Assembly: GCA_047967505.1 (NCBI GenBank)
Contig: CM106538.1
Length of the DNA stretch: 64,000 nucleotides
DNA from: Dipteris shenzhenensis
Taxonomy: Eukaryota
Direction: 5' to 3' (one strand)
Of the stretch, positions 1 through 64,000 are shown piece after piece (position 1 is the first letter of the stretch; every line of letters starts with the position of its first letter). The notes under the pieces were generated by a model that saw only the letters and a program-made list of their open reading frames with translations, did not search any database and was not told the origin of the DNA. The translations under genes were made by a program, and so were the position numbers.

Positions 1-2
1 AT

Positions 3-3000
3 TCTGGTGCTTCATTCCATGTTACTCCCCATAGGGAATGGTTCTCCACTTATGATAGTGGAAAGACAGGTTGTGTGCATCTTGGAAATGACTATGCATG
101 TGACATAGTGGGAGCAGGTGACATAAAGTTTTCTTTTGCAAACGGGTCTGCATTTGTTTTGAAACATGTGAGACATGTGCCTAAGCTGACCAAGAGTCTT
201 ATTTCAGTGGGTCAGCTAGATGATGCTGGTTTTCACACCACTTTTGGCTTTCAAAGTTGGAAAATTCAAAAGGGCTCTATGCTTTTGGCCAGGGGTGCCA
301 AGTGTGGGACTTTGTATCCCTTACATGTATCAGGGGTATTTGATCATGTTGTTGCAATAACCGAGCAGCCAAGCACTTCTTTGTGGCATTGCAGGTTGGG
401 GCACATGAGCCAGAATGGAATGAAACTCTTATGCCGTTTGGGTTATGTACCGCATTTGAGTTTCTCTGATTTTGAATTTTGTGAGCACTGTCTCTATGGG
501 AAGCAGACTAAATCAGCCCATAAAAGAAGGGGAAAGAAAGAGTTTGAAATGCTTGATTTGGTGCATTCAGACGTATGTGGTCCCATGCCTACACGGTCAT
601 TAGGCGGGGCCGAATACTATGTGACATTCATTGATGATGCAACTAGGAAAGTGTGGGCTTATGCTATAGCTCGGAAGAGTGATGTATTCCAGGTATTTCA
701 AAAATGGCTGGCCTTGGTTGAGAATCAGTCAGGTAGAATGCTTAAATGCCTACGGACTGACAATGGTGGAGAGTATCTCTCTCATGACTTTCAGCATTTC
801 TGTGATACACGTGGGATTAAGAGGGAGCTCACATCCCCTCGTACTCCAGAGCAAAATCCAGTTGCAGAAAAGATGAATCGTACCATTCAAGAAAGGTTGC
901 AATGCATGCTTTCCAATGCAAGTCTTTCTGGTGGTTTTTGGGCTGAGGCAATGAAGACTGCAGTGCATGTGATCAATAGATCACCTAGTAAGAGTTTGGA
1001 TGGTGGTATTCCTGAAGAGGCATGGAGTGGCAAGAAGCCCTCTTACTCTCATTTGCGTATATTTGGGTGTGAGGCATATGCACATGTGCCAAAAGAGCTT
1101 CGAAAGAAGCTAGATCCTAAGTCTAGGAAATGCATCTTTCTGGGTTATGGTGAAAGTGGAGAGATGGGCTATCGTCTCTGGGATCCAGAAGCAAAGAAGA
1201 TCATACGCAGCCATGATGTGGTCTTCAATGAGAAGAAGATGCATAAGGCACCCATGAGGGATGTGGAAATGAGGAGAATCACTTTCCAGGATGTGAATCC
1301 ACCTGCATATGTTGATAGACAGCAAGCTGTCCATGCACCAAATGTGCAAGAAATGGTACCACCAAGTACTCCCACAAGTATACAATCAAGGGTAGATGAT
1401 GGATCATCTATTGGTGGAAATGATGAGCCAAATGTGGCTGATATGCAAGTGGGACAGCAAGCTGAAATGCCCTTGAGAAGATCATCTAGAGTGTCTAGAC
1501 CGCCTGATAGGTTTGTTCCAGGGGTAGACTATGTGATGCTTACTGATTGCGGGGAGCCTTCTTGCTACAAAGAGGCTATGATGCGTGAGGATCAACGCAA
1601 GTGGGAGTATGCTATGCAATCAGAGATGAGTTCACTTATGAAGAATAAGACTTGGGACTTGGTTTCTTTGCCACATGGAAAGAAAGCATTGCCATGTAAA
1701 TGGGTCTACAAAATGAAGGTCACAGGTGATGATGTGCCTAGATACAAGGCCCGTTTGGTTGCTAAAGGGTTCAAGCAAGAGAAGGGTGTGGACTTTGATG
1801 AGATATTCTCTCCGGTTGTGAAGATGACCACACTTAGATGCATGCTTGGACTAGTGGCAGTAGAGGATATGGAGCTTATGCAAATGGATGTCAAGACAGC
1901 TTTCTTGCATGGGGATTTGCATGAGGAAATTTACATGGTGCAGCCGGAAGGCTTTGAAGAAAAGGGCAAAGAGCATTTAGTTTGCAAGCTGAAGAAGAGT
2001 CTCTATGGTCTTAAGCAAGCGCCTAGAGAATGGTATCAGAAGTTTGATGCTTTCATTCGGTCCCAGGGTTTCAGAAGGAGTGAAATTGATCACTGCCTCT
2101 ACACTAAAAGGGCTAAGGATAATAGCCTAATAATCCTGGCACTATATGTGGATGATATGCTATTGGCTAGCAAGAATACTTATGAGCTAGATGCATTAAA
2201 GGCCAAGTTGCATGAGGCCTTTGATATGAAGGATTTGGGACTTGCAGGTCATATTCTTGGTATGCGCATCACGCGTGATCGGAGTAGGAAACTCCTTTGG
2301 CTTTCACAAAAAGAGTATGTTACAAAAGTATTGCAGCGTTTCAATATGGAGGGGGGGAAGGCAGTGAGTACTCCATTGCCTCCATATGTGAAACTGAGTC
2401 ATACAGATAGTCCCAAATCAGATGAGGAGAGGGCCATGATGGCCAAGGTTCCTTATGCATCAGCAGTTGGGAGTCTTATGTATGCTATGATAGCTACTAG
2501 ACCAGACATTGCATTTGCAGTGGGAGTTGTTAGCCGGTATATGGCTAATCCAGGAAAGAGGCATTGGGAGGCAGTTAAGTGCATCATGAGGTACATGAAG
2601 GGTACCAAGGAGATGTGCATTTGCTTTGGTAAAGGAGACATGCGTGTACTTGGGTACACAGATTCAGACTATGCAGGGCATGTGGATAGTAGGAGATCCA
2701 CTTCCGGTTATGTGTTCACCTTTGCAGGTGGTGCAGTGTCGTGGATGTCTCGTGCACAAAAGTGCATTGCTTTGTCTACCACAGAGGCTGAGTATGTTGC
2801 AGCCATAGAGGGTTGCAAGGAGGCTATATGGCTTGATCGGCTAGTGGGAGATTTGGGGATTCATACAGGTGTACCGACATTGCATAGTGATTCCATGAGT
2901 GCTATTCAGCTAGCACGGAATCCGGTCTTTCATGCAAAGACCAAACACATTGAGGTCAGGTATCATTTCATCAGGGAGGTACTTGAGGACAAGCGCATAG

Positions 3001-3104
3001 AGCTTGTCAAGGTTCATACAGATGATAACCCTGCAGATATGCTGACGAAGAGTCTACCTAGTCAGCGGTTTGAGTATTGTCGTGTATTGATGGGCATTGG
3101 ATAG
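3..3104 (+). CDS. copia Pol polyprotein, 5'-partial (protease, integrase, RT, RNase H)
   Basis: Frame is open from base 3 (SGASFHVTPH, the DSGAS protease motif). It contains WHCRLGH...CEHC, LVHSDVCGP, TDNGGEY, KARLVAKGF, QMDVKTAFLHG, YVDDML and TKHIEVRYHFIR...NPADMLTK in copia domain order. Confidence 0.96.
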   Translation, partial: SGASFHVTPHREWFSTYDSGKTGCVHLGNDYACDIVGAGDIKFSFANGSAFVLKHVRHVPKLTKSLISVGQLDDAGFHTTFGFQSWKIQKGSMLLARGAKCGTLYPLHVSGVFDHVVAITEQPSTSLWHCRLGHMSQNGMKLLCRLGYVPHLSFSDFEFCEHCLYGKQTKSAHKRRGKKEFEMLDLVHSDVCGPMPTRSLGGAEYYVTFIDDATRKVWAYAIARKSDVFQVFQKWLALVENQSGRMLKCLRTDNGGEYLSHDFQHFCDTRGIKRELTSPRTPEQNPVAEKMNRTIQERLQCMLSNASLSGGFWAEAMKTAVHVINRSPSKSLDGGIPEEAWSGKKPSYSHLRIFGCEAYAHVPKELRKKLDPKSRKCIFLGYGESGEMGYRLWDPEAKKIIRSHDVVFNEKKMHKAPMRDVEMRRITFQDVNPPAYVDRQQAVHAPNVQEMVPPSTPTSIQSRVDDGSSIGGNDEPNVADMQVGQQAEMPLRRSSRVSRPPDRFVPGVDYVMLTDCGEPSCYKEAMMREDQRKWEYAMQSEMSSLMKNKTWDLVSLPHGKKALPCKWVYKMKVTGDDVPRYKARLVAKGFKQEKGVDFDEIFSPVVKMTTLRCMLGLVAVEDMELMQMDVKTAFLHGDLHEEIYMVQPEGFEEKGKEHLVCKLKKSLYGLKQAPREWYQKFDAFIRSQGFRRSEIDHCLYTKRAKDNSLIILALYVDDMLLASKNTYELDALKAKLHEAFDMKDLGLAGHILGMRITRDRSRKLLWLSQKEYVTKVLQRFNMEGGKAVSTPLPPYVKLSHTDSPKSDEERAMMAKVPYASAVGSLMYAMIATRPDIAFAVGVVSRYMANPGKRHWEAVKCIMRYMKGTKEMCICFGKGDMRVLGYTDSDYAGHVDSRRSTSGYVFTFAGGAVSWMSRAQKCIALSTTEAEYVAAIEGCKEAIWLDRLVGDLGIHTGVPTLHSDSMSAIQLARNPVFHAKTKHIEVRYHFIREVLEDKRIELVKVHTDDNPADMLTKSLPSQRFEYCRVLMGIG

Positions 3105-3157
3105 TATGCTCATTGGTTGTTCTCCCTTAAAGGCACATTGTCCTTTAAGTTGGAGGT

Positions 3158-3327
3158 TGTGGGGGTTAAAGGTCACTGTGCCTTAACCCCAGTTATGTAC
3201 AATACTCAAACACATATATAAATGAATGAAAAAGAAGATTAGGGTGGTTCTGCACCCACCAAACTTGTGTGGCTCTCTGTCTCTCTCTCTCCTTCTTCCG
3301 TTCTTGCTTCCGTTGAGAGCACTCTCA
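3158..3327 (+). repeat. 3' LTR of copia A (170 bp)
   Basis: Starts TG after the PPT and ends CTCTCA. Its 3' half recurs inverted at 5925-5986 next to a PBS. Confidence 0.9.
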
Positions 3328-4469
3328 GGCACATCTCTCACATGTTTCAAAATAAATGCAGACCCATTTGCAAAAGAAAACTTTATGTCACCTACTCCCA
3401 CTATGTCACATGCATAGTCATTTCCAAGATGCACACAACCTGTCTTTCCACTGTCATAAGTGGAGAACCATTCCCTATGGGGAGTAACATGGAATGAAGC
3501 ACCAAAATCCAAAATCCAATCCTGAGAATATGCATCATCTGAAGTGGTAAGCAACTCTGCAGATAAACTAGACATGAAGAGAACGTCATTGTCACTATCA
3601 TGTGTGACTGCATTGATCTCCTCGATCTTCACTTTTCCTTTGTCCTCCGTTGGACTCTCTTCCTTTTGCTTTGCACCCCAATTTGCATTCTTTTTCTTAT
3701 CCTTTTGCTCTCTTTTCAGCTTGTAGCAATCCTTTTTCATATGGCCCTTCTTGCCACAGTAGTAACACTTAATGTTCCATGCCCTGGATTTGCTACGAGA
3801 CTTCCCTATTTCTTGGGACTTCCCCTTGAACTGTGATCTGCCCCTTTGCACATTTAAGGCTGCATCCTGCTTGTTGCCATCCATATACTTCCGTCTAATC
3901 TCCTCGGCCAACAAGCTACCCACAACATCATCAAATTTTAGTACTCCACCAGGTGCAGAGTTACTGACAGCTGTACAAAAGGTATCCCATGACGATGGCA
4001 ATGAACATAAGAGAAATATTGCCTTAGTCTCCGCATCAAAATTCATCTTCTAAGCCTGAAGCCAGCTGAAAATAATATTGAATTCATTCAAGTGAGAAGC
4101 AATGGAGACCCCTTCCTTCATCTGTAGCTCAAACAACCTCTTCATGAGGTAAACTTTATTAGAGGCAGTTTCCTTTTTATAAGTGGCACACAGTTTCTTC
4201 CACAAATCTTCCGTAGTCTGCTCATTTACTACTGTGAAATAAACTGACTCTACAAGATGAAGTCTAATAGTAGATTTTGCTAATGCATCCAACTCATTCC
4301 AATCATCCTCATACATATTTGCAGGCTTAGCTTCAATCCCTACCAAGGGTTTTATCTGCTTCTTTTGAATAAGCACATCCCTTATTTGTTCTTTCCACAA
4401 AGAAAAGTTTGTCCCATCAAACTTTTTAATGCTAAAAAACTCCTTTTCAAACATAGAAGAGGATGCCAT
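3328..4469 (-). pseudogene. copia gag/protease with internal stop
   Basis: KFDGTNFSLWK, zinc knuckle CYYCGKKGHMKKDC, WILDFGASFH. In-frame TAG at 4050-4052; breaks off at KHVRDVP. Confidence 0.9.
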
Positions 4470-5986
4470 GATGCAAATGAAGCAAAAATCCCAAATGCTA
4501 GTGCCTACAAGAGAGAATCACACCAAATACCAAGCGCACCCAAATGTGTATGCCACAATAGACTGAAATATCACCAAAACTCAAAGCTCAAAGCATCAAA
4601 AGATGCAGCTGACTCATGTGCATGTACTATGCATCCATATGAGCAAATCTGGCCCAAAAGAAAATGCCAACTGCAATGGCAATCCAAAATGCCAATAAGT
4701 GCCAAATGGCTCAAGCATAAACACCATCCATGGGCATATATATCAATAATATTCCATCCAAGAGAGCATAACACTATCAGTGCATCACCTGCAATGTGTC
4801 AAAGCTGTCCCTCAACATAATATAGCATCCATGTCCAAAGCGTCCATAAAAAATAGCATCCCACAAGGAAATTTGGGCCTATCAACGCATCCAATAAGGA
4901 TCGCAATGCATCCAAATGGCCTATAAATCATCCACTGCAACCCAATGCACACCACGAATGAGCGCACATGGCTCACACTGCAACCAGAGTGATCTGCATA
5001 AGGTATGCTCAAGAAATCATGGTCCCACGGAAAAGACCACTGCTGAAAATAGAACCTGAGATGCCTCAAAACATGGGCACCATTGCATAATCGGACTCAG
5101 TGAGAAAATCTGCAAATATCTCTCTTCTGCCGGAACTCCAAAATCCCAACTGATGAGTGAGAAATGGGAGTCAACACTTATCCACTGCCATGTGGCATAA
5201 ATCTAAGGTTTGAAAACCTTAGAATGAAAAATACATAACAGAGAGACGAAATCAAATACACAGAGATCTATAACTCTCAAAATCCTCCACCGAATCGCAT
5301 AAGAACTAACAAGTAGGGGTTTTTGGGCGTTCGAAATGCAATATGGGATAGACGGTTTTAGAAACCGTGGTCTCAATCACTGGGTCCAACACACGGACTG
5401 AAAAACGGTTTTGGAAACAGAGCTATTTGTAAACTCCACCGGAGTGCGAATGATGAGCAACATAGAAGTTTTAGGACCTCTTGAGTCCACTGGAACTGAT
5501 AGATCTGCAAATGGTTGCTCCAAACTTGAGTTCCAACATCCGGGCAGAAAAACGCAAAAACTGACACATTGAGTCAGAAATCCAATGAAATGATCCTAGA
5601 TCCAAGAATGAAGGTGTTTCCAAGCTCCTAAAGTGAAGTGGATACCAAAAGCAAGCAATACTTGCCTCTACAAGTCAATACGGAGTCTCTGTCATCGAAC
5701 GGACAGGGAAAAGCTCAAAAAATGACTTTTTCTTTGAAAACACTTAATAGGCTCTCAAAACCACTTCACAAAACCAAAGTGACTTTTCCAAAGGTTCTAC
5801 ACACTCAGATGCAAGTAAAGTCACCCACAAAGCTTCCCACAGTGCTTCTCCTTCCTCCCACAGAGCTGTTGAGCTTCAAGCATTCACGCACGCTCAGCTA
5901 GATCACCCGGGCTCTGATATCAGTTGAGAGTGCTCTCAACGGAAGCAAGAACGGAAGAGATAGAGAGAGAAACAGAGAGCCACACA
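3328..5986 (-). mobile_element. Older copy (A') of the same copia family: partial 5' LTR, PBS, leader, gag-protease; interrupted by copia A
   Basis: LTR remnant 5925-5986; PBS TGATATCAGAGC (tRNA-Met type, 1 mismatch) at 5911-5922 minus; 3328-3508 is an inverted near-copy of 1-181. Confidence 0.92.
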
Positions 5987-6330
5987 TGACACCCTATTTG
6001 TGCAGCATGCTTTTCTACTGCATTTGGAATGGCTGGAAAAGGAAAATCCCCATGCAGAAAATATAAAACAACATTGGGTGTGGTCAGATGGTGTTGCCTC
6101 TCAATTTAAATTAGCACATGGATTCTACTTCGTCTCAAGGTTCAAATCTAGACATGATGTGAATTTCTTTGGGTCTAGCCATGGCAAAGGTGAACATGAT
6201 GGATGCGGAGCCAACATAAGGGAGCAATGGAGAACATGATGGATGCGGAGCCAACATGATGGATGCGGAGCCAACATAAGGGATGTGAACATGATGGATG
6301 CGGAGCCAACATAAGGGAGCAATGGAGACT
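5987..6330 (+). mobile_element. DDE-type DNA transposase fragment, tentatively Sola-like
   Basis: Peptide HWVWSDGVASQFK...NFFGSSHGKGEHDGCGA resembles the SDG..QFK / HGKG.xDG transposase motif pair. The superfamily assignment is from memory of the motif and is uncertain. Confidence 0.55.
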
Positions 6331-6916
6331 CTCTAGTATTCTCACTTGTATCCACAATTGCAATCAGAAGGAAGAAGGAGATCTCGCTAAGATCTTTATA
6401 GTAATATCTTGCATGAGTGCACTCTCTTACTGTCTAAGGAAGCTCTCATCTCCCTAAGAATGCTCTCTCATCTAAATGAGCATCTCTAACTAATGAATGG
6501 TATAATGAATATGAACAAATGAGGTGGATAAAGGTGGCTATAGGCTTCTTTAATAGTTTTACCTTGGAGTTTTACACTCCACTATATCCACCTTTTTCTA
6601 ATCTCTAATAGATCTCCCTACTTTAGAACATGTGATGTCACATATCTTCTACCTTTTCATTATGGTTAGTGGCCTTACTTTCTAATTTACAACTAAACAT
6701 CATAGCTTGTATACTCTTGCATCAAACTCCCCTAGTTTGAAATTTCAAATCTTCTGATTGGAGATGGATTATCAATAGACAAGCCAACTAGTTTCTTTGA
6801 AGATAGCTTGTTTCATTTTTCTTCTTTGCATTTCCCAACCAAAATGATATTTTAGCTTCACTTTAAACATCTAGGTTCATTCATTGATGTCTTTTTCTTA
6901 CCACTTAATCAAGTAC

Positions 6917-9900
6917 TTTTTTTCCCCAGGAAAAGGGAACTTCTACTAATGCTTGAAAAAAACATCATACAGCTTAGCTTTGAAAGGGAGCTAAGGATGG
7001 GAAATACAAAGAAAAGACCCGGTTGTTAGAGAAGAACTAGCCTATACTAGAGATCCAAGACACTACCGAAGGATTCTCTCTAACAACCAAGGTGGTTTTC
7101 TATACATCCAGTTGATATTTCCCACGAAAAGGGTATAAAAGATTCATGCAAGCCAGGCCTTGCAAAAATGCTCCTACCTTTTGGCAGTCGCTCTCAATTT
7201 TGGGGCACCGCACTCCCAAACAGCATGCAAAGTAAAGATATGTCCTGCCAGATGGCAACTATGGTGGCCGTCGGAGGGACTTGTTGGCTACCCATCACTA
7301 GTTGCACCATGCGACCCGTATATTCCAAGCCATATTGCTAGACACCATCTCTATCCTCTGGCGAGGATGTCAGGTGTACACAAGAAGATGAAGAAGCATC
7401 ATATATCTCTATATGAGAGACCTGCTAACCATGAACATGTATGTTGGCAAAGCTAGATCAATCAAGAAGGCATGCCTTCCCTCCATGAGCCATAAAACCA
7501 CCCTACAGTGAAGTCCCATTACATCCGCTGCATGTGCGCTACAATCTTGAAGGCTACAAGCCATGTGCTCTGAGTTGTAGGGCATCCCCATAGGTAGTGG
7601 GGGATGATCTCTAAAACTCCCTATGCGCAGTAGAAGCACCTACCATGCAACCACATCTGCTCTAACCATGGGCCCATAGGCGATTCCCCCACCCATGTGC
7701 CCATAGGCGATTCCCCCACCCATGAGACAATAACTAGAAGAATTAAGAAGCCTTTCGTGGTCTCAAGCTCTTCTAAAGATAAGGCCAAAAATGGGAGATG
7801 ACCTTGCTGGGAACCTCTTGCTCACCCAATGGTGCTCTCTTGAAGGTGTCCAAGTGGTTGCCTCCAACTGTAGGCACTGCTCAATGCAAGCTGTGTATAA
7901 GAAGAAGGCCATGTCCTCTACCCTATTTGAGTGTCCTACCGAAGCTGGCCAGAACCACTCCCCAAGGTCCCACTTAATGTGCCAAAGAGGCCAACCTTCC
8001 TAGAGCCATAGGTGCCAAACCGCTCCCTCCAATGCTATAAGAATTGTGTCCAAATAATTGTGCCACCCTTTGCCCAAGCAATCCAATCCACTTCCACTTC
8101 TGGCTCTCCAAGGCTGCTTCATCCCCATCGTCCCTCTTTGACTCTACCTCTAGCAAGCCTCCTGGCCCCACCGTGTAAAACCTAGGACAATAGAATCCAA
8201 TGGACTCCCATAAAAAATAGGACCCTGAGAGGCACCCCTATCCGTGAGAACTATCCAAACTAGCTATGAGGGGTCCAGGGACTATGTAGACCCAACCACT
8301 AGGAGGTGGGGATCGTTGCATCTATCTTAGCCATATGTGTGCCTATCCCCTCAAAAGTGAAAGAGCCTACACTTTGTTCTCTATATCCCTATGAAGCTAG
8401 TTGCATCCAAACCCCAAAAGATCTGGTTGGGACACTGTCCCACTACACCAAACTAATGTGCATCCTCTGGTGTAGCATACACCCCTTGTATCCCTGACAT
8501 TTGGGTGCCAAATGTGCAGTTTGCTACCTCTCAAACTCTGCTTTATAAGAAGGGTTGGCATGAATGAGCCCCCCATTAGACGCTGCTAGACCCTAAAAAG
8601 GATCCTCATGAGGGGGGAGCCCCATCCTATAAGGGAAGCCTATAAAAAGATCCACTTGTGGGACTGTTGCCATTATCCACATGTGCAGAGTGTTCCCAAG
8701 GACCCTGTTGGAGGAGGAGCTTCCATGCCTCTATGCCTAGAGTAAGACTACGTACCACAAGCTTGCCCAAGAGAGCTCTACTTTGCATCTCTAGATCTAT
8801 GATATCAAAACCTCCTTGTGCCTATGGCATAATCATCGTCTGCCATGCCACTCAAACTTTAGTATTTCATGTGCCATCTGATCTAGCCCAAAGAAAGTTA
8901 TGCACCAAGCACCTTAGCTGCCCCATGCACCCCAAATGGAAGCACCAACTAGAGGCAATGCACCATGTCGTTGGCAAGAAGGACTTGGTTGACAACCAAT
9001 GCTCTATTGGCTAGGGATGTCTTGGCAAGCTCTAATGCAAAAGCAAGGGAAAAGCTTGCGCTGCACACTCTCTAAAACTGGGGCAATTTACCACTCTGCT
9101 AAGATATTAATACCCACCAGGCAGCTAAGGTATCTCGCTATCTGCCCCTATAGAATCCACCAAGAACCAAAGGAAGCCCCCAACCATGGACCTCTTGAAC
9201 CTCCTCTATGCCCTTCAAGAGTCCAATAAATTTAGTCCAATTGATCTGTGTCCTAGAGGCCTCCCAATAAATAGCCAGGTCTCCCCTAATAGCCTCTAGG
9301 ATCATGGCTGATCCCTCCACATACAAGGTTGTGTTATCTATAAACTATGAGTTTAGAAGCTCCTCCTCCTGTCAAATCGACAATCTCATTCCTCCAACTA
9401 CCTATGATCTCATAAGTAACCTAGCACTTTCACTACAAAGAGAAAGAGGAAAGGGGCAAGAGGGCAACCCTATCGAACCAAATGCAAAAGAGAGAAGGGA
9501 TTTCCCATATGCCCCCAATGATCACATGCTGCATAAAGGATTGAGACTCCTTTAACCCATCGCTCTGAGAAGCCTAGTTGGATGCGTCAATTTTACGAGC
9601 AAAAACCTATGAGCAGGTTTATCCGAGCGTGCTTTTCAAGAGATTTTTAAAAATGTTTTTCTTTAGGAAACATTGTTTTTACACTTTTATTTTCACTAGA
9701 ACTAGATCCCTTTATCATAAAAATATACAGACTAGTCACTCATTCATTTTTACACAACATAATTTTCTTATTTAGAGACATCCCTTTGTACCCCTGTTAT
9801 TACCTTAAAAAAGTGTTGATTCCTTTAAGAAACATTCCTCATAATCACTCTCAATGTAATAATACTATGCATATATAATTACTTATTAACACATTTATAT

Positions 9901-12900
9901 CATATGGCAATATCTTTTTAGTGTTTTTATAGCATATTTATGGACATGTTTCTAAAGAAGTTTAAATTACTATAAATAAGTATTAACTTGGGCTTATATA
10001 TTACTCTCATAAAATACATGTAATATTTAATACTATATATGAAAGATTTTCCAAAATATAACTCCACAGATGTGCTCAAATGGGGTGTTCCGATCAATTT
10101 GAGTGGTTGAATGACTATATTTGGACATTGGATATGAAAGTTATGCCACTTTTAAAAGTGCTGTCCAAGGCCTTGGGAGACTTGCTTCAAAGGGGTTTCG
10201 CTGGCGAAACTACCTGGATGGCTTGCTTCAATGAGTTTTCTTTGAAGAAACTCTTTCATGAAGATAGGTTGAGAGAGAGTTTTCAATGTCACCCCCTATT
10301 AAGTAAAAGTTGTAAGAAGGATCATAAGAGAATTTTCATAGAGAAGTCTACTCTACATGTGGGTTTCTTCAAAAGCCATCCCATTATGCTCTCACCATTT
10401 CTATAGATTCACCTAAAGATTTTTGTATAAAATAGGCATTGCTATAATACTTTGCATATTTCTAAGTGAAACTATGTTTTCTTCTGATCAATTTTTGCCA
10501 TATTTATGCATAGTTGGAAGCTTTTTTTTTCCTTTGCTCGGACGCTCGGAAGATTTCGCTCAGAAAATGCTCGTCCCCTAGTTTCCACATGGTGCCCTCC
10601 CAAAAACACCATTCCACTCTGCCGTATACCTTCTCAAAATATAAAAGGTTGCAACTCCTCCCTAGCCCAATCCATTATCTCCCTTGCTCCTAGACAAAAC
10701 CTCTTTGCATGACATGAATAATATCAGGCAGGTGGGGCCTCAACTACAAGCTCAAGACGTGACCTTGGTTGGATCTTATAAGCAATGTCTAGCAAAGTGA
10801 CTGTTCTCCAATATCTAATGTCTGATTTATCTCATCCCTTCAAAATCAAGTAGATCTAGCCTTGGCTCAAAGACTGCAAGAGCGTGTGTGAGTCAAAAAT
10901 CTCCTAGCAATCCAAACAGAATGGCATGGAGATATGCTCCCAAAAACAGCAAAAAAGACACGGGGTTAAGCCATCCTCTCCTTGGCACTTTTGTAGGGAG
11001 AGAGATTTGAGGGCCTTCTAGTGCTCCTCTTCCATGAAAGGAGCCTCCAAGTGGCTACCCAAACTTTGGGGGACTACCGATGGAACCTGTGCCCAAATTG
11101 CCTCTCAGGCTACCAACATCATTGATGACTGCTCCTTTGTCTGAAAGAACTGGTCAAAAGAAGTTTGTGGTCAGCCTCAAGGATCTGTAGAGGATCTATG
11201 TACATCTATCCTTGCATGTCTCGCAGTCTCTAAAGATGCTTCCTAAGTTGATCGTGGCATTGTGGTCTGGAAAAACTATTTGGTCATCCCATTCCCCCTA
11301 CTGCACCCATTTGGCCTTGGAGTGGTATGAGTATTTGGCCCGACAGACCATGGCTTGCAAGTCGAGTCACATGCTCTTGTACCTATTCCTAAGCCACAGG
11401 GAACCTAGGTCATGTTTTGGTCTCTCCCACTGTTGTAGAGCATGTCTCCAATGAAGAGCCTAGAATTGTAGCTCCTAGCTACTCCGCTAAATTGCGTCTG
11501 TAACCCAAGACACCCAACTACTCACTAGCCCCCCCCTAGCTTCCTCCATATTGCGACTATCACCTACTAAACCTCTGCCTCCAGCAAGAGATCATCTAGG
11601 ATAAGGACCTCCTTTTGGGGGAGTCCGAGGCACAGGACTAATCTAAATGGAGTACAATCAAAGAATGATGTGACATCATAGTACCTACTGCTGTAACACT
11701 CAGTCCCCAACATGAAATTTCTTGAGGTGCTATAATAATCCATCATGCATCTTATGGGTGGCCAAAGGAGGAGCCAAGGTTCCTAGGGAACCTAATAAAC
11801 AGTACCACCCTACCGAGGTCTCTACCATTGATCGTGAAAATGAATTGCTCCCATGTGCTCCTCTCCACTACTGGCATCTCCCCAAACAAGGCTCCTTCGT
11901 ACTTGTCATCTACAAACTCAAGGTTATTGAAGTCGCCTCCAAAAATATAGTATCTGAGAGGCTCTCTATTAGCTCACCTCCAAAAGACAAGGCGATGATG
12001 TCTACAAGCGAGTGCATAAATATTATGAATCCCAATTCTATACTCACCAACACATAGACCCATCCACACTACATGACCTACGATGAGCTCGCTTGGCTCA
12101 AAGTCCTCCAAGGCTACTGCCTGAGAGACTTAGATGCAGAACCCTCCACTCAAAGCTATGGGTCTCCTCCTCTACCAAGGTGGAGGGGCGTACGAGGGGA
12201 GCATCAACCTCTAGGTCCTCCACAACACATGTAACATGCTACTCTACAGGAGGGCCTGGGGGTTGGAACCTTCTACTTCAAAAGTTCTACTGGAGGAGTG
12301 ACAAGTGCATCCTCCAAGGGTGAAGGGAAACATGCAAGGGGATCCCCTAACTTATCTTGAGAGTGGGAAGCTACCTGCATTCTCTTCCTATGATTGGCAT
12401 GTTGTGTTTGGCTCTTTGCAGCCAGCTTGATCACTTTCTTTTTTTGTTTTCCCACCTTGGCCCACTTTCCTTTAGAGTGCTCCCCCACATGGTCTGGGAA
12501 TCCTAGTATTGCCTCCTAAGGGGCTGCTAGGTCCCATTTGCCTGGGGCTCCCTTTGCTATCTCTGACCAACCTGCAGGGGCTTAGAGGGGCCCAACTTTG
12601 ACTTCTGGTGCAATCCCTCATTAAGTGGCCCATCTGCCTCCAACAAAGACACACTCCTGGTAACCCAAAAACCTCTAATCTCTATTGAAGTGCTCCCCCC
12701 TCAAGGGTCTCTAGGAGAATCACCTCCAAAAGGGACTCGGGTTTCATTACAACCATTCTGAGCTAAGGGACACCATCGTCTGCAACAAAGAAGGCGTGGA
12801 CTTTGAGGGAGGCTACAACACTATACAAAAAGCCCATCTGATAGAAGGAAGAATGGCTCTATACTCCCGTGGGAGCCCTAAGAATCAGAGCATCACTGAG

Positions 12901-13930
12901 AAGCAAGGACATGGTGTGTCGAGTTCATGTCCTCCACCATGAATCCATGGTACCATGGAAAAAGGTAGACCAAGTGGGTGCCAAAGAGAATAGGGCTTTG
13001 CTACACAAGTGTTAAAGTGGTGGAAGGGGAGCTCAACTAGAGGAGGAAGGCTCCTCTCCCATAGATAGTGACCTCTTGTATGTGATCCCCATCTAATGCT
13101 AAACTCGCCTAAACCCAATCCCTCATCTGTCTCCTCATAGGCATGAGGACAACTATTTTGCCCACTACTTTAATGCCCTGAAGTGATTGCAATGCTAGCT
13201 TCACCTATTGCTTGTCAGCCTATAGAGAGAAGAACCAAGCAAAAATCCTTCTCCAAACCAAGCAAAAATCTCTGCTACTAAAAAAAGGGGGGGGGAGAAG
13301 GAAAAAGGGGAAAAGGGGATGGGAAGAAAGGAGAGAAATGGAAACAAAGGAGAGCAACCGCAAGGTAAGGCCAAAGAAAGAGCTCTTGGGCTTAGGGGGT
13401 TGGTAGAGGCTAAGGAGATTCACTGATCTATCAAAAAACCACACCACCAATTTGAGGCACCTTTCAGACCACCTGAAAACAGCTCCAGACTCTAAGGAAG
13501 GGTACTATGTTGCAAAGAAAGGCTACCAAAAGCTACCAAAAGTCCAAAAGCTACTATAGATGTCTCGAACCAAAAGATAGCTTCTAGCCTAGCCTAAGCA
13601 AGGCGAGGAATCTCAAGAAAGACCTCAATAAGTTCAAGCACCCTTGGGTTGAAACCTATCCCAAGAGTTGCCTCCAAGGCGGGCACAATAACCTCGAGAT
13701 GCTTGTGACTTGATTGCATGTGCTTGGGCCAACTAGACTGAGTGCTGAAAATTTAAGGGGCTATGTGTGACTAGAGAGTCGCCCACTACTATTTACCCAA
13801 GGCACCTACTTGGGGCACGTACTAGCTACTCCGTGAAAAGTGCCTATGCTAGGTGCAAGTCAATGCCTATGCAAGGTGCGATGGCAACACCTTGCAACGC
13901 ACAAAGGCGAGGAGGAGCAAGGTGCTAGCT
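6917..13930 (-). mobile_element. Decayed near-full-length L1-clade LINE
   Basis: Poly(A) remnant (T7 at 6917) and a 3' UTR matching 58800-58870. RT peptide YVEGSAMILEAIRGDLAIYWEASRTQINWTK matches the 56021 ORF. Zinc-knuckle remnant CLCWRQMGHLMRDC at ~12650 (ORF1). 5' boundary approximate. Confidence 0.8.
9578..10577. mobile_element. 1000-bp AT-rich non-autonomous DNA-transposon/MITE-like insertion
   Basis: Flanked by CTAG at 9574-9577 and 10578-10581. Removing it restores LINE RT codons GTMWKLGF. Degenerate ~40-bp terminal inverted repeats. Confidence 0.7.
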
Positions 13931-14187
13931 TTCTATTCCAAAGGAAGGTACTTTCCAATCAAGTATTTTCTTTACTCTTCTGTTATTGTTTTACATTCTA
14001 GATGAAGATCTGAATGTATTGTAGGTCTTCATCATCTTCAAGTCCATTAACTGATGTTGAGGATTGATTGTTTGCTTTTTCATACATGGTTTACACCTTC
14101 ATCTACTTGACCAACTTGCCAGTCTATGCTAGGCTCATTTTTACTCTAGTAGTTATATAAGTCAACAACACTAAATATGGAAGTAGT

Positions 14188-14191
14188 TATA

Positions 14192-14226
<35 letters not shown>
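14188..14226. repeat. (TA)n microsatellite
   Basis: Direct reading. Confidence 0.95.
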
Positions 14227-14228
<2 letters not shown>

Positions 14229-14749
14229 ATGGGAGTAGTTTTCTAGACTATTGGCACCTCAACACTTAATATGGCACTAATTTTGTAGCCAGTTTGTAAC
14301 TCAACCTTGTAATCCTTAGGGCCAACTGTATTTATGACTAAATTGTCCAATCTTCCTTCTCTTTATCTTGTTATTTTTCCCCAACAGTATCTTTCCTTTT
14401 TTATGCAAACCCATCTCTTTTTTTTGCATCTTCTTATATTTTAGATTCTGCTCCTAAAGCTACTACTAAATGACTTCTCAAAAGAGATCTTGCATGCCTT
14501 AAATACATATAGATTTTGCTCCTTGAGCCACTACTTCATGACTTCTCAAGAGATCTCTTGCATGCCTTAAATGAATTCATTTGTAGCTATGCTTTGTTCT
14601 TCTCCTTTCATACATTAATCTTGTACCTTTGTTTATTCTGTGTAGAATAAAAAATAATGACAAGCCTATGGAGTGGTTCTAACTATTGTTGTAAGCAAAC
14701 TTTTCTACCAATGGAGTTTCAATCTTTGAGAAGTTTTCACAAACTTTTG

Positions 14750-15850
14750 ATACATATTCACCATGCCATCACTTCCATATTATTTGACTTCCATGATGCC
14801 ACAATAACCTCAATCAACCTCAAATATTACTGGGTTCCCTTTGCTTGTAAAAGTCTTTCTTCTCTACGTTCATCTCCAACCAATGACTTGCTATAGATCA
14901 ATTTTCAAATACACAATGACAAACTTTCCTCTAAATTTTAATACAATATCTATCAATTTGCTAAAAATTGTAGGGGCATGAGAGTGACCAAGAGATCATT
15001 CATACAAACCATTTGTTGTCTTAAAGGCTATTTTCATACAAGACATTATTTACCTTAAATATTATTTTCAGTGGTCTAATGCTTATCTTTAGATAATATG
15101 ATTTCAAGTATATTGTTATGAGTTTACCTTGCACCTCATAAATTATCAATATGTTGTCCATTTTGGGTAAGTGATATTCACACTCGATTGTAATGTTTTT
15201 CATCGCTTTTATTGACAGACATGCTTCGTTTAATGTCCTTTTTTAGAGCAAGGAATATGGTGAATGAATAAGGAGGGAAATTTTCCCCTATCAATCACTT
15301 TTCTAACTCTTGGATGCCTTCTTATTTGAGCATGCTCCAATGGGTGCCCTATCTCTTGTTTTAATTTGTAACGTACTCCTAGTAATAAAATCAATCTCAT
15401 GCTCAATTTCTCTATGAAGTGGTAGCACTTTTCATATGGCATCCTCATATTTCCTTTTTTTTAAATTATAATAAAAATTTTCAAATCCATCAGGCTCAAC
15501 ATCTTGTTTCTTCATCAACATTAGCAAGTAGCATCTTGTTATGATTGTCAACCACTTATGCTAACTATTAGCTTGTGCTTCTTGAATGCCACATTTATTC
15601 GAAGGATATCATGTATATTTGAAACCATCATTCTCCAATTATATTCGGTTTTCCTTGTATGATGCACACAATAGTCATCATATTGATAGGTTATTCAAAT
15701 TAAAATATCACGGGAAAAATATCACACAATACCTTATCTTTGCACGCTCTTATATCTTTGTCGTCAAATGCACTAAAGTGAGACATAGGGCTTGAATCCA
15801 GCAAAGCTTATATGGATGTGCATGAGGGAACCTTTTTAGATTGAACTCAT
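14750..15850 (-). mobile_element. Possible highly decayed non-LTR RT remnant
   Basis: Weak minus-strand echoes of RT motifs in plausible order (AGF ~15800, YEKCYH ~15430, KQ..G.PL ~15350). No open frame. Confidence 0.3.
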
Positions 15851-16787
15851 GACTCACCAAGTAATCAATGCTTCCATTATCTACAATAATAAGATACATT
15901 CTCCCATTTAGAATTAGTAGATCACCTCCCTTTGAGAATCCTTAGATTGATTGTGTCCCATTGTATTAATGGAAATAGATGTGTTTTTCTTTTTCTTGCT
16001 TCTCATTTGATTTATTTCTATCCATCTCCTCAAGTTCTCTTTATAGTGCCATTGTCTTCCCTTTCTCCCAAGTCATGCATTCAAAAGACTTATGGCCTTA
16101 CACTGTGCCTTTGTAGCATATTTTTTTACCTCTTTCTTCCATTGGAATCATATATTTCCATGTAGACAAACCCCATCCCCTTTAAAGGATTCTTGAAGAG
16201 TTGAGTGAGTTGCATATAGAGTCTTTCATGACCATAATGCATAAAGCATACACTAGGTGAGCACATCAAAGGTTGTTCCCTATCATATGGCAATGTTCAT
16301 GGAAAATAACACCTACCTTTTTGAGATACAATTTAATAATAGTTTCATTATGTCCAAAATTTGTGAACAAATAATTACAAAGGATGATGTAGATTATTGA
16401 GGATTAAACCAAGGGGGATGAAATAGTGATATGCCCCCTAGTGACCAAGTTAAAGCATTAACAAGCAGAACCAATGTAATGTCTCCAAAAGTTGTACAAT
16501 CAAGGCCCCATAAGTTGAACTCCATGGACAATTGAGTACTAACTAAAGGCTAGAGAAGCACATCCTCACGTCAATGATCACCAAAGATCAATGGATGGCT
16601 GAGAACATCCATGGATCAATGGTCATCCAAGATCCATGGTTTTGACAAGATTAACATCAATGATCACCCAAGATGCATGCACGGCTGAGAGAAACCCAAC
16701 ATCAATGATAACCCAAGATGCATGGATGGTTGATAGTTATCCATTAAAAGTAACATTTTTTGCCATGATGTGCTAATCAAAGGTTGA

Positions 16788-16788
<1 letters not shown>

Positions 16789-16835
<47 letters not shown>

Positions 16836-16862
16836 GCACACACGCACGCACGCACACACACA
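16789..16862. repeat. Compound (CT)n(CA)n microsatellite
   Basis: Direct reading. Similar tracts at 17275-17325, 19856-19894 (CA), 20011-20039 (CT) and 45034-45084 (TG). Confidence 0.95.
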
Positions 16863-16974
16863 ACCCTTTTCTTCATTTTTTCCATGCAACTTACATTCTT
16901 TCCCTTGTTACCCCTTTGGTAAAACTTTTTTAACTACCTCTCCCCTCTCTCTCACTTCAAATAAAACTTCCTCC

Positions 16975-17041
16975 AAAACCCCCAAACCCTAATCCCTGAA
17001 CCCTAACCCAAAACCCTAATCCCTAAAACCTAAACCCTAAT
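16975..17041. repeat. Degenerate plant-telomere-like (CCCTAAA) array
   Basis: AAACCCTAATCCCTGAACCCTAACCCAAAACCCTAATCCCTAAAACCTAAACCCTAA. Confidence 0.7.
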
Positions 17042-17271
17042 CTTGGCCTTTTAAACCCAAACCCGTCCCCTCTCTGTCTTATAATTTCCCTCACACCCTT
17101 TCTCTCAACTTCCCCCCCCCTTTTTTTCCTAATCTAATAAAATATTTTCCCTCCTAATATTCTCCCATTTTTCAAAATTTTTCTTAAATCCTCCTAAAAT
17201 TTTCCTAATTTTTCTAAAATTTTTTCTCCCTGTTTTGTCTAATTTCCTTTTTTAAATATTACTCTATGTTT

Positions 17272-17326
<55 letters not shown>

Positions 17327-19854
17327 AAAAAAAAACTTCCCCTAATTCTTCCAATTTTCCAAATTTTCCTCTCGCTAATCACTCCTCTCTCTTTTTCCTA
17401 AATTCCCTAAGTTTAACTCTCTAAATTTCTCCTCTCCCTATTTTTCTTCTCTCTCCCCATTTTTTCCCAAGTTTTGTTTTTCCTCTTTTTCCCCCCTTTT
17501 TCCTAATTTCTTTTATTTTATCCTAATTTCCTATTTGCCCTAATTGTTCTACACACACACACACACACTTCCTACCCCTTCCTCCCCTTTGTTTAATCCT
17601 TAACTCACTTGTATTCTCACCTTACAACGACCAACCCCCCCTCCCCCAAAAAAACTACCCTCCCTCATTCCTTACTTAGCTCTCCTAATTTAAACTTCAC
17701 TTCCTAGTCTTTTATAAGTCAATTAAATTTTTACATCCTAGTCAATTTAATTTTTTATTCTTGCTATCCTTTAAACCCCCTTACTTTCCTTTTTTAGTAA
17801 ATTTTTATTGTCCCCTTGTTTTTTCCTTCCTTTTATTGTTCCATTTTTTAATTTTACCTTCTTATTAAAAACCTTTTTTCCAAACTAACCTTTTTACTTC
17901 TTTTTAAAAAATTTAAAATTTCCCTCTTTTCCTACTATCTTTTTTCCAAACTCCCCCTTTCTTACATTTTATCTCTTCTAACTTTTGGTTTTTTCTATCT
18001 TCTAATCCTATTATGTTTTATGATTTTCTTTTAATTGTTTTATTCCCTATATTAATTTTAGGTATCTACTCTCTCACCCTTTGTGTTTAAAAAAAATATA
18101 TCCTAGATTTCCTAAATCGTTCCTTATTTATTCTAAACTTTCCTTACTATATAGTGCTATTTTCCCCTACTCAATTAATTCACTATTGCCCCATACCTAC
18201 CCCCCTGCCCGACTTCTCAATTTCTACGTAACCTCCTTCTTCATAGTTGTCTGCCGCCCCTATTACAGCCTTTACCCCCCCTACCCGTGCAACCTTTACT
18301 GCCCCACCCATGTGCTCCTTACCCTTTGGGGTTCTGTCCTCACTTATCCTACTCACCTATAGTCTACCCTGCAGCTAGGGCCCTTGCTCCATTGCCGTCC
18401 TTCGTGAGCCACCTCCTCAAACTCCATGCTATAGTACATCGCCTTCGATGTGGACTCTGACTCTACTCAAACGTGTGTGCATAGTCAACTACTTAGCGCG
18501 TATCTCGCCGGTGAGTCATCGCCATGGATAGCCAGGTATGCCTTCTCTATTGCAATTAGGACTCCGTAGTAGTACCACCCACGCTTGACCTCTCCCTTCC
18601 AATTCTTTTCGCCCTTACCCGGTCTCCCATCTACAAGCCCACCACTTTGCATTTATTCGTACATGCACTGCCAACCTCCCTAGTGGTTCTTACACTCACG
18701 CTCTCTGTGATGCACCGCCAAAGCAGACCCACAGCCCCCTTTCTTTTACTCGTCCTTTGTTTAATTAAATTTTGCAATTTGTTATTTTCTTTTTTAATTT
18801 TGTGAATTTTGATTGCCTTTTTACTAAATCTCCTTTTAAACTCCTTTAAGTAAAGTCCCCTTATTTAAGTCTAACCCCTTCCTATCCTTTTACCCTCTAA
18901 ATTCGCCTTTCCCTTCCCCCCCCCTTTTTAAATTGTCCACCCCTCCTTTTTTCTTCTCTCTCATCTATTACTTTATCATCATTAGATTTATCCCTTCCAA
19001 GGTTTTTTCTTATTACCTATTACTCTAATTATTCTAAAGTTTCAAAAAAAAAATCCTTCTTCTTCTTCTTCCAAATACGTAATCTAATGTTCTAACCACC
19101 CCACCTCCCACGGTTCTAAATTTTACTTAAATTGAATTCAATGATCTTAAGGCTCGTCTTAAGCACTTCTAACCCCTTCTTCGTTCATTTTTTATCCTTT
19201 CCCTTTTTTTCAAATCCCACTCATCTTACCATATCTCCCCTCCCATTCCTCACTAAACTACTCTCTCTTATTCCTTTAAATTTTATTTTTTTACCCTCCA
19301 TCCTTTAAATTTCCCTTGTTCAATTTAGTTCTAATTTTAATTTTTAATGTGCTTAATTTCTCTCCTATTAGTCTTAGTATATTTAATTGCTCACATTAAT
19401 ATCATTTTTGTACTATCTCCCATTATTTTCTGAATGCTTATTAAAAAGCTCTACACTCACAAGTTCTCATTAACTTGACTAGTCTGAGGCTGTGTTAGTT
19501 TTTATTGTGACCCCGATAACAAGGGAGGAGTATTTATGACACCTGTCTTCCCAACTAAAGCTAAAGCTGGCTCTTACTATTTTTCTTGTTGGATGGTGGC
19601 AGGTATGCAGATTCTCCTCTTCAATAAAAGAGATGCTTATCAAGACTTCACATGCTTTAATTTTGTTTGCAAATATTTTTTGCTAAAACATTATTGGCAT
19701 TCCTTGTTAATTAAACTCTTACATATTTTTATACATTCTCGTAGGTGTTTTACCTACTCACTCAACCCCTTCCTTTACTCTATAATGTTCTCTTTTTTCT
19801 CTTCCTTGACTCCTTTGTCTTTTAACTATGTAAAAGGGGTTGTTGTCTTGTCTA

Positions 19855-19899
<45 letters not shown>

Positions 19900-20008
19900 T
19901 TATGCATAAGACTATGGTTGAACACCATGATGTACAACAAGATAGGCATAAGACTATGGCATGCCATCCATTTGTCTCAAGTCCACCCACATGTAGGTTC
20001 TTGTTAGC

Positions 20009-20041
<33 letters not shown>

Positions 20042-22436
20042 CTCAAGGTGAGTCATTAGCACTTTGGTAGGCACAAGCACCATCAACAACAATTGGTAGA
20101 ATTGTCAATATAAATGTTACTATACCAAATCAATGTTACACATTCTATTTCAAATAAAATATTCTAAAAAGTTATAACATTGGTATTGTCAAAAAATATC
20201 AAAAGATCCCCTAATTTGTTGTAGTGTATGGGAAGGGGCCTATCTATACATTAAGCTTCTTGCAGTGATCTTGTACTTCCCCCAAACTTTCCATTCTTCT
20301 TCAACCTGAACACATTGGTATAGTCATTATGATCCACAACAACATGTACTTGTAAGAGTTTTGTGACTTCCTCCTTCACAAGCTTTGCATAGTTTGGTTC
20401 CGTTGTGTGGCATTGCTATCTCTTGATTTTGTGTTTATAATTAGCATTATTCAATGTTGACAAGTACAGGCAGGGACTCTACCTCACTCGGTTTAGTCAC
20501 GTGAAAAGACGTCTTACTATTATGTAACGAGGCTCTTTCTTGCCATATAAGAGCTTGACTTTATCTAGCTTGGATGGTAGAAGGGAATTATTGTGTTCCC
20601 AAGTTCAACTTCTAAGCTTGCTCCCTTACTCGAGTGCAAGGCTCTCATACTATGGTTCTTCATGATCTTCAATGACATTCTTGGCTATCATTCTCATTGT
20701 CTTGCCATCTTATATGTCTTTTGAGAACCTTTTAGCTCGGCTATGACTTGGAATAAGGCTATATATCTAATTGGTTAGAAGTTTGACTCCATCAAGTGAG
20801 TCTCTATGTCCTGCAAAAATAAATCAACTAAGCATGTTGCCAATTAGATACTTTCTTGGGGTTGGTTGTTGCTTGAATTGTAGCATCATTTGTTTTGATT
20901 GCTATGACTTATAACCCCTAATCAAGCAACACTTTGGGCCATGATTTTCCCCATAATAGAGCCTTCTCCACTTTGGTAAATCATATACAATCAAAATGGC
21001 AAATGTTTACTCCAACTGTATCACTTGCTATTGATAGAACCTATTGAATCATTACCCTTTGTTAACAACCCCATTCATCGTATTGTTTCTTATATTTTAT
21101 GAAAAATTACTTCAAAGAGACTTGTGCACTAAGGTGCTATTTGCAATAGTTGCCCAAGTTGAGTAGAACTTTTGACTATTACTAGGCTTTCTTGGCCTTG
21201 AGATGTTTTACATATAGACATTTAGATTTATTAGAATGTCAGAATTCATCAATTTATGATTGTCTTAACTACGTTGCTTTTCTATCAAGCTGAGAATGTA
21301 TGTGTATGATTGTTTGTACATGATGTCACAAGTAAAACCATGCTTTAACTTAAGGCACTTAGTGGAGAGAGAGAGAAAAGAGAAGGGGGGTGAATTTGAA
21401 CTTGCATACATTGCTCCTTAAGCTTGCCTCATGATTTCCCCCTCTACCAGTTATGATTCGCTCTACAAATTGATATTTTCTTTTTTGATCATTGGTGTCT
21501 TTCCATCACTCCTGCTTGCTCCATTGTGGATCTATTTAGGTCTTGTCTTGTTGGACTCTTTCCACCATTTTTGCTTGCTCCATGCTGTGGATATTTTCAG
21601 TTGATTTATTTTCTTGTTGAATCTACAAGAAGAGAAGAAAGAGAAGAAGGGTTAATAACATAAGGTCATTCTTGTAAATAGAAAGGCATAGCCTTTACGA
21701 TTAGCGAGCCATACTTGCTTATGACTTACGGGGAATAGTTAATGTACAAGAGCCATTTGTCCCAAAGTATCTTGGCAACTTGCTTGTACATGGTGACGAC
21801 TATGTTGCTCGAGTATACAACATGTACATAATATAGCAAATTGGCGGCTCTATCATATTAGGGTTCTAGGTCCCCACAAATAGTGCTTTATAGCCATGCC
21901 TTAAATTTGTTGCATATCTTCAAGCTTTAAATATGCCCCTAAAGTTTCCAAAAAAAAAAAAAACTTCATAACACCCGCAATGGTTTTGGTGGTGTCATGG
22001 AGTCCTTATTTTAGCGTGGATGAGTTTATCTTTCATGATTGTCCAACGTGGGTTGAGTTTCCTAGTAGTTGGTTGTCCTAGTTGGGGAGGGTATTGAGAG
22101 GCTTGCGAGTTCTTTGGGTAAGGTTCTTCTCATTCCTCCATCAGTGAGAAAGAAAATTGGTCTTAGAATGGCCTAGATCCTCAAGGATAGATGGCAAGAG
22201 GTATGCGAGTTTGTAGAGATCATGTTTCCTCATGGTTTTGGTCCCTTCCTCTATTCTTGTTTAGTCCTAGTGAAAGAAGCCATTACTGGTGGGGGATGAA
22301 TTTGAAAATGTATGGATACAATTGGATATTAGGTGGAGACTAGAATATGATTGAATGTGTAGAGGATTGTTCTCATTTGGGTTAAGGGTTGTTTGGGATG
22401 AAATGGGATGCTTGTGAGGAGTTTTGTTTAGACTAG

Positions 22437-22849
22437 GAGAATGGATAGGTTCTACTCTTTGGGGGAGGGGTGGTGGATGCAGTCCCCCATGGGTGGCAGG
22501 TATCTTTTGCATCCTGGTACCTCAGATCACCTTCTAATTCTATGTAACTTCTCCTTACCAATTGGGTAGGAATGTCCCTGGATGTCCCTTTAAATTTTGA
22601 CAAATGGCATCTTCGAAGTAATACTTGTGATCTAATCAACAAAGAGAATGGATAGGTTCTACTCCTTGGGGGAGGGGTGGTGGATGCAGCCCCCCATGGG
22701 TGGAAGGTATCTTTTGTACTGGTATCTCAGATCACCTTCCAATTCTATGCAGCTTCTCCTTACCAATTGGGTAGGAATGTGTCCCTGGATGTCCCTTTAA
22801 ATTTTGACGAATGCCATCTTCGAAGTAATACCTATTGTGATCTAATCAA
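22437..22849 (+). repeat. 207-bp-period tandem duplication, probably within a decayed LINE 3' region
   Basis: GAGAATGGATAGGTTCTACTC...GTGATCTAATCAA occurs at 22437 and 22644. It contains a DHL..C-like zinc-finger remnant. Confidence 0.85.
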
Positions 22850-23643
22850 GGCTAGGTGGAGAGAATGCGCTGCTAGTATTATGTACCCATGTGAAAAATG
22901 GGTTGTTGTCATAAGAGGACTGTTGGGAGATTGATAGAATCAAAAGAGCATGTGAAGATGCCATTGGAGGTAAGGGGTAGCCTAAGGTTGGCAATGAAAA
23001 GCCATTCAAAGTACTTGTATGTCTCCACTATTTTGGTGGAAATAGAGGAGGCAAGAGTGCATGATTGCTAAGGGAACCTAGTCACTGAATTTTGGCACAT
23101 ACAAGTGGTTTTCATGATGAAATTGAGCAACATTGTGGGAAGGCTGTTGCGAGTCTCAGATGACACAAGAAGGTGGAAGATGTGAAAGTGTGGGCATCTG
23201 ATGATTAGCAGTAAGGGTAAGCCTTGGCTTCCACCACGGAGGAGCTATGGGAGCCATAATCAATAATGAAGGAGAATAGAAAGGCCGATGGTTTAACTAT
23301 TGAGTTTTTTTGGCTTCCCTCTGGGTAGCCTTAGCATTCATTCTCATTTTGTAAAGTAGAATTTCAGAATTTTTAGGATTAATTTGCTTGGCTACCGTAA
23401 AGTGGGAGTTAAGTGTACTAATGGCTTTGAGACGAGCTTGGCAGTGAGCATTCAAGACCTAGGGCCCCTCCTTTTTATTGTCATTCTGTCTCTCTCTCTA
23501 TTCAATACCTCCCTTTGTTTTACATTTTGGGTAGGCCTTATAAATGACAAAAGTACTTCTTTCACCTGTTTGGCTTTCTGGCATGTCTTGATGGAGATTC
23601 TCTTCACCACCAAGCCAAGCAACCTATGGTGAAATACACTAGG

Positions 23644-23835
23644 AGCACTCAATGAAATGATGTCCACGCAATGGTGTAAAATGCCACAAACAGCGCCCAT
23701 CTTCCTCCCCATTTTCTTCTTGGTCGGGCGTCGCCTCGGTTGCAGCACTCAATGAAATGATGTCCACCCAATGGTGTAAACTGCAAGACGCGGCGTCCAT
23801 CTTCCTCCCCATTTTCTTCTTGGGCAGGCGGCGCT
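23644..23835. repeat. 100-bp-period direct duplication in FGT1 upstream region
   Basis: AGCACTCAATGAAATGATGTCCAC...CCATCTTCCTCCCCATTTTCTTCTTGG at 23644 and 23744. Confidence 0.9.
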
Positions 23836-24156
23836 CACCAAGGGGCATGCTCCTATGTGGCTGCCACTCGGAGGAGCATGATTCGTAGTGTAAAAGGGGC
23901 AGCCTCCCATAGATAAATATGGGTGAATTATGAGGATATTCAGGCTTGAAGGTTTAGTAAAATGCTCAATGAGCGCAATAAATTTAAGCACGAAGAGAGT
24001 TTGGCTATGGCGTACTAGGGCTTTGCAAATTCATGACATTGCATCCTCATCTGCAAGCTCTCCCTGCTCCGTGATTGTTGCCAAGAGCTTGGCTATGGTG
24101 CAGTTTGCATTTTCTCACCACCTTTGATCGCCACAGCTCACGGACCATCTCTCGCC

Positions 24157-24618
24157 ATGGTGATCGCACTCGGTGGCCCTCCTGCGCCTGTTGTTGCCAC
24201 CGCTCCCACAGCTTGCCAGGTGCGCTGTGCCGGCTGCCGTGGGATCTTGAACGTTCCCGCAGGAATTGTTGAATTTCGTTGTCCGAAATGCAAGCTTCCG
24301 CAGATGCTTCCTCCCGAGTTGCGCCAGCAAGACCCCGGGCAGGGGATTGATCCCTCCAAAACACAGCTTCCCTGTGCCAATTGCAGAGCCCTGCTAAACG
24401 TACCGCATGGGCTGGAGAGATTCGTTTGCCCGCAATGCCGGGTGGAACTCGCTGTGGACATGTCGAAACTCCAAAATTATCTAAGCTCCCTCACAAATGT
24501 CGGTCAGCCAGGCAGAGCACTAGAGCTGCCCGATTTTACTGCGAGCTACAAGGAGGGAATTGGTTCTCCGTTCTGGAAGGAAGAGCAAGGTCCAGCTGAA
24601 GTAGAAGAGGTCAATGAG
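24157..24618 (+). CDS. FGT1: FORGETTER1 / Strawberry notch homologue, first coding exon (two N-terminal C4 zinc ribbons)
   Basis: ATG in GCCATGG context. QVRCAGC..L.V..G..EF.CP.C.LPQMLPPEL, GIDPSKTQLPCANC.ALLNVPHGL.RF.CPQC.VELAVD.SKL and EEVNE match the Arabidopsis FGT1/EMB1135 N-terminus as I recall it. Phase-0 donor GAG|GTAAGC at 24619. Confidence 0.9.
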
Positions 24619-24959
24619 GTAAGCTGCTAATTTGAAGAAGAGGGAATGAATGCCGTTGCCTTGTTGCTTGGATACTTAATCGTCGGTAAACTACCGCTTA
24701 CATCTGTCGCCTGTTGTGCGCGGAAAGAGAATGCAGATTACATTAAATGCTTCAATTTTGCAAGTATCCGCCACTGCACACTATAAACTATTCGCAATAG
24801 ACTACAAATGAAACTTCAAACGCTTCAAGCTCACAAGTATACCTCAAGTTGTGCTCTCTCCCCCACGTTAGGACCTTCAATAGAATTATATGGAAGAGCA
24901 AGAGCAGCACCTAACTGAATACCAAATGCCTCTCTTACTATGGCCGTTTGGGTTGGCAC

Positions 24960-26040
24960 TGTTAGAAATTTACCCAACAGAGGGTACGCACAGTGGAAGA
25001 CTTATAGTAATGCCTAGGAGCTCACACAGTGTGGTGTGGGTGTGGAATCACAAACTTCTTTACTTAATGTGCATCACATAGATGTGCAGACTCATCAATA
25101 GACAATGAACCAGCCAGATAGAGAAACCACCAAAATATATTTCTGTCCCAAACTATGGACACAATACAAAAGATATAGATCCAGAGTTCCACCAATGGTG
25201 TGGTCCTCTGATCTTACCACAAGGTCCTTCTCCTATCTGCCAGTTATCTCTAGACTCGAGCTCGCGTGCTCCACCTCGAGCATAAGTAAACTTTCCGTCC
25301 AAAGATCTCAGCACCTTGCTGCCCTAGTAGGCAGCCTAGGCTTCAGCCCCAAGTGAGCTCAGTCTGCAGCAACTCTGGCCCTGATTTGCCTCCCGGATGT
25401 AGGCCCAAAGATCAGGCTTCTGCTGCTCCTGCTGCTCCTATGTTTGCTGACTTGCTGGATGTGAAATGAGGCCTGTGGCCTCTGCTTTTATAGGCCCCAA
25501 GGGCCCCTTGAAGTAACCGACCAGCCAGCCCTAAATGGGCTGACTGGCTGGTCTGTTTGGGCCGACCAGTCTGCCCCAAAACCAGCCCTTTAAGGGCTCC
25601 AAAAACTAGGGCTCTTTGGCCCACACTTCTAGGGCTTTTGGCCCTCCAATCTAGGCAAGGGCCCAGCCTATATAAGGCATGCCTCTTCCCACTGGCAGCC
25701 CCATTTGCTGCTCCACCAGGCCCCAGCCATGTCAGCGCCTGTTCACCCTGCTGCTGCTGGTTCTGCCCTCTGCCAGGCTCTTCTCCAGCCACGTGTGCAG
25801 CACCGTACTGAACCGTACTGCTGCTGACATCATCGTGCCCTGCCAGGTCAGATTTAGGGCTTGCTGTCCCCGCCTTCTGCTCCTTCCACAGGTTCCGTCC
25901 TTTGCAGCCTTCTTCTCTTGTGAGGTGCTGCCCATGTGGCAGCCCTCTCTCTCTTCTCTGGGCATCTTCTGCCCTAGGTCTCCCTCCCCCACGCTCTCCT
26001 CATTTGGGGGCTTACAGATGGGGAGGTGACCTTTCCAACA
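24960..26040 (-). mobile_element. Solo LTR (1081 bp)
   Basis: TGTTAGAAA...TTTCCAACA with a perfect 5-bp TSD GGCAC (24955-24959, 26041-26045). Orientation taken from the related LTR ending at 32036 beside a PPT. Confidence 0.93.
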
Positions 26041-26361
26041 GGCACCCTCTCGGCACTATTATCAACCATGTACTCATGGTCCACAACCAAGGCTCATCTT
26101 GAGGTGAGTGTTGAGCTCTGACTTTTCAATGCTTTAGTGGAGTCTCCATTGCATAACTTTGAAGTCGGCTTTTGAGGGCTTGGGAAGCACTTGGACAAAT
26201 ATTATGGTAGATGGACCAAGTCGAGCTGAGCTCAATCGTGCTCAAAATTCCACTTTGATGACCCATGGAGAATATAAACGGGCTACCCAAGAGAGAATAT
26301 TTGAATCTTTGCACGCTGTACACATGCTAAAGGCCTCACACTCGGTGGTACTATAGTTGTC

Positions 26362-26478
26362 TTCAAGACAACATTCTACTACCTTAGCATATAGGGTAAT
26401 CTACCTTGCCCGTAAGTTCAAGACAACATTCTACTACCTTAGCACATAGGGTAATCTACCTTGCCCGTAAGTTCAAGA
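26362..26478. repeat. 55-bp tandem duplication
   Basis: TTCAAGACAACATTCTACTACC...CCCGTAAG at 26362 and 26417. Confidence 0.9.
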
Positions 26479-26974
26479 TAGTAACCTAAAGGTCATATGG
26501 ACTTGGGTGTTGTTTTGTTTTGGTATCCCCACCTCTTATTTATTCGTTTCTTATCCCGTAAGGGACTATGGATTCATGGTGGTTTTTTTGCTAATTAGGG
26601 CCGATGGTCCTTTTCATGAGTATTTGGTCAAGCTGATCCTATTAAAAGATTCATTTAGGCTTTAATGTTGCCTTTAGCATGAGAGGTTAAGGTTTCTTAG
26701 TATGACAATGGGTTCCATTCCATGGTCCCTCTACATTTATTCATCCTTTTCACTCTTTCAGCTCTCTCTTCTTCATCTTACTCTCTCCATATGTTTTTTT
26801 CTATCCTGGAAGATTTTATTTTATTGTTAATTTCTGATACTTTACATTTTTGTAATACGAGAACTTAGTGGTTGTGCCACCTTTTAGTAATTTAAAAAAT
26901 TGTTTCTATGTGCTGCATTGGTTTATCTATTGTTACCTTGTGTTAGCATTGGTGTTTCTTTGTTTTCCACCAAG

Positions 26975-27792
26975 ATTGAGTTCTAGCGCGACCACTTCTT
27001 GAGAGGATCAGAGCATGGACTCATCCTCAGACCCCGGTACCTAGAGGATAGAGGAGTCTCACATGCACCGAGGATTGCCATTGGGCAGATGCAAGTCTCG
27101 TCCCATCATTTGAGGATTCAGAGAGCAATGGATTTGCAGGTTGTGGACGATGGGGGAGGTCGAGACAGAGGAGCACTTTTGGTGTGCTTGTCCAGCTTAC
27201 TTTGAGGTCCGAGGATGATACCACTGCCTCTCGCAGGAGGGACATAGGATTGGCCCACTCTCACGGTGGATCCACTTTCATGACTAGGTTTGCGTTGGGC
27301 TCTATTGGATTGAGATGCGAGGGCATAGAGAGATACTGTTGATTGCCGAGCCAGAGACAGTGAGACCACATACGGCACTGAGAGTAGTGATCAAAGCACG
27401 CACGATTGAGGTCCGGTCTATCACAACTCTCCTCAAAGGAGACTGCTAGGTGTCATTGGATATAGAGGTCGAGGAGACCACGTCCTCCACCATAGCTAGA
27501 GACAGCTCGACAGACTTAGATTTGAGACATCTTGATAGCCCATCGGAGAGCCATCACGGCACCGGGTTTTGGATTTTGAGTCTTAGTTTTTTAGTTTTCA
27601 GTTTCCGTTCAGTTTCGAGTTTTGAGTTTGAGCTCTTGAGTTCTTTAGGTTAACATAGCAGTCAACAAGGGCCATAGGACACCCTTTGCTTCAGCCCTTA
27701 GAGGCTTGTATGAGCTACTTTTCTTGATGTACTTGTTCCATAGGCCTGTGGGCCTTTTGAGGACGTTAATCTCTCTCTCTCTCTCTCTCTCT
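26975..27792 (+). mobile_element. 5'-truncated RTEX/CR1-like LINE 3' end with (CT)n tail
   Basis: SSHHLRI...EEHF..C..Y..RG C-terminal motif remnants, terminal stem-loop, (CT)n tail. Homologous to 28350-29366. Confidence 0.75.
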
Positions 27793-27829
27793 TTGTGGCA
27801 CTTTTGAGATAGTGCTTCTAGGCACACTT

Positions 27830-29366
27830 CTAGGATCCACTGACAAAGGGTTGGCTTTTTGATACACTAGTGCGACCAACTGCCATGTATGCAGCACCCT
27901 TCTAGGGAGGTGATCTACCCATGATATAGTGGAGGAAATTTGAGCGACTACAGGTGACTATGGGGTCCAGGATGATTCGGAGTAAGCCTTCAATTCCACA
28001 TGAGATAGTACAGGCAGAGTTTGCGATGACACCTCTACAGCTCGATGCCATCTTTTAGACAGTGACATTAATCCACAGAGTCTGGGACTTACCTCGATGG
28101 AGACTACCGAGGCTGGACCTGGCGTCATCAAGACGACTAGTTGAGAGTGGAGTAGATGCATGGTATGTGCGTATATCCACATGGCTTGCCAGGCACAGTA
28201 TTTAGATGGACATGCTCCCTCCCTTTCAGTTCAGCATGGACGTACCTCCTGAGTCGATCTTGCGAGATGAGATTAACCATATCACATGGTTAGATCTCCT
28301 CCAGCTCCATACATCTCGGACTTGTGGGGGGGATCAGGAGCTCCTCACCAAGTCTCAGTTCTATCGCGACCACTTCCTGAGAGTATCGGAGGAGGGATTC
28401 ATAATCAGACCCCAGTATCTCGAGGACTGAGGAGTCTCGCATGCACTGAGGATCGCCATTGGACATATGCGTGTTTCATCCCATCAGTTGACGATCGAGA
28501 CGGGGAGAGCACCATGTATACCCAGAGAGCAACGGATTCGCATGATATGCACATTGAGAGTGGTTGAGATAGAGGAGCATTTTCTATGTGCCTGCCTAGC
28601 TTACTATGAGATCAGGGGACGATACTACGGCCTCTACTAGGAGGGGAGCGGCTTCGGCCCGCTCTCACGACTGATCCACTTCCATGACCAGGTCTACATT
28701 GGCCTTGTCTACATTGGCCTTTATTTGCTTGGGATGCATTGACTCGCATGATATAGAGGTTGACAGGGCACATCGACACGTCACAGACTTTAATGCATTT
28801 GAGTCAACTCCAAGACATAGTGGGGTGGAGGAGGAGAAACTAGTTGATGTGCGGGCAGCCTGGATCACTGTGAGAGGGACGCAGAGATCACTTGCGGCAT
28901 GGAGAGCGACTAGAGCATACTCTATTGAAGTCTGGCCTATCACAACTTTCTTGAGGGGAGACCGCCCAAGACGAGGGGTCACTCTAGAGATAGCCCAACG
29001 GGTTGAGAGATTGAGGAGACCACGCCATCTTTCGCCAGTAGAGCGTGAGACAACCCGATAGACGTAGATCCGAGATATTTTCGCCGCTCATAGACGAGCC
29101 ACTGCGGTGCCGGGTTTCGTCCCAACTCTCAGCCTACTTCAGTTAGCATCTGATTTATACTTGATTTTGCCCGAGCTATTTGGCTCTTTAGATTAGTTTA
29201 GTGTTTAGCACTCAGCAAGGGCCCTAGCGCACCCTTTGCCCCAGCCCATTGAGGCTTGCATGAGTTTTTCCTTTTTGGTGTACTTTGTACTTTGTCCCAT
29301 AGGCCAGTGAGACCTCCCGCGGACATTAATACCTACCTCTTACTTTCTTTCTTTCTCTCTCTCTCT
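27830..29366 (+). mobile_element. 5'-truncated RTEX/CR1-like LINE 3' part
   Basis: Longer homologue of 26975-27792 with the same 3' UTR, stem-loop and CT-rich tail. Confidence 0.75.
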
Positions 29367-29519
29367 CCCCCCCGTACAGTGCTCTCCCTACTCTGCTCTC
29401 TCCTGCACAGTCCCCTCCCTGCCCGCATAGCTCTGTCCCTGCTCTGCTCCCCTCATGCACAGCCCCCTCCTCGTTCTGCCCTCCCCCCAGAGCTTACCCT
29501 TATTGCTTATGTGATGACT

Positions 29520-30700
29520 TGAAATGCTGCATCGGGTTGTATAGCAGGGACGCCCCAAACTCATTTGGCGTGGGATTGAAGGCTTATTGCGAATCATCTG
29601 TGAAAGCATGAGAACCTGAAGCCTCTCAACTTGAGCCCAATCTGTCTCTGATAGATCTAGCCCCCAACAAGGGCTGCCATAGGGCCTTGGAAGTGAGAAT
29701 GAAAGCACTGTTGCTTGAGTCTGGCCAACGTGGCGTACCCCCTGCTCAGTCGGACCTGTAATGCTGGTCACATCGTACAGATCGGGCCGGAGAAAAGGAC
29801 CCCTAGGTATGTGTAGGATGCAACCACCTCGATTGGCAACTCATCTAGAGTGCTCTCAGTGCATGGCTGCCATGAACGTGTTGAAGATCATGACCTTGGT
29901 TTTACCAAGGTTGACCTTCAAGTTGTGTATCTTACATAAGGTATGAATTGCATCTAAGTGTCGCTGGAGACCCTTTGCTGATGAAGATAGAAAGGCCATG
30001 TCATCTGCGTACATGAGAATATGAAGTAAGGATCGGGCTAGAGAGTGGCTAGAAAGCTCCTAGGGTCCCATTAAAGGTCTCAAGCACGTCTATGTAGAGC
30101 CCGAATGAGGTCGGTGATAACGGACAACCTTGTTTGATCTCAATGTACTCATGATCTCCCTTGTCCACCCTGCATCTGTTCAAATCCTTGCGTGTACCTG
30201 TCCTTGTGTCCCCGAGGAAAGAGGGCTGCACATGGTGAGGTCCCAACCTCCTCACGTAGGTCCCTGGCAAAATGTGAGGTCTCGAGGGGAAGTAACTGAT
30301 TGCGACGAATAGGTCTTCATGGGGAGGTTGTCGGATCTGAATCTATGTGACCCTAGCATGTGGATCTCTCCTCTTGATGGAGATCGTCCTAGTAAGGGAT
30401 AGTCATATAGTACTGCCACTTCTCTCGATCGTTGGATTCCTCCTGTCTATTGGGTCTCATCGGATGGTTTAGTTGTACCGAATGCACGTAAAGATTTCAT
30501 AGCTATACTGGGACTGATGGCCTCATACGGCTCTTCCCGTCATGACGGCGTCCCCCTATATTTAGCCATGACGGGAGGCTCAGTACGTTTTGGGTTGTGG
30601 TATGATTTTACTCCGAATTGTAGTCAGGACGATAGTTTAACGCGAGTTCGAATGCTTTACGTATGACTCGCCGTTATCTACGGCCCATCCGGTTCCTGTG
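29520..30700 (-). mobile_element. RTEX/CR1-like LINE internal fragment (RT)
   Basis: Minus strand reads IKQGCPLSPTSFGLYID, LMYADDMA and KVNLGKTKVMIF (~29880-30140). Outer limits approximate. Confidence 0.8.
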
Positions 30701-31079
30701 ATTCAGGTTCCTTCTACTTTTGGCTTTAGGTGAGTGCAATTCTGCTTTTGCTTCTGGCTTCTTAAAGGGAAAAGCTCTAGGTTCCTGCAAGGTTGGGTTC
30801 TTCAGCGGTTCTTCAACTAGCGATGCGATAAAACAATCGAGATGGAGGCTTAGGTAGAACTGGAGGATGAAATGACTGAACTAATCCAGGAGTTGTCTTC
30901 GACATCCCTCGGCACCATAAAGCTTCGGTCATGCAAGCACCCATAAAGCTTCGGTCACATAAAGCACCCACCTAAAGCCTTTCTATATACGAAATTTTCC
31001 AATGCTAATCCTTCTGCTTGCAAGTCACAGTGCTTGGACTGCACCCCTTGTCCATCATTCGAGTGGATATGGAGAGGTC

Positions 31080-32480
31080 CATTTCCATCCAAGGCTATGG
31101 ACACAATACAAAAGAGATAGATCCAAAGTCCCACTAGAGTGTGGTCCTTTGATCTTACCACAAGGTACTTCTACTATCTGCCGGATATCTCTAGAACACT
31201 GAGCCCACATGCTCCACCTCGAGCGTATGTAGACTCTTCGTCCTGATCCCTTCCACCTTGCTGTCCGGAAGCCAGCCTAGGTGGGCAACACCTTGCTGAG
31301 CTAGGTCTGCAGCTCTACAGCCCACTTGTCTTCTCCTGGATGGAGGCCCACCAGTGGCTGGTCTGCTGCTCCTTCTGCTCCCTGAAGTGCTGCTCCAAGT
31401 GAATGAATTGTGAGGCATCAAGCCTCTCCTTTTATAGGCCCCAAGGGCTGGCAAACCTACTGACCCAGCAGCCTTAAAGGGCCGACTGCTGGTCGGTTCA
31501 ATTTCCCCCCCCTGGCCGACTGGTTGGGTCCCTCCTGGGGCTCCATATTTAGGGCCTTTGGCCCTCATTTCATTGCAGGGGCCTAGCCCCTATGCAGGCC
31601 TGCCTGGCCAACCTGTGTGGGCTATAAATATGTGCCCAAGGCCAGTCCCTTGCAGTTCTCCTTGCTGCTGCTCCTGACCACCTGGATGCCCACTCTCTAG
31701 CCCAATTTAGGGCCTCCAAACCAGCCCAAAACCTGCTCCACTTCTGCGCTTATCCATCCTGCACATCCCACCACGTGGCAGCCCTGTTTCTCGTGCGCAA
31801 TCAGGTCCTCTCTCCATGTGGACAGCCTCTGGATCTCCTTCTGCCAGATCTGCCCTCGAGGAAGCCCTTTCATTTCCAGGTATCTCTTCATATGTGCTGC
31901 CCACATGACAGCCATCATGCTGTCCATGTGGCAGCCCCTTCTTTTCACTCTTTTCTCTTGGCAGATGCCCTAGGTCTCCCTCCCCCATGCTCTCCTCATA
32001 TGGGGGCTTACAGACAGGGAGGTGACCTTTCCAACACCCCCTCTCACCGACACATCTCGGCCCAATGCCAATAACTCCCTAGTAGTAGTCCTCTGGAATA
32101 TTTCGATGTCGAAATCTTTTCCTGGCTTTTCATGTAGTGGCTCCTGGTCCACCAGGTCCAGTTCCGTTTCCGCTTCCGCACACAATCCTGGTACATAGGT
32201 CCATCTCTGGAAGTACCTCCTGGCACCACCACCTTCAGTCACGTTCCCGCCTTCAAACTCGAGCAATCCAAACGCCACGATCTTCCAGTTGTCCCCCTCA
32301 TAATGAGTGAACAACCTGGAGTCCTCCAGGCACCATGCTCTGAGGGTCCATTTCAACCCGTCCTTCCTTTGGCAAGGTCCGCAACAAAAGAACCATCTCG
32401 AGAAATGAAATCCAAGAATATCTCCAGATAACCTGGACCACGAATTCTCACTGAGCTCTCAAGCAGGTACTCTTCTGGCT
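31080..32480 (-). mobile_element. Truncated LTR element: 3' LTR (to 32036), PPT and short internal remnant
   Basis: Homologous to the solo LTR 25130-26040. Minus-strand TGAGAGGGGG|TGTTGGAAAGG PPT/LTR junction at 32046-32026. Confidence 0.8.
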
Positions 32481-32489
32481 TGAGACACA

Positions 32490-35400
32490 GTCCCTCTTCT
32501 TCCTGTAGATGATGTTTCAAGGAAGAGCAAGAAACCTTGAAAGGAGGACAGCAAAAAGAGGAAAGCAGGTAGTCAAGAAGGGAGTACGCCTTCCAAGAAG
32601 AAAAAGGCTAAGCATCATCATAGCTCTTCAAGTCCTTCTTCTTCTAGTTCTACCTCTTCATCCTCATCTTCGTCTTCTTCTGGGTCATCAAAGCCAAGGC
32701 ATTAGAAGAAGTCATCAGGAAAGAAAGTAAAGGCCAAGGAGTTCAAAGGTGGGAAGTCTGTCAGGTTTGCTACATTTAATGGCCAGTATGGCCAGACAGA
32801 AAAAGCCATGCAGTTTATTAGGCAATTTGTTGCAGCCTTTGGCATGGAGAAAGTTTCTGGGTCCTCCAAGCTGCGAATGGTTAGTTTGCACCTGAGAGCA
32901 TTGGCTAGTGCATGGTGGAGTGCACAGACTACAGCTGACACTGCTCCAAGCAAGTGGAAGGGCTTCAAGAAAGCCTTCTACAAACAGTTTATGCCCAAGC
33001 AATTCAAAGACCATGTCCTTGTTGCCTGAGATGACTTGCATATGGATGTAGGAGGTACAGTTTGGGCTACAACCAGAAATTTTGGGATGCATATTTGCAA
33101 ATCACTCCGTTCAAGAAGGTCCCAAAGAAGACCTAGGTAAGAAAGTATAGGTTTGGTCTCACGTCAAAGATACAGACTGTGGTTAATACCCAGCAACATA
33201 AATGCATATGCATGATCCTACCACAATGCCTTCTCTTTTTGCTGGGACAGCAAACAAGAAAAAGCCAGCCACACCTCAGTCAAAGAAAAAGGAGTTTCCC
33301 AAGGCTAAAAAGAGGGAATTCCAGCCTCAGATTCCGAGGGGAAACCAAGCACCAAAAGCCTTCAAGGGTAAACTCCAGTTTTTACCTGAGCAGATAGCCA
33401 TTTTTCGCAAAGAGGGGAAATGTTTCAGGTATGGGAAAGAAGGGCATGTGGCTGCCCAGTGCCCCGAGAAACCTTCGGGTTCTAGGAAGCAGAGAAAGCC
33501 ACCAGGACAACAAAAGCCAATGGCAGGAGGAATTACAGACATTTTGGGCCGAGTGACGAATCCAGAGGAAAGAGAGTTGCTGCTTTCTTGGGGCAAGATA
33601 AGAGACTAGCAGGCGCTTATATTGTTTGATCCCGGGGCTACAGATTACTTTATCTCAGAGGATTTAGCCCTGAGGCTGGGGATAAAGATAGAGGAATTGG
33701 GCAGGCTCTGGATGCTGACCAGATGTCCTGTGGGAACCCTTTGCCAGCTACTCCCATGATAGGGAAGCTACGTCTTCATGTTCACAACTATGTTGATCAG
33801 GAAGATTTCTTCATCTCCCCACTAAAACATCATGACGAGGTTTTGAGTATGCCTTGGTTCCATCGCAAGGCAATGAAACTAACTCTTCCCGAGAGAGTGC
33901 TTGAGTTTGTACATAGGGGTCAAATGCAGCGTGTGGTTGCTAGGAATAGAGGGGAAACCATCCCCATTGTATCATGTTTCAGTTGGAAAAGCAATAAAGT
34001 TTGCAGTTTCAGCGTATATGGTTTTTATAAAAGAAAGAGGTGCTGAATTGCAGTTGAAATGATTGAGGCAGATAAATATAGATTTCAGTTTTTTGTAAAC
34101 CTTAAAGATTGTTTTTCTTACGCTTTGCCAGGGGAGTTACCCCCCTGAAAGACGTGAAGATCATGGCATAGAGCTTATTCCTGGCAGTGCGCCACCTAAT
34201 AGGCCCCCATACAGAGTTAGTGCAACTTAGTGAGAAGAAATCATGGCCGAGGTGCAAGACTTGTTGTCCAAGGGGCTGATTTAGCCTAGTTCTTCTCCAT
34301 TTTGCTCCCCTGTATTGCTTGTACAGAAGAAAGATGGCACTAAACAAAATGACCATCAAGAACAGATTCCCAATTCCGTGCATTGGTGATGTGCTGGACC
34401 AGTTAAATGGAGCGTCAGTTTTCAGCAGGATAGACTTAAAGAGTGGTTATCACCAAGTGAGGATACAGCCTCAGGATGTGCACAAGACAACGTTTCACAC
34501 TACTTGGGCTGTATGAGTATCTGGTGATGCCTTTTGGGTTGACAAATGCCCTGGCTACTTTCAACATAATGATGGATCGTATCTTCCGACCTTATAGAGA
34601 GTTCACAGGAACCTTCTTCGATGACATCATTGTCTATGTTCTTACTACAGAAGATTTATCAGGCATTTTACGGATATAGCTGCTCCTCTTCACGACTGAA
34701 CCAAGAAAAATGCAGCTTTCAGATGGGGTACTCCACAGAAGAAAGCATTGACCACACTCAAAGAGAAGTTGACCATAGAGCCAATTTTGATAGTTCCTGA
34801 TTTGTATCAGCCATTTGATGTGATTGTGATGTCTGTGGGGAGTGTGTTGGGACTGCATTGCACCAGAATGGTCATGTAGTGGCCTACGAGAGTAGGAGAC
34901 TCCGAGATGCCAAGAGATATTTGGTGCATTGCACCAGAATGGTCATGTAGTGGCCTACGAGAGCAGGAGACTCCGAGATGCCAAGAGATATTTGGGAATC
35001 TATGAGAAAGAGTTGCTGGTTGTGATTCATGCCCTCCATACATGGAAGCATTATCTTTTGGGTGCATACTTTTACAGTAAAGACTGATCACCAAAGTCTG
35101 GGATATTTCTTGACTTAGACTAAGCTCTCCGAGAAGCATATGAAATGGGCAAACATGCTGTCAATGTATCATTTTCAGATTGTCCATACTCCGGAAGCTC
35201 AAAACGGAGTGGTAGATGCCTTGTCTCAAGGATCCCAGGTGAACAATGTAACTATTGCTTCAAAAACTATTCGGCATTGGATGCCAATTGGATGGATGAA
35301 GACACGCTGTCTGATCATCCACAACTTTTGGATATTTACAAGGAAGCTTTTTAGTTGAGGTAAACTGAATAGAAGCCGAGGGGATGTCACAAAGTTGTAA

Positions 35401-36160
35401 ATTCTTCAAAGTCAAAGTTTTCATTTACCATTTATTTGATCATAATTAAAGAGTCTCTCATTTATTTAATTATGTTTAAAAAGTTATATTTAATTGGTCA
35501 AAGTATTGACCTTTGTCAAAGATACTTAACCTCGGTTAAGTAAGCCTAACCCTGGTTAGGACGACTTGACGTATGCTAAGAGGTTTAACTGCGGTTAACC
35601 AAAGAACCTCTGACTCCAGTCAAAAAGAGTTGACTTCGGTCAACAAGACTTGCTTTAGCCAAAGTAGGTTGACTCCGATCAACCTAGATCATTACCGACT
35701 CCGGTTGGAGAGTTCTATTATTAATTAAGGCGCCTTGACCCTTGGTCAAAGTCCTTAATTCCGGCTAGAAGGGGTGGCTTTTGTCAACCACAGAGTTAGT
35801 TATTTTAATGTGCACATGTTTTGCTTGGAGACACCCACAGAGACTAGGATTAGTCTAGAATTTATTTGCATGCAAAAGTGCTAACGATTAATGGGTGCCA
35901 TGGCTATGTGCGCTTTAATTAATGGTTGCCGGTTTTAAGAGGGGTTGATTGCCCAAGTGCTATGGAGCCCAGTGGGTAGCCAGGAGATATCCATGTGACT
36001 GAGGGCTATGAAGACCCTAGAGTTTTGCCCTTTGTGGCATGTAGTTAGTTATTTTGACACTTGGCATGTTGCCAAAAGAAGTGAGGTGTGAGCTCTTTTG
36101 TAAGGATGATTTCACATATGTTTCTCAACTAAGCAGCCCGTGAGCTGAATTGTAACCTGT
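32490..36160 (+). mobile_element. Decayed Ty3/gypsy chromovirus-like element with integrase deleted
   Basis: gag with CFRYGKEGHVAAQC, protease [23 protein letters not shown] and FFDDIIVY, RNase H. It then jumps to a chromodomain-like tail FKNYSALDANWMDE...PQLLDIY, PPT GAAGCCGAGGGGA, and an LTR starting TG at 35385 (end not resolved). Confidence 0.85.
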
Positions 36161-36233
36161 ACTCAGAATTTTCTGAATGAATAAAGACCTTCGGGGGGTC
36201 CAGCCCGACGATTGTCCTGGGCCCTAGTGTGCT

Positions 36234-36247
<14 letters not shown>

Positions 36248-36303
<56 letters not shown>

Positions 36304-36590
36304 AGTAGAAGTAGAATTTATTAACGTCCTCGGGGGGCCAAAAAAGGACCCATGGGACCCGTCTCGATACAATGTAAAAAGAGTCTCCTCAAGGAGAGGG
36401 GTCAGGAGTCTATGAGTTCCTGATGACAGGTAAAAAGACGAGTGACAAAAGATCCCAATGCTGCCGGAGAGGCAGTGAAGAGAACTGATGTCAACTGAGC
36501 GGAGTCCCCCAGTATCTGCTGGTAGTCCTCCCTGATATGTGCATATCGGGGGCACTGTAGAGCTACATGTGCCTCCGTCTCAACTGTCTA
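36248..36590 (-). mobile_element. Short RTEX-like LINE 3' end with (CT)n tail
   Basis: Terminal stem-loop GTCC-CAT...GGAC-GTTAAT on minus at 36321-36358, followed by a long (GA)n on plus. Confidence 0.65.
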
Positions 36591-36597
36591 CATGTCA

Positions 36598-36600
<3 letters not shown>

Positions 36601-36645
<45 letters not shown>

Positions 36646-37445
36646 AACGTCCGTAGGAGGCCTCACGGGCCTATGGGACAAGGTACAGAATCAAGTAACT
36701 CATACAGACCACTGTGGGCCGGGGCAAAGGGCTCACTAAGGCCCTTGCTGAGTACTAAAATGCTATACTAGTACAAAATAGCAAAAAAGTTGCAAAATAG
36801 CATGAGGGTGGCATGAAAATATCAAGTGCTCAGAGCTAGAGTCCCAAGTACATGAACCGGCTCCACATATCCAGGTTGCATGGTGGCCCTCTGATGAGAT
36901 GCAAAGAGCTCACGTATCTGCATCTATCGGGTTCTCTCCCGCAGTGGTGGAGGGCGTGGTGTCCTGGATCTCTGGATCGGATGGGCTATGTCAAGGGTTA
37001 TGCCTCGCCTCGGTCGATCTCCCTTGAGGAGAGCTGAAATAGGTCGTACCTCGATCGTGTGTGCTTTGGTTGCCTATCGTGTCGTGTATGGTCTCTGTGT
37101 CCCTCGTCCAGCAGTGTTGTGTCGGCTCTCTTCACTGATCCATATATCTCTCATGTCGGCTAGCTCCTCCTCCTCTACCCGAGAGTGCTTTATCCGTGAC
37201 CTGTCTGTGTGCTCAGTCTACCTTAGTACCCTGTGGTGCGGTGGTCCCATCCTGCTGCTTTGATATGTCGTAGTAGCGTCTCTCTGGGTCGTCGCATTTC
37301 CATCGGGTATAGCCCAATACAGACCTTGTCCTGGAAGTGGATTAGTTGTGAGAGTGGGCCAAAGCCGTGCCCCTCCTGAAAAAGGCAGTGGTAGCGCCCT
37401 CGGATCTAATAGTAGGCTAGGCAGACACATAGCAAGTGATTTCTC
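36601..37445 (-). mobile_element. 5'-truncated RTEX-like LINE 3' part with (CT)n tail
   Basis: Inverted homologue of 28570-29330 (HLLCVCLAYY.IRGRY), stem-loop at 36649-36679, (GA)n at 36601-36638. Confidence 0.8.
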
Positions 37446-37474
37446 AGCAAGAAGAAGAATTCATGACGCTGAAT

Positions 37475-38139
37475 TACGAAGGTTTATTTTGGGAGTGGGT
37501 TAACAACAGTGGGTTACGTTTTACTACTCTAATTGATGGCTGCTGAGGCGAGAGTAAAACAGTACCCAGTGGTGGAACGGCGAGTGTCTGAATCGTGGAA
37601 TCACTCCAACCTAAAGGCTGGATCCTGGAATTCTGCTTTGACTGATAGAACAACCCTCGATTGCGAGACCCTTGAAGATAGCGAAGGATCCGCATACCAG
37701 CATCCCAATGGGTCTTCTTAGGTGTTTGCACTCCATTGGATCACTGGGGTCATACTTGGACAATTTGGTACTGGGGTCCGCTCCAGTCCTTTTCTTTTCT
37801 TTTCATTGTTACATCCAGATGTATTTGATTATGTATGATCAGACTTAGGGTTCAGCACGGGTGATGATGCTCGTTTCAGTAGCTCCACCCTTACTGTGAT
37901 TTGTATCAGGTTTTCTTTCAGTCTCATAGACCCATCGGTCTTCTGAAGACTCTAATAAAATTTCTCTCTTTCTTTTTCTTTCTGACATATGAAAAGCCTC
38001 CAGACGCTCGAGTGAAACGTTTGTGGGAGTCTGGGACACAAAATATCCTTTTGTCCCCTGTGAAATCTCCAAACCCAGGAAGAAGTGTAGGAGATCGAGA
38101 TCTGTCATCTCAAAGGCCTGGGAAAGATCTGCCTTGGTC
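37475..38139 (-). mobile_element. Copia C, distal RT/RNase H piece
   Basis: KADLSQAFEMTDLDLLHFFLGLEI and PKKTHWDAGMRILRYLQG continue the RT broken at 58886. Confidence 0.85.
37776..37983 (+). mobile_element. ~200-bp LINE 3'-end insertion in copia C
   Basis: CAGTCTCATAGACCCATCGGTCTTC.GAAGAC...TAATAAA is shared with 63659-63700. Confidence 0.7.
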
Positions 38140-40589
38140 AAGATGGGTCTGAACAAAGCTGTGAGGGGCTATAGCCTGTTCAAGGGCCTGCTTCCCGGAC
38201 CGAATGCACTGGTAGCAAGTGGCTCGGGCTGGGTGTGACTCTTGCTTCCTTTTGTTCGTCGAACGAGTCCGGATCTCGTCTTCGTGTGACGGGCTGTCTG
38301 CAAGCCTTGTTGCGAGGGCTGGCGTGTTAGAAAAGTCACTGCCCCACCTGTGAGCCCCTGTTTTGAGGGGACAAGGGGGGCAGGGGACTGCAGGGGGGTA
38401 GGGGACAGAGTACCTACCAGGCTGGAAACCCGTGGGGTAGGGGACAGAGTACCTACCAGGCTGGAAACCCGTGCAGCAGAGGAGAGGGGCGCAGCCCTTC
38501 TACGCAGCATATGGAGCTGGAAATGGCGGTGCCTAGGCTCTGCATCAGCAGCCCATGTGCTGGGCACATGAGCCCCTTTTATAGGGCTGGCCCAAGCCAG
38601 CCAACCAGGTCGGTGGAGGCCAGCCTACAGGTCGGTGCTGCAAGCAGGGGGCCGACCCCCTGCTGGCCGGTTTTTACAGCCCCAAGCAGGGCCTATATAA
38701 AGGCCCCTTTGCCCCCCTCATTTCTCATCACCTGCACTTACAGCCTTGCACACAGGCAAGCGTGCAGAGGAAGAGAAGTGACTTAGCATTTGACAGCATC
38801 CTTTGGCTGTTTGTACCTACTCACCCGTTGAGCTTTTGTCTGCCCACGATTGTGGAAGAATATATATCTGAGTTTTTGACTATCTCTTTCTTAGATCGGG
38901 AGTGAGGTGTGAGTGATTCTATCCTCTATTTCCAACGTGGTATCAGAGCTAGGTTCACCTTTATTACAGCAAGGATGGAGGACAAGGATTCTACTGTTGC
39001 CTCTTCAGCCCCATTTCTTTCTTCCTCCTCCTCCAGATCCGTCTCATTCATTATCCCGAACTTCGAAGAGTCAGGGAAGCTAGACGGGTCAAACTACCTG
39101 ATCTGGAAGATGAAAATCTGGAGCCATGTAGTGGCCCGGAAGTTGTGGAAGCTAACAACGGGGGTGGAGGCAAAACCGGAAGACTTGCTGGACAGCAAGG
39201 GGAAGATGGTCATTCCAGTGGATGGTGAAGAGCTTGAGAATTGGGAAGAGAGAGATGCCCACTCCCTAGCATTAATCATTAGGACCACGGCGGACTCAGT
39301 TCTTCCGCAGATCTAGATGGCCGAGACGTCTGTAGAGGCGTGGGCTATCTTGAAAGATTTGTATGACACTGACAATACATCTCGAATTTTGATGCTCCAA
39401 CATCAACTGTATAATTTGGACATGACTGAGGTAGACAATGTTCATGACCATCTGACAAAAGTCAAGGTGGTAAGGGACCAGCTCGCGGTAATTGGTCAGA
39501 AGGTAGATTCAAGTCAACTGGCATTGTTGAATTTACATAAGCTACCTCGAAGTTTTAAGAGTTTCGTGACTACGGTCACTGCAGGACAGAGGACCAAGCC
39601 TCTCACCTTCGAGGAGCTTGGGCCTTTACTATTGTAGGAAGAGGCTCGGGAAAAATTGTTTACTCAATCGGACGAGAAGGCTCTCGTGGCAAGGGACAAG
39701 CCCGGCAAGGGTAAGTTTAAAGACTCTAAGAACCAAAGCAAGACCGAGGATGCAGAGAAAAAGAGGTAGATGAAGTGCTTCTACTGTGAGAAGCTTGGTC
39801 ATTCTGCTAAAGAGTGCCGCAAGAAGAAGGAGGACCTCAAGAAGGAGTAGTCCAAGTCCAAGGAGGAGCCAAAGACTGAATCGGCAAACGTCACGATTGG
39901 CGCTCTCTTCATCATCAGTGAGTATTGCTCTGCTTATGTAGTCAGTGAAGGAGAGGAAGGTTGGTATGTGGACAATGGAGCTTCAAAGCACATGTCCAAC
40001 AAGAAGGAGTGGTTCAAAACCATGGAAGGTACACATTTCGATTCCAAGGTCACTGTTGGGGATAACCGGTCATGCCCTATGAAGGGTGTCGGTAGTATTC
40101 CATTCATCACGACTGCAAGAAACGAGGAGTTGATTTCGTGTGTACTGTATGTACCGAATTTGTGCAAGAACCTGTTGTTTGTTAGTCAGATGGACAAGCA
40201 CAATATGTCGGTCTTATTCGACAACGGCAAGGTCACTGTCACATCCAAGGCAAACGGACAGGTGGTGGCTCAAGGTGTTGAGGAGCATGGGCTATATCGG
40301 CTCAACGCTTTGTTGGTGCACGGGGACCATGGCATATCCAGATTATGGCATGAGTGGTTCGGTCAGGTCAACTATGGCACTCTCTCCGAGATGCAGAAGA
40401 CAAAGATGGTGGATGGACTTCCACCGATTGCAGGCAAAGATCGTGTCCGCAGGGCTTGCGTGGAAGGTAAGCAACACAGGGACAAGTTTCCACAGGAGGC
40501 CCCATTATGGGCCAAGAAGCTGCTCGAGTTGGATCACGCCGACATCTGCGGTCCAATGTCGACAAATTCATTCGCAGGTTCGCGGTATT

Positions 40590-40980
40590 CTCCCTGCGCT
40601 ACCCCTACGCTACCCCTTGCTTTCTCCTTGCGCTACCCCCTCTGCTAACCCCTCCGTACCCCCTCACTACCTCTGCTACCCCCCCTGCTACCTCTGCTAA
40701 CCCCCTCCGCTACACCCTTCACTACCCCCGCTACCCCCCCGCTACCCCCTCTGCTACCCCCCGCTACCCCCTCCACTACCTACCCCCTCCGCTAACCCCC
40801 CTCGGCTACCTCGCTACCCCCCGACTACCTCGCTATCCTATCGCTATCCGCCCTGCTACCTCGCTACCCCCCCCCCCCCCCCCCTCGCTACCCCCTCTGC
40901 TACCCCCTCCGCTAGCTACCCCCTCTGTACCCTCCCGCTACCCCCTCTGTACCCTCTCGCTACCCCCCCCTCCCCCCCTG
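40590..40980. repeat. C-rich degenerate (CGCTACCCC)-like array
   Basis: Dozens of GCTACCC variants, read directly. Confidence 0.9.
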
Positions 40981-40999
40981 TTTATTTTATTTAAATAAA

Positions 41000-43900
41000 A
41001 AAAAAAGAAGAAAACCCAGGGGGGGGAAACAGCAGCTCCGACCTCCTGCAGTCCCTTCTTTGCCCCCATAATGAAGGGAACAGGGGGATGAGGACAGGAG
41101 ACTAAGTGGGAGGACCCTCGATCTAAAACTGCATATGCGTGGAGATGGGGAAGGGGAATGGTGACAAGGCGAAAACACAAAAGCAACTCAATCTGGAGGA
41201 CTTCAACTCAGCAACCGGAGGGGTTTGACAGTGGACAGCACTGCGGTCCAGAAGAAAGGGGCCCACCCAAAGCCCATGCCGCTCACCACATCCTTGACCT
41301 CTATGGTTACCACCACTATTTCACCACCATCATCCGCCTCATCATCTATGCCACCTCTCTCCTCCCCTTCTCCTGCATCATCATCACAGGTCTCCTCTCC
41401 AGTAGCCTCACCATTGGCTCCACCAGCCACGGCTCCACAGTACTTTCCCCTCGTATCACCTCTACCTCTCAGTCAGCCACCCTTCATCACCTCGTCCGAC
41501 CTCGCTACTCCTACGTATCACTCCCCCGCCCAGATCATACTGTCCCCACCCTCAGTACAACCTCAGCAGCCCACCTTCATTCCAACCCCTCTCGAGATCT
41601 AGTTCCCACCTGGACCAGGACATCTTAGGCCCCCGCTAGATGCTTGGGACTCCCTATTGGTTGAGATACACAGCATCCGGGCCCGTCAGGCAGAGCTGAC
41701 ACATTACACCCAGCTCAGACACGACATCACACAGCTTCGAGAGGAGCTCGGGACCCTCGGAGTAGCGCTTGGAGGGATCCCAGTCACAGAGATGGAGGCA
41801 CAGATAGCCACGATACAGTCAGCTATAGCAGAGACGACTAGATGGGTGGACGTGGCAAAATGGGAGCCCGCAAAGGCAACCGTTTCAGTCGCCATACATG
41901 AGTACCAGCGGAGGGCTTCGAAGGCCCTCAACTTCCGGATACGAGGGATCACGCGAGACAGCACCAGCACCACTAGGATGCCCATGGAGGAGGCGATCAC
42001 CTTTGTGACCACCACCTTGGGGGTCCCCGACCATGGCATAGAGGGAGCATGGGGTGTTGGGAGAGATCCCAACCGAGAGCAGCCCCTAGTCATTCGCTTC
42101 AGAGATTCACATGCTCGACTAGCGACACTCCGACGCCGAGCCTCTCTACGAGAGCATCCCACCCTGTCCATGGACGAGGATTTGATACCACTACAGATTG
42201 AGGAGCGACGAGTTCTTCTGCAGTAGCGGGATGTTGCCCACAAGGAGGGGAAATGGGCCGTGGTCCGAGATGGTAGGTTGTTGACTGGCACCCGTCAGGC
42301 TCCCACCCGTACCCCCTAGGGGGATGGGGCCTATGAGACTCACGTTTTCGAGACCCTAGACTGCACCATTTGGAACTGTAATGGTACCTTATGATCAGAC
42401 CCAGGGAACTTCTCGGAGTCTTATACAGGACGAGACATAGTCTTTTACACGGAGGCACACTAGAGCCTAGAGCGTCCACTACTGATAGTCAGTGGCTACA
42501 CATGGGAGTCAGCCTTCAGGGATGAGACGAGGGATACATGAGGAGTCCGAGGATCAGGTGGGGACGCAGTATTGTACAGGTCTTCCCTCGCTGGAGCCAT
42601 CTCCATTGAGAGGAAGGAGGCACACTTCCGATTCATGTGGATCCGGATCCGACGCACAGACACCTGTGACCTTTTCATAGCAATATGCTACTTCCCGCTA
42701 GACACATCCCACTTTGCCATAGTGGCACGAGAAGAGGGTGAGACATCGCCATATGCACCCTCACATCAGGATATCCCAGACCTTTCAGCCCGCGGGGTAG
42801 GACGAGTACGCGACAGGCACCACTCCTGGACTTCCGAGACGACTCTATCATGCTGCCAGACATGGACCTAGACGGAGCAGGTATGACCAGGACCTCATCG
42901 GACCGACAGGGGCCTGTTACACCATATGGACACGCGCTCCTTGATTTGGGCAGGATGCATGATCTCATCATCTACAATGGGCTCGACCTATGGCCCTCCT
43001 CAGGTGGTTTTACTTGCTTCCCACACGGGGGGGGCACTAGTGTAGTAGATTACATCATGGGATCCCCTACCTTCACTTCATGTATCACTGACTTCACCGT
43101 AGCACCACTCCCTCCAGGAGCTGATCACACATACCTATTCTTCACTATCGCCACCCCACGCTTAGCCACACCACACACACCACATAGGAAGCACGACACC
43201 TACCACGACATACACTTTGATCACAGCCTCTTACCGGCCTACTTTGGATGCCTAAACAGACTCCTAACCTACATCGATCACATACCACTCATAGATGACC
43301 GTGTTGCCCTGATTAGTCGCACACTCCACGAGGCTGTCCTCCAAATCTTTCCCCACACCACACGGTCCACTAGACCACTACCTCTTGGTTCTGTACCCTG
43401 CAACAATTGGTACGATGTGGAGTGCAAGGCTTATTGTCGATAGCTCCGACTTGAAACCAGATGTCATCTCTTGAACACACCAGACACGGTACGCAAGTAC
43501 CGACGTCTCGTACATCGGAAGAAGCATGCTTTTCTTCGTCAAAATGAGGAGGAGCTGTTGCACATCTTGTACAACAACAACTCTAAGGATTTTTGGCGGA
43601 GATTCCTTGAGCGTAGGTCCCCATCACCCCTCACCGACACGAGAGTCTGGCACACGTATGCACACCATCTATATGATGTCCCACACCAGCCCACTCCAGA
43701 CCTCATACGCACACCTCGTTGCACCACTTACACGTTGTTCACCAGAGGGGGAGTTAAGGACGCGACATTGAAACTGCACAATGGCGGAGCTAAGGATCAC
43801 GAGGGGCTATGCATTGAGTTTATCGCATATGGGATCGACACGTTAGCCCCGATCCTAGCAAAGCTATTCAATGACGCTGTTTGCCTTGGCTTCCCCCGCA

Positions 43901-44175
43901 CTTGGACACTGAACACCATCACCCCCATCCACAAGGTAGGGGATCCCATGGACCCGAGTAACTACAGGACTATCATGATTGGACATGTGATGTCCAAGAT
44001 CTATGCAGTTGTATTGGATGCATTGGTCAGCCTGTTTGCAGAGATGAGAGGGCTCAGAGGCTCTCGATTCCTCCATGAGGTTGGCAACAGAGGGAGACGA
44101 GCGATGCTGGTATGCACGGACTCACAGATGGTTTGTGAGACTAGGGTTCCACATCGATAGGATACCTCATCCCCA
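41000..44175 (+). mobile_element. RTEX/CR1-like LINE (ORF1, AP endonuclease, partial RT), internally deleted, inside copia B
   Basis: ORF1 NFRIRGI...PLVIRF...SMDEDL; endonuclease WNCNG, DIVFYTE, LIIYNG..FTC...SVVDYI..DH; RT PIHKVGDPMDPSNYRTIMI. It then jumps to 3' sequence similar to ~28150-28220. Confidence 0.85.
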
Positions 44176-45030
44176 TAGCCGGAGCTGTATCTTTGTGGGA
44201 TATAACGAAGAGTCCAAAGCCTATCGCCTATTCGACCCGGACAAGAAGAAGATCCTTATCAGCAGGTCTGACACATGCCTCTTCTCAGGTGGATGTTTTA
44301 AGTCTCCAAATTTTGATGAGAGGTGGAAGGTGGTGGGTCGAAAGGGTAAGGTCCTCCCTAAAGATCTATCTATTTTTGAGGTGATTAATCTAGGTATTTT
44401 GCATGGGGGATCATAGAGGGAACAGCCTAACTCCCTACATATAGAGAAAGTACATTCTAACAGTGAAAGGGTTTGCATGGATGGTCTATAGCCTAGGCCC
44501 TCTACCCCCAACATCATTGTCCCCTGAAGAGGAGATGTGCGAGGCAAAAACCATTAGAAGCCAGGTTTGGAAAGCACAAGCAAGCAGAGGAAACCCTTGG
44601 GCGAGCTCAAGCAATGAGGATCTATATCAATGGATAACACAAAACAAGTATATTATAGTGGCTACCCCACGCTCTTCCTTAGGCCAATCAAATCCAACAA
44701 AAATTTGCATGCTACTTAGAGGCCTTCATCAAATGTCTTATTGATCAAATATCCATGTGAGCTCAAGTAGCTGCCTCATCGAAGTAAGCATCACAATGCT
44801 CAATTGATGCTCATTGATGTGGAGATGCTAGTGCCTTCATCTGAAAATCCTCCTTAAAAACCCAAAGCCTAAGCAAACATGCACACCTCGTATGATAACG
44901 CTATCCTCATTGGCATAGGAGTCAAGAATTTCTTCCTGCAACCCTGCAAACTTGCACCCATGGTAGTTTTTGTTGGGATAAATGTGATCAAGGGCTTGCA
45001 CTAAGGTGCATGTGTGCATCTAGGGGAGTC

Positions 45031-45086
<56 letters not shown>

Positions 45087-45099
45087 TAGAAGCACGCCT

Positions 45100-45370
45100 A
45101 GTGCTATGAGGTATCAAAAACCATGACACAAGCTTCAAGGAAGAACCTAGGAGCTTGAGACTTGGATTGGGTATGGACGGTGTGAACCCATTGGGTCTCA
45201 AAAGCACCTCTTACAGTGTATGGCCAGTGATATTGGTGAATTATAATCTTCCACCCTCTATGGCGATTAAGAAAGGACATGCTATGTTATCCCTTCTAAT
45301 TCCAGGGAAACATAAAGTCAAAAATCCTCATTTTTATTTGGAGCCTTTGATTGACGAGCTAGAGATACTT
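45100..45370 (+). mobile_element. CACTA/En-Spm transposase (Tnp2-family) fragment
   Basis: LRLGLGMDGVNP...YSVWPVILVNYNLPP...LSLLIPG...YLEPLIDEL. Part of a ~1.1-kb composite (44267-45370) splitting copia SR|DVIFEE. Confidence 0.9.
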
Positions 45371-47585
45371 ATGTGATCTTTGAGGAGACCGAGCCACAGC
45401 TTGTAGAAGAGGTTCCAGAACTTCCGGCATTGCCCCCACCCAAGGTCACCATTCGAGAGGTGGAGCCGACTGAAGACCTCGAGAAGGAGGAGCATGCCAT
45501 TCCAGAGCCAGCTCCCAAGTCAATTCCATCAAAAGCACCTCCATCTGAGAAGAAGCTACCTCAATGGTATTTGAAGACGTTAGCAGACTCACGGGTCACG
45601 GACATTCTCGAGAGTAGTTTTGGAGTGCGGCGGTCTCTCAACGAAACATGAAGACTCCCTCCGTGAACTACGCTTGGTAGCTCAGCTTGTGAAGCCCCGT
45701 TCCTCCCAGGAGGCGAAGGATATTCCATAATGGCAGGAAGTCATGCAGGGAGATGGATGCCATTTTGAAAAATGACACGTGGGATTTAGTGCCCAAACCA
45801 ACCAAGCGGAAGGTCATTGGGACTAAATGAGTGTACAAGCTTAAGTTCAAGTCAGATGGGAGCTTGGACAAGTACAAAGCAAGATTGGTGGTGAAAGGCT
45901 ATGCACAATCAGAAGGACTTGACTTCGACGAGACCTTCGCCCCCACAGCTAGGATGGTGACTATTCGGACAGTCATTGCCCTGGCTGCTCATCACAGTTG
46001 GCCTATATGGACGTCAAGTCTGCATTTTTGAATGGTAACCTGGAGGAGGAGGTATATGTGGCACAGCCACCAGGATTTCAGATCCCAGGATCCCCATCAA
46101 AAGTCTGCAAACTGAAGGCCTTATACGGATTGAAACAGGCTCCCAGAGCTTGGTACCAGTGGATATATGTTTTCTTTCAGAAGATCGGGCTTCAACGGAG
46201 TCCATTAGAGGCAAATCTTTATCTCAACACAGAGGGGGATTTGCGGCTGGTATTGAATCTATATGTAGATGACCTCATCATTACTTAGGATCATATGAAG
46301 AAGATTGCTCAGGTCAAGCGACTTCTTATGGAGGAGTTCGAGATGACTGACTTAGGCATACTTCACTACTTTCTTGGGATTGAGGTGAAGCAGGGAAAGA
46401 GCAATATCTTTATTTCACAGGAGAAATATTGCAGGGAACTGCTCAAACGCTTTGAGATGGAAAATTGCAAAGCAGTAGTGACTCTCATGGAAACTGGTCT
46501 GAAGCCGAGTGTGCGTGATCCATCTCAGCCGGTTGATTCATCACTGTATCGACGCTTGGTGGGGAGTTTGTTTTACCTCACCAATACCCGATCATGTATT
46601 TCCTACGCAGTTGGATTGATGTGCCAATTCTCCGCCACACCCAAGAAGGCTCATTGGGACGCAGGTATGAGGGAAGGTACTTGAAGGGTACCTGCACCTA
46701 CGGCATCACTTATACGAGAGGCATTGAGTTGGGAGGTTTATGTGATAGTGATTGGGTAGGTGACATTGATACCTGGAGATCGACCTCTGGATATTGTTTC
46801 TTACTGTCATTAGGAGCTGTGTCATGGCTGAGTAAGAAACAACCTACTGTCGCCCTTTCATCTACAGAGACGGAGTACAGGGCTGCCTGTACAGCAGCAT
46901 GTGAAGCATTGTGGCTTAGGTGGATCTTGGAGGACATGAATGTGGCCCAAGAAGATGCGACTGTGGTTATGTGCGACAACCAGAGTTGCATAGCGATCGC
47001 CAACAACCCCGTGTTTCACGCACGGACGAAGCACATCGAGGTCCATAACCACTTTGTTCGAGAACTCATTGACGAAGAAGTCATAGAGTTGATATAGTGC
47101 CTGACCAACGACAACTTCTCAGATGTCTTCACGAAGGTGCTTCCCAAGGAGCAGATGGAACACCTCATTCGACGCATGGGGATCGGCCCATAGTTGTGTC
47201 ATTGAGAGGGGTTGTTAGAAAAGTCACTGCCCCACTTGTGAGCCCTTGTTTTGAGGGGACAAGGGGGGTAGGGGACAGAGTACCAACCAGGCTGGAAACC
47301 CGCGCAGCAGAGGAGAGGGGTGCGGCCCTTCTACGCAGCATATGGAGCTGGAAATGGCGGCGCCTAGGGTCTGCATCAGCAGCCCATGTGCTGGGCACAT
47401 GGGCCCCTTTTATAGGGCTGGCCTAAGCCAGCTAACCAGGTCGGTGGAGGCCAGCCTACAAGTCGGTGCTGCAAGCAAGGTGCCGATCCCTGCTGGTCGG
47501 TTTTTACAGCCCCAAGCAGGACCTATATAAAGCCCCCTCTCCCCCCCTCATTTCTCATCACCTGCACTTACAACCTTGCACACAG

Positions 47586-48271
47586 TCCTTGCTATGCATG
47601 ATGGAGTTTATGGTTTTCAATCTTATGAGTGACTATCGTGAGATTGAAACTGCACTATGTTGTGTTTTTAGTAGAGGATGAGTTTGGGAATGTTCCTGGA
47701 TTCATCTAGGTATATGCTTCTGCCGTATTAGCGGACATTCAAATTTCACCTTGTGAAGTTTTCGTCCAAGTTGGCCTGCTGGTATTGCGATAATTCTTTC
47801 TATCTTAAATGGTGCGTTGCCCTATCAGCTAGATTTAGATGCTCGTTTGGGAGAGACTAAAATGAAATCATTTAGACTTCACAAGTAGTTGTAGCTTGAA
47901 TGAAGAGAATTTGGACTACTTTTTGATTGGCCTTCTCCTTTAGTGCTAGCTTTCGTCATGGCTGAGTCTGCCCTTCACCTCCGGAGTGCTGATAGAAACT
48001 CAGTATGAAGACTTTGTATAAATGGATGCTCAAGTATGTGTGGGTGTGTGGATTTGTATGTGTGAGAGCATATTTTTATACTATGGTCTACACCCACTGT
48101 TGGGCGCTGATGACGTCAGTGGGGATGTCATAGTAGCTAGTCCTTGCTACGCATGATGGAGTTTATGGTTTTCAATCTTATGAGTGACTATCGTGAGATT
48201 GAAACTGCACTATGTTGTGTTTCTAGTAGAGGATGAGTTTGGGAATGTTCCTGGATTCATCTAGGTATATA
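47586..48271. mobile_element. Unclassified 686-bp non-coding insertion with 130-bp terminal direct repeats
   Basis: Absent from the 5' LTR. Repeats at 47586-47715 and 48141-48270; TSD CTTGCACACAG at 47575-47585 and 48272-48282. Confidence 0.85.
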
Positions 48272-50194
48272 CTTGCACACAGGCAAGCGCGCAGAGGGAG
48301 AGAAGTGGCTCAGCATTTGACAGCATTCTTTGGCTGTTTGTACCTGCTCACCCGTTGAGCTTTTGTCTGCCCACGATTGTGGAAGAATATATATATCTGA
48401 GTTTTTGACTATCTCTTTCTCCGTCTCTTTGAGTGTTGTATGAGCTAGATCGGGAGTGAGGTGTTAGTGATTCTACATGGCGGTCACGCAAGTTCTCTCC
48501 CGAATGCAGGCTCTTCTGGAAATGTGGATGACGAAGTGCATGCTCCTTAGATAGAACGGAATGTGCGTTCAGGCATCAGCTGTTCGAGTTCATCTCTTGT
48601 TTACCATCAGATTCCACCCATCTGTCAGTCACTTTACTGTCAGAAATTCAGAGATTTGCTGAGTATACAAGATGCACCCCTTTGCATAGAAAAAGGGGAA
48701 AACAGATGCATTTTCAGTGCTATCTGCAGCAGCCAGGTCTCAGTTTCTCCTTTGGGCAGCGGCGGCAGGATGGTCTACTTGAGAGACTAGATAGATTCTA
48801 TGTTGGAGATTGGGCCATGCATAGGGGTGGAACCACCGGTATTCTAGCAGGGACTACCCTCTCGAACCACTCCCCTATCGTTCTTCACCTAGAGCAGCCC
48901 CGTCGTGGCCTACCGTAGAGAGGGGTCCACATTCCAGATGCTTTGCTCTTGGAGGAGGAGGTTCAGCAGAGTATTACAGCTATTTGGCACCAGCCTGAGT
49001 CCCCCCCGCAGGGAGGGTGGGCCGTGTGGGCAGCTGAGGCGATTCAGCGGAGCAGTGAGGAGCTTCGCACCCATGCTATGCACCGCTATCATACTCCTCA
49101 GGAGAGAGAGAGGACTTTGCGGCGAGAGTGGGCCTCCATTGAACGTCTTCGGGAGCAGGATTCAGAGTCGCAGTGGTTAGCAGACCGGTATGAGTGCGCT
49201 CGCTTAGAGATTTAGGATACCGAGGTGAGATGGGCTGAGTACTCCTACACTCCTCTAGATCTCAGTGAGTACAACAGGGTGATAGCAGTTCTTTCAGGCC
49301 ATTGGCCCTAGATTAGCCTGCCGCACAATTGCAGAGATTGAGAGACTCTAGTGGGCAGATGCACTTGGATCTGCAAGAGATCTTGGAGCTGATCTCGAAT
49401 TTCTATCGGCGCTTATTCCAGGCCAAGGAGGGGTCCCCGCAGGTTTTGGCAGCCCGAGATTCAGTTTGGGCTCACGTTCCAGAGGTGGTCTCCCGGAGTG
49501 TGAGCAGGCAGTTGGATGCGCCTTTTTCGGATGCGGAGCTTGGGGAGGCCCTTCGGGCTCTTCCATCCTAGAAGTGCCCTGGGGAGGACGGGCTGTCCCC
49601 GGCTTTCTTTAGGTGCTTCTTGGAGTGCATTCATACCCCCCTCCGCTTGGCTTTTCAAGAGATCTTCGACTTGGGCTCTCTCCCTTCAATCCTGAGTCGT
49701 GGCTGGATATGCCTGATCGCGAAAGGGGGGGATCGTTCAGACCTGAGGCAGTGGAGACCGATCACTCTCCTTGACACTGCGTACAAGATCTTGGCCAAGG
49801 TCTTGAGCTTGCGGCTTCGCCCTCACCTAGTGGACATCATCCATGACACCCACACATGTTTGTCTAGTGAGAGATTGAGAGGGAGAGAGATTTGGAGTAG
49901 GGAGTGAAGGAGACACACTCACCGTAGTCACACACCAGTGGGTGGGGATGAAACAATAAGTGGTACCTCCCCAAGTACACACACTAGTATATATATCTGT
50001 GGATAAGACTAGGGCCACTAAGTACCTAAGTACAATGTGTACTTAGTGTACTTAGTAGTACTAGAATAAAACTGTTACAAGGGTGGCCAGTGCCTTTACC
50101 CCAACAACCTCCCACTTAAAGGCAGTGTGCCCATAAGAGAGAGTAAAGAAAAAACAGCAATATACATCATCATGTACAAGACCAATTGGTCTGC

Positions 50195-53100
50195 TTATCC
50201 TATACCCATAAGCCGTCTGCAGTGTGCAAACCGCTCAGCAGCCAATCCTTTGGTCAACAGATCTGCTGGATTGTCATCAGTGTGAACTTTCACAAGCTGA
50301 AGTTGCTTGTTCTCAAGCACCTCCCTGATAAAATGATACTTCACGTCGATGTGCTTCGTCTTTGCATGAAAAACAGGATTTCGTGCCAACTGTATGGCAC
50401 TCTGACTGTCACAATGCAACAATGGAGTATCACTAGAGTAGCCCAAATCTGCCACTAGCCGAGATAGCCATATAGCTTCCTTGCACGCCTCAGTGGCTGC
50501 AATATATTCAGCTTCTGTAGTAGACAAAGCAATGCATTGCTGCATTCTAGATACCCATGACACTGCACCTCCAGTGAAAGTGAAAACATATCCGGTAGTA
50601 GACTTCCGGGTATCAGGGTGACCGGCATAATCAGAGTCTGTATAACCCTGCACTTTTGCATCTTGACTGCCGAAACATATACACAAGTCCTGTGTACCCT
50701 TCAGGTATCTCATGACACCTTTTACTGCATTCCAATGCTTTTTGCCAGGTTTAGCCATGTATCTGCTAACCACTCCCACTGCAAACGCAATATCGGGCCT
50801 GGTTGCAACCATAGCATACATGAGACTGCCACATGCTGATGCATACGGAATCTTTGACATCTCAGCTTTTTCAGCATCTGTCTGAGGGCTGTCCAAAGCA
50901 CTGATTTTCACATAAGGAGGCAATGGAGTACCAATACTCTTCCCCCCCTCCATGTGAAATCTCTGCAAGACCTTGCCAATATATTCCTTCTGAGACAAGT
51001 ATAGCAACCGCTTTTCCCTATCCCGAAGTATCCGCATACCCAATATATGGTTGGCATCACCAAGATCTTTCATATCAAAGGTCTGGTGCAATCTCTTTTT
51101 CAAGGCATTCATCTCATTATGAGATTTTCCAGCAATTAACATGTCATCCACATACAAAATGAGGATAAGTAAACTGCCATCTGAAGCTTTCTTGGTATAC
51201 AAGCAGTGATCAATGTCACTTCTCCTGTAACCTTGGGTTCGCATGAATGTATCAAACTTATGATACCATTCCCTGGGTGCCTGCTTTAGACCATAAAGAC
51301 TTTTCTTTAGTTTGCATACAAGCTTCTCTTTGCCCTTCACTGTAAAACCCTCTGGCTGCTGCATAAAAATTTCCTCATGTAAATCACCATGAAGAAATGC
51401 TGTCTTGACATCCATTTGGACCAAGTCCATATCTGCATGTGCAACCAATGCTAATACAGTTCTGAGTGTTGTCATCTTAACAACAGGAGAGAATATCTCG
51501 TCAAAGTCAACACCATATTCCTGCTTGAACCCCTTGGCAACCAGTCTGGCTTTATGCTTTGGCTTTTCACCAGGTGTGACCTTAAGTCGATAAACCCATT
51601 TGCATGGCAGTACTTTCTTACCAGTAGGCAAGGATACCAATTCCCAAGTGCCATTCTTGTGAAGACTGTCCATTTCAGACTTCATAGCAAGATCCCATTG
51701 AATCTTGTCTGCCCTCTGCCTAGCCTCTCTGTAGCATGAAGGCTCTCCACAATCAGTGAGCATTAAATAATCAATGCCTGGAACAAATCTTTCTGGCTGC
51801 CGCGTCGGTCTGGTTGACCTTCTAACCCAAAGACCACCGTCTTGAGCTGGCTGTCCAGCCTGTTCATCACCCAGATAAGGTGGCTGTTCCATGTCTCTTG
51901 GCTGCATTTGCATGTCAGGAAGATCACCTAACTGTGCCTCATCCATTGGGATGTCTTCTGCCATAACTGGCTGTCCATTAGGATCTGCTGCAGCATCATT
52001 TAATGGCTGATTATGCTGCTGTTGTGGCTGATTTACAGCCTGTCTGTGTTGCCCATGATGCCTGTCATCATCAATAGTTACTTTTAAAGGTCCCTGCTGT
52101 ACAACAGGTTCTTTGAACATGATGGTTTCATCAAACACGACATCATTGCTGCGTATAAGCTTTCTGTTCTTGGGATCCCAAATCCTGTAGCCCATCTCAC
52201 CTTTGTCACCGTAACCTAGGAATATGCATTTAAGAGACTTTGGATCCAGTTTAGTTCTGTCCTCCCTGCGTACATGCACATACGCGACACAACCAAAGAC
52301 CCGTAGGTGTTTGTAAGACGGAGGCTTACCCGTCCATGCCTGTTCAGGCACACCACCACATAGTCTCTTGTTTGGTGACCTATTAATAAGGTGCACAGCT
52401 GTCTTTACAGCTTCAGCCCAAAATGTGTGGGGCAGTGCAGCATGTGACAACATGGATCTGACTTTCTCTTGAATGGTCCTGAACATTTTTTCAGCTGTAC
52501 CATTCTGTGGAGGATCATATGGTGCAGACAACACCCTTTGAATACCCTTTGCCTCACAGAATTCTTGAAATTCTTTGGACAAATACTCTCCACCATTGTC
52601 AGATCGTAAGGCTTTCAGTTTTTTGCCTGTCTCATTTTCGACCAGTGCAACAAACTTAGTGAAAGCCTTGAACGTATCACTCTTCTTTCTGAGAGTGTAA
52701 ACCCACACTTTGCGGGTGGCGTCATCTATGAATGACAGTATGTACTTTGAACCTCCTAAAGAGAGTGTAGGCATCTCACACACATCTGTATGTACTAGCT
52801 CCAAGAGCTGTAATTTCTGATCTGACCTTCTCTTATGAGGTATTTGTACTTGACGACCGTAGAGACAAAATTCACATTTCTTTAAATCTGAAAATTTTAG
52901 ACTCGGCAAGTAACCAAAATGAGCCAATTGCTCCATTCCCTTAATACTCATATGGCCAAGCCGGCTATGCCACAATGAAATCTTTGGCAGCTCGGTGGCA
53001 TTTACATCAGAATGTGGACAATGTCCACCATGAAGTGAATACAAAGTATCAACCTTAGGACCTTTGGCAATAGCCATTGCCCCTTTGCTGATTTTCCATT

Positions 53101-54277
53101 TCTGATTACCAAAGGTGGTATGATAACCATCGTCATCCAACAACCCTGTGGAAATCAAGTTTTTCTTCACCTCAGGAACATGCCTGACCCCTTTGAGCAT
53201 TAACTGCGGGCCATTTTCAAGAACAAGCCTGACATCACCTATGCCAATGATAGAACATGCATGGTTATCACCAAGAAAGACAACTCCCTTTTGCCCTCCT
53301 GCATATCTGACAAACAGATTTCTGTAGGATGTCACATGAAAGGAAGCACCTGAATCTATAATCCAGGAAAACATATCTGATCCATCACCAGCATGAAGTG
53401 TATGAGCCTCCAGTGAAGAGGTGAAACATATCTCACGTCCACTGTCACTGTCACTAACATAAGTAACATTCAGCTCCTCTTTTTCTTTGCCCTTAGACTT
53501 GCCTTGAGCCTTGCCTTCTTTGGCTCTCTGGTCATTCTTCTTTTGAAAACACTTTTTCTCAATATGTCCCTTCTTGCCGCAATAGTTGCATACAAGATCA
53601 CTCTTAGAGCGGGACTTGCTCCTCTCTCTTTCTTTGTCTTTTCCACGTGTTTTGGACCTGCTGCGTGCATTCAAAGCATTTGACTTCCCAATAGCATTGT
53701 TCTTTCTGTTCATCTCTTCCTGTAGAAGAGCACTCTCCACATCTGCAAATAACAGAATGGCTTTTGAGTTGCTGGTAGAAGTCCTGAATGTGTCCCATGA
53801 CTCAGGTAGAGAACATAGGATGAGTGTAGCTTTCAGCTCATCATCGAGCTTCAACCCCTGGTTGATCACCTGGCTGAATATGCTGTTAAACTCAATAATA
53901 TGAGTGGACATAGCTGTCCCCTCCTTCATTTGAAGACCAACAAGCTTTTTTAGCTAGTAAGCTTTTCCCGTGGCACTTTTCTTGGCATAAGTATCCTCAA
54001 GACGTTGCCACATCTTCCACGCAGTAGGTTCATCCCTGATGCCTACAACCAGTGAATCAACAACTGTAAGCATAATGGTCGACCTGGCCAAGCCGTCCAT
54101 CTTCTCCCATTGCTCATCAGTAACGTTGGCGGGCTTAACACCCTTCTCCTTTATAGGCTTGTACTGGTCCTTCTGCATCAGCACATTGTAGCATTGTGTC
54201 CTCCATATGTCGTAATTTTTAGCTCCTTCGAGCTTCTTTATCTGAAACAAGGACGACACGTCGCTACCGGAACTCAT
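50195..54277 (-). pseudogene. copia D Gag-Pol, complete except one in-frame TAG at 53954-53956
   Basis: ATG 54277 (MSSGSDV). GKAY*LKKLVGLQMKEG stays in frame into the 1244-aa ORF with zinc knuckle, DSGAS, rve, YVDDML and RNase H. Confidence 0.9.
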
Positions 54278-55420
54278 AGTAAAGAAAGTAGACTCCCTGT
54301 AGGTGTGCAATTAAGCACTAGTCACTCCAAGAAAAAATTCTCCCACAGCGGAAGTACGATCAAAAGTGAACTTGGTACTGTTTCAGTGGCATAAAACCAA
54401 CTGAAAGTCTTTCTCCCACTTGCTGCAGAAACAGTGACTTTTTGACAGTCAAATTTGGTCAAACTTGCTGTTTGACAGTCCAGGACTGTCAAGAAACAGT
54501 GAATCTCTGATTTTGGATGAAAATCTCTGATTTTAGACCTCCATATGCTCCAGAAACTTCCCCCCCAACTGAATTTACAGTTTGGAAGTAAGGTGGCTCA
54601 AAAGCCCTTTGAATGCATGAAGAAAATCAGGGATGTGACCTCCAATTTGAAAAGATTGACCTTTGACCAAACACTGTAAGTCAAATTTGCACTTTCAAAG
54701 CATAGTAGTGCTCCACAAGATAGCCTGATGCATGTAGAGTGCTCCCACTTGACAAATTGCCGGTCAGGCTACAAAAGCCCCAAATTTGACTAAAGTCAAA
54801 CTTGGTCAAAATCGACCAAATCTGTACCAAATGTGATTGTACTTTCAGCAACAAGCTAAAGCATTTGTCACAAGCATAATAGCATCAAAAGCCCCTTGAA
54901 TTGGCAGCACATTCCGTGCATTGACACAGTAAATGGCATCAACTGCTACTGCTCACACAAGGCGTTTGACTGCAAATCCATTGAGTTGCATCCAACAAAG
55001 CATACACTGCAAGTATCAAGTACAGATCTGTCCAATGCATACTCTCAGTGCCACCACTGTGTACAATCATTGGCCAAGTGATAAGACCTGTCTCGACACT
55101 GTTTACGGCATTTGATAAGCCTCAGTGCGAGTGAAAGCCCTGCCCCAAGTAGAACACCTGGCTCAAATGCCAGTGGCGAAAGACAATGTTTTCCCGTGGA
55201 AAACAGATAAACAGAAAAGAAATGTTCCTCGATCTGTGGTACCCTGACTGTTGGCTGTACTTGAAAGTCAAGTACAGCAGTGCTGTACCAGATTTCGAGA
55301 GAGAAGGGGGGGGAACTGGAGCTCGACCGCGCCCAGCTGGAGCTCGACGGCGCCTTCGCCTTCGCCTCTTGCTGCTTCTGCAGCTTAGCTCGCCCGCGCC
55401 CGCGCCTTGCAGCCCTTGCC

Positions 55421-55680
55421 TGCGCCCTTGCAGCCACGCCTTTGCAGCCCTTGCCTCGCGCCTTGCAGCCCTGGCCTGCGCCGTTGCAGCCGCGCCTTCG
55501 CGCCTTGCGTGCGCCCTTGCAGCCACACCTTTGCAGCCCTTGCCTCGCGCCTTGCAGCCCTGGCCTGCGCTGTTGCAGCCGCGCCTTCGCGCCTTGCGTG
55601 CGCCCTTGCAGCCACACCTTTGCAGCCCTTGCCTCGCGCCTTGCAGCCCTGGCTTGCGCCATTGCAGCCGCGCCTTCGCG
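55421..55680. repeat. GC-rich 89-bp minisatellite (~2.9 copies) in copia D leader
   Basis: TGCGCCCTTGCAGCCAC recurs at 55421, 55510 and 55599; TTGCAGCC sub-repeats. Confidence 0.92.
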
Positions 55681-58600
55681 ATCCGTCCGTACGGTTGTAC
55701 GGACGACGTACGGCCGTACGGATCGGTCCGTACGGAAGGGGTAGGCTAGGGAGAGGAGGGAGTGGAAGAGGAGGGAGAGAGAGCCCGTTGGCTCTGATAC
55801 CAGTTGAGAGATTGAGAGGGAGAGAGATTTGGAGTAGGGAGTGAAGGAGACACACTCACCGTAGTCACACACCAGTGGGTGGGGATGAAACAATAAGTGT
55901 GTACCTCCCCAAGTACACACACTAGTATATATATCTGTGGATAAGACTAGGGCCACTAAGTACCTAAGTACAATGTGTACTTAGTGTACTGAGTAGTACT
56001 AGAATAAAACTGTTACAAGGGTGGCCAGTGCCTTTACCCCAACATCTAGGAGCGTAGACATCTTTACTTTATGGGAGACATTGGATTGGGCTAGAGAGGA
56101 GTCTCAGCCTCTCGCAATTTTGCTTTTGGATTTCAAGAAGGCCTATGACAGAGTGGAGAAGGCCTATGACAGAGTGGAGTGGTCTTTCTTGGAGGGCACC
56201 ATGCAGAGGCTTGGCTTTTCGGATCGCTGGATCAAGGGTGTCTCAGCCCTTTATGTAGGTAGTTCGAGCGAGATGCTTATTGGTGGCTACACAGGGGAGG
56301 CCTTTTCGCTTTCCCGCTCGGTTCGGCAGGGATGCCCCCTTGCCCCTTTCTTATTCCTCTTTGTGGCCGAGGCCCTAGGGTATTTTCTGAGGTCTCAGTT
56401 GGCGGGACTCACGGGGATGAGGCTCCCGATTCGGCAGGAGGAGGAGCTTTTGGACTCAGAGTTTACAGATGACACAACCCTTTTTGTAGAGGGCTCAGCT
56501 TGGACCTTGGATGCAGCTAGGGAGGCCTTGGCAGTGTATTGTCTAGCCTCAATCTCCAAGATAAACTGGACCAAATCAGTCGGCTTTCTCGCAGCGACAG
56601 AGGATACATGAGATCCAGGATTGGGACTCATCACTAGGCTTCCGGTGGATTCTGAGGGGGCAGACAGCAAGATACCTTGGCTGCCAGGTTGGCATTGATA
56701 TTTCAGCAGAGCAGCAAATCTCCTTGGTCCTAAAGAGTGTTTGGCGCAAGCTTTTGTACTAGAGCTCGGCCAAACTCTCTCTTGCAGGAAGGGCCTTGGT
56801 GGCTAACCAGGTCCTCCTTGCTACCGCCTGGTACATAGCCTCGTGCTGGTGTTTTCACAGGGGATGCATGGGACAGCTGAGGCACTTGGTGCGCAATTTC
56901 CTCTAGGCAAGATCGGATGGCACACGTAACACCCGAGCCAGGGTAGCCTGGCAGACAGTCATCTTGCCCCAAGACCAGGGAGGATTGGGTATTATTGATC
57001 CGGAGATGCAAAGCAGAGCCTTGTTAGTGAGGGGCCTCACTCCAGGTACAGAGCCCTAGAAGCTTCTTTTGCAGCGCGGTCTCCTTCGGAACACCCCCTG
57101 CACGGGTGGTCAGTGGCAGCAGTCACATAGATGGCTCTTCTCGGAGGCCCCCCTTACAGGGAAGGGCTCTCCCTTGATGCGGAGTCTCTCAGAGTTTGGC
57201 AACGATTGGCAAGGGGTCTTATCCGGGTTAGTCCTTAGTTTTCTGAGGAGTTTGCACGACAGCCTCTGATCTAGCACTTGAAGGTCCAGGATCTGGATGG
57301 TCGCATGCTGGGACAGAGGTTACACATTGGTTGGGCACAGTGGGACAATGGCCCAGCTCGATCTCTCAGGACGTGGGCGAGACTTTCGGCAGACGCAGAG
57401 GTAGGATTAGAGACCCTCTCACATCTTCGGGGCGTGGGCCCGAGGATGGCAGAGATTGAGGCAGCTATCCTAGAGTCTTGGTGGGCGAGCCTTCAGAGTT
57501 TCACACGAGCATAGTGGTTGGGCCAGTTCTCAGGGACAGGGGTACCTCTTCGGATTCAGCTATGCCCCCTCCCTCCCATTCTCAGCCGAGCCCGGTTCTA
57601 CAGTGTGCGTCTAGGTGGTTTCTTGCAGTCTCTTGATAGATGGAGATCCGGAGATGGATGGAGCCTTGGATCAATTAGGGTGGCAGAGGGTTAGAGTAGT
57701 GGGCCGTTTGGGCAAGGAGTGGTCGATTGACCCCTCTCGCATCTCAGATCTGGATGCAGCTCGCGGGTGCTTATGGTTATGGGAGGGTCGTCCCCTCATG
57801 AGGTATAGTGGGACCCAGGAGAGTGGTTCTGGCCATCCAGAGTAGGTCACTTAGAGAGAGTGAAGGTGCCCTTCTTCTCTTATACTACACGCATAGGACA
57901 CTGATTGCAGTTGGAGGCAGTAGCCTGAACTCCATTGAGAGAGAGGCATTGGGCAACGTAGCAGGTGCCTTGAGAGGTGAGATCCAGGTTCTGGACACGC
58001 CTCTGGTCCAGTCTTCGACCGCGGAAGATCTCCTACTTTTTCTGGATGATAGCGCATGGAGGTCTTCCTATTGGCCCTTGGTTGGAGCAAATGCGGGTGG
58101 ATGGCAGCTGCCATAGATGCACGATTGGGACTTTGGAGAGGATCCCCCACTGCCTTTGGAGCTGCCTAGAAGCACAGAGGATATGGAGAGGAGCGCTTCG
58201 GATTGTGGCGAGGTTTCAGGGCACGCAGAGGGACTTCACGTGGGGCATGGCTGCTTGGTTGTCAGAGGGTGGCCATGCCTTTCCCATTGACGTGGTCTCT
58301 CCAGCATACAGGATACATGGCTTGTGCATTCACAGCATTGAGTTTCATGAGGTGACCCCTCCCACTAGTCATCGACCTCTTCCTTTGTCGGAGGACAGCG
58401 TGTGGGAGACAGTAGCCAGCATTACGGCATGGAACCTCTGGGTTGCTCGCTGTAGCTGGGTTATGGGCCAGCATAATTATCCACTGTTAGCCACATTGGT
58501 AGCCATCTGGTAGGACATCATCTTCACGCTTAGCACCATTTGGGAGCGAGGCTCTCCAGGTTCTTGAGCTACCGTTGCACGAAGGGAACGTTTTTGCAAG

Positions 58601-58870
58601 GCTTGGCCTGCAGGTGTTTTCTACAACATCACCCTGAGAGGGATCACATGGTTGTATAGTCCGCCACCCTGGTTGTTAGCCCCTGTCACAGAGAATCCCT
58701 AGGCAGTGAGCTGGGATCTCTGGCAGCAGGAGTGTCTTTCTGACAGCCAACATTTGATTTTTCGTTGATTTTCATGGTTGGCACCTTTATTGTATTTGCC
58801 AACTTGTATGATCGTTTTTACAAGCATTAATAGAAGTTCCTTTCTTTGGAAAATAAAAATAAAAATAAAA

Positions 58871-61800
58871 AAGATTTGCCTTGGTCTCGGAAATATGAGC
58901 GGCATGACTTCCTGTAATGAACAAATCATCAACATACAAGATGATAAGGGAAAGAAGTCCCCCTTCAGAACAAAAAACTCATCAATTTTGTGATTCCGTG
59001 CTTGAGGAGCTTGCTTAAGCCCATATAAGGCTTTCCGTAACCTATAGACCATACCTACTGACTTGATAAACTCAAGCGGTTGCTCCACATAGACTCCTCC
59101 TTTAAATCACCATTGAGAAATGCAGATTTAACATCCATTTGATAAATGTGTCACTGCTCATAAGCTGCGAATGCTAACACCGTCCTAAGAGTGGCCACCC
59201 TGGCGGTAGGAGCAAACGTGTCATCATAGTCAATCCTATGAGTATCCCTTAGCCACAAGTTGGGCTTTGTGCTTATCCACAGTACCATCCGAGGCATACT
59301 TGGTCTTGAAGACCCATTTGACACCAATGACTGAACGACGCTTGGGGCGTAGTACTAACTCCCAAGTCCCATTCCGCTCAATAGAATCCAACTCCAGCTC
59401 CTTGGCCTGGTTCTAGTGTGTCTGAGAGAGTGCTTCTTGAACATTCGAAGGCTCCTTGTCTTTGAGGATGCGGGACATCAAGGAAATATTGACTTGAAGT
59501 GGAACTACCTCCAGAACCTTTTCCTTATTCCGCTGGGATCGCTGGGGTCCTTTCTCCTCTCGCAGCCATGAAGAAGGGATGTCGGTGACACTTGAGTCAC
59601 GAAGGGTTTCAATCAACCAATGGGGTTCTTTCTGAGAGCCTGACCTGGAACTTTCCCTTGCTGCCTGGGGAGGTGGGGAATCATCTGGATCATTGTCGGG
59701 GTCACTCTTGGTGGAGGATCAAGAACGGCTGGCGGGCTGGGGCAGCAGGGGAGGTGGGGAATCATTTGGATCACTGTCGGGGTCACTCTTGGGTGAAGGA
59801 TCAAGAACGATTGCCAGTGCGGGAACATAATCATCACTATTGTCATCATCCATGGTCTTTGGGAGAATAGGTGGGTCGACATCAACCATCAAAGATAGAA
59901 TTTGCTCATCAAAGATAACATCCCTGTTGAGGATAATCTCCCTCTTGAAACGGTCATACAGTCACCAGTGATAACCTGTAGATTGAGAATTGTAACCGAC
60001 AAAGATCATCTGCGTGGACTTCACATCTAACTTCCCCCTCTGTGTCTTTGGAATGTGTACAAAGGCATCACACCCAAACACATAGAAATAGGTAACATCG
60101 GGCTTCTTGCCAAAATAGGTCGCAAAAGGAGTTGCTTTGGGAACAACAGACATCGTAGAACGGTTCAGGATATGTACTGCGGTGGCAGTGGCCTCAGCCC
60201 AAAGAAACCGAGAAACCTCCCGGTGAGCTAGCATGGTCCGAGACATTTCAACCACGGTGCGATTCTTTTGCTCAACCACAACTGCTTCAAAAGCAGTGCC
60301 GGTATTGGCAAACTTCCGCTCAACAACACATGCTTCAGAGGTAGTGCCAGTATTGGCAAACTTTTGCCGAATGCCCTTTGTCACACAAAACTCCTCAAAT
60401 GGATGAGAACAAAATTCACCACCTTTGTTAGACTGAAGGGATTTCACATGAAAGCTAGATTCATTTTGAACTAGGGCACACCATCCCTGGAAACGAGAAT
60501 ATGCTAGAGACTTGTGGGCCAGAAAGTGTACCCACATGAACCTATTGAAGTCATCAACTAGTAGCATGAAGTAGAGAGCCTGCCAAGATTGGCAACAGTC
60601 ATAGGTCCATAGAGATCAACAAGGACCAACTCCAAAGGTAAGGAAGCTTGTTGTGAAGCCTGCTTCGCGAACACGTCCCAGTGTTTCTTTCCTTGAATAC
60701 ATGATCGACACTGACCGTGCTTACTGCCCACATCAGGTAAGCCGAGGACCATTTGTTCACGAGTAGCATGTCGGAGTGCTTCAACATTCAAGTGACCAAA
60801 GCGAAAGTGCCACAAGTCACCTTGAATAGAATACGTGATCGTGGAAAGGAGGACAGAGTGTAGATGCCATGACTTAATGTACCAGTCTATACCACCCGAC
60901 TGGTAGCCTTATCCCGGACTTCCACAAATTGTTCATCAAATAATACTGTGCGACCAAGACGGCAAGTCTCATAAACAAACAATAAATTGAATCCGAGAGA
61001 GGAAACAAACAGAACTCGAGAAGAGTGCATCCCTCCTTTTCCATTGGGAATGATGTCGAGGTTGCCTTCACCATGAACTTTGATGGCAGAGCTATTGCGG
61101 ATACAGATATCCCCACTGGAGATCACAAAATCCTTCAGTCCAGTTGGAGAAGGACTCCTATCCCGGGATGCCCCACTATCAATGATCCAGGTCCAGAAGT
61201 CTTTGGCTTGTAGAGATAGAATCCCCTCTCCAACAGAGGAAGCGAGAGAATGAATCATTTCAATATGTACAAAAGCGGGAGTGATAGTAGCAGAGGAAGA
61301 ACCTGGACCCTTGGGAGAACTTGTACCTTTGTTGTTGACCCAATAAGGGCACCTCTGTGAGAGAATGGAGAGTGAGAGAGAGAGCAAGAGAGTGAGAGCT
61401 GAAAGCTTGGAAGCTCAATGCTGAGTTGCAATAGAAGAGTGTGAAGAGTACAACTCAATGAATGAGAGATAAGGTTTTGTCCTAGTGACAAAACCTTAGT
61501 AGTCACTAACCATAGTCACCATAGGCACCAACTCTTCCCAAGTGAGAGTACTCATCCTGCCACTAGTGATAAGTGAAGAATAAAAAGCAAAGTACTGCGA
61601 ATTCAGATGAGAGAGCAAAGTAATGGCCAATATCTTTAGATGATATCTCCTTTCCGGCTTGAAGGATCTCTTGTTGAAATTCCTGAAGCTTATTGATATG
61701 TTTCCGCATAGAGGAAGACTTAGAAGGATCCAATATTCTCATCTGAACCTCAAGAGAGACCATCTTCATAGGGAAAGTCCGGTTATAGAGGGTGGCCAGA

Positions 61801-62868
61801 TGCTCCCAGATACTCTTGGTGGCGGTCATGTGCTTTACATGATTAATAATCGAAGGAGTACAGTTCAAGAAGATGAACGAATGTACCCTTGCATTGACAC
61901 GGTCCCATATTTGAGCCAGATTCTCGGCCTCCTTCTGATCCAGAATGCCTAAACTTGCAGCAAGGGGTTCTGGCTTTGTGACACACCATAATGAAGTCTG
62001 CCAAGTCATAAGCTGTAATACTGATTCCATCATAACATGCCACACGCCATGGTTATTCCCATCCAGTTGACGATCGACAGGGAATGTGGGTAACACGGGG
62101 ATCTTCACCTTATTTTCTGCTAGTTCCTGCAGAGAAGCCATGGGGAGAGAAATAGAAAGAACGGGGAAGATCGGGGAATGAGGGAAGAAAGAGAGGACGA
62201 AGGATAGAAGACAAGGCTGAGAGGATGGAAGAGGATGCTTCTTTCGACCTCCAAAGTGACTGACCTTCACACAATCCGCTCCTTCGATCTGAAAACACCC
62301 TTCAAAGTAAAGTCCCTTCTTTGTACTCCCAAAGACAGCCCGTAACGAACAGCTTCAAAAGTCTCCGTAGCTTGCTGGTTCTAGGTCCTCTCCACAGCTC
62401 AGGTCTTCTTAGCCAACCTTTGGCTCTGATACCATGTGAGAAGTGCAGCGGTGCTGAGCAACAATGGAGAGAAAACAGCAAACACTCCTAGAGGAAGAAC
62501 TGAAAACAAGAGAGCCAGGACAGACTTGCACAAGGATCTCAGGGAAAACTCCTCAACTGCTGGAGAAAACCTCAACCAATCCGAGGGAACTGAAGACTAC
62601 TGAGATGAGAATATGGGGGGGAGAGGGGCCCTATATATAGGCTCCCCCCCAGCCCTAGATAGCCGACTAGGAGGGTAGGGGGCAGCCGACCAGCCTGGTT
62701 GGTGCAGCCGACTGGGCTAGGTGGGGGCAGCTGACTAGGGCTAGGGGCTATAAAAGGCCCCCAGCCAGGGCGCATACTAGGGGCCATGATGACAGCCCAG
62801 TGGCAGCACTAGGTGGCCCTGGCACAAGCCCAAAACAGGCCCCAAGTCTGCCCCATACCTCCTCCAAT
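58871..62868 (-). mobile_element. Decayed Ty1/copia element C, proximal part (5' LTR, PBS, gag, PR, INT, RT start)
   Basis: PBS at 62423-62434 minus, LTR ~62435-62868, [55 protein letters not shown]. Confidence 0.9.
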
Positions 62869-62869
62869 G

Positions 62870-63714
62870 TGTCATGGGCTGGACAGCATACATCTCGCAT
62901 AGACTTCATATCGAGAGTGGTAGAGCAGAGCGCCTACCCAGGGAGAGGTGCATATGCACATTATGTGACATGCAGGAGGTTGAGACAGAGGAGCACTTCA
63001 TCTTCAGGTGTCCTGTTTACTATGAGATCCAAGGGCGTTTCTACTGCCTCTTCAGAGATAGCTATGGGGTTTTGGCCCGATTCCTCTCCTACCCAGACCA
63101 AAGGTGTTTGGCAGGCTTTGTTCATGAGGTACTCAGGCACCGCAAGAGGATACTTCGAGCATGGAGATAGGAGCAGACTTCTTCCTTGGCTGATCCCTAT
63201 CGGAGCTTTATCATGGAGTTTTTTCAGCCAGATCACATGGACCCCCATGAGACGAGGCCTAGACATGACCTGACCCAGAGCCAGTGACCCGACAGCTCAG
63301 ACAGAGGGTTGACAGGCAGATTACACTTGGGGATATCCCCTCCGTATTTAGAGTATGAGTCCGACCGACAGGGGTTACTGTAGCCCTTGTTAGGCGTAGA
63401 GCTATGACCAAGATACGTGCCAGGGCCGCACCCGTGAGTGGCCGACAGCACTCTATCGCCGATTTCATGCCTCCATTGCCTCATCCACCCTGATGTCCTG
63501 GTGATGATGATGATGAGATTGATATATAGTCGATCACTCACATGACTATGTTGTACTTAGTACTTAGTACTACCATTCTGCATTTTCTGCATTTTGCATT
63601 GGTGTGGATGCTCGTTTAGAAGCTCCACCACCACAGCTCGTTTGTACTAGGAATTTCACAGTCTCATAGACCCATCGGTCTTCCGAAGACTTTAATAAAC
63701 TTTCTTTCTTGCTT

Positions 63715-63748
<34 letters not shown>
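62870..63748 (+). mobile_element. 5'-truncated RTEX/CR1-like LINE 3' end with (CT)n tail
   Basis: SHRLHIESGR...CTLC...VETEEHFIFRCPVYYEIQGRF, stem-loop at 63661-63690, (CT)n tail. Confidence 0.85.
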
Positions 63749-63753
<5 letters not shown>

Positions 63754-64000
63754 CTCTCCGCAAACCCACAACTGTGGCCCTCACTCAACCTCACATGGGC
63801 AGGCAGACCCACAACCAAGGCCCTTGCTCTATGATACATGAGAGGACCTATAACAACCCCCCCCTCTCCCCCCCCCCCCGCCTCCCCACCTTACCTCAAA
63901 AATGAAATGTGAAGCTGAGAGTAGATTCAAAAGGAGGCTTGTGAGGGGTGTCAATATGCTAGGAGAGCAAAAGAAAGACAAATCAAAAGTGGAAGGTGCA

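Follow-up and report, generated by a model that had tools for sequence, protein, structure and literature searches.

A 686-bp non-coding mobile element in a copia LTR with a partial-tandem layout that most resembles Penelope-type retroelements

Introduction

The two long terminal repeats (LTRs) of a copia retrotransposon in Dipteris shenzhenensis differ by an insert that interrupts the 3' LTR and is missing from the 5' LTR. This locus lies in a stretch of 64,000 nucleotides that was analysed as a whole and is referred to as the window; all positions given below are those of the window. The insert comprises more than one copy of a non-coding unit, such that its two ends form direct repeats. It thus raises the question of what kind of element it represents and which enzymatic machinery may have placed it at this site. 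The original prediction, made from the letters of the DNA alone, proposed a non-autonomous retroelement for which a circular or tandem RNA may have served as template. Here, we describe the insert, its target site and its relatives in public sequencing runs, and we weigh the modes of mobilisation that could account for its structure.

Results

The insert is a 686-bp non-coding mobile element that landed in the 3' LTR of a copia retrotransposon, whose gag, Pol_BBD, SH3 and RVT_2 remnants are found between the two LTRs. It spans positions 47586-48271 and contains 1.23 copies of a 555-bp unit, arranged as an upstream repeat of 131 bp (R1), a body of 424 bp and a downstream repeat of 131 bp (R2). 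The features of the locus are as follows:

About 38325-38921: 5' LTR of the host copia, aligned with the 3' LTR
38745-38755: empty site in the 5' LTR of the same host copia, with a lone CTTGCACACAG
47213-48478, + strand: 3' LTR of the host copia, split by the insert; 511 of 539 aligned bases (94.8%) are the same as in the 5' LTR once the insert is removed
47575-47585: left copy of the target-site duplication (TSD), CTTGCACACAG, which occurs a single time in the empty site
47586-47716, + strand: R1, upstream 131-bp repeat (pseudo-LTR), corresponding to the 131 bp with which the 555-bp unit ends
47717-48140, + strand: non-coding unit body of 424 bp, with ORFs of at most 46 aa, no Pfam family and no Rfam family above noise
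48141-48271, + strand: R2, downstream 131-bp repeat, ending in the family 3' terminus GGTATATA
48170-48204, + strand: hairpin 1, 14 bp with two G.U pairs and a 7-nt loop (R1 copy at 47615-47649)
48231-48262, + strand: hairpin 2, 14 bp with five G.U pairs and a 4-nt loop (R1 copy at 47676-47707)
48263-48271, + strand: 3' tail AGGTATATA, unpaired in both the MFE and the centroid structure
48272-48282: right copy of the TSD, CTTGCACACAG, completing a perfect 11-bp duplication (11/11)

In the 5' LTR, the 11-mer at the empty site directly abuts the sequence that stands after the insert in the 3' LTR, and the repeat families D7 and D8 overlap on exactly these 11 bases. The TSD includes a (CA)3 stretch. 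The original prediction had already pointed to the empty site and to an 11-bp TSD, both of which are borne out by these data, and the span that it assigned to the element (47575-48282) corresponds to the insert plus its two TSD copies.

The direct repeats at 47584-47719 and 48139-48274 show 98% identity at a spacing of 555 bp. Within the insert itself, R1 and R2 are identical at 128 of 131 positions, with C/T differences at 47595 and 47668 and a G/A difference in the last base (47716 versus 48271). The period and the pair of C/T differences had been recognised previously, whereas the repeat length, given as 130 bp, is in fact 131 bp, and the G/A difference comes in addition. Both R1 and R2 hold three letters at 47669 that are missing from contigs of all four public sequencing runs considered below (17 contigs in X1, one in X2, one in X5 and five in X8), indicating that the two repeats belong to one lineage. 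The AG ahead of R1, noted before as a microhomology at the left junction, is the AG that precedes R within the unit, and the CTT behind R2 is the CTT that follows R within the unit, one base on. Since both microhomologies match the wrapped unit, the template appears to have run on past both ends of the insert. The insert ends in TATATA and lacks a substantial ORF, as described earlier: the longest stop-to-stop ORF measures 46 aa, even in the dimerised unit, and none of its four ORFs matched a Pfam family at E-values up to 10.

The insert is a member of a repeat family common to several organisms. Contigs from four public runs of four studies (X1, X2, X5 and X8) were compared with the insert at a likeness of at least 80%, yielding matches for 609 of 235,958 contigs in X1, 3 of 7.65 million in X2, 51 of 17,770 in X5 and 2003 of 43.7 million in X8, with likeness classes ranging from more than 99% down to less than 90%. 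In X8, 60 contigs leave into unlike flanks behind position 48271 (agreement 0.39); their loose ends start with TATATATATA, and the flank consensus starts with (TA)5. In X1, 15 contigs leave in the same manner behind 47716, which equals 48271 minus 555 (agreement 0.43), and X5 has single contigs with such an exit behind 47716, 47718 and 48272. Because all four runs carry contigs of the family, many of them ending at the same 3' terminus, a one-off repair filler, named by the original prediction as an outcome that would speak against it, is excluded by the 3 to 2003 distinct contigs per run. The other such outcome, a match to a known element family, was examined by way of class-defining features, as described below.

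The R-to-body junction is likewise not private to this copy, as it is carried by contigs from both X8 and X5. In X8, 73 contigs cross 47716/47717 into the body, the best of them with 38 letters to its end, and 87-89 contigs show variants at 47739 and 47750; in X5, the body is preceded by a diverged end of R in one 485-nt contig. Some X8 joints place R beside R, for instance by linking 47728 to 47592 with ATATA between them. Upstream loose ends, among those listed, are located at 47675, 47839, 47938, 47955 and 48012 and suggest, but do not prove, that 5' ends vary within the family, as contigs cannot tell truncation from subfamily mosaics. Two long contigs of X1 (1303 and 1824 nt, with word depths of 206 and 319) match the 3' part of the unit only.

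Folding of the 131-nt R sequence is strand-specific. Its + strand RNA reaches -44 kcal/mol (z -4.78), a value not attained by any of 200 shuffles, as compared to -18.5 kcal/mol for the - strand RNA (z -1.34; 19 of 200 shuffles as good). The fold consists of two 14-bp hairpins, both of which include G.U pairs, and ends with AGGUAUAUA as a free tail. Hairpin 1, including its G.U pairs, is present in each repeat, as anticipated by the original prediction, and the surrounding region of R1 (47600-47665) folds with a z of -4.07, which none of 200 shuffles equalled. Hairpin 2, situated just ahead of the 3' tail, is an addition to the features listed before and folds with -16.1 kcal/mol on the + strand, compared to -6.4 kcal/mol for its reverse complement. 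Two variants are common in contigs: 47638 G>A (19 contigs in X1, four in X5) replaces a U.G pair by U-A in hairpin 1, and 48176 T>C (18 contigs in X1) would disrupt pairing at one position of the same hairpin, with no compensating change among the variants listed. For the whole 555-nt unit, the two strands give z values of -2.65 (+) and -2.62 (-). We propose that the + strand is the sense strand of the insert. The strand-specific fold of R, together with the junction microhomologies to the wrapped unit, supports an RNA template.

Class-defining features set the insert apart from several known types of elements, whose tests it fails. It has neither TG...CA ends nor a primer-binding site (PBS) or polypurine tract (PPT), consistent with the earlier description. 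Instead, it ends in TC...TA; R1 is followed by GCTTCTGCCG, with TGG, the start of a PBS, being absent from the 10 nt past R1, and R2 is preceded by GATGTCATAGTAGCTAG, which is free of purine runs longer than five. Moreover, its 11-bp TSD differs from the 4-6 bp described for LTR-type and TRIM duplications (PMC4918200, PMC11630846). The same lack of a PBS and PPT, the TSD length and the lack of a hammerhead argue against a plant retrozyme. A search of Rfam 15 on both strands, proposed by the original prediction to include the circular junction, returned no self-cleaving ribozyme at E-values up to 10; all six matches were miRNA, CRISPR or lncRNA noise (best E 0.3), and the junction was covered because the wrap-around point of the unit lies within the insert. 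A scan for the hammerhead core only retrieved a lone CTGATGA without a stem II and without a following GAA core. A pol III-transcribed SINE was rejected because Rfam gave no tRNA, 5S or 7SL match, ARAGORN gave no match and consensus patterns retrieved no A or B box; the + strand of the insert also contains six runs of four to five T. Helitrons start with 5'-TC, end with 3'-CTRR behind a subterminal hairpin and insert between A and T without duplication; the insert shares the TC start, but a G stands in front of it, its last letters are TATATA and an 11-bp TSD surrounds it. Mutator-like elements (MULEs) combine 9-11-bp duplications with terminal inverted repeats (TIRs), and the insert fits them in TSD length alone. 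In agreement with the original prediction, it has no TIRs: an inverted-repeat search of 40000-52000 gave no pairs, and none are visible at the insert ends.

Discussion

The layout of the insert, with its 1.23 units, most resembles that of the little-studied Penelope-type retroelements (Penelope-like elements, PLEs). We tentatively favour the explanation that it is a non-autonomous, PLE-like retroposon that target-primed reverse transcription placed at this site in the form of a partial tandem with pseudo-LTRs (pLTRs), a reading that may well be correct but is far from secure. The core of the original prediction, namely a non-autonomous retroelement with a template exceeding a single unit, fits the multi-copy family, the strand-specific fold and the junction microhomologies. 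We infer an RNA intermediate, a kind of reverse transcriptase (RT) and an order of steps as follows. An RT supplied in trans would recognise the end of the + strand RNA, made up of the two G.U hairpins and the free (UA)n-type tail. The copia LTR target would be nicked with an 11-bp stagger, enabling the bottom-strand 3' end ...GCAAG to prime cDNA synthesis at the end of R. Copying would then cover one full 555-nt unit, followed by 131 nt of a second, suggesting a template of more than one unit. The extra length could come from an RNA transcribed across the units of a tandem or partial-tandem master copy, or from a jump of the RT onto a second RNA. Joining of the cDNA end to the top strand at the 2-nt AG microhomology of the 5' junction would yield the final R-body-R product, a pseudo-LTR structure.

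As R-body-R is a signature of PLEs and their derivatives, the most likely mobiliser would be a PLE-type, telomerase-like RT with a GIY-YIG endonuclease. PLEs are described to undergo 5' truncation, to form partial tandems that give rise to pLTRs and to insert with a bias for (TA)n and (CA)n (PMC8557442). Reported examples have TSDs of 8, 9 and 10 bp and pLTRs of 181-218 bp, and pLTRs are described to mobilise unrelated DNA in trans (PMC3846280). The insert shows direct pLTRs of 131 bp at a spacing of 555 bp and, in the one copy with both flanks, a TSD of 11 bp. The TSD holds (CA)3 and the X8 flanks behind 48271 start with (TA)5, which would fit this literature. Similarities are also apparent with the non-autonomous Chlamys-type PLEs of green algae, such as MRC1 of Chlamydomonas reinhardtii, which was first mistaken for a non-autonomous LTR element. 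Like the insert, these elements are described as non-coding, as forming pLTRs by partial tandem duplication, as lacking a canonical hammerhead, in common with most Naiad and Chlamys PLEs, and as abundant families associated with (CA)n/(TA)n (PMC8557442).

However, several observations count against a PLE. The insert is much smaller than the Chlamys-type elements and lacks both the 30-40-bp 'tail' and the adjacent inverted 5'-truncated copy that are frequent in PLEs (PMC8557442), as well as a hammerhead, which among PLEs is a feature of the pLTRs of canonical clades. Its 3' end, ...CATCTAGGTATATA, resembles none of six PLE consensus 3' ends when compared by eye (Chlamys-1, -3, -5, -6_cBra, PLE-X1_cBra and Chlamys-1_cAtm; PMC8557442 supplement). 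Pfam detected no PLE RT or GIY-YIG domain in 102 of the 137 window ORFs (stop-to-stop, at least 90 aa), with the other 35 overlapping larger ORFs in other frames, and no autonomous partner sharing the 3' end of the insert was found among the window ORFs or the six consensus ends. In addition, the RT-binding RNA of the single PLE examined in vitro lies downstream of the pLTR and not in the 3' hairpin (PMC11167929), and the pertinent survey knows endonuclease-bearing PLEs of the green lineage from algae alone and, via horizontal transfer, from conifers (PMC8557442). The analysis of the window placed its host among the non-seed streptophytes. The putatively pair-breaking change at 48176 also speaks against the PLE reading, for which variable 5' ends are suggested but unproven.

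Less probable, but still a serious alternative, is a retroposon that depends on a 'stringent-type' LINE, whose RT would recognise the 3' stem-loop with its (UA)n tail and act by target-primed reverse transcription, with R-body-R arising from one template jump between the 5' end of one RNA and the 3' region of another and then being inherited by the subfamily. RNAs recognised by stringent LINEs carry a hairpin at the 3' end and behind it a short repeat tail, as work on eel UnaL2 and UnaSINE1 reportedly showed, and the insert has this layout. A TSD of 11 bp and 5'-junction microhomology, as found here, are classical for LINE insertion (cited for LINEs in PMC3846280), and long duplications in metazoan repeats, such as those of 15 bp in Nematostella, have been described as LINE-like (PMC4918200). 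LINEs do occur in this genome, since one of the L1 type, whose domains include RVT_1 and zf-RVT, lies at about 48.5-58.9 kb of the window, and the long X1 contigs could stem from a longer partner of either kind, LINE or PLE. However, this sole LINE of the window has an A-rich tail, which the insert does not share, and blastn at E-values up to 1 detected no similarity between the two. Unlike the SINEs of stringent LINE/SINE pairs, the insert has no pol III promoter or head and contains runs of four to five T. Moreover, its R-to-body junction recurs in at least 73 contigs of another organism, so that the partial tandem represents a family habit, which is unusual in LINE/SINE families.

The remaining explanations carry considerably less weight. 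Retrozyme-like propagation, in which the RNA of the 555-nt unit would be circular and an RT rolling around it would generate more than one unit, would account for the 1.23 units and for the match of either junction to the wrapped unit, and it agrees with the structured + strand RNA of the unit (z -2.65). The insert also shares its short non-coding unit, present at more than one unit length, its structured RNA, its long TSD and its lack of a PBS and PPT with the tandem, non-coding animal non-LTR retrozymes (PMC4918200), which have been linked to PLE pLTRs (bioRxiv 10.64898/2026.07.22.740005). Nevertheless, we consider it very unlikely, because these retrozymes are defined by hammerheads and circular RNAs, whereas Rfam reveals no ribozyme in either strand of the insert at E-values up to 10 and the lone CTGATGA lacks a stem II and GAA core. 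The - strand of the unit (z -2.62), moreover, hardly differs from the + strand in its degree of structure, and the one fixed 3' terminus shared by many contigs is not predicted by a circle. A shade less probable still is an event at the DNA level, such as a staggered break that captured part of a 555-bp satellite or of an extrachromosomal DNA circle or the insertion of a non-TIR MULE, a type of element with 9-11-bp duplications that match the TSD. While the microhomologies at both junctions would also fit end-joining and some X8 joints put R beside R, as in tandem DNA, a random satellite piece is not expected to end where 60 contigs of X8 and 15 of X1, which come from other organisms, leave into unlike flanks. 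Moreover, only one of the two strands forms the G.U-dependent fold, and TIRs are absent. Least of all do we expect a miniature LTR retrotransposon of the TRIM, SMART or plant-retrozyme type, moved by the integrase of an LTR element. The 131 + 424 + 131-bp build with its non-coding body and plant host matches the size class of these elements, which have direct terminal repeats round a non-coding centre of 300-600 bp (PMC4918200), and R1 and R2 are 98% identical. By contrast, their repeats measure 300-400 bp and their TSDs 4-5 bp, with plant retrozymes featuring a hammerhead in each LTR, a 4-bp duplication, a PBS (tRNA-Met) and a PPT (PMC4918200), whereas the insert fails in four defining features (ends, PBS, PPT and TSD length) and also lacks a hammerhead.

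Returning to the PLE-like reading, it is tempting to speculate, although we regard this extension as unlikely, that the mobiliser is an endonuclease-bearing PLE RT, or an undescribed RT, active in a non-seed streptophyte lineage from which no such elements have been reported. Its substrate would be a pair of 3' hairpins with a (UA)n tail and no ribozyme, and its copies of tandem or circular RNA would as a rule exceed one unit. If true, the family would constitute a plant-side counterpart of animal non-LTR retrozymes that manages without a hammerhead.

Clean empty sites for PLE insertions are rare, because PLEs mostly land in microsatellites (PMC8557442), in which TSDs are unreadable. The copy described here provides exact junctions: the stagger measures 11 bp, microhomology is present at either end, and the copy extends 131 nt into a second unit. 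It also holds a lesson for annotation, in which an R-body-R element of this kind would wrongly be labelled a TRIM or a solo tandem repeat. Should a LINE be the mobiliser, the insert would represent an ordinary, though oddly built, SINE-like family. If it is a PLE, however, active endonuclease-bearing PLEs would be known from a broader part of the green lineage, and the family would offer a small, abundant and ribozyme-free substrate to study the origin of pseudo-LTRs.

The insert and its target site

The 3′ LTR of a degenerate copia element, which retains gag, Pol_BBD, SH3 and RVT_2 remnants between its LTRs, carries a 686-bp insert with the following organization:

47586–48271: insert, 686 bp, corresponding to 1.23 copies of a 555-bp unit
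47586–47716: R1, the upstream copy of a direct repeat (R)
47717–48140: body, 424 bp
48141–48271: R2, the downstream copy of R
47575–47585 and 48272–48282: 11-bp target-site duplication, CTTGCACACAG, directly abutting the insert on both sides
38745–38755: empty site, one copy of the 11-mer in the copia 5′ LTR
about 38325–38921 and 47213–48478: 5′ and 3′ LTRs of the host copia

In the 5′ LTR, the 11-mer runs directly into the sequence that stands 3′ of the insert in the 3′ LTR. This single, uninterrupted copy directly demonstrates the insertion event, its exact ends and the 11-bp duplication, so that both junctions and the comparison with the 5′ LTR confirm the duplication and the empty site proposed in the original prediction. 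The proposed 555-bp period and two C/T differences between the repeats were likewise recovered. R spans 131 bp, and R1 and R2 differ at 3 positions, namely 47595 (T/C), 47668 (T/C) and, in addition to the predicted differences, the last base (G/A). Without the insert, the copia LTRs match at 511 of 539 bases (94.8% identity), and transitions account for 22 of their 28 differences. The host copia is thus older than the insertion, and the R1/R2 difference of 1.5–2.3% is compatible with this order of events.

Several other features were seen in the host copia. The target site forms a short palindrome, CTTGC-ACACAG-GCAAG (47575–47590 and 38745–38760), which may be due to chance and whose first arm and spacer make up the duplication. 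The 5′ LTR contains a perfect 39-bp tandem duplication (38395–38473), part of which is absent from the 3′ LTR, leaving a 57-column gap in the LTR alignment. The degenerate coding region harbours a C-rich array of about 33 copies of an 11–12-bp unit, CCCTCCGCTAC, located between the Pol_BBD/pre-integrase and SH3 remnants (40592–40981).

Strand-specific folding and the junctions

As RNA of the plus strand, R folds with −44 kcal/mol (z −4.78), a value reached by 0 of 200 shuffles; for minus-strand RNA, the energy is −18.5 kcal/mol (z −1.34) and 19 of 200 shuffles are as good. The predicted fold comprises the following elements:

48170–48204, plus strand: hairpin 1, 14 bp, including 2 G·U pairs
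48231–48262, plus strand: hairpin 2, 14 bp, including 5 G·U pairs
after hairpin 2, plus strand: unpaired tail, AGGUAUAUA

Hairpin 1 is the 14-bp structure with G·U pairs described in the original prediction. The two hairpins have energies of −15.7 and −16.1 kcal/mol, respectively, compared with just −7.1 and −6.4 kcal/mol for their reverse complements. Such G·U-dependent pairing on one strand only would be the expected trace of selection acting on either an RNA or the plus single strand. The z-scores of the whole unit are similar on both strands (−2.65 for plus, −2.62 for minus), so that the asymmetry belongs to R and not to the body. Sequence variants lend thin and mixed support to the fold: G>A at 47638 (19 contigs of the public sequencing run X1 and 4 of X5) turns a U·G pair of hairpin 1 into U-A, and T>C at 48176 (18 contigs of X1) would break a U-A pair unless its partner changes among the rows not listed.

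The unit has ...GCTAG ahead of R and GCTTC behind it. The duplication ends in AG, and the same two bases stand ahead of R in the unit (left junction); it begins with CTT, and these three bases likewise follow R in the unit, offset by one base (right junction). Matches of this kind have chance odds of about 1/16 (AG) and 1/64 (CTT), which are modest and were noticed after the fact. Even so, both are expected if target-primed reverse transcription used an RNA longer than the unit. After nicking, the bottom strand (...GCAAG-3′) would anneal to CUU just beyond R and act as a primer, and the far cDNA end would then be joined via a 2-nt overlap. The predicted AG microhomology at the left junction and the TATATA end are both present.

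Relatives of the insert in public sequencing runs

Contigs from four public sequencing runs, each from a different study, were aligned to 47300–48600 at a likeness of at least 80%:

X1: 609 contigs aligned, of 235,958 records read
X2: 3 contigs aligned, of 7.65 million records read
X5: 51 contigs aligned, of 17,770 records read
X8: 2003 contigs aligned, of 43.7 million records read

These contigs served to assess cover and bridging only; summed word depth was used neither for ranking parts nor for copy number. The copia LTR flanks and, for X8, the bins 47828–47915 and 48180–48223 had little or no contig cover, from which nothing is concluded. Across likeness classes from above 99% down to below 90%, the contigs numbered 124/167/174/144 in X1 and 213/221/741/828 in X8. 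The many distinct variants of one stretch among the contigs show that many diverged copies exist, under more than one organism label. Two X1 contigs of 1303 and 1824 nt, whose matches are limited to 47850–48041 and 47976–48242, may represent longer relatives of the element.

In X8, 60 contigs depart into unlike sequence behind 48271 (agreement 0.39), with a consensus beginning TATATATATA. A further 15 contigs in X1 depart behind 47716, i.e. 48271 minus 555 (agreement 0.43), and single X5 contigs do so behind 47716, 47718 and 48272. Since contigs depart exactly at the last base of the insert, GGTATATA is a genuine 3′ terminus of the family. This terminus is common to many contigs of other runs, which rules out a single-copy repair filler, the first of the outcomes named in the original prediction as speaking against a retroelement.

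The step from R to the body is not private to the window copy: 73 X8 contigs cross the junction at 47716/47717, the best one having 38 letters up to its end, and a 485-nt X5 contig has a diverged R end ahead of the body. Variants at 47739 and 47750 occur in 87–89 X8 contigs. Three letters at 47669 are common to R1 and R2 and missing from contigs of X1 (17), X2 (1), X5 (1) and X8 (5). R1 and R2 therefore derive from one source lineage; candidates for it are a tandem or partial-tandem master, a single RNA that was copied twice, and a circle.

Copies seen with both flanks numbered one, and a blastn search of the insert against the window returned no second copy. The share of the insert's sampled words found in any one public run was below one half (at most 0.38), and none of the listed runs containing such words was an RNA run. 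Exact matches were absent for a 22-mer of the 3′ hairpin and tail in metagenome, genome and viral contig collections and for a 20-mer of the body in metagenome contigs. Six 14–15-mers of the insert gave no occurrence in a full-text literature search, and two 13-mers of its 3′ end gave none in the supplement of PMC8557442, where line breaks could hide a match.

Comparison with known element classes

As predicted, the insert has no TG...CA ends, primer-binding site (PBS) or polypurine tract (PPT): it begins with TC and ends with TA, R1 is not followed by TGG, and no purine tract precedes R2. These features and the 11-bp duplication argue against a TRIM, SMART or other LTR element, for which duplications of 4–6 bp are described (PMC4918200, PMC11630846). 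Plant retrozymes are reported to carry hammerheads in LTRs of 300–400 bp, a PBS, a PPT and 4-bp duplications (PMC4918200); the insert lacks a ribozyme as well as these other hallmarks. The Rfam check suggested in the original prediction indeed revealed no ribozyme among 6 matches (Rfam 15, both strands of 47000–48900, E up to 10), all of which were miRNA, CRISPR-repeat or lncRNA noise (best E 0.3, where the gathering score is 60 bits). The wrap-around junction lies within the insert, so that this search also covered a ribozyme at a circle junction. The sole CTGATGA (48107–48113) has neither a stem II nor a GAA core behind it, and at gathering scores the whole window gave 0 matches.

A SINE was rejected on the basis of missing tRNA, 5S or 7SL matches, the lack of an A/B box matching the consensus patterns and six runs of 4–5 T on the plus strand; an ARAGORN scan found 0 tRNAs. 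A Helitron is disfavoured by the 11-bp duplication and by the G ahead of the 5′ TC, and a MULE by the predicted absence of inverted repeats. The insert also has no substantial ORF, in agreement with the prediction, the longest measuring 46 aa even on a dimer of the unit. None of its four ORFs matched a Pfam family at E up to 10, and the 45-aa ORF at 47996–48130 had 0 phmmer hits among 1.84 billion representatives.

Other sequences in the window

Immediately downstream of the insert-bearing copia lies an L1-type LINE on the plus strand (about 48500–49867 and 56045–58872), with RVT_1 (56003–56608) and zf-RVT (57974–58510) domains and an A-rich tail, GGAAAATAAAAATAAAAATAAAAAAG, at about 58848–58873. 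It is split by a young minus-strand copia (49868–56044) with an intact-looking 1244-aa Pol ORF (50195–53929) and LTR pieces (49868–50106 and 55805–56044) that are 99–100% identical. A GC-rich 89-bp unit is repeated 3.1 times (95–97% identical) near the 5′ end of the young copia (55400–55680).

The sole clear host gene piece seen is a FORGETTER1 exon (24037–24627, plus strand) encoding both zinc-ribbon domains (Pfam E 2e-30 and 1e-23), whose best named matches come from a moss and a lycophyte (52 and 53% identity, respectively), with up to 83% in other assemblies. For the copia Pol protein, the closest feature clusters are recorded as Streptophyta, and the best-matching named proteins come from angiosperms, at just 47–48% identity. 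Upstream of it, a 207-bp unit forms two tandem copies (22432–22849, 91–94% identical) with no obvious duplication and no obvious relation to the insert. A plant-type telomere repeat, (CCCTAAA)n, occurs interstitially at 16980–17040 between compound (CT)n(CA)n microsatellites (16766–17342), and the window contains many perfect dinucleotide runs of 17–27 units (14188, 17275, 19856, 36247, 36601, 45034, 63716). The Pol and FORGETTER1 matches and the telomere repeat are read here as pointing to a non-seed streptophyte that lacks close annotated relatives.

Discussion

The strand-specific fold, the junction matches and the membership in a family support the core of the original prediction, a non-autonomous retroelement whose template was longer than one unit. 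As to the machinery involved, we tentatively favour a Penelope-like element (PLE)-type retroposon with pseudo-LTRs (pLTRs), at somewhat below even chances. Partial tandems forming pLTRs, together with 5′ truncation, are described as a structural hallmark of PLEs, and Naiad and most Chlamys PLEs as devoid of canonical hammerheads (PMC8557442). Non-autonomous Chlamys elements are reported to have pLTRs, head-to-tail copies and 3′ ends common to autonomous families; one of them, MRC1, was originally described as a non-autonomous LTR element (PMC8557442). The insert is in keeping with this picture in its R-body-R arrangement, the (CA)3 in its 11-bp duplication, its TATATA end and its lack of a ribozyme, and the family flanks in another organism begin with (TA)5; PLE insertions are biased towards (TA)n, (CA)n and (C)n according to supplementary File S1 of PMC8557442. 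For the PLEs of a rotifer, PMC3846280 reports insertions with microhomology joints or with duplications of 8, 9 and 10 bp; their pLTRs measure 181–218 bp, one has a TATATATA box, and pLTRs can carry unrelated DNA in trans. Moreover, a purified PLE protein is reported to begin reverse transcription inside its RNA, near the pLTR–body junction (PMC11167929).

Against this reading, the insert has neither a 'tail' nor an inverted 5′ copy, both frequent in PLEs (PMC8557442), its terminus does not resemble, by eye, any of the six readable PLE consensus 3′ ends, and in the single PLE studied in vitro the RT binds RNA downstream of the pLTR instead of a 3′ hairpin (PMC11167929). No PLE RT or GIY-YIG domain was found in the 102 ORFs scanned, of 137 window ORFs of at least 90 aa. 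By eye, the motif ...CTTGCTAGC... in the 5′ starts of Chlamys-1, -4 and -6_cBra resembles TCCTTGCTATGC at the start of R, a similarity treated here as a chance-level lead. As the main rival, which we consider less likely, a LINE would recognise the 3′ stem-loop and tail, and a template jump would have become fixed in a subfamily; the window's only LINE is L1-type with an A-rich tail and has nothing in common with the insert. Small weight is left for copying from a circular RNA, which is unsupported, for an LTR-type element and for a DNA-level event.

Our literature search turned up no specific report of PLEs in bryophytes, ferns or charophytes, one review simply listing PLEs among plant transposable element classes, and PMC8557442 describes endonuclease-bearing PLEs of the green lineage from algae and, by transfer, from conifers. 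Given this reported range, the occurrence of the element in a probable non-seed streptophyte bears on its novelty.
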